From Tubulanus polymorphus (taxonomy: Eukaryota > Animalia > Nemertea): a stretch of 64,000 nt of DNA. Position numbers and translations under genes: made by a program. Under the pieces are notes generated by a model, which ran no database searches, was not told the DNA's origin, and was given only the letters and a program-made list of their open reading frames with translations. Position 1 is the first letter of the stretch, and the number at the start of each line of letters is the position of its first letter. This document shows, piece by piece, positions 1 to 64,000 of the stretch. Location of the stretch: positions 10,690,850 through 10,754,849 of the forward strand of contig NC_134029.1 of the NCBI RefSeq assembly GCF_964204645.1, read 5' to 3'.

Positions 1-56
1 GAGGAATAATATCAATACAATCAACTTTATCTTCCATTTATTTAGAATAAAAATTA

Positions 57-479
57 CTAATTAGTAAACTTATAAGCAACAAATATAACAATAACAGTTC
101 CACCTAAAATCCAAATTATTTCATATTTCTGTTGTTCTTTACTCGGGGTATAATAATCTGATAATTTAGGTTTGTATAGATGTAATTTTTCTTTATTGGT
201 TACTGCGTTATATAAACTCATTGCATCATCAACTGATTGAAAATCTCTGTGTGAAATCTTCTGATCATATAATTCTTTATTGATGTAATCCATATAGTTT
301 TGTCTCTTTTCTCTATATTCTTCTGCAGCTTTATTGTATTTCTCTAACGCTAAGTTATGTCTTCTTTGTTCTCCTAATGAACTATTTTTATCAATATGTT
401 TAAATAAATAACCACCACCAGTAAATGCTAAAGCGTTAACAATTGCCGATCCTATAATAGTTATAATTGCAGAAGCCAT
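57..479 (-). CDS. Polinton small membrane protein (140 aa; hydrophobic N- and C-termini, central helical segment)
   Basis: Intact ORF; homologs at 35259-35681 and 56624-57007. Confidence 0.8.
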   Translation of the reverse strand: MASAIITIIGSAIVNALAFTGGGYLFKHIDKNSSLGEQRRHNLALEKYNKAAEEYREKRQNYMDYINKELYDQKISHRDFQSVDDAMSLYNAVTNKEKLHLYKPKLSDYYTPSKEQQKYEIIWILGGTVIVIFVAYKFTN

Positions 480-503
480 TTATTTAGCAAAAAAATTATG
501 CAT

Positions 504-725
504 TTATATGGGAGGAATATATTTTTGTTTTTCCAAATAATCAATAGTTAAATTAGATAAAGTAACTGCTAACGTTAACTTTAAAATATCATTTATATCA
601 AATCTATCAAATCTATCACTTCCCATTTTGAATACTTTTTTTAATACCATTGAATAACCAACAGTTCCAACTGATAGTAATGCGCCATTATATAATCCAG
701 TTATTATCCACTTATTATCACTCAT
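504..725 (-). CDS. Polinton small hydrophobic protein (73 aa)
   Basis: Intact ORF; homologs at 57031-57252 and 35706-35926 (frameshifted). Confidence 0.75.
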   Translation of the reverse strand: MSDNKWIITGLYNGALLSVGTVGYSMVLKKVFKMGSDRFDRFDINDILKLTLAVTLSNLTIDYLEKQKYIPPI

Positions 726-1087
726 TTATTTATCAAAAAATTACTATCATCAAAATATTTAGTTATCTTATTTATGATTAATTCAACATTTATTTTATTA
801 CTAGTTTCATTTGTATATATTTCAATTATTATTTTTTTAATATCATCGATGATAAAATCTTCATCTAATTCATAAAATCTTAAAGATTCTCTTATTAAAT
901 TAGTAATCTTTTCTACATTTAAAGTTCTACATTTAAATCTATTGTTGTTTCATACTCAAATGTTGTTTCATTAGAAAATGCAATATTTTTAATATGTGTA
1001 ATTACATCAGTAATGTTAAATTTCATTTCTTTCTCACGTTTAAAATCAAATCCAAAACATATACTCGGTCCAACAGTTATATTCATT
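726..1087 (-). pseudogene. Frameshifted homolog of the 118-aa Polinton ORF
   Basis: DNA matches 35927-36283, with a short local duplication (ttctacatttaaa x2, ~912-937) breaking the frame. Confidence 0.7.
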
Positions 1088-1102
1088 TATATAGGTGAAA
1101 AA

Positions 1103-1858
1103 TTACTCTTTACATCTTATAACTAATTCATATATCACAGGAAAGTTATTCAAATCAATTAAGTATCCATTATGATTTCTTATTTCTAATTTAAAATTAT
1201 TAAATTTAGGAATGCAAGGTTTAAAATCACATTCTGTTAAATTATAATTTATTTGAGTTCCAAATTGTTTAACATTTTTTAGCGGTAAAATATTTAGTAT
1301 ACTAGAACTACAAATTGTTTCTTTAGTTGCTTCGAAAGTTTTTGTAGGCTCGATTAAATTGCAATAAATATAAAAGTGCGTAAAAGGTATTATATTTGAG
1401 CTGCCTTCTGCGTTTCCAGTAACTGTAAGTGGTTTAATTCCTAACATTTTAGCCAGTGGTTTGTTTACCATAAATTTATGTTGTTCATTAGATATCTTTA
1501 TTCTTATTTTATTAGTACTATCAATTTTATTAAATTTAATTTCAAATACAGAAGTGCCCCCGATTTTCAACCGAGCTCTTCTATTAATTTCCTGTGCTAA
1601 TGATTCTAAATTATATAATCCTGGTTTTAAAAATATATGAAACCATTTATCTTTATTTCTCATATAAATCATAAACCCTCTATGTTCAAAAGTTTTATCC
1701 GATACATTGTAAAAAGAATTACATAAACTTATATTAACTAATTTTAAATCAACACAATTCTTAAATTCTCTGTCTAATTGTACTAATAAATTATGTGATT
1801 TATAATTTGTAAGTTTTCTAGAATCAACAAATATTCTGTATTCTTTTAATTCCACCAT
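1103..1858 (-). CDS. Minor capsid (penton-like, single jelly-roll) protein
   Basis: 251 aa, beta-rich; pattern IFVDSR...NSFYNV...PGLYNL...YIYCNLI...LEIRNHNGYLIDLNN resembles Polinton/virophage minor capsid proteins. Confidence 0.7.
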   Translation of the reverse strand: MVELKEYRIFVDSRKLTNYKSHNLLVQLDREFKNCVDLKLVNISLCNSFYNVSDKTFEHRGFMIYMRNKDKWFHIFLKPGLYNLESLAQEINRRARLKIGGTSVFEIKFNKIDSTNKIRIKISNEQHKFMVNKPLAKMLGIKPLTVTGNAEGSSNIIPFTHFYIYCNLIEPTKTFEATKETICSSSILNILPLKNVKQFGTQINYNLTECDFKPCIPKFNNFKLEIRNHNGYLIDLNNFPVIYELVIRCKE

Positions 1859-1875
1859 TTATTTTACATATTTTC

Positions 1876-4800
1876 TTATTCGAAATCTATTTCATGGTGC
1901 CCTTTTTCATTCTTACCTTTATATACGAAATAGAAATCTCCAGAACATAATTCTTCTAGATCTTCACTTGATAATCTATGAAATCTATCTGGTAAATAAG
2001 TTCTGAATTTATATTTATTTCCTTTTAATCCTTCATATTCTAAATGAATTACTAATTTATCTCCATATTTATTAGTAATTGTTTCAATGTTAGTAATTAA
2101 ATATTTCTTGTGAATTGTTAACTCAGTTAGTTTTTTAAATTTATAATCTACAGATTTGACGCTTGAAGTATCTTTAATTCTATCTAAGAATTCACTGTGT
2201 ACTTGTTTACTCTCCAACTCTATCATTTCTTCACCACCCAATTCATCTTTGAATTTACCGGGAACTTTTTTATTATCATTGTTAAACAATTCATGATTTT
2301 TTGGATAGTTACTAAAATCAAAATGATGATTTAATGTTTTTAAATCATCTCTTATATTATCACTTTTTATCTTTAATATGTAAGAATCTGTATCAAAATA
2401 TAATATTTCTATATTCTTTTCTCCAAAATGGGGTTGTAATATATTATAATAGAATTCATACATTAGTAACTTTGATAATTCTAAAACTGCAGCTCCAACA
2501 TAAATCGGTTTATTGAATTTCATTGAAGTTCTTTTTAATTTAACTGCTGCTAAATTTTCATCAAATATTCTATTACCTATGAATTTCGGATACGATTGCA
2601 AATGTCTAATTCTTTTACCATTACTAACTAACTCAATATCACTTCTATTTCTAATATTTTCACATGTTTTTCCATAAAATGCATTATTCATCAATTTAAA
2701 AAAATCCTTCTCAAAATCTGTTTTAGATTTAGTTCTCTGTGTAGTATTAAAATCTATATATTTTTCTAACCATTTAGATTGATTAAATGAAATATATCTA
2801 TGTACTTTTTTAAATATCATTCCTTGTCTCAAATAAAACTTCAACATTCTATAATGTACTACATAATTATATTTATCTTCTTGAGTTACCATTAACTTTT
2901 CAGTATGAATATGATTATCGGGTTTAATTCTTTTTTGATAATTTGATAATTCCTCATGTTTAACAATTTTATGTTCGGGACAATATGCTAGATTTCTAGA
3001 TTTGAATTTAATATTTTCAGGGTATTCTAAATCTACAACAAAGAAGTAACCAGTATCTGAATCATCTGCAATATCTAGAATTCTTTTCTTCCAATCAAAT
3101 TTATCAATTTGTAAAACTTCAGTTATTTCAAACATCCCATAAGGTTGTGGTTCCATCATTGCCCAACCATAAAGATTATTTGCATCTATGTATAATAATT
3201 TATATCCAGGATTATCATTTACATTGAAATATCTATCACCCAATACACCTGAAACACCTCCTCTTATAGATTTTTCAAATAATAGTAATTGATCTATATT
3301 TGTTAACAAATCCATTTTTATATCTGTAAATTTTAATCCACAATCCCATGTTAATCCTGGGCTAGAATAACAATGACAAGGATCAATATTAAAATATTTT
3401 AGGTTTACATCTCTAAACCTTTCGAATATATCGGTTAATAATAATACATCTGATTTTAAATATAAATCTACTAATTGCCCATGATTTTCTATTTTGAAAT
3501 GATTCCAAATATTCAATGTTCTATTATAGACTTCATCTTTAACATATTCATTTTTTAATTCATCATAGAATTGTTCTTTCAATAATTCAGTTATTTTAAA
3601 ATCATTATGATTTTTATAGAAAGAATATGGAATTGCTCCTTTATATCTCATTAATTTAAAATCATCATAATTTGGGTAATATTCTTTTAATATCCTTAAT
3701 TCATCATCAACTAATGATTTTGATAAGTTATCTAATGAACTATTTAAAAATCTATATGAATCTATAAATCTTAGACAACCAAATTGGAATGATATATAAT
3801 TCTCAGATGTTTTAGCTAACATTTTAAATTTATAAGTTGGTATTTTATCTTTTGATCTATTTGAATTTAATATTTCTATTTCATTATTGATTTCTTCTAT
3901 TTTATAACATAGCTGTTTGATAAATAAATGTGCATCATATCCTGATAGATTATGAAATATAACTGGTACAAAGTTAATTTTCTTAGCTTGTAAATTACAA
4001 TTCTCATGTGCAGCGCCTCTAAACTTTCCATTCAAATGATCATGATCTCTTACTTTTTTATCTTTATAATTAAATATCTTTTCACAATAATAACATTTAT
4101 CTGCAAACTCAAATTCTTCTTTATCTTCTTCTGTCATAATTATTTCTATATTCTTATTTAACTTTTCATTAAATTTTATTTCATATTCAATTAATAAGTC
4201 ACAAAAATGATTGATAACATTTTCATTTCTATAATTATAATATTCACTTTCAATTAGTTCTGGATAATCAGATTTAATATATAACCCGAAAGCAGCAGCT
4301 GATTGATGAATCTTTTTAATTGTATTTGTTTTTGGTGGTTCATCTGAAAAATCATTTTCATTAGAATTTAATTTCTTTCTTTTATAATATATTTCTTTTC
4401 TATCTTGATCAGTTAATTCTTTATTTAATGATTCAAAATCTCCATATATTACAAATGGTACTTTATTTTTGTAATCCTATTTTTTGAATTCTAATATTTT
4501 ATCTTTTTCACTTGGTAAAACTAATTTACAATAATCATGATTATCACATAGTTGTTTATGATTTAATAATGTACTTTCATTACTGAATCTATGTAAACAT
4601 TTTCTACATAGATATATTTTATGGTGATCATTTTCTGATTTGAAAAATAAATCTATTTGTTTAATCCACATATAATGATTCTCATAATATAGTATATCTA
4701 TAACATCATTTGAATCATAATCTTTTGATAGATATAAAGGTTCTAATGTATAATGTTTAATATTATTTCCTTTTGTATTTGGTAATTTAATCAAATCAAA

Positions 4801-5892
4801 TACATTTATTTTAAGATTATTATCTCTTTCTATTTTTGGAACATTTTTAATTCTAACAGGATACTTATCTATCTTATAATTATTTTCAAATTGTTTATAA
4901 TGAGTTAATCTAAAACTATGTTGTTTATAATCTTCAACTGGGTGTAAACAACTTATTATAGCCCATATAAAACATTTATTATCAAAATTTTGTATATTTA
5001 TTACACCATTAGTTTTAAATGGTAGTTTAATATAACTTGTTCCATTTATACTATCATCTTTATAATATGATAAATTATTTTCATCAATTGGTTTTGATTT
5101 AGTTAACTTATTATATTTTGTGTTATAAACATGTAAAGTTATAAATATTATCTCATCAAATATTAAACCAGATCCTTCAAAATATTTCTCTTCTATTTTA
5201 GTGTTTACTTCATTATAACATTTATCTAATTTATCATCTATATGTTGTTTAGATATAATATGTTGTGAATGAGAATTTATATTATATATTGGTTTATCTT
5301 CAGATTTTATAAACTTTACTTTAACTGATATACTAATTTTAGGATATTCAACATCTGTAATTATTTTTATTATTTCTTTCATATTTTCTAAATGTTTTTT
5401 ATTTTCTTCTATTGTTTTTCCTTTATGAAATTTAAACTCGATAGCTGCTGGACCAATATCACTTTTAAATGCTTCGGTTATCTCTATATCTTTTTTATTA
5501 TCTAATGAATTAATATAATTTCTTACATCTTCCATGTATGGTCTTTTATTGTTTAATTTATTTTTTATTCTTTTAATTGTCTTCTGTTTCTTATCGTTAT
5601 CATTATCAAAATAATCTTCACCTAAAATATTATTATTCTTATTTCTAATATGACTTATAGATTTTAAATGTTCTTTATAATATCTTTTATCACTGAATGA
5701 TTGATTACATGTATCACATTTGTATGTTTCTTTTTCATTCTTTAATTCTTCTAATTTAGTTTCTAATATATCATCTTTATATTCTAGTTTCAATTTATTC
5801 TCTAAATGTGTTATAGTTTTATTGTGTCTTGCTTTTTGAGACTTATCTATATCGATATTACATGTTGGGCAGTAGTACTTATTTGCTTCCAT
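1876..5892 (-). pseudogene. polB: Protein-primed DNA polymerase B, intein-free allele; stop at 4477, frameshift near 4200, C-terminus deleted and fused in frame to the 117-aa ORF
   Basis: Exo motifs FHNLSGYD, FIDS, YLKSDV; pol motifs YIDANNLYG, KLMNNAFYGK, YFDTDS; endonuclease VII-like RDHDHLNGKFRGAAHENCN; N-terminal C2H2 fingers. Confidence 0.93.
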
Positions 5893-5974
5893 TTTAATAC
5901 TATATTTTTTATTAAAATTGATTTTAGAAGTTCAATGATTTAAATGTTATTCATATATATATGAATATTTTAAG

Positions 5975-6241
5975 AGTAATAGGGATAATGGGCTTTCAAG
6001 CTAAAGGTTGAACGGGCGGGTGAGTAAAAATGAAAAACATAAAAATAATTACAATTTCTACTTGAATTAGGAGTGAAACTCATGAAAATGAAAAATAAAT
6101 TCGAGCGTGTGAGAATTTATTTTTCATTTTCATGAGTTTCACTCCTAATTCAAGTAGAAATTGTAATTATTTTTATGTTTTTCATTTTTTACGAGCTCGA
6201 CCGTTCGACCTTTGGCTTGAAAGCCCATTATCCCTATTACT
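5975..6241. repeat. 267-bp near-perfect hairpin made of two inverted terminal repeats
   Basis: AGTAATAGGGATAATGGGCTTTC ... GAAAGCCCATTATCCCTATTACT; ~128-bp arms, ~10-nt loop. Confidence 0.95.
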
Positions 6242-6370
6242 ACTAACACTTTTAATGTTTAAAAATCTAACTCATACAAATATGAATATTGAAATAATGT
6301 TGTAAATATATACTTTTATATTGAATAATCTGTCAATTTAAATGTTATTCATGTATATGATTATTTTAAG

Positions 6371-6559
6371 AGTAATAGGGGTAATGGGCTTTCAGGTTAA
6401 AGGTTGAAGGGGCGAGTGAGTAAAAAATGAAAATAACAATAATTTACAGTTGAATTAGGAGTGTGCGCGACTAATTCAACTGTAAATTATTGTTATTTTC
6501 ACTTTTTTATGAGCTCGACCCTTCGACCTTTGATCTGAAAGCCCATTACCCCTATTACT
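6371..6559. repeat. 189-bp terminal hairpin of Polinton copy 1
   Basis: AGTAATAGGGGTAATGGGCTTTC ... GAAAGCCCATTACCCCTATTACT; ~88-bp arms. Confidence 0.95.
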
Positions 6560-9500
6560 GACGTTATTTGCGGGTCTCATGAAACACTTTCGTGCGCTCT
6601 TTTTAAATCTAAAATAGCATAAATACATGCGTGTTCGTTATAAACAAGGTTAAATTCCAAACGCACATGAAATATGGAGCCTGTATCACACGATATACAC
6701 ATCTTGAATTTTGTCTAACTACGTAGGCCCTTTCCAAATGGGAATTGTTCAGTTTTTTAACGGCCGACATTCAGCGGCACCTAAAAAACCGGTTTTATAG
6801 CACTTGAGATTTTCAGTGTAGGGCACATCTCTCATCGACTCGGCTCGCGGTCGGTGGTTTAATGGGAACACATCTGGTTGTTACTAGTTTAACAGTTGAC
6901 GAATTCAGAAAACTTTTTTCAAATGTCTTTGATAACTTTTTAAACATAGTATTCTTCTTAATTACATTTCGCTGATTCCATAGATATTTTTTCATGAAAA
7001 TTGATCCAGTTATAACGGATTTAAACATACATGTAAAATGATTATTTTCAAAATATTCAATTTTCTCCGATTTTGAAGAAATTCTGACACAATATCATCT
7101 CCACTCGACACATGATTTTACTTCGGCGCCTTTGAAGGGAGTGTCACTTGTTGTTGAGTTCATATTTAGTCAAACAAGAAGATATGCCTGATTCCTTTTT
7201 AGAATTTAGATTTCGACGGATATCATCAAATTACTAGAAAGGGGCAGCAGCTTTCGGTCATCCGCAAAAAATACCTAAAATGCTCTCCTAGGGTTATGGA
7301 AAAACATGTCACGAAACATACGGAAAATCCTTTGTTTGGTAGCCTGAAATTATTGAACTCTTAAATAGCAACATTCAGAGAAACAAAAACATTAGAATAT
7401 ATTCTCGCCCACCCTTTAAAAAAACAACGTGATTTCAATTGAAGATGACACGTAGCCTCATATCAAATGATATGAACGCAACAGAGCCTATTCATTCTCT
7501 TTACGAGGATGGGTCTCCACATTCATAGGATACGATACGAGATTCGTGGGTACGAATGATGAATACAACTGATAAAGCGCCAATTTCACTGATTCTTGCA
7601 CATAAAGGTGTTTTAGAGTAATCTAGTTAACAGGTGTGTTTTAGGAGTATTTTGAATTTAAACTCAAATCGGGGTTCATGACGAATATTGAGCATTCTAG
7701 GGCTGGAGCAAGAAACGTGTGGGATCGTCCGCCAATGGTATCACCAAAGAAATACTAAGGAGCCAGTGCGTGGTGGCTATTGAAAGCGACGACCGCATGT
7801 GCATTGATTGAATGACATCTCAAAAGTCAGATTATATAAAATTGAACATGATATATGGATAGGTTATTCCATATATACTGGTAAAAATGATGCCCAATAT
7901 GTGATATAAATGTTCAATTAAAAAGTAGAAACCGAATCCATAATTCAGTCTGGTATTGTTATAACATCAAACACTCAAGTTTAATCCTTTTCTAGATTGG
8001 TAGCCAGTGTAGATGAGCAAGAATAGTGGTCCATAATTTTAATGTGGACTGTTCAACAAGTTGGAGGTTGTGTAGAGATGAATGAGTTTAAAATGGGGTG
8101 GAATTTAGATAATACTGTTTAAATGTCTGTTACTCAATCTTTTTATTGATCATAAAAAATTGTGGTAAAATATTTGACTCTAGGGTTGTTTTTAGATTGT
8201 ATCTCTCCACGCCAGAGGTAATCACGGATATTGGACTACACAAAATTCCTTGTGTACAGCTCAACTTTTTAAATCCCTGGAAAAGCTCGCCACGGATATA
8301 TCTCAGTAATGATTAATTTTCCCACAAATTCTCCCCTTCGAAAAACCTAAACAACCAATGTACGCTTGCTCTAAGTTTGCCAATGCACTATTGTTACCTT
8401 TTCTAGCCATTTGCACTAGCTGTTTGTCGCAAATAGATTGCATCCTCTATTACAGGAGTAAAGGATACAGCTCTGGGACCCGTTTCTCAAAAGATAGTTT
8501 AAATTAACCATCATCCAATATGATACATGACTAAATACACTGAAAAAGATCATTTATGTACACATTTCAAATTTCAAACCATGTTTTATCATTAGAAAAT
8601 TACGACACAACGTTCGATCTTTCACTAGAGATAATCTTTTTGAATTTGTACACTGAGTTTTCGTATCGTATTATCGTATTTTCAATTCTCTGCTTTTGAG
8701 TCAACGAGTACAAAGTTATTTTAGCAATGAAAATTTAATTGTCATTATAAATGTTAACTATCCACTGGTAAACTTACTAACTTTTGGCAACTGACCTTAG
8801 ATCGTGGAATGGTCTCAGGTGGCCTGCTGATCCACTCTTTATTTATACTACTAAAGAAATATACAGTATAAGACGTAAAAAGTATATGAACATATTATTT
8901 ATCTTTATATCGCGATAATTCGTGTACGTATGATTGAAAAACGATATTCTATCGAATCTCATGGTACTTATGATTATTGTGTATAGAATCAATAATAAGC
9001 TACCCTCCACGGATACGAAGCAGCCTAAGTTTACATCCTACCAAAATTATCGTCGAAACTCTCAGCATCATTTCAAGGGTCGGTCTTAGAAAATATATGA
9101 AGGACGTGTTCACAGGTTAACGAGGCCAAAAATCTTCCCCAAAATTTCAAATTTTTACAAGCAAAGATAATATACTTCATGCTTTTGGTGCAGAAAAAAA
9201 ATACATGTCCACAAAATGCAAATTGTGTTTTCAAAGTAAACGATTGAGTGTGGAATTGTTTCGAATTCAAGGTTTTTCCATTAACACTTCGGTATTTTTC
9301 AATAAGATAAGTCAAACTATTGTTGTGATGGCTATTTGAATACTTCATCATTATATTGAAAGATATGTTATACTTAATGCATCTTTTCTTAGGCCTTACA
9401 GCTTTCTCTATTGGTTAGCGTTGTGATCACTCAAAATTAACCATAAGTTTGAATTCTCACTGATCTACTACATCTCTATAACAAAAATATATTTCATATC

Positions 9501-9674
9501 AGGCAATTAGCTTTGATCTGTGGTCAGTGGACTGCAGCTACGAAACATTTAAAACTACTACATTATCATTCCATCTATTCATGTATATATAATTATGATA
9601 TGATATCTTCTTTGTTCAGTTTAAAAGTCTTGATCGTAAAAGTTTGACAAGTCTCGCATGTTGGTACCGATACG

Positions 9675-11417
9675 CACGTTCACGCGAGTGAAATGTGCAC
9701 GTTACAGGCTCAAATGCGCACGTTACAATTACAAATGGAAACGTTGTTCGTTCAAAACCCTACGTAAAAATCTTATGCATTTTAGCGGAATTTCAAAGTT
9801 AGCTCGTTACCTACAACAAAAATCGGACAAGACTTTTTCAAGCGACAAATTTAAATGTAAGAGCTAGTAGTACTAACGAAAGATTCACTAAACATATAAA
9901 TTACTTATGGGGGTTCTGGTTAGCACTGGTTACTGGTCTGTACTGGTCAAGCATTGGTCAGTTAAACAATTTTTAGATTAATGCCCACATCATATCTAGT
10001 TATTTGACACCAAACAACTTAATTGTTTGCAAACAAATAATTTACTATATGGTCAGTACTGGTCATGCATTGGTCAGTTAGAAGACCATGGTCCACGCCA
10101 CATTTGATACCAAACATGATTGGATTGTGTCGTTTCGAAAATTTTCTGTTGGGCAATTTGTGGTCAGCCCTGGTTCGTTAGGTTCTTATTTTGCGGGCAT
10201 TTTATCTCGAACCACCGAAAGACCGAATCACTAATTGATTCACCAGATCGTTAATTGCTGAAAATGAAGATTAGTGTTTAACTAATAGTCCTTTTCTGAA
10301 CAAAATGTCTCTGGTATGGGTCCTATGGAATCATGTCCTTAACTGTACACCGTACTGTATCTTTGTACTGTATCTTTTTATGTTCACTACTACCGTAATT
10401 GACTATAATGTTTTCAAGTGGTCTTAAGTACCGCTAATAGCCGAAAGTCGTTGATTTATGTGAAATTTACATATAGCGCCACCCTTTGATAGTAAAGCTA
10501 ACCCGAGCAATACGGGTGTTAAATAGATACGCTAGCAAACCGGCATTCTCATAATGCCTCAGTTCTGCACAATCCAATCATGTGTGGTATCAACTCGTGG
10601 CGTGGACCTTGTCTATTAACTGACCAATGCATGACCAGTACTAGCCATATAGTAAATTAATTGTTTTGCAATCAATAAAGTTGTTTGGTGTCAAATAACT
10701 AGATATGATGTGGACATTAATCTAAAAATTGTTTAACTGACCAATGCCAGACCAGTACTGACCAGTTACCAGTGCTAACCAGAAAGTAATTTATATCTTT
10801 ATTAAGCAATAAAATCGTGTTTGGGCGTCGAGCGACTAGATATGGTGCAGGCTATGATCTAACAACTATCTAACTGACCAATTTTTTACCAATACTGACC
10901 ACATAGCTATATGAATCTGTTTCGGAAACAACTACCGGTAACTTGTCTATTTTAGAAGCAACACAGTCGTGTTTGGTGTCAAATAATTAGATGTGGTGTG
11001 GGCTTTCATCTAACAACTATTCAACTGACCAATTCTTGACCAATACTGCCCACGTAGCTCTATATGGATCTGTTTCGGAAACAACTAGTCGTGTCTGGTA
11101 TCAAATGATTTCATTTGGCCTGAACGTAAATCTCTTTTACCTGTACAAGCTACATCAGTACTGTCTAATTACCGGTTAAATATTTTTAGAAATGACACTG
11201 GGTATTGCCTGAATCCTTCGTTGGTACTACTAGCTCTAACATTTAAATTTGTCGCTGGAAAAATTCTTGTCCGATTTTTGTTGTAGGTAGCGAGCTAACT
11301 TTGAACTTTTCCACTAAATGCATAAGATTTTTACGTAGGGTAACAACGTTTTACGATTTGTAATTGTAACGTGCGCATTTGAGCCTGTAACGTGCACATT
11401 TCACTCGCGTGAACGTG
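9675..11417. mobile_element. Non-autonomous foldback-type DNA element with long inverted repeats
   Basis: Outer IR ~9675-9887 / 11210-11417 (CACGTTCACGCG...CGCGTGAACGTG); inner IR ~9900-10130 / 10568-10795; internal subrepeats containing AACTGACCAAT; no TSD found. Confidence 0.75.
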
Positions 11418-11849
11418 TAACAAAATTTCATTTCTCAAGACAGATACCATCCTTGCTTGCCAGGGGTCCGGTATCACTCCCGAACTCGCTTCCACCATCC
11501 CCCTGGCCTCACGAAGCGTGATTTCATTACTGGCGCTGTTGTTGCGCATGACGTCATATATCGATTTGCGAAATACTTCCTTGTTCAGTAAAACGTTCGT
11601 TGATTGGTCCATTTAACCATATGAAGAGATGGCGCTTCTTGCAGTGAACACACGCTAAAACTGTCCTGTTAAAGAATGCCGAAATCAGCACTGAAAACAT
11701 TGATACGTTTCTGATGTCCGTCGTCTATTATCGGATGAAGAGTAGCGCTATATATTCCCCAGAAATTGGTAGGAAATAACTCATTGTAAGTTGTGAACTT
11801 TTGATCGTTTATATCTTGTCTACGGTTCCGTCAGTGTCGTCGATCCAAG

Positions 11850-13765
11850 ATGGCTGACCAACAAAGAAAATCTGATGCCAGTGATACGGATGATTTCTCG
11901 AACCTCGAAGTAAAAGACATTCGAAGGATGTTTCCTAACAGAAGTCATCGAATCGGCTTACTCCCTTCGAGAAAATTGATTTGTCTCTCTATAAAAGAGA
12001 AGCGAGATGTTGTTGTTTTATCACAGCGGAGGACCGTGTGCATGCCTGGATTTTTGCAGTATACAAGCTCATGTATGCCGAGCTGGGGGATGACCCTGAT
12101 TTCATTGTAACGTGGACTAACAAAGACTTGGATTACTCTGTGACGGAGTTTTCAGTCTGCAAAAGCAGTGTAGCCTCCGCAGAGTCCCGTAGTGTCTCAT
12201 CAGTTCCGCATGCGCCTGACCCAGTCAATGAATTACTGATGGTGAACCGACGCGTCTCAGTTCTAGAAGAAGCTCTAGTCAAAGTATCAGACAATATAAA
12301 CTGCGGTGTGGTGTATAAATTGTCTAGTATAGAGTCCTATCTTCTAATCCTCTGTAAGCGTAATATGGGTCCCGCTGATCGACTATGAAGAGGTAAAGGT
12401 GCTCAAAGCTAAAAACAATGCGCTACGTGCTAAGGTTTCCGAACTTGAATTACGAATTCAGACATCCAGTGTGGAATCAGAAGCTATGGTTGATAAGGCA
12501 GCAGCCGCCTCTTTCGAAGATCTGGAGGAAATAGAAGTATGACAGCCAAGTTGGAGGAACTTGACTCAACAAATAGAGATCTTTTGCGGGAAAGGCAGCT
12601 AATGATGGTGGATAATGATAAATTATCATTAGAATTAAGTGAATCCCGACAGGAAATTAGTATCCTTCAAGAACACATTGTACAACTCACCAACGAATGC
12701 AAAATACTCGCTAATTATAATACCCAGGACTGTGCGTCTCCCTCCAATGATACCCCGCAGTCAGTCGCCCCTTTTCGGCTCTCGAACCAATATTCTAAGA
12801 ACAAAGAAGGGGACAGACCTGAACCGGTAGCCGAAACGGACACTCTGTTCTTGGAGGACAGTATGTCCAAACTCATTGACTTCAAAATAATCGAAAACAG
12901 CTACAGAAAGCCAATTGAGGTCCGGAAAGCGGCGAGAATTAAGAACATTCCTAAAAGAGACGAAATTCCGAGCTCCGTCAAGAATGTAATTATTCAAACG
13001 GGAGTCAATGATCTGCGTAACCCTAAAGAGGAAGTGGAGCTAATTGCGACAGCCTTCGTTGACAGAGTGAATGATATTTCGAATCGTGATGGTTGCAGGA
13101 TCCTAGTGTCTTTGCCGATTGTGTCCATGGATGAAAGCCTTAATGGGAACATCCATCGTTTTAACCACATGGTTTTCGATGGTCTTAACGATAACGAAAG
13201 CGTTATATTCATCAACAATGACAATTTCATTAATAAAATGAGTGCGACCCTCTACGAAACCGACGGGCGGATTCATCTCGGTAAAAAAGATGGCAGCAGT
13301 CTCTTAGCGGCTAATCTTATTAGAGGACTAAGATGGTTAACCAATTCGAGCAAGTCCAACCGGAATCCGTTTGTTCGTAGTACGTCCGATCGTAACTCGT
13401 CCAACTATCATCAGTCTGATCACAATTCGCTTGACCGTAGTACGTCTGGTCGTAATCCGCTTGACCGTAGTCCGTCCGGTCGTAATCCGCTCGACCATAG
13501 TCCATCTGGTCGTAATCCACGAGACCGGAGTCCGTCCGGTAGTAATCCGCGAGACCGGAGTCCGTCCGGTCGTAATCCGAACAACTGTTATTCATTTAGT
13601 CATAATCCGCCTGATCATAATCGGTTTAGTCGTAATCCGCGCGCTCGTAATTCGTCCAGAGCAGGGAATCGAAACCCTCCTAATAGAAATACCAGCCGTG
13701 CCGCGGACCCTTTAAAGGCGTATACACAATGGCGACATCAAGGGAAACTCAGATCTCCTGATTAA
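11850..13765 (+). pseudogene. Non-LTR retrotransposon ORF1-like: coiled coil + SGNH/GDSL esterase-like domain + R/S-rich tail; 5' part frameshifted
   Basis: LFLEDSM (GDS block), IIQTGVNDL (GxND block), DGRIHL (DxxH block) in the 12539-13765 ORF; esterase ORF1s occur in CR1/L2/RTEX clades. Confidence 0.7.
13365..13640 (+). repeat. 30-bp coding tandem repeat (RSPSGRNPLD-like units)
   Basis: About 8 degenerate copies of gaccgtagtccgtccggtcgtaatccgc.. Confidence 0.85.
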
Positions 13766-13923
13766 AGCTCTTATTGACGTGCTAAATAAATCGTAAGGGA
13801 GCTCGGTGCCTCGAGTCTTGCTGTATAAGTCATAGGTCCAAAAAAAAAATAAGAAAAAAAATGATAATAAGAAAATCGTATCAATGTTTGTCCCTTTATT
13901 CATATACATGTATTTTCTGATAC

Positions 13924-16606
13924 GGGGTCATCCCACTAGTCCGGGGGTCCACTAGTCCGGGGGTCCACTAGTCCGGGGGTCCACTAGTCCGGGGGTCCAC
14001 TAGTCCGGGGGTCCACTAGTCCGGGATTAGCTTTGATCACTTGTTTTTGCTATCCAGGGATGCTTTATGTCAAATGTGTCTCGGTGTACCGGTAGACATA
14101 TTTTTCTCTCCGCATCAGGTCCTAAAACAGCCATTAGATTTTGCCAAATATGAAATTGCGACTATTATATTTTTCAAAACGTAATATAAACCTGTATAAT
14201 GTAGTTTCTATATTCAGTGAGCGTAATTACATGTATATGTATTTACAACCAATAATTAAAAGAAAATCAAATGAAAAACCACACAAACACCAGTCAGTCG
14301 AATTACGGTAACCAGAGAATCACATCACCAGTTGATTATTGACATATCGTCCTTATTTTTATATGGTAAAAACCATTATTTGCAAAAAATTCTAGAAGTC
14401 GGCTATCAGATGGCTAACTGCTCTCCAGTAGTTACTGGCATCTCTATCACCATCCTCATACTCTCTTTTGAGTCTGCGGAGACGTGTTTCCAAGTTGCGC
14501 CATTTGCGACGTCGCACAGTGGGATCGCCACCTCTGTTCATTTGGGCAATACTATTTGCCGTCTGTGCCTGTAGATCTTTCAGATGCCGTATGAGGATCC
14601 ATAAGTTTGGATGTCGGACTTGTACCTGGTCATTCCATCGCCTGTGAAATGCTGAAAATAGCTTTTTGTGTTTAAGTGAATATGCAGTCGAACCCCGATA
14701 GTACGATTCGGCTTACGACAAAACTCGCGGTATAAATTGTGTCGTATTACCAGGATTTTCGCACTATCCCCTTTCTAAACAAATATTTTGATGCGAGTTT
14801 GTATTGACTTTGGTTGGGACAGACGAAAATCGTCCTTATCTATGATAAATAGGAATCCCGTGGTTGTCCTATTAGACTGTATAAGGTGGCATGTTCATCC
14901 AAAGTACCATAAAAATTAGGATTTTAATAACCTGTCTGATTGCATATGGATCTAGGATTTTTTCTTAATTATCAGGATTATCATAATATAACAAGGCGCA
15001 AAGCACGTACTATTAAAATTGCGCATGACATTTAGTAGATTTAAGGAAAAACCAAGCCATTTACCTTCAGCATTGTTATTGGTACGGCAATCCATGTTTC
15101 GCTCGTACACATTCCATAGTGGTATTGGAAACTGGCCATTTATGTACGTGTTTTCTACATAAAACAGGAAATCATCAAGGGTCGGGTATTGTCTGATCGC
15201 TCTTCTTGTAGAATTTCTGTTTAGTAGCAGGCGAAAATTATTTCGAACTATTGCGACTGGCAAAAAGCCCAATGACATTACTTTCCGTACAATTTTACGA
15301 AGTCTGTTATCTTTCCTATATGCTCTCACAAGTCCAAGCAACTTGACATGTCGCCATAAAGCTTGGTTAAAGTGGAAATAGCAACCACCAATGTTCGTCT
15401 GAGGGAGTTCTGTTTCTACAGCCGTTATCAACGCAAGCTCAAAGTCACACACTATCATATTTGGTCGCCATCTACGATTACTTGCTCTTCTAACTTCACG
15501 TTTTAAGACCTGTATTATCTGACGATAATGAGCAATTTCACGGTTAACAGTAAGTGCGACAACTAGCGGGAGGACACGCCCATGATAGTCACCCAGAACT
15601 GTGAAAACTTGTTGATACGGTCTTGGGGCGGTTCTAAACGTGCCGTCCATATACAATGTGTTACTTACATTTAGTGCCCGTAGATTTCGATCGGCTCCAA
15701 ATATAAGGATTCCCCAATCGTTATCTTGGTGTAGCAAAAATCGCCTGCCATTCCAACATCGGGCCCATTCACCTGCGACATTAACAGAGTCTATATCATG
15801 TGGTATTTCGGGCATATGCTTAGTTTTTATTCTTGCAATTGCCGATCTCACCGACTTGAACGCGGGAATATCGCGATCCCCACCACCTTGTTGGTGCAGC
15901 CTAGATATTTCTTGGTCATAAACTCTTTTAACAGGTTTTGTGGGATCAGTGCGGACTTCATTTTTTAGTGTATTTGAAAATTCGCCCGCCTCAATCACCG
16001 CATCGTCGTGGCCATGATTATGTTCATCTGGACCGTCTAAAACTGTGATATTGCCGGGGTCACCATCGTCTCTATTGAAATTGTTTGTTTTCAGCTTGGA
16101 TCGGCAGTCTTTCCGCCAGCATCGCCAGAGCATGCACTCGCTCAGTTGCCTATTAAAATGGTACTTGTAGCCTTCGTTAATCAGAATTTTGCCAATACCC
16201 CTACTTCCAGTGGATAGTCGCGGTCTCTGAGCCATATCGTACACTCGGTCAACACGTTTAATACGAGAATGGCAGAGATACTCGCATTACTGAGAAACAA
16301 CATCATTGGGAACATATAGATTGTCTTAATTTCCCACGCTCCTGACAACTAATAATAGGCGAACGTCATGAGAATTTATTTAAAAAATGTATTTAATTTC
16401 AATTGTTGTCCGGTGTGTTCTTACATTAACTGTATAGCATACCGGAACTTTCATTTAGGTTTAAAATCCAATCCCGGACCAATGAACCCCCGGATCAATG
16501 AACCCCCGGACCAATGAACCCCCGGACTAGTGAACCCCCGGACCAATGAACCCCCGGACTAGTGAACCCCCGGACCAATGAACCCCCGGACTAGTGGTAC
16601 GCTCCC
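13924..16606 (-). mobile_element. Mutator/MULE DNA transposon, apparently complete
   Basis: 9-bp TSD TTCTGATAC (13915-13923, 16607-16615); GGG...CCC termini; subterminal arrays CCACTAGTCCGGGGGT x6 and CCCCGGAC(C/T)A(A/G)TGAAC x7 in inverted orientation. Confidence 0.93.
14392..16235 (-). CDS. MULE transposase with FLYWCH domain; two exons (16235-15065, 14651-14392)
   Basis: WRC...C...H.H; YMDGTF, CDFE, GCYFHFNQA, RTNNNAE; a GT..AG intron at 15064-14652 restores NNAEAFHRRWN...HPNLW in frame to TAG. Confidence 0.88.
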
Positions 16607-18895
16607 TTCTGATACAACCTATCATAAGTAAATAAGTACGCTTTCTTACCAATGTGTGCTAAGATTCAATTATTATCATTATTCAACCTATTAAGTATTA
16701 GATTTTGAATCTCTTTTATCGATGTATGTTCGGATATAGCCTATCGAATGCCAGTATTAAGTACTTGTTTATATATCTCCTTTTTTGACGCCTTATAAAA
16801 CGTTACCATTATGAAACCTAAACAATGCTAACCATTCAGCGTCATTTTACAAACGACAGCCGTAAATCGATGTGCAAAACGTAACAGGTTTATGTGTACA
16901 CAAACAAGCTATCTGGCAAAATATTATTGACATAGATGTAGAATCCTGTGATTATATAATGACCTATATTTGAACGTCGAAATGTTATATTGCATTGAAT
17001 ATCATTAGACGACGTATTGTAATAGTAAAGGATGTATGATTATATCAGAAGCGGCAGGCATAAATAGAAATGATAAGTAAATCGGATTATTCGGTTAAAT
17101 GGCGGATGTATACACGATGCGGAATGTAGTGTTCAATTGTGTAATTTGTAACAGTTAATTTTGCTCTAGCTAGTGGCGCCCTCATGCGGTATTTCTTTGT
17201 ACTAAAAGTTAAGATGGTATCCATGTGATTGCAATTTTAAGACAGTTTTAGTTTTTACGTTTGTTTCTGCCAAATTTATGTTAGATCAATCCCAAAACGT
17301 CTGTAAGTACATAGCAGAATATCTTCTAAATGTGTATTAATATTCAGTAATCAGTAACTATAGTTTAATGTGCTTTAAATCAGTCGCGAAAGTTTATTAA
17401 ATTTAATTATTGAGTACGTGACTTCCGGTAAAGATGGAAGACATTTTCTTTTTACTTTCGATATTAATTTCCTATGTTGCAATATTCTTATAGTGTAATA
17501 TTGTTTATTTTATTAGAAACCAACAACAACATATGTAAAGAACAACGACAAGATATGTCAAGAACAACACAAGATTAAGTTGATTCAAGAATAAAAAGTC
17601 AAAGAGTTGCGTTTAAACCAAGAAGATTGTTGCGTTAAGTTTATTTGCAAGATTCAAGATTGGCAGTTACACGGAAGTCTGATATAAAAGTCAGACCCTG
17701 ACGTGGGCATGCCGGTGGAATGACGAAGCTATCTACGATGTGTGTAGGGCCGGCGTGAATTTCATCAGCGCCTACAAGCGGTCAATATGGAAATGTGTAA
17801 ACATATAATTTCAATATTCAATCGTTTGTGAAAATATGTTTGATATTAGGAGTAGGCAAGTTTCGTGAGATTAGCAATTTATAATAGCATAGCTGTCATA
17901 TACGGCTCCGTGTCCTCTGATGGCATGTGTATTAGGTGACAATTCTATTCTGTATTGATCCTTATTACATTGAAATTCCGGGATAAAATTCCCAAATTCA
18001 ATAAATACAAATTTTAAAATAAATTAATACAACATACATGACACACGGGTAATTCATACAGAACAACATAAGCATGTTATTTTAAATGACAATGTCTACT
18101 TCAACCCACCCAGACTCAAGACTCTAGGATATCGAGTGACAGCCAAACCCGTGGCCCGGGCCCGGGGACCGGGCCGGCTGGCTAGGCCACACGATATGCT
18201 CGAAGTCATGATGAAGCAGACATCAGAAGTGCTCTTTCTTCATCCATGGAGGCAATGAAGTTGCAGACCAGCTTAGAGGCATAAGTAAATGAAGTCGGTC
18301 GCAAGTTCGCGATCAATTATTGAGAATTTTCAATAAAAAAATTTAAACCACTACTAGAGTCGAAGACCTGTATCATCTACCCAATCGCCAAATCTCATCA
18401 TTCCCCAAATTTCTTAAAACTTCGATTTCAAATTTGCAATTCCACATTAGCTTAGCCCAGAAATTCTACATTTTTTCCCAGGTGTCAAATAATTTTCTGA
18501 AATTAATTTTCTTGTTTATGTATGTTCTGACATAGTCTTTCAAATGCTACCATAAAATATTCGGAAATGTATCGATTTTTTATTAATGTATGTTCAGATA
18601 TAGCCCATCAAATGCTAGCATTAAGTATTTGGTTTTGTATCTCTTATACCTCTTTTTAATTACCGCATTGTATATAGAATTATGAACATAATGTATCTTA
18701 GACTGCTGATTGAAGCATTGCTTTACGGGTTTGTGTTCTCTAGAACTTAAAGCCTTTAGAAGTTTATTCTTTCTCATTTGTGACCGTAGTGTCAATACTG
18801 CTAAAAATTGTTACTGGTTATAAGTTTAATTACCCTGTTACCTTTGTTATTCAGTTACTCTTGAAGTAGTCTTATTACTGGTTTTTAATCTTACT

Positions 18896-21800
18896 ATGTC
18901 TCGTAATAATAGATATACGCTTTCAGTGAGTAGTTGGAATGTTCAAGGGTTGTTTTACATTGACGAAGATAATGTTCGTAAGTGTAAGTTGAATGATCCT
19001 CACTTTTCTTCGAATTTTAAGGAGGACATCATTTGCTTACAAGAAACCAAAGCGGGTGAAAGGGATGTTTTATCTCTTGAAGGGTACCATATTTTAGATA
19101 GTGTTAGAAGGAAGCGTGAAAGTAAAGGTATTTATGGAGGATTATTGTTATTCTGTAAACCTCACATTAAAGCTGGTATCGAAGTACTACCTTGTCACGA
19201 TACTGAATATTTATGGATTAAGTTAAGAAAAACCTTTTTTAAGTCAAAGGTAGACTCATATGTGTGCTTCGTGTATAATTCCCCTCAACACTCTTCCTTT
19301 TCTATGAAGAACAAGGATAATTTAAATACCTTGGAAAAAATCGAAATTGATCTTGCAAATATTCCCAAGAAGGTGATATTCTGATATTAGGAGACCTAAA
19401 CGCAAACATTAATTGTAATGATCTCGACTATATAATCGCTGATGATGAGGAGAATTTGAAATTCAACATCCCCCTCCCACCATCATATCTATGTGACTCG
19501 GTCTTACTAAAAAGAAATAGTACTAAAGATGTTCATACGGATGCTCATGGAAGCCAAGTACTGGATCTATGTATATCGGCATCACTTCGCATTCTTAATG
19601 GGAGAACTCTAGGGGATACTACTGGAAGATGTACGTCCTTTCAATATAATGGCTCTTCAATTAGTGACTATTGTCTCTCCAGCGTCAACATGCTTGAGCG
19701 TATCAATCATTTTAGGGTGAAAGAATTCACTACTTTCTCAGATCATTGTCAAATAGTAACTGATTTGAACCTATATGTTCCTAACCGCGGGGAGCCTACC
19801 AACAATCCCTCTATTAACCTTAGACAAAAGATAGTGTTTCCCAAATGGGCCCCTGAAGATTTTGATGCCTTCCAAACTTATCTGAATTCTCCATCTAACA
19901 GACAAAAATTGTCTTCCATTCTGGCCCAAAACAATAGCACGGATAAGGAAGGGGTTGAAAATATGACCAAGGAAATAGTGGATGTCCTCTCTATGTTTAA
20001 GACCCCTCGAGTGTATCGGAAGCGGATCAATTCCTCAAATGAACATAGCACGAAACATAAACCTTGGTTCAATGATAGATGTAAGGTAATGAAAAGAACC
20101 TTGACTAAACTGGCTAGTCGCATCTCTAATGACCCTCAAAATAAAAGTATAATCGCCCAATACTATCTACTTAAAAAAGACTATAAGAAATCTCTTAAAA
20201 AGGCAAATAGAGAGTATAGAAACTCAATTTTTGATAGCCTTAGTAAACTAGAGGGTAAAACCCCCAAAGCGTTTTGGGATATAATTAATAAATTCAAGAG
20301 TGGGAATTCCATTTCTAACGACAAAGCCAATAATGTGTCCCCGTACGAATGGTATGCTCACTTCAAGAAGTAATTTTCCTCTTCTTACCCGGATCTTGAC
20401 ATTCTGCCCGGGAAGACAAACTTCACGTGCCTGGACAATGGTGAGTTTACGTCGGAGGAAGTAAAAAAAGCCATTAAAACTTTAAAAAATGGTATCGATG
20501 TTAGCGCCGGTTTCGATGGCATACGAAACGAAATGCTAAAAGGCGTTAACGACATAGCGTTAGACTGCTAAGTAAAACTATTTAATTTGATTGTTTGTAA
20601 TAGTACCTACCCTAATGATTGGAGAAACTGTGCCATAAAACCTGTATTTAATGCGGGTAGCCCTAAAGACCCTAATAATTACCGTGGGATAGCAGTCTCA
20701 AGTTGTCTAAGTAAGCTTTTTGTCAGGGTCATAAGCAACCGGCTGGAAAAGGCTTGTGAGAAGTTCAACCTGATTCCAGAAAACCAGATCGGTTTTTTAA
20801 AAAAAATGTAGGACATCAGACCATATCTTAGCTTTAAAATCTATAATTGACAAAATGGTCAAAAAAGGTCGCTACCACTTTGTATGCTTTGTAGACTTCT
20901 CGAAAGCCTATGATAAAGTATGGAGACAAGCCCTCTTTTACAAACTTGACTGTCTGGGCCTCAATGGCCCCTTAGTTCAAATCGTTTAAGATATCTATAA
21001 AAGTGTATACTACTCGGTCAGTACATCATCGGGCCTCACCGATTTTATATCCTCGGAAATAGGATTAAAACAAGGATGCGTTTTGAGCCCCATTCTTTTT
21101 AACCTATTTATTAATGATATTCCCAGTTTTCTAAACTCTGAGAATTGTCACCCTTTCGAAATTGGGGCCAAAAAGCTCAATGTTTTAATGTAAGCTGATG
21201 ACCTAATTCTAATATCTGAATCAGAAACAGGGCTACAAGCTTTTCTGGATAACTTGGATATTGTAAAAAATGGAGAATGGAGGTTAATATCTCTAAAACG
21301 GAGGTAGTTATTTTTAACAAAGGTGGCAAACTTTTGAAGAAGTTCAACTTGTACTTTGGTCCGGCTCCTTTGAATATTGTTCAAAGCTATAAGTACCTGG
21401 GACTGCATTTATCCTGTTCTGGGTCTTTCAGCCTTGGAATTAATAGGCTATGCCAAAAGGCCCTTAAGGTAGTCTTCCTGTTAAGGAAAAGATTCAAATC
21501 CTCCTGTAATAACATCCCACTTATGCTCAACCTCTTCGATGCCTGTGTAAAACCTATTTTACTATACGCATCAGAGGTATGGTCATTGTTTCATATTAAC
21601 AAAAAGAACGATGCCCGCATGCAGAACCAAGACCGGGTTGAGGCTCTCTATGATAAGTTTTTTCCCGAAAAAATTCATACTAAATTCTGTAAATTTGTAC
21701 TAGGGGTCGGTAAACATGCTTCGAACATAGGCTCAAAAGGCGAACTAGGACGATACCCTCTAGCCATCCATCCAATTATCCACGCTATCAAATACTGGCT

Positions 21801-22130
21801 ATCACTAAACAAAGTGTCACAAGATAAATCTACACGCCTCGTTCAATCGTGTCTGCTTAATGAACCAGATTTCTTTGAGGACCGTTTACATGGTATTTTA
21901 AAATATATAGGTTTCGAACATATCTGGCATAACAGAGGTACTGTGTCTATTCCCGCCACGACTAAAGCTATCAAAGCCAAGCTATGTTCCAAGTATGATT
22001 CCTTTTTCTTTAGATATATTAACGGACTTGCTTTAAATAACGAAAATAGTAATAGGCTGAGATTCTACTGCAAGATAAAAAAACACTTTCGTATGGAAAC
22101 CTAGGCTCGCCTAAATATTGATAGAGCACA
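18896..22130 (+). pseudogene. LINE ORF2 (AP endonuclease + reverse transcriptase), RTEX/CR1-L2-like, with several stops and frameshifts
   Basis: SWNVQGL, CLQET, GDLNA, SDH; DPNNYRGI, NQIGF, FVDFSKAYD, GLKQGCVLSPILF, (Y>stop)ADDL, YKYLG, ELGRYPL. Confidence 0.92.
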
Positions 22131-22133
22131 CTA

Positions 22134-22457
22134 GGACCAGAATGCATTGGCAGTCGACCTAAATCATCATTTTTTAATCCATTTGAAACTGTATTGAAGG
22201 ATATCCAAAAAATCTGCATTGAGAGGGCTTCCTGAGAGAAAAGGGACTCCATGAATTGAAAGTTTAACAATATGTCTCCATGCCTACCAACTGAAGTTTG
22301 GTACGTAGGCATGGAAACATATTGTTAAACTTTCAAATCATAGAGTCACTTCTCTTCATTTAACCCCTTTCAGTGAAGACTTTTTGGATATCCTTCGATA
22401 CAGTTTCAAATGGATTAAAAATGATGATTTAGGTCGACTGCCAGTCCTTTCTGGTCC
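22134..22457. mobile_element. Palindromic MITE with TA flanks, inserted at the 3' end of LINE ORF2
   Basis: TA|GGACCAGAA...TTCTGGTCC|TA; imperfect arms span almost the whole 324 bp. Confidence 0.8.
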
Positions 22458-22669
22458 TATTAAGACCTTTATCAAGTATGTACTACCAAAATTGACTGAG
22501 CTAGGCCACCCGGAATGCTCTCAAGTCAGGTTGACATAGACATTAGTCAATTATGTAATGTAACCAAACCTTGGACCCTTGCAGAACTCACTGAAAGCTA
22601 TATATGTGATGATTAAACGCATGTTATATCGTATATATTTGTGTACGTGTACTTTTGTGTTTGTGTCAA

Positions 22670-22704
22670 TGTATGTATATATATATTTATACGCGTATGT
22701 GTAC

Positions 22705-22779
<75 letters not shown>

Positions 22780-22825
22780 TAAATGTGTGTGTATATGTGT
22801 GTATATATATGTATAGATATATACC
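22670..22825. repeat. (TA)n microsatellite with TG/TA-rich flanks
   Basis: Pure TA run ~22706-22772. Confidence 0.95.
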
Positions 22826-25716
22826 AAAATCTTCCTAAAGTCGTTTGTTACAAGCGCTGTGATTGATACGACCGGATTCTGGTCGGCTAGTAACGATGAA
22901 GCGGAATACCGGGATTCGGGGTAGCGTGCACTGGCAAGTGACTACAAAAATCTACTTCCGTTTCCGTTAAAATTCATAATGTCAAGTCTAAAGTCTCAAC
23001 TCTCGGAATTTCCTCGATCAAGAGGGAATACAGGTAGCTCTCTCTCTCTTTCCATAATCCTATACATTCAAGGAAAAAGTTGCATATAGGCGTCGCTTCT
23101 AGGGTTCGCTCACGTCACTAGCATCTGGGAGGTAGAGAAGCTAGAAGGGGAAAATTCTCTTGTTTTCCTCCATGAGATTTAACGTGCAAAAATATGTCAA
23201 GTCTTCCTCTGGTGAGTGAGAATACTTTAAGGAGTCCTAATTCTCAGTGATAAGTCATAATGGTAACACGGGTGACTGAATGTCCTCACAAATCACCCAT
23301 GAAAAAGCGTGTGCATGAATGAAAAACTGTGAGCAAAAGAATTAATAGAAGAATCATGAATGAGTCAAATGAAATAAAAATCCCCTAGCTTTCTCTCCGA
23401 CTGAGGAGGAAATACAGGACTGCGTCCAGCGCTACAAGTATTTCCGGCCTCCATAGCTGACCTGATCAGGCGTTTAGCTTCAAAAAGAATAATAGATACC
23501 AACTAAATAAAACGAGGAGCATTCACCAATATTTGGCCTCTCCCACTAGAGGGTGCCCTCAATGCTTCCCCTTTTTGAAGACTTACATGATGCCCAAAAC
23601 TCTCCAACCCACAAGATTCTTCAAGAATATTTTATGGTGTCACAGAATCCCAAAAATGCACAAGAAAATCCTTTCCTCAAATGATAGTAAATCCGACACC
23701 ACAAATATAGTTTAGGGAAAAAGGCAAAGATTTAGAATTTTATGTATATGATAATATTCTCTTGAATACTATTTATTATTTCTTGGAAATATTCGAACAA
23801 TGAACAATATATACACAACCTCGAGGTTATCTCTTATTTACAACATTTTAGGTAGATAAGATGGCCAACCGGCCACCAAAGGAGGAGATTAACAAAGGCA
23901 TATTGCCCTTAATACAAGTGCACGACTCGCACCAGAATTCAATAGTATCACGAATAAAGATTTCAGACATTCTAACATTACGACTCAATAATAGTTGCTT
24001 AAACCCTGCACTCCTTTTACGCTAAAGAAAATGTAACTCTGAGTGCTCTTAATAAAGATAAGAATTTTCGCTATATTTGATCATAGTTCCAGTTAAGCAT
24101 TTATTTAATTATTTTTCCTATTATGTTTATGTAAGAGATGGTCACTATTCCGAAAACTCAAAAGTTGAGGGAAAAACCAAGAGAGGAAATCGGAAAGAAG
24201 AATACTTTCGGGGAATAATTCAAAGGAGAAAGCCTCTTTGAACCCTGAAAGATTGTTTTCTGAAAACATCTTTGAGAATAAGGACCAAGAAATATGTAAA
24301 GAGAATCAGTGCTAAGTATGACTTACTAAGAAAATTAGATTAATCCCTCCCCCATAGTTCAAAATCTTAGTAATACACACCTTAAGAATGTGCACCGAGA
24401 CTAATTAATAAAGAACATTTTTGCCTTTTATAGAGCCCAGATTATGACATAACCCCATCTAATTGGCTAAAACAAAGCACCCCGAGCACACAATATAATT
24501 AAGAACCGTATAGTGGCGCCATCTCGGGCACAGAGCACAGCATAAAAACATCGATTAAGGCACATTAACTTGAAAAATACAAACCGGGAGTGACCCGAAC
24601 ACATAGAAAAGGTCTTTAGGTACAGTTTTTGAATTCAAATTAAATCATAGAATATTTCATTAAGATAGAAATAAAAATAGTTTCTAATCCACCAGACCGA
24701 AGTCCAAAGCATTAAACATTCTTGTCTCAGAATTACAAATACGTTATAAGGTTTTATTTTACATCATACAAACTTTTAATATGAATTTAATAGGAATTTA
24801 ATATGAATTTTAGACTGAACTGTGGAGGACTCTGCAGCTGGAAAATAAAAAGAACAGAACGAAGTGAAACGAATTTCCGCTACAACGACTCCAACGACTC
24901 GTGAGGTCAAGGGGTTCGGCGAACAGCTTTAGCGTAGTGGGTTCGAATCCCTTGACGGGTGAAGATGGACAGATACCTCCATCCCTTGTTATTAGCGACC
25001 TTGCAGAAGATACCTTTCCAATCCCCTTACTCCAGCGCCGGCGATAACCGCGGCTCCTTTGTCCCGAAATTGTTCCCGGTGGAAAATAGTACCGCCGCCG
25101 TATTTTTCTCGCTTTTTACACACGGAATAATTATCGAAAGCTATCATGTACGATACCGTTTGAAAGAGGATTATAAAGTCTTGACTCGGTAAAAGTATCT
25201 ACGAATTTCATCGTTTTTCAGCGACACGAGCTGTAGTTTATTAGTTGAGCCGATTTCGCCGGTTTGTTTACTTCCGGTACGAGCCCATGGCCCGCTCGAC
25301 TAGCGGGAGAGTTTAAGTTTCTGCACCGACGTCTTACTGCTATCATTATAAGTTATCACCCTAATTTCTAGTCACAAAGTTAACGTCCTTATATAATCCT
25401 CAATATTACAAATCCAGTAGATGATTTCGGCACCTTCATATCCTAAAAATACCGAGAATTCGACGAATGAATCGACGGCCCTGAACGCGGTCACGCATGA
25501 CGACCGCCTTTCGAGACCTTATTAATCTTTACGAATGGACGATCCTGCACACATTTCGGCAGCGGACTCGGAAGAATGCGAAAAAGCACATCTACCGCGA
25601 CGGCCATTGTTGAGCGACCAGCGAAGCGACGCGGAGTGATGCAACTATGGTGGCTTATAAGGGCCATAGCAGTAATAGGGGTAATGGGCTATAAACTATA
25701 ATATATTTTCATAACC

Positions 25717-25968
25717 GTGTGTAATTATTTTCATATTGATCATGTGTTGCCTATTTCTAAATTTGACATGAATGATGAATATGATAAAAAGTTAATTTGG
25801 AATTGGAAGAATTTAAGACCTTTAGAAAAGAAGGAAAATAAAATAAAATTTAATAAACTAGATTTACAGTTATATTTGGATCAATTAGATAAAGCAAAGA
25901 AATTCATTGAATTATGGAACAATGATCCAAATAATGAACAATATGTTGAATCTTTATTGAGTGGTTGA
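25717..25968 (+). pseudogene. HNH endonuclease C-terminal fragment
   Basis: HIDHVLP...WKNLRPL...EN..K pattern; starts directly at the partially deleted left TIR with no ATG. Confidence 0.65.
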
Positions 25969-26196
25969 AGAATAATAGAATTTAAATAAAATATAATAAA
26001 AATTACATACCTTCAACTATCTATTATTTCTATTTTGATTTTTAATATTTTCTTTTCAAAAAAGAATACTTTATATCACAAATAAAAAATACTAAAAAAA
26101 CAATACAAACTAATACTAAAATCCTTTAGCTTTAACTAGCTAGTATCATTTGAAGAATACTTATAATATTTTTCTTATTAAATTTCTCTAATATAA

Positions 26197-26805
26197 ATGT
26201 CAAAGAAATCTAATAAGAATAGTATTGATATTGAAAAAACATTAGATGATTTGGGTATAAGTGATAATAAGGATCCAGTTGTTTCTAATTCTATTCAAGT
26301 TAATTGTAATATAGATTATGAATACTATTTATATTGTAAGCATCATCTTGAATTATTAATTGCTGGCGGGAAATCTAAGGATTTCTTGGGAAAAATTTTA
26401 ACTTTTCAAGAACTAGACTCTATGAAACCCGATAAAGTAATAAAATATTTTAAGATTTATGAAGAGGCAAGATTGGCTAGAATAAATGATTCTATTTCAG
26501 ATAGTATTATAAAATGTTATTCAAAATTATGTAACCGGTTAATGACAATTGATGATGAAAATAAATTATATAGTGATTTGAAAAATTACTATTTAGTTAT
26601 GACTGAATTACAAAAATGGGTTGGTTATGCTTCATTTCAATTAGGATCGGTTATGACATTAATTTCTACTGGTGTCATAACATTTTCGAACATCAAGCCT
26701 ATGGAATATAAATCAGGTAAGAATGAAACAGATGTCGCTGTACTACAACCAAACGTCGAAACAGAAAATGAATCAGAACAAAAATTAACTAAAATAAATG
26801 AGTGA
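26197..26805 (+). CDS. Polinton hypothetical protein (202 aa)
   Basis: Intact ORF with TAAATG start; homolog at 49451-49858. Confidence 0.75.
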   Translation: MSKKSNKNSIDIEKTLDDLGISDNKDPVVSNSIQVNCNIDYEYYLYCKHHLELLIAGGKSKDFLGKILTFQELDSMKPDKVIKYFKIYEEARLARINDSISDSIIKCYSKLCNRLMTIDDENKLYSDLKNYYLVMTELQKWVGYASFQLGSVMTLISTGVITFSNIKPMEYKSGKNETDVAVLQPNVETENESEQKLTKINE

Positions 26806-27174
26806 TGGAGTTAAGAAAAAGGCTAGATCCGAGAAACAAATTAAATGGGCAAGAGAATTAGGTAAAAGATCTTCAGAATTAAAAAAAGCTAAGAAAAAGA
26901 AATTAACTGATATAAATGAATCACAGATATTGATTCAAATAATAATCCATCTAATTCTTCTAATGCTGGAAGTAATTATAAATTATATATTACAATTATA
27001 AATATATATTACAATTGGATTAGTAACAGTTATTATATTATCCGGTGTAATATATAAATCAAAATTCAAATCTGATGATAAATATGATTCCAATGACAAT
27101 AAACCTATCATACCAGAAATAAGTCAAATCATAAAACCATTGAAACTTAACCAAGATTATTATTAATGGATTAA
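26798..27174 (+). pseudogene. Small basic protein with a predicted TM segment, frameshifted
   Basis: K/R-rich N-terminus; hydrophobic ITIGLVTVIILSGVIY in another frame near 27010. Confidence 0.5.
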
Positions 27175-27180
27175 AATAAG

Positions 27181-28294
27181 ATGAAAAAAGAACAATATTT
27201 AAGAGATTTATATTATAACCCAGAGAGTGAAGTATCATATTCTAACGTTTCAGAATTATGGAATAAAATTAAATCTGATAATGAAAATGGTAATGGTGCC
27301 GTATGGCACCCACATGGTGATATAAAATATAGCGAATTAAAATCATGGTTACAAAATCAACCAACATATCAAATCCACAAGAAAATGGATAAAACTTATT
27401 TAACAAGAAACGTTATGGTTTCATATATCGATCAACAATGGCAAGCTGATTTAATTGACATGAAGAACTTAGAAGAATACAACAAAGGATATTTCTGGAT
27501 ACTGAATGTTATAGACATATTCAGTAGATACGCATGGTCAATTCCAATCAAAAATAAAGATGATATAGAAGTTACAAATGCTTTTAAATCTATATTTAAA
27601 GAAGCTATTCCAGATAAGATTTGATGAAGGTAAGGAGTTTTATAACAAACATTTTAAAAAACTATTATCTGATAACGATGTAGATTATTTTTCAACACAC
27701 TCAGATAAAAAAGCATCTATTATAGAAAGGTTTAATAATACATTGAAAACTAGAATGTGGAAATATTTTACTGCTAATGAAACATATAAATATATCGATG
27801 TATTAGATGATTTAGTGAAAGGTTATACTAATTCTAAACATAGTTCTATAAATATGAAACCTATACAAGCTAGAAAAGAAGATAATTCGGAAATAGTTTG
27901 GAATAATTTATATGGAGCGTTTGTTACACATGATTTCGGTGAACCTAAATTTAAAATAGGACAACACGTAAGAACATCTAAATATAGAAAAACATTTTAT
28001 AAAGGTTATACCCCTAATTTTACAGAAGAAATATTTAAGATTAAAAAGATAATATTAACTAAACCATTTGTTTATAAATTAGAAGATCTAAAAGATGAAG
28101 AAATATTAGGTTATTTCTATGAACAAGAATTATCACTTGTACCAAATCCAGATGAAATAGAATACAAAATAGAAAAAGTATTGAAAACAAAAACTCTTAA
28201 AGGAAAAAAGTATCCTTTAGTGAAATATAAAGGATATGATGATAAATTCAATGAATGGATTTTATCTAGTAAAATAAAAAGAATAAATGAATAA
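27181..28294 (+). pseudogene. int: Retroviral-type (rve) integrase with C-terminal chromodomain; one frameshift near 27620
   Basis: WQADLIDM, VIDIFSRYAW, FDEGKEF, IERFNNTLK; chromo YKIEKVL...VKYKGY...NEWI. Confidence 0.93.
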
Positions 28295-28903
28295 AGATTT
28301 ATTTATATTTGAACCGCATAATATGTTAGTTACTGGAGTAACCGATTGTGGTAAAACACATTTCATATTAGATTTGTTAGAAACTATTTATAAGAATCAT
28401 TTTGATAATATAATATTATTTTGTCCTACTTATGAAATGAATAAAACATATAATAGAGACATAGTTAAGATAAAAAAGTAAAGTTTATTATATTAAATCC
28501 TAAAACAGTAAAAGAAAATTTAGATAATTGTATAAAAATAGCAATTGATACTTATAAAGGATCAAATACATTATTCATTATAGATGATTGCGCAAATTTA
28601 CATGATTCAAAAGTGAGAGAAAGTGAGTTATGTTATCTAGCTTTCTCTGGGAGACATTTCGGGATAACAACATGGGTTTTAAATCAAAAATATAATTCAA
28701 TTGTTAAAGACTTTAGGGAGAATATAAGATTTCTAGTTTTATTTTATATCAAAGATAAAAAATCTATGCAACAATCATTGGAAGAAAATCAAATTATACC
28801 TATTGAATTACATGATGAATATATGAATAAATTAAAGAATAATAAAGGTTCAAAATTATTACTGAGATTACAATTTCCCTATGAATATAAATTTATAAAA
28901 TAA
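28287..28903 (+). pseudogene. A32/FtsK-like genome packaging ATPase; frameshift near 28475
   Basis: Walker A GVTDCGKT, Walker B LFIIDD, SGRH...LNQKY...REN. Confidence 0.9.
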
Positions 28904-29090
28904 CTATTTATAATTTGGAATATTATAGATACTAATTTATATTTCTATGTACTAGACGTACGAGTAAGAAAGTAAGATTCTTACCTTTTTACTTTCTTGG
29001 CAAGAATCTTGGATTCTTACGTACGTCTAGTCCATAGAAATATGAATTATTAAATGAAATATATAATAATGAATAAATTATATATTAAAA

Positions 29091-29212
29091 CTATGTTTAT
29101 AATTTATGTTTATGATTTATGTTTATAATTTATGTCTATAATTTATGTTTATAATTTATGTTTATAATTTATGTTTATAATTTATGTTTATAATTTATGT
29201 TTATAATTTATA
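29091..29212. repeat. 13-bp tandem repeat (TTTATGTTTATAA) x~9 between convergent genes
   Basis: Read directly from the sequence. Confidence 0.9.
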
Positions 29213-29311
29213 TTTCTTGGCAAGGATTCTTGGATTCTTACTTTCTTACTCATACGTCTAGTGCATAGATATATAAATATTTTTATAGATATATAAATAG
29301 TTTTATAATAA

Positions 29312-30451
29312 TTATTCTAATTTTGTTTCTAATACATTTATAAAATCATCTTTGTTTATATCAAATTCATCAGAAGTCTTTTGCATATTTATTAATTCTA
29401 TTTCATCCTTCATTCTACGTTCATCATCACTTAATCCAGCTTTTATTCTTAATTTTTCAAAGTAATCATTAGAATTATCACCATCAAAATCAAATTCAAA
29501 ATCATTTATTAAATTAAATAAATCTAGGTATCCATTATACGCTAATTTATATATTTGGTCAGGATTATCTTCTGCATAAGCTAATAATTTATCAAATAAC
29601 AACTTAAAGAATATATAATATTGTTTAGTTTCAGGATTAAAATATTTGATATATTTCTTTGGTTCATCTAACAATGGTAACATACCCACTTTTTTATAAA
29701 CATTAATTAGATGTAATTTTGATTTATAATGAGTAATTTTATCAACAGGTTCAATTTCTTTATCACAATAATCACATATTAATTCTTTTTCATTTTCTAT
29801 GTGCCCCTTAGATTTTTTATGTTTAGAAAAATTACTTTTAGAAATATCTAAATTACAAATGTTATAATGTTTTTTAGAATCATCAATTATTTCATTATCT
29901 GTTATATCATTATCATTAGTTTCGATTGGGTTAACATTATTTATTACATTATCTGTTATATTATCTATGGTATCATTAGTTTCAATTGGGTTAACATTAT
30001 CTTTTATATTATTACTAACTGATATATTATTATCATTATTATTCTTTTCTTTTTCTACATGTTTCTTTGATTTCTTATGTGATGGCCAATTTTTATATGA
30101 TATATATTTCTTACATACATCACAATATTTTGGATTATAATAATCTTTTTTTGATTCAATATCATATGTAGAGGGTATATTATAAGATGTAGATGCTGTT
30201 ACATCTTCTATTTTAGTTTCCATATTATCACTTTCTTCTATTTTATATTCAATATCATTCTTATCTTCTATTTTAGTTTCAATATTATTTTCTATTTTAG
30301 TTTCAATATTATCTTTTATTTTACTTATTCTATATTTGAATTGATTAAAGTAATCTCCAAAATACTTAATGTATTCATCATAAGGTAATATATAATATAT
30401 ATCTGATATCATTTCACTTGGGGTTTGTATTTCATATATTCCACCTTCCAT
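29312..30451 (-). CDS. Accessory protein with 2-3 matrin/C2H2-like zinc fingers and low-complexity repeats
   Basis: CDVC...H....KKH, (Y)NIC...H....KGH, CDYC...H....KLH; IETKIE and NVNPIETND repeats. Confidence 0.75.
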   Translation of the reverse strand: MEGGIYEIQTPSEMISDIYYILPYDEYIKYFGDYFNQFKYRISKIKDNIETKIENNIETKIEDKNDIEYKIEESDNMETKIEDVTASTSYNIPSTYDIESKKDYYNPKYCDVCKKYISYKNWPSHKKSKKHVEKEKNNNDNNISVSNNIKDNVNPIETNDTIDNITDNVINNVNPIETNDNDITDNEIIDDSKKHYNICNLDISKSNFSKHKKSKGHIENEKELICDYCDKEIEPVDKITHYKSKLHLINVYKKVGMLPLLDEPKKYIKYFNPETKQYYIFFKLLFDKLLAYAEDNPDQIYKLAYNGYLDLFNLINDFEFDFDGDNSNDYFEKLRIKAGLSDDERRMKDEIELINMQKTSDEFDINKDDFINVLETKLE

Positions 30452-30483
30452 TTATTATATAAATATTTATTAAAGTTAAAATT

Positions 30484-31731
30484 TTAATACATAACACTAT
30501 CTAATTGTGAATTTACAATATTTAATTGCGCGTCAGATATAATATAAATGTGCACTTTGAAATTTAGACTTCCTTTTTTCTTTGTCATGAAAAATTGTAT
30601 TCCATCTTTAGTGTTTTGTAATTTTTTTCCAGAACCATGTAATGAATTATCCTCTGTTGTTCTAAAATCTAACCATAATGCATATTTATTACCGGTATAA
30701 TAATCAATTTGATTAATTTTACAATTTTCAGATGATTTTACTTTTTCATTCATAAAATGTTTTCTAATTTCTGGCCATTGATCTATCATTCTCATTCCTT
30801 GACAAAATATTTTATTTGCTATTCCTTCGATAGTTATTTCTACTTCTGTTATTTCAGGATTATAATACTTATCAACCTGTATTGCACCATTAGAATATGT
30901 TGCAATGGTAAAAAATATTAATATACCTTTAATAGATCTTCTTGGGAAGTTAATATTCTCATTAATAATTTCATCATTTGCATTAATAGTTACAGTTTTA
31001 AATTTATCAATATAATCATATAATAATGAAAATCCTTGATTGTATTGAGTTTGAATTATACTTGAAATATTTTCATTAGTTACTGTGTCATATTCTAAAC
31101 ATATATTCGATAATTTATAACTCGTATCTTTATTAACGCTAGATATTACAATTTCATTAACAGGAGCAAATGTTATTTCGAATATAACGTCTTCTTGAAT
31201 TGCGTATTTATATAAAGGTGCATTGTTATTTATCAATTCAAAGTCTAATGGAATTTTATATTTGCTTCCATAAATCCTTTTTATCAAATTATCTACAGCA
31301 TTAGTTAATATTGCGCTATTAGCCCCTGATCTTAATTTATTTTGGTTTTCTGATTGGATGCCTTGAAATATCATATTATTTCTGTTTTCATTAGTTAACC
31401 ATAAATCTTTATAATGCATAAATAAATTATAATCATCTAATGAGAAAACTGTTTCTGGACCAATCTTTATTGTTAACTTTTTAATCAAATATCTCCCAAC
31501 ATTATCAACAACATAATTATTATCATGACCAATTACTTTTATATCGGCTGATAAATAAATACTATTTGGAACGTAAAAAGTATTTTGTGTTAATCGAGGA
31601 ATTCTAACATATAAAGTTTCATCGGGATTAATATTAGAAGGATTATGAGTAATTATATGATGTGATCTCTCTGCTTTAATAGCATTAGATATTCTATGAT
31701 TCTTAGAAGGATTGATATAACTCCCACTCAT
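30484..31731 (-). CDS. Major capsid protein (double jelly-roll, hexon-like)
   Basis: Intact 415-aa beta-rich ORF, the expected size and position in a Polinton, strongly conserved with copy 3; fold inferred. Confidence 0.75.
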   Translation of the reverse strand: MSGSYINPSKNHRISNAIKAERSHHIITHNPSNINPDETLYVRIPRLTQNTFYVPNSIYLSADIKVIGHDNNYVVDNVGRYLIKKLTIKIGPETVFSLDDYNLFMHYKDLWLTNENRNNMIFQGIQSENQNKLRSGANSAILTNAVDNLIKRIYGSKYKIPLDFELINNNAPLYKYAIQEDVIFEITFAPVNEIVISSVNKDTSYKLSNICLEYDTVTNENISSIIQTQYNQGFSLLYDYIDKFKTVTINANDEIINENINFPRRSIKGILIFFTIATYSNGAIQVDKYYNPEITEVEITIEGIANKIFCQGMRMIDQWPEIRKHFMNEKVKSSENCKINQIDYYTGNKYALWLDFRTTEDNSLHGSGKKLQNTKDGIQFFMTKKKGSLNFKVHIYIISDAQLNIVNSQLDSVMY

Positions 31732-31771
31732 TTATTTATCAAAAAAATTAATTATTTATTTTTTATCATGT

Positions 31772-33445
31772 TTACTTGATATTTTTTGATATCATGTTTA
31801 CTAACCCAAAAATAATAGCACTTACAACTGTAATTAAAAATAAAATAATATGTTCAGCAGCAAAGTTAATAATGTTTCCTGCAGATTTCAATATAAAACC
31901 AACAATTGATGCAATAACTCCTGGCAATGCTGCAGCAGATTTTTTAGATAGTTCCCATAAATATTTTGCTAATTTCTTTAAACCATCTTTAACTTTATCT
32001 TGTATAGAATTATTATCTGGAGGTTTATCCGGTTTATTGGGAGTAGGAGTAGGAGTAGATTTCAAAGCATTTGATATTGCTAAACCTATTGTTGTGAATA
32101 CCATAGTTACAGATGTTAGAATGGAAAGAATTGTTATTCCTTCTAATTTAAATAATAATCTTATTCTATCTTTTAGTGATATTTTAGAATTTGGTTTAAT
32201 CAACAAATCTTTAAAAATAACTTTTAATTTTTTAATATGATTAAGATCATATGATTTTAATAATATATCTCTTTCTTTTTCCTGTAATTCTTTGTTATAT
32301 TTTAAATCATCTATTTCTTTTACTAAAGCTAACTTTCTGCTTTCATAATCAGGTTCATAAATGACATTAAGATCTCTATTTTATTCTAATTGTTCTAATT
32401 TTTCATTTGCAATAGCTAATTCTTTTTCTAACATGGTTATTTTAGAAAATCTCATATTAATATTAGCATTTACATCAGCTGATTCTTGAATACCTTTAAT
32501 TTCTCTACGTGTTTGTTCAGGAAATGCTTCTAATTCTTCATCAGTTAATTTAAGAAATCCTTTTTCTAGTAAAGATAGTGTTCGATTTATTCCAGCACTA
32601 TTCATCTCTTCTTCTGAATCTCTTAATCTATCAATTTGTTTTTCTAATACTAATTGTAGTTGACTTGAATCATTATCAATTTGTTGAATATCTCTTCTCG
32701 ATGTTTCGGGTGTTGAAGATCTTAATTTATCTAATCGATTTACAAAATCTTCATCAGTAGGATTTGGATTTGGATTTTTAAATGGTGAATATTTGTTTAT
32801 ATCAATATTATGAATTGGTTCTTCTTCATTTATTCTATCGAGTGCATTCCATATAATTCTGAGAAATTCTCTACCACCTTTTGAACCTTCAATTGTAGAT
32901 AATGCTCGCATTTCAGGTTCCAAAATATTTTCTTGACCCATTCTAGATAATTGAATTGATACAATATTCCTATTTAAATCAAGATTATAATACCATGAAT
33001 CATTTTTAAATTCTAAATTATTCATGAAAAATGGGTCATCTTTTAAAATTTGTTCTACAACACCTTCTGTATCAATTTCATGTATTACAACTTTTGGTAA
33101 TAATTCGTTAACAATTGTATCTGTTACTCTAGATTTCATTTTATATAATTCCATAGGTTTATCAGGATATTTTTCTTGTTGTTCTACTAATAGTTTCATA
33201 AATTCTTTTCTTTCTCTTCTAGTTGAAATTCTACCAATTTCAGGAGCTTTTAAATATTTATTTAATTTTTCACGTAATTCGGAATCATCATCATCATCAT
33301 CATCATCATAATCATCATCTTCATCTAAATTAGTATTATATTCTATTTCATTATCATCATTAAAACTTGTTTCACTAAAATCAGGTTGTTGTTCATCACT
33401 TATACCAGGTTCATCTAAAGGATCCAATGGAATTTCTTCATCCAT
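31772..33445 (-). pseudogene. Acidic/coiled-coil protein with C-terminal hydrophobic and amphipathic helices (putative membrane-active virion protein); frame broken near 32200-32380
   Basis: ORFs 32381-33445 and 31772-32206 are colinear with one region of copy 3 (53360-54785); C-terminal GITILSILT...AAALPGVIASIVGFIL conserved. Confidence 0.65.
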
Positions 33446-33461
33446 TTATATAATAAAAAAA

Positions 33462-34787
33462 TTAAAATTTAAAATATAATATTCCTCCGATTACAATTCC
33501 TATACAAGTTAAAGCTAATTTAGCATTTTCATGGGATTTATTATCATCATTTAGTTTAATTATATCATGTTGAATATTATCAGTTTTTATATTTTCTGAT
33601 GTATTGTAATCTTTTATTTTAGAATCATTATTTAATTTAATATTCTTAGTTTTAGTTTCTGTTGATTGAATATGTTTTTTATTTTTTTCACCTTCCATTA
33701 ATTTTGGAGCAGTAATAATCTTTTTATTTATATCATTCAATCCAAATGAATTATTTATTGTTGCAGTTTTAATTAGATTATTATAACCAATTATGTTTTC
33801 CTTCTTTAATACTAAATCATTTGAAATAATAAATAGATTAGGGCCTATACAATAATTTAATCTAATATGTGATTTATCTAAATAATTTTGATATCTTACA
33901 ATGTTTTCCGGAATCGATCTATTTTTATCATTATGAATTGAATCTTCAAATAATACTTTGAATTGTTTCTGCGCATCGAATGAAGTGTTATCATTTCCAA
34001 TTATTGGGGATCTTGTTTCAACTTGCGCACCTAGAATACATATCAAATAAGTTCTAATAGATTGATTTATTCTTTGTATTCCAGCTTTAGTAAAACCTTC
34101 ACTATTTTCTAAAATGAAATTAACCCAACCATTATTGTTTTGTTGTTGTATATTATTATAATATTTTGGTAATTCATTCCAATTTAGTGTTCTTATATCT
34201 GAATTTGTCATTATTTTTCCAAATTCTTTAGTATATAATATTCCTAATCCACCCATTGTTCCAATTTTTACCCTAAAATCTTTATTTGAATTAATATTAA
34301 ATTCATTACATATTTTATAAAACTTAGAAAAATTAATATTATTATTCAATTCTTTAAAATATTTTGAACCTGGTAAAGGACATTCTAATTCATCTAATAT
34401 TAATTTTATTTGAAAATATGTATGAAATCTAAAAAGTGATAACATCAGTGGCAAACTTGGTTTGTTTAAATGATCATTCCAACTAATTCCGCATCCTGTT
34501 GTTGCGCAATAAACAGCAAAATTTAATTGGTTCTGCCAATACTTCATATTAGATTTTAATAACCATTGTTTTGCCTCATTTAAATTTTTGAAATAAATTG
34601 TATACACATGAAATATATTTTCCATCTTTACATGAAAATTATTACTTTCAGTAACATAAATATATAAATCAATTAATGAATTTAAAACTTCATTTCTATA
34701 TGTAATATCTTTTTTAAAATCTATTCTAGGAATATTATATTTAATTGATTTATTATATTGGAAAGTATTTGGAAAACTACCTGCCAT
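33462..34787 (-). CDS. Conserved Polinton protein of unknown function with C-terminal TM anchor (441 aa)
   Basis: Intact ORF; WQNQLNFAVYCATTGCG motif shared with copy 3; ends LALTCIGIVIGGILYFKF. Confidence 0.8.
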   Translation of the reverse strand: MAGSFPNTFQYNKSIKYNIPRIDFKKDITYRNEVLNSLIDLYIYVTESNNFHVKMENIFHVYTIYFKNLNEAKQWLLKSNMKYWQNQLNFAVYCATTGCGISWNDHLNKPSLPLMLSLFRFHTYFQIKLILDELECPLPGSKYFKELNNNINFSKFYKICNEFNINSNKDFRVKIGTMGGLGILYTKEFGKIMTNSDIRTLNWNELPKYYNNIQQQNNNGWVNFILENSEGFTKAGIQRINQSIRTYLICILGAQVETRSPIIGNDNTSFDAQKQFKVLFEDSIHNDKNRSIPENIVRYQNYLDKSHIRLNYCIGPNLFIISNDLVLKKENIIGYNNLIKTATINNSFGLNDINKKIITAPKLMEGEKNKKHIQSTETKTKNIKLNNDSKIKDYNTSENIKTDNIQHDIIKLNDDNKSHENAKLALTCIGIVIGGILYFKF

Positions 34788-34803
34788 TTATATAATTAAA
34801 AAA

Positions 34804-35238
34804 TTAATAATTTATTAATTCTTTTAATAATTTATCTTGTTCTTCAACTGTTATATGACCAGTTAAACTTATTATATAATCTAGTGTATTCTTTAATTTA
34901 TTAATTTCGTTTATATTAGTTTTAATTTTTTCTTTATTACTTTTTATATTTAATTTTGAACTTATACCGGTTAAAACACTTGAACTTAATCCTAATACAC
35001 CAATTGATATAGCTAAAGGTGTTAATGGACTGAATATTGCTAGAAATGTTATTACAGAATTAATTGTAACCGAACCACTTATAATCAAATAATATATAAT
35101 TTTAGATTTTAAATATTTTTTCTCTTTAACTTTTAAGTCACTTTCAAATTCTAATATTTGTTTTTCTAAATATGTTTTTAATTTAGTTTTATTTATATCA
35201 TGAGGAATAATATCAATATTATCAACTTTATCTTCCAT
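34804..35238 (-). CDS. Two-TM protein flanked by coiled coils (144 aa)
   Basis: Two adjacent hydrophobic helices; homolog at 56168-56604. Confidence 0.78.
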   Translation of the reverse strand: MEDKVDNIDIIPHDINKTKLKTYLEKQILEFESDLKVKEKKYLKSKIIYYLIISGSVTINSVITFLAIFSPLTPLAISIGVLGLSSSVLTGISSKLNIKSNKEKIKTNINEINKLKNTLDYIISLTGHITVEEQDKLLKELINY

Positions 35239-35258
35239 TCATTTAGCAAAAAAAATTA

Positions 35259-35681
35259 CTAATTAGTAAACTTATAAGCAACAAATATAACAATAACTGT
35301 TCCGCCTAAAATCCATATTATTTCATATTTCTGTTGTTCATTACTTGGGGTATAATAATCTGATAATTTAGGTTTGTATAGATGTAATTTTTCTTTATTG
35401 GTTACCGCGTTATATAAACTCATTGCATCATCAACTGATTGAAAATCTCTATGTGAAATCTTCTGATCATATAATTCCTTGTTAATATAATCCATATAGT
35501 TTTGCCTCTTTTCTCTATATTCTTCTGCTGCTTTATTGTATTTTTCTAATGCTAAGTTATGTCTTTTTTGTTCTGATAATGAACCATTTTCATCAAGATG
35601 CTTAAATAAATAACCACCACCAGTAAATGCTAAAGCGTTAACAATTGCCGATCCTATAATAGTTCTAACTGCAGAAGCCAT
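35259..35681 (-). CDS. Polinton small membrane protein (140 aa)
   Basis: Near-identical to 57-479. Confidence 0.8.
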   Translation of the reverse strand: MASAVRTIIGSAIVNALAFTGGGYLFKHLDENGSLSEQKRHNLALEKYNKAAEEYREKRQNYMDYINKELYDQKISHRDFQSVDDAMSLYNAVTNKEKLHLYKPKLSDYYTPSNEQQKYEIIWILGGTVIVIFVAYKFTN

Positions 35682-35705
35682 TTATTTAGTAAAATAATTA
35701 TGCAT

Positions 35706-35926
35706 TTATATGGGAGAAATATATTTTTGTTTTTCCAAATAATCAATAGTTAAATTAGATAAAGTAACTGCTAACGTTAATTTTAAAATATCATTTATAT
35801 CAAATCTATCAACATTAACACTTCCCATTTTGAATACTTTTTTAATACCATTGAATAACCAACAGTTCCAACTGATAGTAATGCGCCATTATATAATCCA
35901 GTTATTATCCACTTATTATCACTCAT
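35706..35926 (-). pseudogene. 73-aa hydrophobic protein with a 1-bp homopolymer deletion
   Basis: 221 bp versus 222 bp in copies 1 and 3. Confidence 0.75.
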
Positions 35927-36283
35927 TTATTTATCAAAAAAATTACTATCTTCAAAATATTTAGTTATCTTATTTATGATTAATTCAACATTTATTTCAT
36001 TACTAGTTTCATTTGTATATATTTCAATTATTATTTTTTTAATATCATCGATGATAAAATCTTCATCTAATTCATAAAATCTTAAAAATTCTCTAATTAA
36101 ATTAGTAATCTTTTCTACATTTAACGTTTCTTTATCTATTGCTGTTTCATACTCAAATGTTGTTTCATTAGAAAATGCAATATTTTTAATATGTGTAATT
36201 ACATCATTAATGTTAAATTTCATTTCTTTCTCATGTTTAAAATCAAACCCAAAACATATACTCGGTCCAACAGTTATATTCAT
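35927..36283 (-). CDS. Polinton hypothetical protein (118 aa)
   Basis: Intact ORF; its TAA overlaps the next gene's TAAATG; homologs in copies 1 and 3. Confidence 0.72.
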   Translation of the reverse strand: MNITVGPSICFGFDFKHEKEMKFNINDVITHIKNIAFSNETTFEYETAIDKETLNVEKITNLIREFLRFYELDEDFIIDDIKKIIIEIYTNETSNEINVELIINKITKYFEDSNFFDK

Positions 36284-36299
36284 TTATATAATGAAAAAA

Positions 36300-37055
36300 T
36301 TACTCTCTACATCTTATTACTAATTCATAAATTACAGGAAAGTTATTCAAATCAATTAAATGTCCATTATGATTTCTTATTTCTAATTTAAAATTATTAA
36401 ATTTAGGAATGCAAGGTTTAAAATCACATTCAGTTCAATTATAATTTATTTGAGTTCCAAATTGTTTAACATTTTTCAGCGGTAAAATATTTAGTATACT
36501 AGAATTACAAATTGTTTCTTTAGTTGCTTCGAATGTTTTTGTAGGATCGATTAAATTGCAATAAATATAAAAGTGTGTAAAAGGTATTATATTTGAATTA
36601 CCATCTATGTTTCCTGTAACAGTATCTGGTGCAATTCCTAGCAATTTAGCTAATGGTTTTTTTACCATAAATGCATGTTGACTTTCATCATATACCTTTA
36701 TTTCAATTTTATTTGTGCTATCACTTTTTATAAATCTAATTAAAAATTTATCATCTCTTCTAATTTCCAACCGTGCTCTTCGATTAATTTCTTGAGCTAA
36801 TGTTTCTAAATTATATAATCCTGGTTTTAAAATTATATGAAACCATTTATCTATATTTCCAATATGAATTAAAAAAGTATTATCTTCAATAGTTTTATCC
36901 GATATATTATAAAAAGAATTACATAAACTTATATTAACTAATTTTAAATCAACACAATTCTTGAATTCTCTATCTAATTGTACTAGTAAATTATGAGATT
37001 TATAATTTGTAAGTTTTCTAGAATCAACAAATATTCTGTATTCTTTTAATTCCAC
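36300..37055 (-). pseudogene. Minor capsid (penton-like) gene; start region altered, frameshift near 36435
   Basis: Homologous to 1103-1858. Confidence 0.7.
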
Positions 37056-37072
37056 GATTTATTTTACATATT

Positions 37073-37426
37073 TTATTCGAAATCTATTTCATGGTGCCCT
37101 TTTTCATTCTTACCTTTGTATACGAAATAGAAATCTCCAGAACATAATTCTTCTAGATCTTCACTTGATAATCTATGAAATCTATCTGGTAAATATGTTC
37201 TGAATTTATATGTATTTCCTTTTAATCCTTCATATTCTAAGTGTATAACTAATTTATCTCCATAGTTATTAGTAACTGTATCAATATTTGTAATTAGATA
37301 TTTCTTATGGATTGTTAATTCTGTTAACTTTTTGAATTTATAATCTACAGATTTTACATTTGTGATATCTTTTATTCTATCTAGAAATAATTTGTTGTTC
37401 TCACTGTGTGTTTGTTTACTCTCCAT
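37073..37426 (-). CDS. 117-aa protein downstream of polB (possibly OB-fold/ssDNA-binding; unverified)
   Basis: Intact ORF with TAAATG start; same sequence is fused to PolB in copy 1. Confidence 0.65.
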   Translation of the reverse strand: MESKQTHSENNKLFLDRIKDITNVKSVDYKFKKLTELTIHKKYLITNIDTVTNNYGDKLVIHLEYEGLKGNTYKFRTYLPDRFHRLSSEDLEELCSGDFYFVYKGKNEKGHHEIDFE

Positions 37427-37454
37427 TTATAATACATATTTTATTAAAATTTGA

Positions 37455-40400
37455 TTAACACGTTAGAATTCTTTTCATTATCTCGTTCTCTTTTGTTTCT
37501 TCTCTTTTAAATTTTAAGTATCCATCTAAATTACAACCATAAGCAACTGTATGAATTCCATCATCTAAAATATATCTTTTATCATCAAATGGGTTTAGAC
37601 TTATCTTTTCAATTTCTTCAATAAACATTTCATGATCTTCAGATCTTAAACATCTCATTTTATGTTTTCTAACTTCTTCATTGAATATACAATTGATGTA
37701 ATCTTTGAAATGAATATTCTTTTCTACTACACTTTTGGTTATTCCTTTTAACTTTTTAGCTTCATGAGTTTTAGTTTTATATGAATACATTTTAGATCTA
37801 ATACCTATGAACTCTATCATTTCTTCACCACCTAATTCATCTTTGAATTTACCGGGAACTTTTTTATTATCATTGCTAAACAATTCATGATCTTTAGGAT
37901 AGTTACTAAAATCAAAATGATGTTTTAATGTTTTTAAATCATCTGTTATGTTATCAGTTTTTATCTTTAATATGTAAGAATCTGTATTTTTTATGATAAA
38001 TGGAAATCCACAATTAAATGTACCATCTTCAGTTGTTAAATCATAAACATATTCTGTAGGATTGGATATTTCAAATAAATCTCTAGCTTCAGTTAGTTCA
38101 TTTTCTACATGCGTTAATTGAAATACATTTGGTTTATCCTTTCTAATATTAACTAACATATTAAATCCTAATGAATTGCATAATATATTTAATCCTGATA
38201 CAGCAACTTTTCCTTTTTGTGTCAAAGATATAGTTTTCTGTTTTGTATAGTTTTTTGAACCATCTGCAGCATAAAACCCAATGAAGAACCATTTTCTTAA
38301 ATCATATTTTGCATTTATTACATAATCTGGAACTATCTTTTCTTTTGTTGAAGTATTACTTTTCACTATTGCATGAATATAGAATTCATCATTATATTTA
38401 ATTGCAAAATCTTTAGTAGTATTCACATGTATTCTATAACATGGTGATGATTTCATATAATCCCCGATTCTAAATGTTTTATGTGAATAAACTTGTTCAC
38501 AGTATTTTTTAATTCTTTCTAATAATTTCAAATCTTGATTGCATAAATACCAACAATATTTAGTTCCACTAACATATTTATACACACCTGCTGAACCATC
38601 GCCCATAGAAAAATCCTTTGATAAAATATTCTTTTTCTTCCAATGTTTCGGGTTCTATATTATAAATATTATCAATTATTTTATCAAATGACATATGATT
38701 CATTCTTGGGTAAAATCTTCTATGTAATAATTTATCTCCAATTTTTATATCAGTTGGTTTTATTTCATCACCATTTTGTTTAATTAAACTATGATCTTCA
38801 GTAACATCAACAAATCCTAATTTAGTTCTAACTCTATAGATTTTCTTATTCGTTTTATGTCTAATTATATTCTTTAATTTCACCCATCCATTTTTTGTCG
38901 AAACATCCATTAATCCATTTATTTGTATTAATTCTTTTTCACCATACGAAATATAAAGTTCATTTTGTTTTGGAATTATTTCTGAAATTCTTCTAATTAA
39001 CATTTGATTATTATATTTTAAAAATATTGGGGTGTCAGCTGTAACAGAATCAAAATATAATATTTCTATATGTTTTTCTCCAAAAAGTGGTTGTAATACA
39101 TTATAATAGAATTCATACATTAGTAATTTTGATAATTCTAAAACTGAAGCGCCAACAGATTGGTTTATTAAATTTCATTGATGTTCTTCTCATTTTAACT
39201 GCAGCTAAATTTTCATCAAATATTCTGTTACCTATAAATTTAGGATATGTTTGTAAATGTCTAATTCTTTTACCATTACTAACTAACTCAATATCATTTC
39301 TATTTCTAATATTTTCACAAGTCTTACCATAGAATGCATTATTCATTAACTTGAAGAAATCTTTTTCGAAATCAGTTTTAGCTTCAGTTCTCTGTTTGGT
39401 GTTAAAATCTATATATTTTTCTAACCACTTAGATTGACTAAATGAAATATATCTATGTACTTTTTTTAGAATCATTCCTTGATTCAAATAAAACGTCAAC
39501 ATTCTATAATGTACCACATAATCATATTTATCTTCTTGAGTTACCATTAACTTTTCTGTATGAATATGATTTTCAGGTTTAATTCTTTTTTGATAACTTG
39601 ATAATTCTTCATGAGTTACGGTTTTATGTTCGGGGCAGTATGCTAGATTTCTAGATTTAAATTTAATATGTTCAGGATATTCCAAGTCTACAACAAAGAA
39701 GTAACCAGTATCTGAATCATCTGCAATATCTAGAATTCTTTTCTTCCAATCAAATTTGTCATTATTTTCATTCTGTAAAACTTCACTTAATTCAAATACT
39801 CCATAAGGTTGTGGTTCCATCATTGCCCAACCATACAAATTATTTGCATCTATATATAATAACTTATATCCGGGGTTATCATTTACATTGAAATATCTAT
39901 CACCTAATACACCTGAAACTCCTCCTCTTATAGATTTTTCAAATAATAATAATTGATCTATATTTGTTAACAAATCCATTTTTATATCTGTAAATTTTAA
40001 ACCACAATCCCAAGTTAAACCTGGACTAGAATAACAATGACAAGGATCAATATTAAAATATTTTAGGATTACATCTCTAAACCTTTCGAATATATTGGTT
40101 AATAATAATACATCTGATTTTAAATATATATCTACTAATTGCTTATGATTTATTATATTGAAATGATTCCAAATATTCAATGTTCTATTATATACTTCAT
40201 CTTTAACATATTCATTTTTTAATTCATCATAGAATTGTTCTTTCAATAATTCAGTTATGTTAAAATCATTATGTGATTTATAAAATGAATATGGAATTGC
40301 TCCTTTATATCTCATTAATTGAAAATCATCATTATTTGGATAGTGTTGTTTTAATATTTTTAATTCATCATCAACTAATGATTTTGATAAGTTATCTAAT

Positions 40401-42306
40401 GAACTATTTAAAAATCTATATGAATCTATAAATCTTAGACACCCAAATTGGAATGATATATAATTCTCAGATGTTTTAGCTAACATTCTAAATTTATAAG
40501 TTGGTATTTTATCTTTTGATCTATTTGAATTTAATCTTTCTGTTTCATTATTAATTTCTTCTATTTTATGGCATAACTGTTTGATGAATAAATGTGCATC
40601 ATATCCTGATAGATTATGAAATATAACTGGTACAAAATTAATTTTCTTAGCTTGTAAGTTACAATTCTCATGTGCAGCGCCTCTAAACTTTCCGTTCAAA
40701 TGATCATGGTCTCTTACTTTTTTATCTTTATAATTAAATATCTTTTCACAATAATAACATTTATCTGCAAACGCAAATGCTTCTTTATCTTCTTCTGTCA
40801 TTATAATTTCTATATTTTTATTTAACTTTTCATTAAATTTTATTTCATATTCAATTAATGTCACAAAAATGATTGATAACATTTTCATTTCTGTAATGAT
40901 AATATTCACTTTTAATTAGTTCTGGATAATCAGATTTAATATATAACCCGAAAGCTGCAGCTGATTGATGAATCTTTTTAATAGTATTTGTTTTTGGTGG
41001 TTCATCTGAAAAATCATTTTCATTAGAATTTAATTTCTTTCTTTTATAATATATTTCTTTTCTATCTTGATCAGTTAATTCTTTATTTAATGATTCAAAA
41101 TCTCCATATCTTACAAATGGTACTTTATTTTTGTAATCATATTTTTTGAATTCTAATATTTTATCTTTTTCATTTGGTAAAACTAATTTACAATAATCAT
41201 GATTTTCACATAATTGTTTATGATTTAATAATGTACTTTCATTACTGAATCTATGTAAACATTTTCTACAAAGATATATTTTATGGTGATCATTTTCTGA
41301 TTTAAAAAATAAATCTATTTGTGATTTGTGATCTATGTGTAATATCTTCTGTTGGATGTAAACAACTTATTATAGCCCATAGAAAACATTTATCATCTTC
41401 ATTTTGTACATTTATTACAGTATTAGTTTTAAATGGTAGTTTAATATAACTCGATGCTTCAATATCTGGTTCTTTATAATATGATACATTATTTTCATCA
41501 ATTGGTTTTGATTTAGTTAACTTATTATATTTTGTGTTATAAACATGTAAAGTCATAAATATTATTTCATCAAATATTAAACCAGATCCTTCAAAATATT
41601 TCACTTCAATTTTAGTTTTTACTTCATTATAACATTTATCTAATTTTTCATCTATATGTTGTTTAGATATAATATGTTGTGAATGGGAATTTATATTATA
41701 TATTGGTTTATCTTCAGATTTTATAAACTTTACTTTAACTGATATACTAATTTTAGGATATTCAACATCAGTAATTATTTTTATAATATTTTTCATATTT
41801 TCTAAATGTTTTTTATTTTCTTCTAATGTTTTTCCTTTATGAAATTTAAACTCGATAGCTGCTGGACCAATATCACTTTTAAATGCTTCGGTTATCTCTA
41901 TATCTTTTTTGTTATCCAATGAATTAATATATTTTCTTACATCTTCCATGTATGGTCTTTTATTGTTTAATTTATTTTTTATGCTTTTAATTGTCTTCTG
42001 TTTCTTATCATTATCTTTATCAAAATAATCTTCACCTAAAATATTATTATTCTTATTTCTAATATAACTTTTATATTTTAAATGTTCTTTATAATATCTT
42101 TTATCACTGAATGATTGATTACATGTATCACATTTGTATGTTTCTTTTTCATTCTTTAATTCATCTAATTTAGTTTCTAATATATCATCTTCATATTCTA
42201 GTTTCAATTTATTCTCTAAATGTGTTTTAGTTTTATTGTGTCTTGCTTTTTGGGATTTATCTATATTGATATTACATGTTGGGCAGTAGTACTTATTTGC
42301 TTCCAT
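37455..42306 (-). pseudogene. polB: Protein-primed DNA polymerase B with intein; several frameshifts and an internal deletion near 41320
   Basis: YIDANNLYG, KLMNNAFYGK, YFD-[intein]-TDS, RSKMYSY, KLKGI, DDKR. Confidence 0.95.
37986..39048 (-). mobile_element. Intein with LAGLIDADG homing endonuclease in PolB motif C (354 codons plus a 1-bp insertion near 38608)
   Basis: Block A SVTADTPI; block B VTEDHSL; FIKGFFMGDGS and FFIGFYAADGS; block F VYDLTT; terminal KN followed by +1 Thr; absent from copy 1. Confidence 0.95.
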
Positions 42307-42512
42307 TTTAATATCAAATTTTTTGTTAAAATTGATTTTAGAAGTTCAATGATTTATATCATGTATTATTTCAATCACACTTTACTAACACTTTTAATGT
42401 TTAAAAATCTAACTCATACAAATATGAATATTGAAATAATGTTGTAAATATATACTTTTATATTGAATAATCTGTCAATTTAAATGTTATTCATTTACAT
42501 GAATATTTTAAG

Positions 42513-42921
42513 AGTGATAGGGGTAATGGGCTTTCATATCAAAGGTTGAATGGTCGAGTTCATTAAAAACAAATATTAAAAGTAATTTAAAACTATAATA
42601 TATTTTCATAACCGTGTGTATTTCAGTTGAATAATAGAATAATTATTATTATTAAAATATATTTGATTATATGAATTTGTGTATTGTAAATAAATCAATT
42701 GGTCGCGGAGCGGAGCGGTAGCGAAGTGGAGCGACCAACTGATTTAATACAATATGCTTTTAAAATTTGAATTATTAATATCTTAGAATAAATATTTAGT
42801 TATAATATAAAATACACACGGTTATGAAAATATATTATAGTTTTAAATTACATTTAATATTTGTTTTTAATGAGCTCGACCTTTCGACCTTTGGTATGAA
42901 AGCCCATTACCCCATATTACT
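42513..42921. repeat. 409-bp terminal hairpin of Polinton copy 2
   Basis: ~110-bp arms 42513-42622 / 42810-42921; nested stem AAATCAATTGGTCGC...GCGACCAACTGATTT near 42692-42745. Confidence 0.93.
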
Positions 42922-43146
42922 CATAGCGTAAAATTCCTGGGGCCGGTTTCATAGACATGGAATAAATTTATTCCCTGATATCAAATCACTAATCCCAGGG
43001 ATCAAATTTAGTACTAGGGAAATTTCTGTTTCATAGACGTGGATGTTTTTATTCCCTAGCAATAAGTAGCTTATTCCTAGCGGCAAATTTGATACCTAGC
43101 CACAGCTAGGTATCAAATTATATTCCTTAGCATCAAAATTAACAAA

Positions 43147-45050
43147 ATGGCCGATGAAATGTTCATTCGTCAACGAAAAATAAAAGAATATCGCCGCTTG
43201 GACCATCCTTTTAATGTTTATGAGGCTAATGAAATCCTTGAACGATTCCGTTTCACGCCAGAGACTATTTTGGTAATTACACGACTTATAGCTAGAAGAC
43301 TTACAAAGTTAACGGAAAGAGGAATGCCAATATCACCCATTTGGCAGGTTATGATCGCTTTGCGATTCTATGCGACTGGATCAATTTTATCCGTAATTGG
43401 AGACACATCTGGAGTGTCAAAAGCCTCCGTTTCAAGAATCATAACTAACGTTACAGAAGCACTGAACGAGCTAGTCCCTGTATTCGTCAGATGGCCCACT
43501 ACTGATGCCGAACGTCGAGAAGTAAACCAAGGCTTTCAAGCTCTTGCGGGTTTCCCAGCAGTCATAGGATGTATAGACTGCACTCATATTCGTATACAAA
43601 GACCCCATGAACATGAAGCTGATTACGTTAACCGTAAAGGTTATCATCAATTAATGTGCAAGCAGTCTGTAATCATAAAGGTACAGAGCCTTTTTATTTC
43701 TACGTTCTTACCTTATCATTATATTATTCCACAGATCGAAAATACCGGTAATCCAAATGATGAAATGTTTTAACCTTATCATGACTCTGCCTGTATGTAA
43801 CTAACAATTTGTTTGAACAAAATTGTACCAAATCCGGGTACCTAATACTTTCTTAGTTGAAATCAGTGCAAAACAATATTATTGATTTATCTGTTGGCCT
43901 ACTTCAATCAGCTGGTCGATTGCTCATGTTTGGGAGAATAGCTTAATTAGTTAAAAATGCGTGTTTTTTAATAGCCTTAGGTCATATAGGCCTATCAAAC
44001 AGTATAATCAAGAGGGAACGTGGGTATAACCCCAGAGAATTTCCAAAATTACATCTTTCTAGAGATGATATCCAAGCCACTCCTGGCCAAAGATTTTTGG
44101 ATCCGCATCTGAAATAAGCGTTTTTTTGATGTGAATTGAATTATTTTTTCTGGTTCTTGTTATAGACCAATCATTTTTCAATCTAAGATCATTGTTTTTA
44201 GGTATATTTACTAATTTGTCAGCGAAATGGCCTGGGGCAACTCATGATTCACACATTTTTCGAACCTCCGGAATTGGACAGTAAGTTTTGAAGATTTATT
44301 TAATTTCTATTCTTGACTAAAGTTATGGATTTGATTCTATAATATCTTTTAAATGTGTTTGGGGTTTTAAACTTACAATTTTTTGATTTTGTTAAAACTC
44401 AAATTTTTAGCAGAATATAAACCATATTCTATGTTTGAAATACATCAAATCATATCTATATAATAGATTTTATTAATCAATATTCAACTTAGCTTCTTTG
44501 AAAATTTACAAAACAGCTGTGATGGGAAAGTGGCGGCGAAATAATAAGAGCCAAAATGGGAATAGATAAGGGGCGAAACCGGAATAAACCATTCAATACG
44601 CCTAGTTAGATTATTAATAGTTAATATTTTAAACGTTGTAGGTATCTCGAAATGAATCATCACGCTATCAACGGTGTTTTGTTGGCGGACAGTGGCTATG
44701 CCTTGCGACCATATATGATGACACCATATTTCCGTCCCGTGGGTCGCAGCCAAGAGCGCTTTAATAGGTCACATACTGGAACGCGAGTATCCATCGAACA
44801 ATCATTTGGAGTCTTGAAGAGACGATTCATGTGTCTGCACAATGAAATGAGGATGAAGCCTGAGAAAGTGTGCAAAATTGTAGCCGCCTGTGTTGTTCTA
44901 CACAACATTGCAAAACTCCGTAATGAGCCTTTCGAGGATGTTAGATTGGCCAATGAAAATGGTGCACCCGAACAACTTCACTTTGAAGCCCAAGACGATC
45001 TGGCAGGTGCTGATGTGCGAAATCGTATTACAGAACAATATTTCAATTAG
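43147..45050 (+). pseudogene. Harbinger (HARBI1-like) DDE transposase, 3 exons (43147-43680, 44202-44280, 44642-45050); frameshift near 43648
   Basis: ALRFYATG, GCIDCTH, NRKGYH, WPGATHDS, LADSGY, IEQSFGVLKRRF, LHN; GT-AG junctions keep frame. Confidence 0.9.
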
Positions 45051-45628
45051 TGATAGTGAATACAAGCATTGTCAGCAGGGAACTCTAGGAGACAGTCTGA
45101 AACGTTTTTCTATTTCAACTATTCGATGAATGGATTTAGGCTAAAAAAAATTGATACCTTGTTTCTCCGCTCTGCTGAGCTTAAATGTTGACCCGGCCGG
45201 CCGCCTATCTACCCTATACATTACTTTTTTTAAAAATCGTGATCAATTTTACCAGAACAGACCCTATAGAAATGAACTGTTTACAAATTTTATCAAATTT
45301 TACAAAAATGACCCGGCCGCTGCGGAGAAACAAGGTATCATTTTTGTTTAGCCTTAATTTCTCATCTTTTGAATTTGTGTGTATAGTAGGTTTTTTTTAT
45401 CTCATAAATTTTATTCATTCTCCACGTCTGAGACTGGCTATTCTAAAATGCAACAGTACGAAAGCCTTTTTGAATATTCAATGTTCAATGTTCTGAATTT
45501 TATTTTCAAAATTTTAAAACTAACTTAACTTTAATAAAAGTAAATTTAAAAAAAATTATTGAAATGATTATGAAATTAATTTGAAAAACATATTAATATT
45601 ACAATTTAATTGCTTTCATATATTGCAA

Positions 45629-46506
45629 TCACTTTTCCACGAATTTAGCAATTTTCAAGTCTAAAACGACGATTTTTTACTGTAGTACTCCGTTTCCGCC
45701 TTCATCTTTTTCATTTCCACGTCCAACTTTTCAATTTTTTTATCCAGACACATGCACTGGCGTTGATAAACGTCTTGTTGTGTAAACGCCTTCCGTTTTC
45801 TTTCTTTTCGGGCACTTTGTATCCTCCCTGAAATAAGATGATACCGATATGCATCATAAAAAATAAATAAACTATTTCTACAGATCTACGGTGGGTTTTT
45901 TCATTTGTTCTCCCAATAATCTCGACTTTATAAAAGCAATAGCCAAGGGCCTACGATTATATTTAGAAATGCATTAGCCTAACATGGTTTGAGCCTATTT
46001 TGAGTGAAAATTCGCAATTGATAAACTAAGAAAATGAAAACTTACCAACGAGAGAATCATCTAGTATCACTGGCGCCAGGCTTTCCACACCACCACCGGG
46101 GATACCGTTCCAAGAAGGATTTCCACTGAAGAGCTCTATGATTCTCTCATCCGTCTCTGAGATGTTATTAGGTTGGGGTCCACCTCCTGTCTGTTTGCTA
46201 TCTTTCGCGTGGGTTATTGACTTTTTCTTAGCCTCTGCTTGCATCGTTTTCATTTCAATTCGATGTCGTTCACCTCCCTCCGACAAACCCCAATACTATT
46301 TACTGCATCAGTATTTGTTCTCCAGACCTCTTGCTTTGATTTAGCCTAATCGTCACATCATTATTCAACGTTGATCGCAATAATGAGGCATTCTCGGAAC
46401 ACAGCTCCAAAATTATGCTGATTTCTTTCTGGGAGAAATTTGTGCCTCTCTTCCTCGATTTTGCAGGAAGAGGAGCTTTATTTTCAACATTCATCTTGTC
46501 ATTCAT
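45629..46506 (-). pseudogene. Harbinger Myb/SANT-like DNA-binding protein, degraded, with an intron at ~45828-46044
   Basis: RKRGTNFSQKEISIIL; KQTGGGP; coiled-coil last exon. Confidence 0.7.
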
Positions 46507-48219
46507 TCTGAATTTTCCTCTGGAATGGTTGTTGTTGTTTCTATTGTCTCATAGCAACGAAATGAATTATGGGATAAATTTTGTGAGGATCTGAGTTTCC
46601 ATGACATTGATCCTAATTAGCATATCTTATTGCTAGGATCAAATATATTCCCTGGGAATAGTTATTTCTAGCAACAAAGTTTGTCTATGAAACAGAAATT
46701 TGGTGCTAGCACTAACTATACCCAGGGAATATATTTGATACCCAGAATAACCCTTATTGCTAGCACCAAATTATTCCATGTCTATGAAACCGGCCCCTGG
46801 TATGTAAATGAGGGCGCCAGAACGCCAAAACGAAAAAAACGTCCAATTTTCTCTGTAAGTTCGTTTTGGCGCGCCAAAACGAAGAAAATTCCGTTTTGGC
46901 GCCCCCACCAAAACAACGAAAAACGTCGAACTTTCTTTGAAAATCCGATTTTTTTCCGATCCCTTCGATTTTGTTAAGAGTCGGATCTAGGTATACGTGA
47001 TAATACATATCGTTTTCGATGGTGGTGGTGTATACATTAACGGACTAACGTACAGGTATGTAGCCTATTCAGGGTTAAATGCAGGGGTTGCTTTGGGTCC
47101 TCGAGAACCCCTCCCACTTGGAAAACTACTTTTCAAAGTAGACATGTTAGACCTACATCTTAAATGTATGAGATGATCAAGTAGTGCCTAAAAACGCTTA
47201 CGATGCATGAAAATGGGACTAAGTTTTTAAAATTTCTCGGGATGACCAGCAGAAAACCACCGTACCCCCCTCGACCCCCACTCCTTAAAAAAATGCTGGA
47301 TCCGCCCCTGGTATCATTTAAATCCTATACATTGCCTCGCATTGCTTAGCTCACACAGGCCTATTCATAAACTTTGTTCTTTAATATGCCAATATATGTA
47401 AACAATCGATTGATTTTCGGTCGCTGAAAACAAAAAACCGATGTTGTTCTCTCTGGTATGCGCAGGCAATATAACACGTACTGGTGATTCTAAGTTTTCG
47501 ACGTGAACCGTTTCTCTCGCACTGCTTAATTATTGTAAGCGACGATAATTTTGCTCGGTCTGCATTAGTGAAAACGAATGAATTATAATCTTTCAAGGCG
47601 TTAATTCGTAAATGGACAACATACTCCTAGAACTGGGATTAGGCCAATACATTGCAAAGTTTCTCGAAAATAAGATACCGTGTTTCATTACTTTATGCAT
47701 ACACAGACTGAGCTGAGGTCGACTTACGACGATCATCTCGTCGTAAAAACAGCGGTAGTAAACACGTGACCGCCGATTGGCGATTCGTTTGTCACAGTCA
47801 GATCGACAACGATTCGATCATCGCCGAGTCCAAAGGTCATTTGACGCATAACTCGTCGCTGAAATAGAACTTGTTCTATCCTTGCGATTCGACTTACGCC
47901 AGGTCTGCGATTGTTTTGTATCATATATTTTTTTCTAACATCGGCTGGTGGCGACACCTATAAAAAAAACCCGATAATGGCGTGATAACACGAGGGAGAG
48001 CTTTTTTTGTATATTTCACTTTCTTGTCCGCTGGATCTGTTTATGTGATCATTGTAGTAGCGATGGCACTCTGAAGTATCGGTTTTGTATCTTGAGGTAA
48101 TGTGTGACTGTTATTGTGTAATAAAATTCATGTTAGTAGGCTTTATTGTTTAAGAGAATCTACAGTCCTCTATTTAGTTGGATCGGGACCGCTGTTTTTC
48201 TTTAAAGGAATTGGACATT

Positions 48220-48237
48220 TGGTCCCTCGAGCCGGAT
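48220..48237 (+). promoter_or_regulatory. Primer binding site of BEL/Pao element (tRNA-Tyr-like)
   Basis: TGGTCCCTCGAGCCGGAT, 2 nt after an LTR-like end ...GGACA at 48217; AATAAA at ~48120. Confidence 0.7.
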
Positions 48238-48609
48238 CCAAGTATATTTTGAATTTTGTACGATGTACTTAATGTTTGTAATTGTAGGTCTATTTAAGTG
48301 AGTTTAGCCTACACGAGATTAATAATGTAAAATTATCCTCTAAAATAGAGTAAGATTTTATATGGTTTGTCGTGCGAGACATAATTTGAGTTATAACTGT
48401 AACAGTCTATTTGAGGTAGCTTAAGGCGCATGAGTTTTAAGTAATTTTGCTGCCCTTTGAGTTATAGGCAGCTTGAGTGTTTGAGAAATACTGGTTGAAA
48501 TACTGGGTGACGGGGGTTTCCCGCAAAGAAAATTGTGGAGTAACATACCTGAAGCTTTAGAAAGTTTAAGTCCAGAATTATTGGCATCACATCATTCGAA
48601 AACTGTTAG

Positions 48610-49450
48610 AGATGAAAATATGACGAAGACTTTGGGTGTGAATTATGACTTGTGATTACGACCGTTAGACCCTGAATGGGATGAAGAGAAGAAGCTACTC
48701 AAAGTCGGAGGAAGATTGAGAAATTCACTTCTTCCTGAAGAAACAAAGAATCCAATCATTCTGCCGCCTGGTGAAAAATTGGTTGAAAAACTGATCATGT
48801 GGTACCATGTTATATATGGTCATACTGGTACTGTTCAGACATTGGCGGACTTAAGATGTAGATATTGGTTAATTAGAGGAAGACAAGAGGCCATGAGAGT
48901 AATCAATGATTGTAAATGCCGTGAACCTGAAAAGATAGAACAAAAGATGGGACAATTACCAGTTGAAAGTGTCATTGGAGTCCCTGTATTTTACCATGTC
49001 GGAGTAGATTTCACGGGACCATTGTATGTGAAGTCATCCAAAGTGTCTGTATCTAAGGTGTACATTGTTTTGTATACTTGCATGGCAGTTCGTGCTATAC
49101 ACTTAGAGTTGGTGCCAGATCAGACAACAGAAGAATTCCTCAGGAGTTTTGGGCGCATGATGATCCGCAGAGGAAGATGTATTGTGATGTTTTCCGACAA
49201 TGCTAAGACCTTCGAGAAGGCATCAACTTTACTAGCGAATCTATTCTTACCAGGAAATTAGAAGAAATTAGATGTATATCTACACGGCAAAGGTATAACT
49301 TGGAAGTTCATAGAACCACGAGCCCCATGGCAAGGGTGTTTTTATGAGGGACTCATCGGTGTAGTGAAGAGACCATTAAAAAAGATTCTCGGTAAAGCTA
49401 AGCTGTCATATACTGAGTTGGAAACTGTGTTATGTGAAGTTGAAGCACAG
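48610..49450 (+). pseudogene. BEL/Pao LTR retrotransposon pol remnant (integrase); gag/PR/RT deleted, 3' truncated
   Basis: VGGRL...PIILP, HHCC zinc motif, VGVDFTGP, RAIHLELV, SDNA, APWQG.FYE. Confidence 0.9.
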
Positions 49451-49858
49451 TTATTCAGTCATAACTAAATAATCATTTTTTAAATCGGAATATAATCTAT
49501 TTTCATCTTGAATTGGCAGCATATAATTACATAATTTACTATAACCTTTTACTACATTTTCTGATATCGCATCATTAATTCTAGCTATTCTTGCAGTTTC
49601 ATAAATCTTAAATAATTTAATAATTTCATCTGATTTCATTGTATCTAATTCATTATAAGTTAAATTTTTACCAATAAAACTTTTACATTTCCCAGATGCT
49701 ATTAATATTTCTAATTGATGTTTGCAATAAAGATAATATTCATAATTATTGTTGTAGCAATATCATTTAAAGCACCATTATTATCTGACGCTGATTTTGT
49801 GTCTGTTATCAATTGGAACATCACTATTTTTAGATTTTATTTTCTTTTCGCCTCCCAT
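49451..49858 (-). pseudogene. Homolog of the 202-aa protein, 3' truncated
   Basis: KIYETARIARINDAIS...LYSDLKNDYLVMTE. Confidence 0.8.
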
Positions 49859-49888
49859 TTATATAAGAAACAAATAAGTTGTCTTGTT

Positions 49889-50172
49889 GCAACTAGAATT
49901 CAACTAGAATTTAACTAGAATTTTAACTAAAATATACTAGATTAACAAGCTAGTTGAAATATTGTTGTTTTTTTTAATTTTTTATTGAATTTTATTTGAT
50001 TTTTGTTTCAACTACCAATAACTAGAATTCAACTAGAATGTAACTAAAAATATACTAGTTTAACACGCTAGTTAAAATATTGTTGTTTTTATTTATTTTT
50101 TCGTTTCAACTGCCGATAACTAAAATTTAACTTGAACGTGACTAAAATATACTAGATTATCAAGCTAGTTGA
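49889..50172. repeat. Degenerate tandem repeats (AACTAGAATT / ATATACTAG.TTAACA.GCTAGTT) x3
   Basis: Read directly; lies between the ATPase stop and the next start. Confidence 0.75.
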
Positions 50173-50174
50173 GT

Positions 50175-51604
50175 TTAAATAAATTCATATTTAAATGGGT
50201 GTTGTAATCGAAATAGTAATTTTGATCTTTTATTATTTTTCTATTTATCCATATATTCATTGTGTATATCATGTGGAATAATATCATTTTCCTCAAGCAC
50301 ATTTTTCATTGATTTTCTATCTTTATTGTAGAATAAAACTAAAAATCTAATGTTTTCTCTAAAATCTTTAACAATTGAATTATATTTTTGATTTAAAACC
50401 CACGTTGTTACCCCAAAATGTCTTCCAGAGAAAGCTAAATAACATAATTCACTCTCTCTAATTTTTGAATCATGTAAATTTGCACAATCATCTATAATGA
50501 ATAATATATTTGATCCTTTATAGATACCATTGCTATTTTAATACAATTATCTAAATTTTCTTTAACTGTTTTAGGATTTAATACAATAAATTTATTATTT
50601 GCTAGTTATATTTCTATCATAAGTTTGATTAAATTCATACGTTGGACAAAATAATACTATATTATCAAAATTGTTTTTATAAATAGTTTCTAATAAATTT
50701 AATATAAAATATGTTTTTCCACAATTTGTTACACCAGAAATTAACATATTATGAGGCTCAAATATAAATACAGTCAAGCCCGCTTTATTCGGATCGGTTT
50801 TACTCGGATTTCGACGTATCTCGGATGATTTTTAAAAGTCCCTTCAGTTTCTTATTATTGTACCTTACAAAAATGTCACTTAATTCGGTTCGTATTATTC
50901 GGATTTTCGGCTATTTCGGATGAATTTTCAAGTCCCATTTGTCCATATCCTTTGAAATCTTACCACTTTATTCGGATGATAAATTTTGATATCGAACGGA
51001 GCACAGCGACAGTGCCGTGCGACGCGAAAGGATGCAATCCACGCTCAATTGTCATAGTGATGTGCTGCATTACGCGTCGCTGCGTTGCAATATACAGTAT
51101 ATGATCAGGCAACAGTCTATTAAAATAGGCTAACAGTATTGATTGTTGCGATAGTAGGCCGTAAGCCCAACCCGACAGTCACCGACGTTCATGGGGCTTT
51201 GGATGTTCCTAACAGATTTGCACTGGCCAAAGTCTACCGACGAGAAATTCGTTGATGGAGTATTGGTTTTCTCTCGGAAATGTGAGAACTTTCTTCAACG
51301 GGACGTCCGGAAACGCGCTAAGCAGACATTGATTTCTACCTTCTTTGTGAAAAAAGACTGAGACTGTTTATATTGCGATGGCGTATGGTTTATTCATGAT
51401 ACAATGTAATTATACATACAATAAAAATTGATATTTTGTTTCGATTTAAAGCGCAACACTCTGTTGTCATTTTCAATGGTAGAGGCATGGTAAATTGCTA
51501 CACAAAAGGCTATCTATTTAATTCGGATTTCACATAACTCGGACGAATTTTAGCGGTCCCGAGTGATCCGAATAAAGCGGGTTTGACTGTAATTCCTTAT
51601 TCAT
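50175..51604 (-). pseudogene. Packaging ATPase interrupted by a MITE in codon 5
   Basis: GVTNCGKT; removing the MITE and one TA restores MNKELFIFEPHNML. Confidence 0.88.
50771..51589. mobile_element. Tc1/mariner(pogo)-type MITE
   Basis: TA TSD; TIR CAGTCAA(G/A)CCCGCTTTATTCGGATC; subterminal TTCGGAT repeats. Confidence 0.93.
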
Positions 51605-52478
51605 TTATATATTTTTAATTTTACACGATAATATCCATTCATTGAATTTATCTGGCCATCCAACCTATTTTACTAAAGAATATTTTTTTCTATTAACAGT
51701 TTTTGTTTTTAATACTTTTTCAATTATATATTCTTGTTCTAGATTTTCAGGAGTTAAACTTAATTCTTCTTCATGAAAATATCCATCAACTACTTCACCA
51801 TCTAAATCTTCTAATTTATAGACATATAGTTTTGTTGTTATTACCTTTTTTATTTTTTATATTTCTCTAGTAAAATTTCGATCGTATCCTTTGTCAAATA
51901 TCTTTTTATACTTAGAAATTCTAACATTTTGACCATCTTAAAATTTAGGTTCACCAAAATCATCTACAAGAAATGCTCCATATAAATTATTCCAAACAAT
52001 TTCAGCATTTTCAGGTTTTCTAGCATCAATAGGTTTCATTCCAATAGAAGAATGATAAGAATTATTATAACCTCTTATCAATTTTGGTAAAACATCAATC
52101 CATTTAAAAGTATTATTTGCTGTAAAATATTTCCACATTCTTGTTCTTAATGTTCTATTAAATCGTTCAACAACTGCTTTTTTATCCGATTTTGTTGAAA
52201 AATATTTAATATTATGAAAATCTAAGAGTCCATGAACTAATGAATTATCAAATTCGTTTCCATCATCAAATTGTATTTTTTCTGGCCTTATTTTACCACC
52301 TGAAAGAAATTTTCTTAAAACATTTGATGTTTGTACAGCATCTTTTCTATAAAGTGGGAAGCTTCATACTTAATGACTAAAAATATCAATTATATTCAAT
52401 ATCCACCAATAATCATCATTATCTTTTTTAAGATTTTTCATATCAATTAAATCTCCTTGCCACTGTTGATGTACATTT
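51605..52478 (-). pseudogene. int: rve integrase + chromodomain; N-terminus lost by deletion and joined to the MCP gene
   Basis: QQWQGDLIDM, IIDIFS, FDDGNEF, VERFNRTLRTRMWKYF, VGWPDKFNEWI. Confidence 0.88.
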
Positions 52479-53329
52479 ATTGCACCATTAGAATATGTTG
52501 CAATGGTAAAAAATATTAATATACCTTTAATAGATCTTCTTGGGAAGTTAATATTCTCATTAATTATTTCATCATTTGCATTAATAGTTACGGTTTTAAA
52601 TTTTCCAATATAATCATATGATAATGAAAATCCTTGATTGTATTGAGTTTGAATTATGCTCGCAATATTTTCATCAGTTACTGTATCATATTCTAAACAT
52701 ATATTCGATAATTTATAACCCATATCTTTACCAACACTTGATAATACAATTTCATTAACAGGGGCAAATGTTATTTCGAATATAATATCTTCTAGTATAG
52801 CATATTTATATGAAGGCGCATTTTTATTTATCAATTCAAAGTCTAATGTAATTTTATATTTGCTTCCATAAATCTTTTTTATCAAATTATCTGCGGTACG
52901 AGTTACTATTGCGTCATTAGCTTCAGATCTTAATTTATTATGGTTTTCTGATTGGATGCCTTGAAATATCATATTATTTCTATTTTTCTTTTGTTAACCA
53001 TAAATCTTTGTAATGCATAAATAAATTATAATCATCTAATGAAAAAACTGTTTCTGGTCCAATCTTTATAGTTAATTTTTTAATCAAATATCTTCCAACA
53101 TTATCAACAACATGATTGTTATCATGACCGGTTACTTTTATATCAGCTGATAAATAAATACTATTTGGAACATAAAAAGTATTTTGATTTAATCTCGGTA
53201 TTCTAACATATAAAGTTCATCAGGATTAATATTAGAAGGGTTATGAGTAATTATATGATGAGATCTCTCTGCTTTAATAGCATTAGATATTCTAGAATTC
53301 TCAGAAGGATCTATATAACTCCCACTCAT
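52479..53329 (-). pseudogene. Major capsid protein, frameshifted and C-terminally truncated
   Basis: Closely similar to 30484-31731 up to YSNGAI. Confidence 0.8.
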
Positions 53330-53359
53330 TTATTTAACAAAAAAAATAATTATTTATTT

Positions 53360-54785
53360 TTTATCATATTCACTAACCCAAAAATAATAGCACTTACAAC
53401 TGTAATTAAAAGTTAAAAGCAGCAAAGTTAAGAATATTCCCAGCAGATTTTAAAACAAAACCAACAATTGGTGCAATAATTCCGGGTAAAGCTGCAGCAG
53501 ATTTTTTAGATAGTTCCCATAAATATTTTGCTAATTTTTTCAAACCATCTTTAACTTTATCCTGTATAGAATTATTATGACTTGGAGGTTTATCCGGTTT
53601 ATTAGGAATTGGTGTAGATTTTAATGAATTTGATATAGCTAAACCAATTGTTGTAAATAACATAGTTAAAGCTGTTAGAATTGAAAGAATTGTTATACCT
53701 TCTAACTAAAATAATAATTTTATTCTATCTTTTAATGATATTTCAGAATTTGGTTTTATCAACAAATCTTTAAAAATAACTTTTAATCTATTAATATCAT
53801 AATCATATGATTTTTTTAATAATTCAATTTCTTCTTTCTGAAATTCTTTGCTATATTCTAAATCATCTTTTACTTTTTCTAAATATGCATTTCTTTTTTT
53901 AAATTCAATTTCTTCAATAACTTTATTATCTCTATCTAACTTTAATTGTTCTATTTCTTTAGTTTTATCAGTTCTATCTTTTTCTAAAGTTCTAATTTTA
54001 AAATCTCATACTTTTATCATGCGCAATTTTATCAGATGCAAGTCTTATACTAATAATTTCTCTAATTGCTTTATCAGAAAATATATCTAATTCTTCTAAT
54101 TCTTGACCTATTGCATCTAGTAACCCATTTGGTAAAAGTTTTTTAAATTGGAACTTTATTTGATTTAAGTTTACTAGTTTTGGAAGTCATATTCTGTTCA
54201 GAAGTTGTTTCTGTTTCTAAATAATTATTGATTGTTTCAAATAAGTCATTAATTCTTTGTTTAAATACTCTTTTATTTTGAGTTATTTCTTCTTGTGTAA
54301 CATTTTCTATTTCATTACTATTACTTATTCTTTTAATTCTAGATGGTTCTAAATTACTCAAAGTTGATTCTGCTAATATTTCATTTTGATTTTTATAAGT
54401 GATATCGATATAATAATCATCTTTCATATGATAGTAATATTCACCATCTAAAGATTTTAATTCTTGTACAAAATATCTGGCACCCCTATCATTTATATTA
54501 TATCCAGATTATTCAAATATAGGTTTAAAATTATTTATATATTCATTATATTCTAAATTCTGTCTTATTAAATCTGGATTTTCATTTTCAATATTTATTC
54601 TCCGTTCAGCTCTTCTATTAAAATATCCTGTTGTTATTATATTATCATTAAAACCACTATCTGCTAAATTATTATTATATTCTGGCTCATTACCGTCATA
54701 AAAACTTGTTTCAGGTGGTTGTTCTTCAGTTATACCAGGTTCATCAAAAGGATCCATTGGACTATTTTCTCCCACCTACATCCAT
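53360..54785 (-). pseudogene. Homolog of the acidic/coiled-coil membrane-active protein
   Basis: Conserved termini (DPFDEPGI; KDGLKKLAKYLWELSKK) with an unrelated middle. Confidence 0.7.
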
Positions 54786-54801
54786 TTATATAATAAAAAC
54801 A

Positions 54802-56151
54802 TTAAAATTTAAAATATTATATTCCTCCTATTACAATTCCTATACAAGTTATAGCTAATTTAGTATTTTGCATGGGATTCATTATCATTATTAGTTTTAA
54901 TTATATCATGTTGGATAATATCAGTTTTTATATTTTCTGATGTATTGTAATCTTTTATTTTAGAATCATTATTTAATTTAATATTCTTAATTTTAGTTTC
55001 TGTTGATTGAATATGTTTTTTAATTTTTTCACCTTCCATTAATTTTGGAGCAGTAATAATCTTTTTATTTATATCATTTAATCCAAACTTATTATTTATT
55101 GTTGCAGTTTTAATCAAATTATTATAACCAATTATATTTCCCATAATAATTTAGTCTTACATGAGATTTATCTAAATAATTTTGGTACCTAACTATGTTT
55201 TCTGGAATCGATCTATTTTCATCATTATGAATGGAATCTTCAAATAAAACTTTAAATTGTTTTTGTGTATCAAATGATGTATTTAAATTTCCAATTATCG
55301 GGGATCTTGTTTCAACTTGAGCACCTAGAATACATATCAAATAAGTTCTAATTGATTGATTTATTCTTTATATACCCGATTTAGTAAAACCTTCACTATT
55401 TTTTAAAATTAAAATAAACCCAACCATTATTGTTTTCTTGTTTTAAATTATCATAGAATTTAGGTAAATTATTAAAATTTAATGTTTCTAAATCCTTTTG
55501 TTTCTATTTTACCATAACCTAATTTATTATTATAGATATTATAAAAAGTATTAGATGGTATGGGAAGTGTACAATATGCTGCAACATTTTCAGGGCAAGG
55601 AAGGAAGTGATCTTATTGTTCCAATTTTTGTTCTAAAATCAGAATGATTTATATCTATATTAAATTCATTACAAATTTTTATAAAACTTTGATAAAACAA
55701 TATTATTATCTAATTCTTTAAAATATCTAGATCCTGGCAAAGGAGTCTTTAATTCATTTAATATCAATCTTATTTGAAAATAAGTATAAAATCTAAATAA
55801 ACTTTGAATTAATTTATATTTAGAATTATTCAAATGATCATTCCAACTTATTCCACATCCTGTTGTAGAACAATAAACAGCAAAATTTAATTGGTTCTGC
55901 CAATACTTCATATTAGATTTTAATAACCATTGTTTTTCATCTTTCAATTTTTTAAAATTAATTAAATATACATGAAATATATTTTCCATCTTTGCATTAA
56001 AATTATTAGTTTCAGTAACATAAATATCTAAATTGATTAATGAATTTAAAACTTCATTTCTATATGAAATATCTTTATTAAAATCTATTGCTGGAATATT
56101 ATATTTAATTTGTTTATTATATTGAAAAGCTTTTGGAAAACTAATTGCCAT
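54802..56151 (-). pseudogene. Homolog of the 441-aa protein, fragmented
   Basis: WQNQLNFAVYCSTTGCG; ILGAQVETRSPIIG. Confidence 0.8.
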
Positions 56152-56167
56152 TTATATAATAGATAAA

Positions 56168-56604
56168 TTAATAATTTATTAATTCTTTTAATAATTTATC
56201 GTGCTCTTCAACTGTTATGTTACCATTTAAACTTATCATATAATCTATTGTATTGTTTAATTTATTAATTTCTTTTATATTGGATTTAATTTTTTCTTTA
56301 TTACGTTTTATATTTAATTTTGAACTTATTCCGGTTAATACACTTGAACTTAAACCTAAAGCTCCAATTGAGATAGCTAAAGGTGTTAATGGACTGAATA
56401 CTGCTAGAAATGTTATTACAGAACTGATTGTTACTGAACCACTGATAATAAAATAATATATAATCTTAGATTTTAAATATTTTATCTTTTTTATCTTTAA
56501 GTCACTTTCAAATTCTAATATTTGTTTTTCCAAATATATAATTTTAATTTAGTTTTATTTATATCATGAGGAATAACAATTATATTATCAACTTTATCAT
56601 CCAT
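56168..56604 (-). pseudogene. Two-TM 144-aa homolog with a 5' frameshift
   Basis: Homologous to 34804-35238. Confidence 0.75.
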
Positions 56605-56623
56605 TTATTTAGAAAAGAAATTA

Positions 56624-57007
56624 CTAATTAGTAAATTTATATGCAGCAAATAATACGATAACAGTTCCACCTAAAATCCAAATTATTTCATATTTCTGTT
56701 GTTCTTTACTTGGTGTATAATACTGCGTTACTGCGTTATATAAACTCATAGCTTCATCGACAGATTGAAAATCTCTATGTGTAATTTTCTGATTATATAA
56801 TTCTTTATTGATGTAATCCATATGATTTTGCCTCTTTTCTCTATATTCTTCTGCAGCTTTATTATATTTCTCTAACGCTGAAAAATGTCTTCTTTGTTCT
56901 CCTAACGAACTATTTTTATCAATATGTTTAAATAAATATCCACCATTAGTAAATGCCAAAGCGTTAACAATTGCCGATCCTATAATAGTTATAATTGCAG
57001 ATACCAT
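56624..57007 (-). CDS. 140-aa membrane protein homolog with a 13-codon deletion
   Basis: Homologous to 57-479. Confidence 0.7.
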   Translation of the reverse strand: MVSAIITIIGSAIVNALAFTNGGYLFKHIDKNSSLGEQRRHFSALEKYNKAAEEYREKRQNHMDYINKELYNQKITHRDFQSVDEAMSLYNAVTQYYTPSKEQQKYEIIWILGGTVIVLFAAYKFTN

Positions 57008-57030
57008 TTATTTAGCAAAAAATCACGCAT

Positions 57031-57252
57031 TTATATAGGAGGAATATATTTTTGTTTTTCTAAATGATCAATTGTTAAATTAGATAAAGTTACTGCTAAT
57101 GTTAATTTCAAAATATCATTTATATCAAATCTATCAACATTAACACTTCCCATTTTAAATACTTTTTTAAATACCATTGAATAACCAACAGTTCCAACTG
57201 ATAGTAATGCTCCATTATATAAACCAGTTATTATCCACTTATTATCACTCAT
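57031..57252 (-). CDS. 73-aa hydrophobic protein
   Basis: Near-identical to 504-725. Confidence 0.75.
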   Translation of the reverse strand: MSDNKWIITGLYNGALLSVGTVGYSMVFKKVFKMGSVNVDRFDINDILKLTLAVTLSNLTIDHLEKQKYIPPI

Positions 57253-57612
57253 TTATTTATCAAAAAAATTACTATCTTCAAAATATTTAGTTATCTTATT
57301 TATGATTATTTCAACATTTATTTCATTACTAGTTTCATTTGTATATATTTCAATTATTATTTTTTTTAATATCATCGATGACAAAATCTTCATCTAATTC
57401 ATAAAATCTTAAAGACTTTCTGATTAAATCGGTAATCTTTTCTACATTAAAAGTTTCTTTATCTATTGTTTTTTTCAAAATCAAATGTTTTTTCATAAGA
57501 AAATGCAATATTTTTAATATGTGTTATTATATCATTAATATCAAATTTCATTTATTTCTCACGTTTAAAAATCAAATCCAAAACATATACTCGGTACTAC
57601 TGTAATATTCAT
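57253..57612 (-). pseudogene. 118-aa ORF homolog, frameshifted
   Basis: DNA similar to 35927-36283. Confidence 0.7.
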
Positions 57613-57629
57613 TTATATAATGAAAAAAT

Positions 57630-59421
57630 TTCTCTCTACATCTTATAACTAATTCATAAATTACAGGAAAGTTATTCAAATCAATTAAATAACCATTATG
57701 ATTTCTTATTTCTAATTTGAAATTATTGAAATGTGGAATACAAGGTTTAAAATCACATTCAGCTAAATTATAATTTATTTGCGTTCAAAATTTTTTAACA
57801 TTTTTTGATGGCAGAAAATTTAATATACTAGAATTACAAATTGTATCTTTAGTTGCTTCAAATGTTTTTGTAGGATCAATTAAATTGCAATAAATACAAA
57901 AGTGTGTAAAAGTCATTAAATTTGTATAAGTTTCAATACTTGAATAATCTCTATCTGGAAGAATTCCAAACAGTTTAGCTAAAGGTTTTCTTACTAAATC
58001 TATGTTGTTCATTAGTTAACTTTATTCTTACTTTATTCGAAATATCACTTTTAATAAATTTAATTTCAAATCGAGCAGCTGCACCCATTTTTAAACGAGC
58101 CCTTTTATTAATTTCTTGCGCTAATGTTTCTTAATTATATAATCCTGGTTTTAGATAAAGATGAAACCATTTATCAATTTTTCTAACATGAATTTTAAAA
58201 GCTAAATGATCAAGACTTTTATTCGATATATTATGAAAAGAATTACATAAACTTACATTTACTAATTTAAAATCTACACCATTTTTAAATTCTCTATCTA
58301 ATTGTGTCACGACCGAATGCGTTTCGTGTAACTCGGTAGGGTAGTTTATATCCTTCACTCTGCCGATGTCTTTCATATTCTTTGACCCGTTACAATAATG
58401 GGTATTATATATTTGTTAAACGCATTTCGCCATAAGCCTGCGTGTGTACGCTCACGCAATGACGAGCGTGGTTGTGGTCGCGTCGTGGGGTAAGTTCGAC
58501 ATTTTTCTTACACTATATCCTTGATAGTTTGAGGGGTTTTCCTCTAGTATTTTTCTCGTATTTAACATTCTATAATAATGGAACAGTTAAATATTAGAAA
58601 TTCAGACGGAGTTGTAGTTGAATAGTTCTATTAATTCTATAATTGTTTAATTTTTAGTGCTAGAATCTAGATATAAGATTCAGAAAGTATTGGCATTTGA
58701 CTGTTAACTCATATATATATATAGATTAAAGACTTAATTTTGAGATTATTATTTAATCTGATAATGAATTGCGTTAAGTTTAGATTATTGCATTTTTGGT
58801 AATTTCTGGAATTTTTTCCAGCTTATATTTTATAGTGTTTAGTGTACGATGGTATACTAGTTTCCGGCTGCAAGTGCCGGTCCGGTATCGACCCGTAATG
58901 GTGGGTACTCAACCGATATCGTAATCGTCGGGTGCCAGTGCCGCGTGTTTTGTTCGTCAGCTGCCAGTGCCGAATATCTTGTTCGTCGTCGGCTGCCAGT
59001 GCCGAGTGTCTAATTCATCGTTCGTCGTTCCGTTCGTCGTTCGTCGGCTGCCAGTGCCGAGTGTCTAATTCATCGTTCGTCGTTCCGTTCGTCGTTCGTC
59101 GGTTGCCAGTGCCGAGTGTCTAATTCATCATCGTTCGTCGTTCGTGGGTTGCCAGTGCCGAGTGTCTAGTTCATCATCGTTCGTCGTTCGTCGGTAGCTA
59201 GTGCCGAGTATTCTTATTCTTCGTTGTACGAATTATGAATCCGATGTACATAGTGTAATAAATTTATATTCGTTTTTGAAATCCGGCTTCCGTATTTTTT
59301 TGGTATTGAGGCATCCGGTCACATTGTTCGTGACAAATTGTACAAGTAAATTATGAGATTTATAATTTGTAAGTCTTCTAGAATCAACAAATATTCTATA
59401 TTCTTTTAATTCACCCATCAT
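57630..59421 (-). pseudogene. Penton-like gene interrupted by a solo LTR
   Basis: ELKEYRIFVDSRRLTNYKSHNLLVQ|LDREFK split at 58305-59335. Confidence 0.8.
58305..59335. mobile_element. Solo LTR (1031 bp)
   Basis: TGTCACGA...TCGTGACA ends; 5-bp TSD AATTG; internal ~45-55-bp tandem repeat GCCAGTGCCGAGTGTC... at 58933-59215. Confidence 0.88.
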
Positions 59422-59440
59422 TTATAACGAAAAAAAATAC

Positions 59441-60123
59441 TGTGGAGACCACGAATTGGTATTGTATTATACCTATAGAATACCTATAGACCTACGTATT
59501 ATAATCCAAGTCTTTACAGCACTTCGATGACCGAATAATAACGTGTCGTAAGTTTTACCTTTAATTTATTATTATTCTGTGGTCTTCACATTCCGTTAAT
59601 ACGTATTTCCAGTAAGATTTACAGCTAATTTCAGTTGTTGAATATCATTAGTTATTGAATATTTTCGTCATTTTTGCCGGGTTAAGTAATATACTTTTGC
59701 CGGCTAATTCCGTCGTATTTGTATGCGTTCTGGATTAAATACGTTTCCAGCGGTGTGTACAAATCGTTCGTTCATACTAGACATTTTCAATTGAATGTCC
59801 ATATTCTGGCCAGTGATATGTCACTCGGTCGTTATTTAGTCATATTTATCAGCTTGCCTACCACTGATATCGGTTTCGGAGAACTTCCATTTCCGGTTAA
59901 GTTTTTTCGTAGGCCATTTCGGAGTATTTTAGCTCCAACTTATTACTGTATTTGGTATTTACAGAAACTGTGAAGTGAATTATTGCGAATATTGTCGTCT
60001 GGTCGTCTCCAGTCGTGGAGAACTGAATCGAACTCCGCAATAAAAGTGTATTGAAACTGAAATAAACATATTTGTAACAAGAAAGAACTTGTCACTCGCG
60101 TCATCGGGATATCAGCCGTTACA
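59441..60123 (+). mobile_element. Solo LTR (683 bp)
   Basis: TGT...ACA ends; 5-bp TSD AATAC; AATAAA at ~60039 and 60061. Confidence 0.82.
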
Positions 60124-60172
60124 AATACATCGCATCACTAAAAATTAATTTTAATAAAATTTCTCCTTAATA

Positions 60173-60567
60173 AATGGAACAGAAAATACCATGTGAAATT
60201 TGTGGAACTTCAAAGAAAAAGTAATATGGTTCGACATATGAAAAAACATGATAAGAATTATAAACCCCCTAAAATAAACTGCCCAAATTGTAAAAAATTA
60301 TTCTCAAGAAATTATGTTAAAAAACATTCAGAGAAGTGTAAAATTAAAAGTAATTCTGTTGAAACTGAACTTGAAAATATTTGGAAAAGACTTTTCTTAT
60401 TCTATGATAAGAATAATGTAAAAGATCATTTCTGTGAGCATTGTCGAATAAAATATAGCCCCGAAAATATAGAAGATTGGGAGAATCATCAATTTCGTAA
60501 AGCACAGATAGATAAAATTTCTAATAAATTTGAAACAGAATTCAATGGAAGAAAAATAAAATATTAG
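60173..60567 (+). pseudogene. C2H2 zinc-finger protein with an early frameshift
   Basis: TAAATG start MEQKIPCEICG...HMKKH; CPNC...H...C; CEHC...H. Confidence 0.65.
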
Positions 60568-60572
60568 AAAAA

Positions 60573-61488
60573 ATGAAATATGAGAAAACGTTACCAGATT
60601 TTTTGCTAATTCATTATATTGTTTTTCCAACTTTTGGTAATAAAGAAACACTTGAAAAGTTGGAAAAACAATATAATGAATTAGGAAGAAAAACATATTA
60701 TTGTAAATATTGTAAATTGATTATTACAACAAGTAATTCAAATCTACATAATAGAACAATAAAACATAAAGAAAAAGTAAGTAAATACCAAGAAGTTAAT
60801 GAAGATCTATTACCAAGATATGATAGAAAAAAATGCCCACAATGTATTTATGAGTACTTAAGACAAGAAAATGTTGTGATATTTTGTAATGAATGTGGAT
60901 GGCAAAGAAATTTATGGGGTGATGGAAAAAACTAGAGATTTTCTTATAGAACCAAAATTAAAATATCTAGATGAAATTTTAAAGATATTTTCTATGGAAT
61001 ATCATACACCAGCATATAAGCAATGGATTGAAAAAATGAAAATAATAGAAAATAAAAATGGTGAAATAACTAAGAAAGATATAATAAAAACAATTATCCC
61101 ATCAAAATTTAACACAAAAGAAAAGAAAATGTATTTATATTTATTATTAAACGATTATTATAAACAACCTAAATTAACAAAAGAAGATCTGGAAAATATA
61201 AAAGAAGCATTCACAAACATATTAAAATATTATGTAGATAATAAAATAACAGATTCAATTAATTATGAATTCTGTTTAAATAAGATTGTAAATTTTTTAA
61301 ACATCGATATTATAATTCCATTTGATGAATTAACGAACAAAAAGAAACAAAGAGAGCTAGATGAAATGTGGAATAATATAGAACTTTATTTAAATGATAA
61401 AAATGAAATGGAAGAACCTAAACAATTAAATAAAAATGAAGAAACCAGTAGTGATTTCGAGTATGATGATCTTGATTTTATGTTTTAA
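60573..61488 (+). pseudogene. Zn-finger/Zn-ribbon + VLTF3-like (poxvirus late transcription factor 3-like) protein; probable frameshift near 60900-60930
   Basis: CPQC-x13-CNECG ribbon; C-terminal SINYEFCLNKIVNFL...KKKQRELDEMWNNI resembles the VLTF3 C-terminal pattern. Confidence 0.55.
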
Positions 61489-63835
61489 TGGCCATAAGTT
61501 AATGTTTTTATTCCATCATCCAAAATATATCTCTTATCGTCAAATGGATTTAAACTAGTTTTTTTCAACTTCATTAATGTACATCTCGTGATCTTCTGAT
61601 CTTAAACAATTCATTTTATGTTTCATTACAATTGAGTTATATAAACACTTTATGTAATCTTGAAATTCTATATGTTTATCAACCATATGCTTTGTTATTC
61701 CTTTTAACTTTTTAGCTTCATGATCTTTTGTTCTATAACTATACATTTTACTTCTTATCCCAACAAATTCAATCATTTCATCACCCCCTAATTCATCTTT
61801 CAATTTACCAGGAATTTTCTTATTATCATTGCTAAATAATTCATGATCTTTTGGATAATTGCTAAAGTCAAAATGATGTTTTAATGTTTTCAAGCCTTTT
61901 GCTATGTCATTTGTCTTGATTTTTAGTATGTAGGCGTCCGTATTGACCGCTATTAATGGAAATCCACAGTTAAATGTTCCATCTTCAGTTGCTAAATCAT
62001 AAACATAATCTGTTGGGTTATATATTTCAAATAAATCTCTAACTTCTTCAGTCATTTCTTTTTCTGTGTGCCTTAAATTAAAAAATTTGGTTTAGATTTA
62101 ATTAATTCAATATTCATATTAAATCCTAATGAATTACATAGTATATTTAGCCCACTTATTGCACATTTTCCATTTGCGCAAATGTTATTACTGGAGAACT
62201 CGTAAATTTTTTAGCACCATATGCTGCGTAGAATCCAATGAAGAAGCATTTTCTAAAGATTATATTCTGCATTTAATACATAATCTGGCACTATCTTTTC
62301 TTTAGTTGAAGTATTACTTTTAACTATTGCATGAATATAGAATTCGTCATTATATTTTATAGTAAAGTCTTTAGGGTTATTTACAAATATTCTATAAACC
62401 GCTGATGATTTCATATCATCCACGATTCTAAATATTTTATGTGAATAAACTTCTTCACAGTATTTTATAATTCTTTCTAATAATTTCAAATCTTGGTTAC
62501 ATAAATACCAACTATATTTAGTTCCACTAACAGATTTATACACACCTGCTGAACCATCTCCCATAAAAAATCCTCTGATGAAATATTCTTTTTCTTCTAA
62601 TGTTTCGGGTTCTATATTATAAATATTATCAATTATTTCATCAAATGACATATGATTCATTCTTTGGAAAAATCTTTTATGCAATAATTCATCTCCAATT
62701 TTTATATCAGTTGGTTTTATTTCATCACCATTTTGTTTAATTAAACTATGGTCTTCAGTAATATCTACAAACCCTAATTTAGTTCTAACTCTATAAATTT
62801 TCTTATTTGTTTTATGTCTAATAATAATCTCTAATTTTTTCAATCCATTTCTTGTCCAAACATCCATTAATCCATTTATTTGTATTAATTCTTTTTCACC
62901 ATATGAAATATAATGTTCATTTTGTTTTGGAATTATTTTTGAAATTCTTCTAATTAATATTTGGTTATTGTATTTTAATAATATTGGGGTATCAGCTGTT
63001 ACAGAATCAAAATATAATATTTCAATATGCTTTTCCCCAAAAAGTGGTTGTAAAACATTATAATAAAAATCATACATTAATAATTTTGATATTTCTAAAA
63101 CAGTTGAACCAATGAATATAGGTTTTTTAAATTTCATTGACGTTCTTTTTAATTTTACCGCGGTTAAATAATCTTCAAATCTTTTATTTCCTAAATGTCT
63201 AGGACTTGATTGTAAATGTCTTAATCGTTCAGAATTATTCAATGTCATTTCTATTTCTAATATTTTCACATGTTTTTCCATAAAAACTATTATTCATTAA
63301 TTTGAAGAAATCTTTTCCAAAATCTGTTTTAGATATGGTTCTCTGTTGAGTATTAAAATCTATATATTTTTCTAACCACTTCGATTGATTAAATTCAATA
63401 TATCTATGTACTTTTATTTAATTTCATTCCTTGTTTTAGATAAAATTCTAACTTTCTATAATGAACAATATAATAGTATTTATAATTTTGCGTAAATATT
63501 AATTTTTCTGTAAAAACATGATCTTTCGGTTTTATTTTCTTCTGGTATTCACTTAAACAACTATCATCTACGGCTAAATGTTCTTGGCAATATGGTAAGT
63601 TTCTTGTTTTAAACTTTATGTTATCAGGATATTCTAAATCAACTACAAAGAAATAACCAATTGGTGCTTCATCTTTTAAACCCATAATTGCACTTTTTTA
63701 ATCAGCTTTATCATCATTTTCAACTTCTGTTTATATAAAATTTTTGTACGGTTTAGGTTGCATCATTGCCCTACCACATAAATTATTGGCGTCAATATAT
63801 AATAATTTATATTCATCATTTGCTTTAAAATGTCT
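61485..63835 (-). pseudogene. polB: Protein-primed PolB (3' part) with intein, frameshifted
   Basis: YIDANNL, KLMNNSFYGK, YFD-[intein]-TDA, RSKMYSY, KLKGI, DDKR. Confidence 0.92.
61942..63005 (-). mobile_element. Second LAGLIDADG intein allele at the same PolB site, with frameshifts in the 3' half
   Basis: SVTADTPI, ITEDHSL, FIRGFFMGDGS, FFIGFYAAYGA, VYDLATEDGTFN, terminal VN|T. Confidence 0.93.
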
Positions 63836-64000
63836 GTCGTAGCTCGGTCCCGATTGACCGAGATTGGCCTCTGATCAACCTTAGGGCGGGAGAGCCGACG
63901 AACAAATACCGCACTCCACTCCTCACCTACGTTCCGATTCCGCAGGATGCTGTCGCAACGTTCTTCAAGACCCTTCCCTCGATCCAGTGAACAAAAGGAA
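63835..64000. mobile_element. Start of an unrelated insertion (possibly an LTR) disrupting polB
   Basis: Abrupt GC rise and loss of polB homology just before motif A; begins TGTCGTAG. Confidence 0.5.

What the first reader, a model, noticed from the sequence alone, without database searches (positions are those of the whole stretch)
25671..42921. Poxvirus-late-like promoter architecture (T-run + ~6 nt + TAAATG) at most Polinton genes: virophage-like dependence?
Seen on coding strands: TTTTTTT-GATAAA-TAAATG (MCP, 31731), TTTTTTT-ATTATA-TAAATG (33445), TTTTTT-AATTATA-TAAATG (34787), TTTT-ACTAAA-TAAATG (35681), TTTTTT-GATAAA-TAAATG (35926 and 725), TTTTTT-CATTATA-TAAATG (36283), TTTTTTT-GCTAAA-TAAATG (479). 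TAAATG also occurs at 26197, 26798, 28287, 30451, 37426, 1858 and throughout copy 3. polB has TAAAATG and integrase TAAGATG. Intergenic gaps in the structural module are only 0-40 bp and no introns are evident. Established: vaccinia late promoters are a T/A run, a ~6-bp spacer and a TAAAT(G) initiator, and virophages share promoter motifs with their helper virus. Inference: the element is transcribed by a pox/NCLDV-type cytoplasmic polymerase, making it an endogenous hyperparasite, which would also give a route for intein acquisition.
Basis: partly seen in the sequence, partly recalled or inferred. Interest (0 to 1): 0.8.

Follow-up and report, generated by a model that had tools for sequence, protein, structure and literature searches.

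The report
Poxvirus-type promoters in a Polinton clade
Nearly every gene of this virus-like element in a eukaryotic genome, and of its close relatives, starts with a signal that closely matches poxvirus late promoters, so these elements likely borrow the RNA polymerase of an as yet unidentified large DNA virus, as virophages do.

Summary
The 17.25-kb Polinton (inverted ends, 6-bp target duplication, double-jelly-roll capsid) has TAAATG at 11 of 14 gene starts against 44 of 740 other ATGs. All 11 also have a T nine bases upstream.

In relatives of the same capsid clade (20-44% GC), one mechanical rule gives TAAATG at 45 of 50 starts. The sister clade gives 0 of 43, other Polinton-like viruses and virophages 2 of 36, and AT-matched iridovirus-like contigs 61 of 244. 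AT content and stop/start coupling (1 of 60) are rejected.

The motif puts T at -3, against the Kozak purine the sister clade keeps. No RNA polymerase was detected in the element. Best reading (0.65): an initiator for a helper virus's late polymerase.

'Poxvirus' is not proven. No helper or RNA data were found, the invariant T lies one base closer than in vaccinia, and the intein's nearest outside relatives are in non-pox giant-virus polymerases. Helper-matched promoters are known in virophages, but ten literature searches showed no such report for Polintons.

The parts
25671..42921 (.). Full-length Polinton/Maverick copy (copy 2), 23% GC in 33-46% GC flanks, with several broken genes
   Evidence: Termini and duplication read; GC; genes
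25665..25670 (+). Left 6-bp target-site duplication
   Evidence: Same hexamer at 42922-42927
42922..42927 (+). Right 6-bp target-site duplication
25671..25730 (+). Left terminal inverted repeat (shorter than the right one)
42810..42921 (-). Right terminal inverted repeat; a second, inverted copy starts near 42509
26185..26199 (+). T(-9) + TAAATG at start of ORF202 (26197-26805)
26786..26800 (+). T(-9) + TAAATG at start of a broken small ORF; lies inside the last codons of ORF202
27177..28294 (+). Integrase with chromodomain, in two pieces; start context TAAGATG, not TAAATG
28275..28900 (+). T(-9) + TAAATG, inside the integrase 3' end, and A32-like packaging ATPase (broken)
   Evidence: Pox_A32 E=5e-11 for the L003 orthologue
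28915..29320 (.). Long inverted repeat with a 13-bp tandem array between the convergent ATPase and zinc-finger genes; candidate bidirectional terminator
   Evidence: Folding z=-9; hairpins at the same junction in L001 and L005, z=-9.1 and -8.4
29312..30463 (-). Zinc-finger ORF379 with T(-9) + TAAATG (30449-30454)
30484..31747 (-). Major capsid protein (30484-31731) with T7-N6-TAAATG (motif 31729-31734)
   Evidence: AlphaFold pLDDT 81; Foldseek to iridovirus, PBCV-1 and mavirus capsid proteins
33443..33461 (-). T7-N6-TAAATG at start of ORF354 (gene broken, runs to about 31772)
34785..34803 (-). T6-N7-TAAATG at start of ORF441 (33462-34787)
35679..35694 (-). T4-N6-TAAATG at start of ORF140
   Evidence: no variant at 6% or more in the hexamer or at -9 among genomic reads
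35924..35942 (-). T7-N6-TAAATG at start of ORF73; the only site where TAA is the stop of the upstream gene (ORF118)
36281..36299 (-). T6-N7-TAAATG at start of ORF118
36302..37059 (-). Probable minor capsid gene, broken here including its start; an intact ORF in copy 1 (1103-1858) has TAAATG
   Evidence: weak DUF5901 hit; identity inferred
37073..37438 (-). ORF117 with T(-9) + TAAATG (37424-37429)
37455..42310 (-). Protein-primed DNA polymerase B in pieces; start context TAAAATG (42304-42310)
   Evidence: DNA_pol_B_2 E=3e-16
37986..39048 (-). Intein with LAGLIDADG-like region at polymerase motif C, frameshifted; intein-less alleles also exist
   Evidence: read joint 37985-39049; copy 1 lacks it
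1..6560 (-). Copy 1 (right part), with TAAATG starts at 37, 479, 725, 1086 and 1858
49450..59424 (-). Copy 3, degraded and rearranged, with TAAATG at several homologous starts

Best explanation
The T(-9)...TAAATG signal at the gene starts of this Polinton clade is likely a promoter/initiator read by the late, multisubunit RNA polymerase of a large cytoplasmic DNA virus with poxvirus-type late transcription, which would make the element an integrated virophage-like hyperparasite.

Shown: the motif, its position, its conservation and its restriction to one capsid clade.

Inferred: transcription would start on the A-triplet, and slippage would add a non-templated poly(A) leader replacing the T at -3 (established for vaccinia). 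Hairpins between convergent genes would end transcripts. The element supplies pPolB, capsid, ATPase and integrase but no polymerase was detected, so it would be silent in the host genome until a helper infects the cell. How helper factors reach the integrated copy is unknown. I put the helper inside the pox lineage at about 0.4; otherwise it would be another giant-virus lineage with the same initiator.
For: 1. Same mechanical rule on all sets: clade A 45 of 50 starts, 42 with T-9; sister clade 0 of 43; other Polinton-like viruses and virophages 2 of 36; iridovirus-like contigs under 30% GC 61 of 244, 29 with T-9.
2. The motif is kept at 36-44% GC: 9 of 11 starts in L006, L007, L010. It is absent from AT-rich sister loci: 0 of 10 at 29-31% GC.
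3. T at -9 in 57 of 60 motif starts against 37% of 113 non-start TAAATG sites, p=7e-15. 46 of 60 also fit the printed vaccinia pattern T-N9-TAAATG (PMC11423596 Table 1).
4. The base at -3 is T in 62 of 68 clade A starts but a purine in 37 of 44 sister-clade starts.
5. TAA is the upstream gene's stop in only 1 of 60 cases. Divergent pairs carry the motif on both strands 19-30 bp apart.
6. AATAAA is not avoided in clade A coding strands (206 observed, 210 expected) but is in the sister clade (15 against 27).
7. Among about 900-fold genomic reads over two promoters, variants at 6% or more fall around the motif but not in the hexamer or at -9.
8. Clade A is one side of a 99-support branch (quick tree).
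9. No RNA polymerase or VLTF3 hit in the element.
10. Precedent: mavirus-type elements carry the CroV late motif (PMC8547959), and Polinton-like viruses occur in entomopoxvirus occlusion bodies (PMC11296320).
Against: 1. No helper was found. The motif scan of viral contigs gave 4 hits, none in a genome with the motif at most starts, and no host assembly was held.
2. The best-conserved T lies at -9, not at -10 as in the orthopoxvirus consensus.
3. The intein's nearest non-Polinton relatives (about 41%) are in Pol-delta-like giant-virus polymerases, whose neighbours have TAAATG at 4 of 30 starts.
4. A quarter of AT-rich iridovirus-like starts also have TAAATG, so the hexamer is not exclusive to poxviruses.
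5. T5NT, an early-gene terminator in poxviruses, is under-used even in capsid genes (2 against 14.5). A purely late programme does not predict this, and it is partly general homopolymer avoidance.
6. The AATAAA contrast rests on small counts, and in GC-richer clade A loci the ratio is 0.77.
7. Coral polintovirus genes show structured expression in RNA-seq (PMC11131425, passages); their clade was not tested.
8. Several small ORFs have no assigned function and could be transcription factors.
Confidence: 0.65

Rival explanations
1. Autonomous nuclear virus: element-encoded factors (one of the unassigned ORFs) redirect host RNA polymerase II to a promoter inherited from giant-virus-type late transcription, with no helper needed.
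For: The sister clade encodes a VLTF3-like late factor (Pfam E=6e-4 and 4e-5; Atlas 0.89, a lead only) and has its own TATA motif near the ATG (34 of 44). Integrated copies are nuclear. ORF118, ORF117, ORF202 and ORF379 are unassigned.
Against: No VLTF3-like sequence in the window or the clade A loci searched (a three-sequence profile, low sensitivity). 60 AATAAA sites lie on the coding strand of 29312-42306 and are not avoided. A Pol II start inside TAAAT leaves no leader, and a start further upstream leaves T at -3.
Confidence: 0.2
2. Translation signal on polycistronic mRNA: TAA-ATG couples termination to re-initiation, or an in-frame stop guards the start.
For: Gaps are only 0-40 bp; one exact stop/start junction, ORF118 to ORF73.
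Against: TAA ends an upstream gene in 1 of 60 cases. The motif heads both genes of divergent pairs. TAG and TGA almost never replace TAA even at 40-44% GC. The fixed T at -9 is unexplained.
Confidence: 0.08
3. Compositional artefact of a 23% GC genome plus the 'first ATG after a stop' rule of ORF calling.
For: TAA precedes 6% of all other ATGs in the element, and 25% of starts in AT-rich iridovirus-like contigs.
Against: 90% against 0-25% under one rule; kept at 44% GC and absent at 29% GC; invariant T at -9.
Confidence: 0.02

Closest known systems
Poxvirus late promoters (vaccinia, mpox; TAAATG also annotated in salmon gill poxvirus)
   Same: TAAAT overlapping the start codon, T-rich core about 5-7 bp upstream, one conserved upstream T (PMC5294985, PMC11980589, PMC11423596, PMC4542343; passages).
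   Different: Most conserved T at -9 rather than -10; used at about 90% of genes; carried by a 17-kb integrating element in which no polymerase was detected; transcription start and poly(A) leader untested.
Mavirus and EMALE endogenous virophages (PMC8547959, passages)
   Same: Integrated, low-GC, TIR-flanked, intronless elements with an rve integrase, whose upstream motif matches a helper's late promoter.
   Different: The capsid's named relative is a bivalve Polinton-type protein, not a virophage one; no maturation protease found; the motif is TAAATG, not TCTA; the helper is unknown.
Entomopoxvirus-associated Polinton-like viruses (PMC11296320; term search and part 2 of 8 read)
   Same: Polinton-like elements proposed as hyperparasites of poxviruses.
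   Different: Those encode a cysteine protease and some lack an integrase. The main text has 0 occurrences of 'promoter', 'motif' or 'TAAAT'. Their relation to this clade was not tested.
Yeast cytoplasmic virus-like elements pGKL (PMC6211774, passages)
   Same: pPolB-type linear elements (PMC11161782) with a TAAAN initiator giving 5' poly(A) leaders by slippage, and stem-loops near 3' ends.
   Different: They encode their own RNA polymerase and capping enzyme, have no capsid, and are extrachromosomal.
Polintons/Mavericks (Polintoviricetes)
   Same: pPolB, rve integrase, A32-like ATPase, double-jelly-roll capsid, TIRs, 6-bp duplication.
   Different: No protease detected; intein in pPolB; clade-wide pox-type initiator not found in the papers searched.

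Membership tests
Polinton/Maverick | Protein-primed PolB plus rve integrase | tested here: met
   DNA_pol_B_2 E=3e-16; rve E=1e-4 here and 2e-9 in L001; both broken in this copy
Polinton/Maverick | Terminal inverted repeats and 6-bp target duplication (feature recalled) | tested here: met
Polinton/Maverick | Double-jelly-roll major capsid protein and A32-like ATPase | tested here: met
Polinton/Maverick | Maturation cysteine protease (in most group 1 members) | tested here: not met
   No protease hit among the ORFs scanned; Pfam sensitivity only
Poxvirus late promoter | TAAAT(G) overlapping the start codon | tested here: met
   45 of 50; 11 of 14
Poxvirus late promoter | T-rich core with a conserved T ten bases upstream | tested here: inconclusive
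   T at -10 in 46 of 60, but the peak is at -9, 57 of 60
Poxvirus late promoter | [quoted passage not shown] | not testable with these tools
   No RNA holder listed
Virophage lifestyle | No RNA polymerase of its own | tested here: met
   Whole TIR-to-TIR element listed; no polymerase hit, and no unassigned ORF above about 500 aa
Virophage lifestyle | Promoter motif shared with an identified helper virus | tested here: inconclusive
   Matches the published pox consensus, but no co-occurring helper found; two giant-virus sets did not match
Virophage lifestyle | Replication depends on co-infection | not testable with these tools
   Needs infection data
Virophage taxon (Lavidaviridae) | Virophage-type major capsid protein and protease | tested here: not met
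   No Sputnik MCP Pfam hit, unlike the virophage contig L133; no protease
PolB motif-C intein | Insertion at YGD|TDS-type site, Ser start, Asn end before Thr, homing-endonuclease region | tested here: met
   Pfam hits are below curated cut-offs

The most novel reading that the evidence does not exclude
A whole clade of genome-integrated Polintons are endogenous virophages of an undiscovered poxvirus-like lineage, and Polinton promoters act as a barcode of the helper. This clade carries the pox late initiator. Its sister clade carries TATA mostly 5-12 nt before the ATG, matching the African swine fever virus late initiator and its median 9-nt leader. A second, distantly related element (L135, 38% GC, different ATPase) has TAAATG at 7 of 7 genes.
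Probability: 0.35. Interest if true: 0.9.

Novelty: new variant of a known kind. Interest (0 to 1): 0.72.

Why it matters
How Polintons are expressed, and why their virions have not been seen (10.64898/2026.06.19.733378, passages), is a long-standing question. A clade-wide, poxvirus-type promoter makes helper dependence directly testable with a short reporter fragment and with 5'-end mapping. It predicts an unknown large DNA virus with pox-type transcription in these hosts. It also suggests that upstream motifs could assign thousands of integrated Polintons to helper lineages. If the host is an animal (inferred), it would extend virophage-like dependence from protists to animal genomes.

Tried and rejected
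1. AT content and ORF-calling bias: rejected.
2. Stop/start coupling: rejected, 1 of 60.
3. Helper hunting by three routes, all without a match. Intein relatives: GVMAG loci L044-L047, 4 of 35 starts. The L003 deoxynucleoside kinase: nearest viral locus L048 at 37%, 1 of 42 ORFs. A motif scan of viral contigs: 4 hits; one led to iridovirus-like contigs (best 80 of 434 kept) with 149 of 864 starts and a different capsid promoter.
4. Capsid scans of viral contigs found no relatives; genome contigs gave two short fragments that were not used.
5. Expression: no RNA holder listed; run X7 gave only 4 partial contigs. This is no evidence either way.
6. No sign of free linear ends in DNA reads; many different flanks at the right end show a multi-copy family.
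7. T5NT avoidance as proof of a pox early terminator: observed/expected 0.34 against 0.72 for other T5 words, p=0.01 uncorrected among 22 patterns; treated as weak.
8. Function of ORF441 (AlphaFold pLDDT 39), ORF118 (Atlas, no usable hit for the L003 orthologue) and ORF117 (24 unnamed relatives): unresolved.
9. The careful capsid tree did not finish; the quick tree was used.
10. No host assembly was held, so viral remnants in the host genome could not be sought.
Full report
OBSERVATION. All listed sites exist. The element spans 25671-42921, with inverted ends and a 6-bp duplication. It is 23% GC in flanks of 33-46%. It encodes pPolB with an intein, an integrase, an A32-like ATPase and a capsid protein whose model (pLDDT 81) matches double-jelly-roll capsids. 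Many genes are broken in all copies, and reads of the same species label show a multi-copy family with many flanks. TAAATG heads 11 of 14 starts against 44 of 740 other ATGs (p=1e-11). The T-run is present at 6 of 11 and a T at -9 at 11 of 11.

RELATIVES. A capsid alignment found 41 metagenome loci. L001-L014 (51-76% identity) and the window lie on one side of a 99-support branch; L015-L020 fall in the sister group (quick tree, midpoint root). L018 and L022-L025 were grouped with the sister set by identity only. L021 and L026-L043 were left out because their ORFs are fragmentary. A hand-curated count gave 70 of 81 starts in clade A and 0 of 59 in the sister set. After dropping near-duplicates it was 60 of 68 and 0 of 44. 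That list omits 6 and 5 fragments of broken genes and adds 10 ORFs I chose after seeing them; dropped locus L011 was a miss (0 of 1). I therefore rely on one mechanical rule: clade A 45 of 50 (11 of 14 loci), sister 0 of 43 (8 of 10 loci), other Polinton-like viruses and virophages 2 of 36, giant-virus contigs 4 of 30, iridovirus-like 149 of 864 (61 of 244 under 30% GC). GC does not explain this: 9 of 11 at 36-44% GC and 0 of 10 at 29-31% GC. The loci are kin, so they show conservation of one ancestral trait across about 50% protein divergence, not independent origins.

ARCHITECTURE. In 60 motif starts T rises from -12 to a peak at -9 (57 of 60, against 37% of 113 non-start TAAATG sites). A is favoured at -1, -14 and -15, and T-runs of 4 or more occur in 36 of 60 against 14 of 113. 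The vaccinia late consensus is a T-rich core 5-7 bp before TAAAT(G/A) (PMC5294985) with a conserved T ten bases upstream (PMC11980589; pattern in PMC11423596). 46 of 60 fit that spacing, but the peak here is one base closer. In reads over two promoters, variants at 6% or more spare the hexamer and the -9 T.

PROMOTER OR TRANSLATION SIGNAL. TAA is the upstream stop in 1 of 60 cases. Divergent pairs in L001, L008, L009, L012, L013 and L014 have the motif on both strands 19-30 bp apart. Clade A has T at -3 in 62 of 68 starts, while the sister clade has a purine in 37 of 44; the Kozak purine rule is recalled. In vaccinia the start lies in TAAAT and slippage adds a poly(A) leader (PMC6211774), which would remove that T from the mRNA; applying this here is inference. 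AATAAA is at expectation in clade A coding strands (206 against 210) and below it in the sister set (15 against 27). This is suggestive only, with small counts. Strong hairpins separate the convergent genes here and in L001 and L005.

WHOSE POLYMERASE. No RNA polymerase was found in the complete element, and no VLTF3-like gene in the window or clade A loci (weak profile). The sister clade has one, as already reported for some polintons (PMC11131425, PMC8502044). Helper hunting failed by three routes. The intein lies at polymerase motif C. Outside pPolB its best hits (about 41%) are Pol-delta-like polymerases, one identical to a giant-virus MAG. The three pPolB inteins group together without a clear donor. 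The intein thus supports exchange with large DNA viruses but gives no pox link. Unchecked notes of this scan on soil giant viruses with AAA-ATG starts are a reminder that a non-pox helper is possible. The host is unidentified. An animal is inferred from the transposon flanks and from the one eukaryote-named capsid relative, a bivalve protein outside both clades.

LITERATURE. Ten searches were run. 'Polinton + poxvirus + TAAAT' gave two papers, neither on Polinton promoters by title or abstract. 'Promoter' occurs 0 times in the main texts of PMC11296320, PMC8502044, PMC11131425, 10.64898/2026.06.19.733378, 10.64898/2026.10.13.758929 and 10.1101/2024.03.23.586382. I saw passages only for these and for PMC6211774, PMC11161782, PMC5294985, PMC11980589, PMC4542343, PMC11423596, PMC7163114 and PMC8547959, plus part 2 of 8 of PMC11296320. 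No supplements were opened, PMC3196450 was not held, and subscription journals are not covered, so a prior report cannot be excluded.

VERDICT. The feature is real, conserved and clade-specific. It works like a virophage's helper-matched promoter, although the element is a Polinton and not a member of the virophage taxon. Helper-virus late transcription 0.65 (pox lineage about 0.4), own factors with host Pol II 0.2, translation signal 0.08, artefact 0.02. New variant of a known kind; interest 0.72.

Noticed in passing
L015-L025 (sister clade): TATA lies within 30 nt of 34 of 44 starts, 25 of them 5-12 nt before the ATG. This fits the African swine fever virus late initiator (PMC7163114) better than a Pol II TATA box. 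L016, L017 and L020 also encode a VLTF3-like protein.
   Followed up: partly
L135:1-8745: A viral-collection contig at 38% GC with pPolB, integrase and a distantly related ATPase has TAAATG at 7 of 7 genes, pPolB and integrase included, 4 of them with T-9.
   Followed up: partly
window 37986-39048 and 61555-63281: The pPolB intein is present in copy 2 and in the fragment at 61555-63281, absent in copy 1, and both alleles are in reads. Three pPolB inteins form one 99-support group among giant-virus PolB inteins.
   Followed up: yes
window 5975-6232, 6371-6560, 42509-42921: The right ends of copies 1 and 2 carry nested short units bounded by the terminal repeat on both sides, like miniature non-autonomous derivatives; one has a perfect 77-bp palindrome.
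   Followed up: no
L003:10340-10981: A clade A element carries a deoxynucleoside kinase (Pfam dNK E=2e-31) under the same T-run + TAAATG signal.
   Followed up: partly
window 26795-26805, 28284-28294: ORF202 and integrase both end in I-N-E because the next gene's motif lies in their last codons.
   Followed up: no
window, gene classes across clade A: ATPase, minor capsid, zinc-finger and ORF130 starts have T-9 but never a T-run (0 of 14), whereas capsid and membrane-type genes mostly do. These may be two temporal classes.
   Followed up: partly
P0046 cluster: A capsid relative at 54% identity is filed in nine records named Bartonella sp. on short contigs, probably co-assembled host DNA (inference).
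   Followed up: no
window 60171-61488: Zinc-finger-like ORFs on the + strand, headed by a TAAATG at 60171, face the pPolB end of a fourth fragment, an arrangement not seen in copies 1 and 2.
   Followed up: no
window 25700-25970: Remnant of an HNH-like ORF just inside the left end, related to L001 ORF171.
   Followed up: no
window 14952-16235, 18896-22104, 43147-45050: Host flanks hold a MULE/FLYWCH transposase, LINE-like endonuclease pieces and a DDE_Tnp_4 (Harbinger-type) nuclease.
   Followed up: no
L053-L132: Iridovirus-like contigs share a capsid-gene promoter of the form T/A-run, TCTTG, about 8 nt, ATAA.
   Followed up: no

Follow-up and report, generated by a model that had tools for sequence, protein, structure and literature searches.

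The closest described systems are the inteins at the pol-c site of PolB, an allele that both archaea and giant viruses are known to carry (PMC549080, excerpts). The same excerpts report inteins in an insect-infecting iridovirus; hence animal cells are no barrier to them. The available parts of the census PMC5784728 show that, in eukaryotic viruses, inteins occur most often in DNA polymerases (67 cases, from Phycodnaviridae, Iridoviridae, Mimiviridae and unclassified viruses), and give a count of zero for Metazoa. The words 'polinton' and 'maverick' do not occur in its four supplements. Inteins are also described as absent from metazoan genomes in the accessible sections of PMC8529194. The polymerases of Polintons carry HNH or VSR domains (partial text of 10.1101/2023.08.22.554363), and a single sentence in the extract of PMC11071308 suggests that such endonuclease inserts stem from intein invasions, with no splicing domain shown.

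Here we describe an insert in motif C of the protein-primed polymerase (pPolB) of a Polinton, which is the second of three copies in a 64-kb stretch of DNA (the whole stretch analysed, referred to as the window). Our reading, to which we give a probability of about three in four on the basis of the sequence comparisons below, is that this is a LAGLIDADG intein whose intact family members are predicted to splice and likely home, and whose host is likely an animal. The preliminary description of this DNA had already stated that the pol-c site is used by archaeal and giant-virus PolB inteins and that no protein-splicing inteins are known from animal host genes. Both statements agree with the excerpted sources (PMC549080 for the first, PMC5784728 and PMC8529194 for the second).

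An intein in the active site of a Polinton polymerase

Alignment of copy 2 with the empty copy 1 delimits an insert of 1,063 bp (37986-39048, minus strand; Table 1). It reads as 354 amino acids, SVTADTP...GFPFIIKN followed by TDS, with an X placed at the single break. The junctions are YFD/S and N/TDS, and copy 1 has the intact YFDTDS. The position in motif C claimed in the preliminary description is thus exact, and excision of the insert would indeed restore YFDTDS. The residues named there were all located in the 354-residue reading: Ser1, T83-E-D-H86 in block B, two LAGLIDADG helices, VYDLTT in block F (334-339, including D336), N354 and the +1 Thr. Helix 2 is GFYAADGS (residues 257-264). 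The frame break crosses helix 1, and the acidic residues of the endonuclease, D150 and D262, are both present. The penultimate residue is Lys, where His is usual (not obligatory).

The HMM check that had been proposed for the 354 residues gave matches over cut-off for both the Hint part (TIGR01445 intein_Nterm, 31.3 bits, cut-off 24.5) and the endonuclease (LAGLIDADG_3, PF14528, 29 bits, cut-off 22.5). Pfam Intein_splicing (PF14890) had an E value of 1.3e-6 and, with 28.8 bits, stayed under its cut-off of 35.8, which it exceeds in the relative P0003. In the structure model (mean pLDDT 69) the N-terminal region forms a beta-rich Hint fold. The best hits of this model in the PDB fold search were endonuclease-bearing inteins (7qsu with an E value of 1.9e-14); 7qsu, 7qss, 7qst, PI-PkoII, PI-PfuI and PI-SceI ranked first, and I-DmoI was matched as well. 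By HMM and fold, the insert is a LAGLIDADG intein at the pol-c site of the Polinton pPolB. Its GC content is 25%, versus 24% in the exteins.

A spliceosomal or self-splicing RNA intron was considered and ruled out, because purifying selection acts on the insert, which is an open protein frame.

Table 1. Positions of the intein, its parts and the surrounding Polinton features in the window
Feature	Position	Strand	Remarks
Intein of Polinton copy 2	37986..39048	-	motif C of pPolB, between Asp and Thr
N-terminal splicing (Hint) region, residues 1-113	38710..39048	-	TIGR01445 above cut-off; Hint fold in model
Block B TEDH of copy 2 intein	about 38791-38802	-	
Linker and LAGLIDADG homing endonuclease	38118..38709	-	PF14528; fold matches; dN/dS 0.29 vs copy 3
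LAGLIDADG helix 1, contains frameshift	about 38592-38616	-	
LAGLIDADG helix 2	38256-38279	-	
C-terminal splicing region, terminal Lys-Asn	37986..38117	-	ending common to uninterrupted relatives
Block F VYDLTT	38031-38048	-	
+1 Thr of C-extein	37983-37985	-	
N-extein of copy 2 pPolB	39049..42345	-	PF03175, PF02945; split over several frames
C-extein of copy 2 pPolB (TDS..., KFKDE, KMYSY)	37455..37985	-	96% DNA identity to copy 1 beside site
Copy 1 pPolB, empty site YFD-TDS between 2392 and 2391	1876..4476	-	3' part deleted
Second intein, copy 3, same codon	61942-63005	-	88% DNA identity to copy 2 intein
Whole Polinton copy 2	25671..42921	.	17,251 bp; ends AG...CT; terminal inverted repeats short and degenerate
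6-bp target-site duplication CATAGC of copy 2	25665-25670 and 42922-42927		
Retroviral-type integrase and chromodomain, two frames	27175..28294	+	PF00665, PF00385, both below cut-off
A32-type packaging ATPase (part)	28469..28903	+	PF04665 above cut-off
Likely double jelly-roll major capsid protein	30484..31731	-	Atlas and Pfam

The host element and its surroundings

Polintons are 15-20 kb long and have terminal inverted repeats and a 6-bp target-site duplication. Copy 2, with its pPolB, integrase, A32 ATPase, capsid look-alike, element ends and the CATAGC duplication on both sides of its 17,251 bp, is an integrated Polinton, as had been proposed. PF03175 was above cut-off in the pPolB, the N-extein of which contains zinc fingers, an endonuclease VII domain, an exonuclease and motifs A and B. 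The integrase scores (rve E 1e-4, chromo E 8e-5) were both under cut-off. The Atlas look-alikes of the putative capsid protein are viral capsid clusters (score 0.98, low recognition), and Capsid_N matched it with an E value of 0.039. For a maturation protease, there was no Pfam match in the scanned frames and no hit in a simple motif scan.

Three copies of one Polinton family, all of them decayed, lie in the window, each with the polymerase on the minus strand. The right ends of elements 1 and 2 (5975-6560 and 42509-42925) are repeated terminal units with near-perfect hairpins, the one in element 1 having 77-bp arms (6026-6189). At the left end of element 2 there is a single shortened terminal unit only. 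By its motif, a stop-free stretch at this end (25702-25970, plus strand; DHVLPIS...WKNLRPL...EN) looks like a piece of a free-standing HNH endonuclease such as large DNA viruses have.

No host genes were found in the 64 kb, only transposons: a FLYWCH-MULE, a LINE, a Harbinger element and an LTR integrase flank the Polintons. The inverted ends of the FLYWCH-MULE (13913-16617) carry arrays of a 16-bp unit. The integrase (48656-49468, plus strand), which we take to be BEL/Pao-like by its motifs, had generic integrase matches only in Pfam. It is interrupted at about 49450, where the third, rearranged Polinton starts, the left part of which is inverted relative to element 2. Next to the polymerase of copy 3, two plus-strand frames (60534-61488) look by their motifs like a late transcription factor of the VLTF3 type, a reading that neither Pfam nor a comparison of loci supported.

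Judging from the flanking transposons alone, the host of the Polinton is likely an animal. Alternatively, the same element could sit in the transposon-rich genome of a protist, an alga or an oomycete. Such a host would be in line with a window that has no host gene and with one Atlas cluster, for a MULE without FLYWCH, that is commonest in Oomycota; moreover, endonuclease VII-bearing pPolBs are reported also from oomycetes in the part of 10.1101/2023.08.22.554363 at hand. However, the nearest Atlas clusters of the FLYWCH-MULE are eukaryotic with Arthropoda as the commonest group, the class of the BEL/Pao-like integrase is called metazoan (PMC3118150, excerpt), and the flanks have a GC content of 34-45% with TA microsatellites. 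We therefore regard a non-animal host as quite unlikely.

Filled and empty copies in the window

Filled copies (2 and 3) and an empty copy (1) occur together in one 64-kb window. The third copy and its intein had been missed in the preliminary description. The copy 3 intein is more decayed than that of copy 2: it has eight alignment gaps in the C part, the Asp of helix 2 is changed, and it ends with Val-Asn before TDA. Between copies 2 and 3, dN/dS is 0.29 for the whole intein and 0.25-0.29 for the endonuclease part, and the endonuclease part is under purifying selection. Of the synonymous sites, the two copies differ at 25% in the intein, whereas the figures for the exteins are 52% and 63% (p 3e-6, intein against N-extein).

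At 180 of 221 two-way sites, the exteins of copy 2 match those of copy 1, which is empty. This resemblance is mosaic, with a dS of 0.47 upstream and 0.11 downstream. A co-conversion tract among the window copies was non-significant upstream (4:6 vs 30:145, p 0.09), and there was none downstream. Since the copies are mosaic and have no significant tract, plain recombination could explain the local pattern. Copies 2 and 3 are decayed, and judged by their reading frames no active polymerase would be expected from either.

Relatives of the intein

The search for relatives covered 2,834 longer candidates and gave 333 matches. Top-ranked among the 333 were four inteins without a break (P0002, P0003, P0004 and P0005), each in motif C of a protein-primed polymerase, with identities of 62% (P0002), then 45%, 46% (P0004) and 45%. 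Giant-virus-type PolB inteins came next in rank, with at most 43% identity to the copy 2 intein. Among the shorter matches were further pPolB-borne fragments, and L172 is another pPolB-borne case. The junction pattern was matched by 20 viral and 54 metagenome stretches and by no stretch from a prokaryote genome. The 183 fetched loci comprised 164 of giant-virus type, 18 unclassified and one of pPolB type (L172), and two of the 137 new matches of the profile search were pPolB-borne fragments. With the copy 1 polymerase, no relative was found among viral contigs. The polymerase search had a length window that excludes full-length filled proteins; its 120 matches were 91 empty, one filled and 28 without readable motif C.

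Some matches lie outside this family. P0006 and P0136 represent a type II topoisomerase with several inteins, two of which are related to the copy 2 intein. P0099 is a DNA polymerase delta with the label of a green alga, Chloropicon primus, and its pol-c intein is of the giant-virus type. P0186 is a Polinton-type polymerase labelled Sulfurimonas sp., probably by bin contamination.

The relatives also bear on the question whether the Hint domain merely cleaves or is a dead relic everywhere, so that a spliced polymerase is never formed. The penultimate His is absent and copies 2 and 3 are both broken, as expected of a relic. Yet the three nucleophiles as well as blocks B and F are preserved in uninterrupted full-length relatives, whose penultimate residue is Lys, His or Ser, with Lys being common. 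In addition, lineages with the insert have multiplied, as seen in a cluster of 55 members on contigs of up to 825 kb, and an insert that stays unspliced would part the catalytic aspartates. A universally dead or merely cleaving domain is thus very improbable, and the prediction that intact members splice is preferred.

Origin of the intein

Intein trees were built separately from those of the exteins, as the preliminary description had suggested. In the first (46 rows: 10 pPolB-borne and 36 of 79 others), the pPolB-borne rows formed one group with a support of 100/100. The second (46 rows: 5 pPolB-borne, 27 others and 14 MAG) was rooted on nine archaeal-MAG pol-c inteins, the outgroup branches being long. 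Here, the pPolB clade (100/99) lies inside a clade of 22 rows (100/99) together with 17 giant-virus-type inteins, two of which match IMG/VR GVMAG loci at >99%. A giant-virus sister group of the pPolB inteins had a support of 92/80 in the first tree and was without resolution in the second. In itself, the pPolB group is a clade of its own with a long stem.

As the pPolB clade is nested among giant-virus-type inteins, a PolB of a giant virus is the likely donor. The earlier suggestion that the Polinton was colonised from a large DNA virus therefore stands with regard to the source. With regard to time it has to be refined to an old acquisition, since divergences run parallel across Polinton lineages. 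A recent capture from a giant virus was ruled out: the stem is too long, and the best giant-virus identity is 43%.

Homing versus descent

For the N-extein tree, 30 of 101 rows were used; all filled rows were kept and the empty ones were thinned at 70%. On this tree the intein label requires seven changes, six of which are forced, and shuffled labels require 7.1 on average, so that the observed number is no lower. Every filled lineage has empty close kin. The main groups of the intein and extein trees agree, and identities run in parallel: between the window and P0002 they are 62% for the intein and 57-59% for the extein, and between the window and P0125 45% and 40-42%. Tree agreement and parallel identities fit one old entry, followed by gain and loss among close kin.

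An intein that entered once, still splices but does not home would also produce agreeing trees and similar divergences. The filled and empty sites would then reflect recombination between Polinton subfamilies and precise loss, and the mosaic copies with their non-significant co-conversion tract would fit this. But many precise losses would be needed, and the endonuclease part would not be expected to be under purifying selection. Furthermore, P0125 (filled) and P0128 (empty) are 99.65% and 100% identical in their exteins, and P0004 has an intein 46% identical to that of copy 2 in a polymerase that BLAST does not match to copy 1 (best E 0.18), meaning that the intein would have jumped to an unalignable polymerase. 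An old passenger without homing is hence unlikely.

Homing is favoured by the P0125/P0128 pair, by P0004 and by the synonymous contrast between copies 2 and 3, and the intein likely spreads between Polinton copies. From these comparisons we infer that the intein was transferred once, long ago, from a giant-virus PolB into a Polinton lineage. It would then have descended with homing between close relatives, been lost or decayed more than once, and jumped one or more times into the other polymerase group.

Copy number and the frame break in raw reads

Four read runs from one study contain the stretch. A fifth run, X5, is from another sample and study with the same species label; about 12% of its reads were used, with likeness cut-offs of 88 and 92 (the stricter for flanks). 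The X5 depth was 360-600 over the exteins, 211-255 over the N half of the intein, 43-165 over its C half and, at the stricter likeness, 3-9 over low-copy flanks. In other copies, the C half of the intein has diverged further or lost parts of its sequence. From these depth ratios we estimate, very roughly, that 25-85 of 50-200 Polinton copies in the species are filled. The empty allele was seen directly in X5 reads that skip the insert (97 with exactly 1,063 bases, 73 and 41 near-exact).

In X1 and X2, contigs skip 252 bases (84 codons) at 38057-38310, i. e. in the second half of the endonuclease. Other copies may here be decaying into a shorter form of the intein.

The 1-bp insertion near 38608 had been put down to either decay or a sequencing error, with a proposal to inspect raw reads over the break. 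At this position, about 180 of about 225 X5 reads are from copies that are in frame there; thus the break belongs to copy 2 or its assembly. As the X1 contigs of the flanks have few gaps relative to the window whereas the copy 2 polymerase has several breaks, decay is favoured over assembly error.

The reads also speak against a chimeric assembly and against contamination with a contig from a giant virus. The wider family consists mostly of giant-virus PolB inteins (see the fetched loci above), which might raise this suspicion. It is excluded for practical purposes by two diverged copies with the intein at the identical codon and by X5 reads that cover the intein and both junction bins. The target-site duplication, the GC content close to that of the exteins and the occurrence of pPolB-borne relatives in unrelated data sets point in the same direction, and we consider an artefact of this kind extremely improbable.

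Predicted splicing and homing

The splicing chemistry of class 1 inteins is textbook knowledge. Following it, the pPolB would be made as a precursor containing the intein. Ser1, aided by the Thr and His of block B, would form an ester, which would be attacked by the +1 Thr; the terminal Asn would cyclise and YFD and TDS would be rejoined. Class 1 splicing is suggested by the conserved Ser1, T83xxH86, D336, N354 and +1 Thr, and a set of this type is a mark of an active intein according to the excerpts of PMC549080. Because the insert parts the two aspartates of motif C, the polymerase would need splicing and would be active only afterwards. The endonuclease would cut sister Polintons in their uninterrupted motif C DNA, and repair templated by a filled copy would write the intein into the empty one. 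Intact family members may in this way both splice out and home into empty Polinton copies.

In a wider interpretation, to which we lean with some reserve, this is the first protein-splicing intein in an animal genome: a giant-virus intein that was brought into germlines by Polintons, homes among tens of copies as a natural drive and is a fossil record of Polintons and giant viruses replicating in the same cells.

Significance and comparison with known systems

If the host is an animal, the intein is a counter-example to intein-free metazoan genomes, although what carries it is a virus-like endogenous element and no gene of the host. It would be the first Hint-bearing intein found in a Polinton, where intein invasion had merely been guessed (PMC11071308, extract). 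A step from the PolB of a giant virus to the pPolB of a Polinton spans a distance between genes at which homing does not normally operate, and it touches on the question whether Polintons, like virophages, live in the same cells as large DNA viruses. With filled and empty copies present in one genome, the homing of an intein within a multi-copy nuclear element can be put to a direct test. A polymerase that depends on splicing, if true, would be a switch on Polinton replication.

In the literature searched, with incomplete coverage of subscription papers, RepBase and InBase, no Polinton intein was found. The available text of the nematode paper 10.1101/2023.08.22.554363 does not contain 'intein', 'LAGLIDADG' or 'Hint', nor do the accessible portions of PMC8502044 and PMC11131425 contain 'intein'; none is reported in the portions at hand of PMC12220804, PMC3671162, PMC5718144 and 10.1101/299784. 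A Hint-bearing intein in a Polinton is therefore likely new, whereas the pol-c allele itself is already known.

Three known systems are similar to the intein described here. The Hedgehog/Hint domains of animals share the Hint fold (PMC8529194, accessible sections). However, they are found in animal host genes, without an endonuclease and outside polymerases, whereas the fold matches of copy 2 are endonuclease inteins. The Polinton pPolBs with HNH or VSR domains likewise have endonuclease domains inserted in the polymerase, and the copy 2 pPolB itself also has an endonuclease VII domain. In contrast to those inserts, the one in copy 2 is a separate insertion into the active site and comprises a complete Hint domain. 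The closest likeness is to the Mimivirus PolB intein, which according to the excerpts of PMC549080 occupies the same pol-c site (YGD/TDS, compared with YFD/TDS in the Polinton) and has 351 amino acids compared with 354. Both inteins start with Ser, end with Asn, are followed by a +1 Thr and have the N3 Thr and His as well as LAGLIDADG motifs. Yet the Mimivirus host protein is an RNA-primed giant-virus PolB, whereas here it is the protein-primed polymerase of an integrating transposon-virus; and unlike the Mimivirus intein, the Polinton intein is present in many copies in a cellular genome and belongs to a clade of its own with a long stem.
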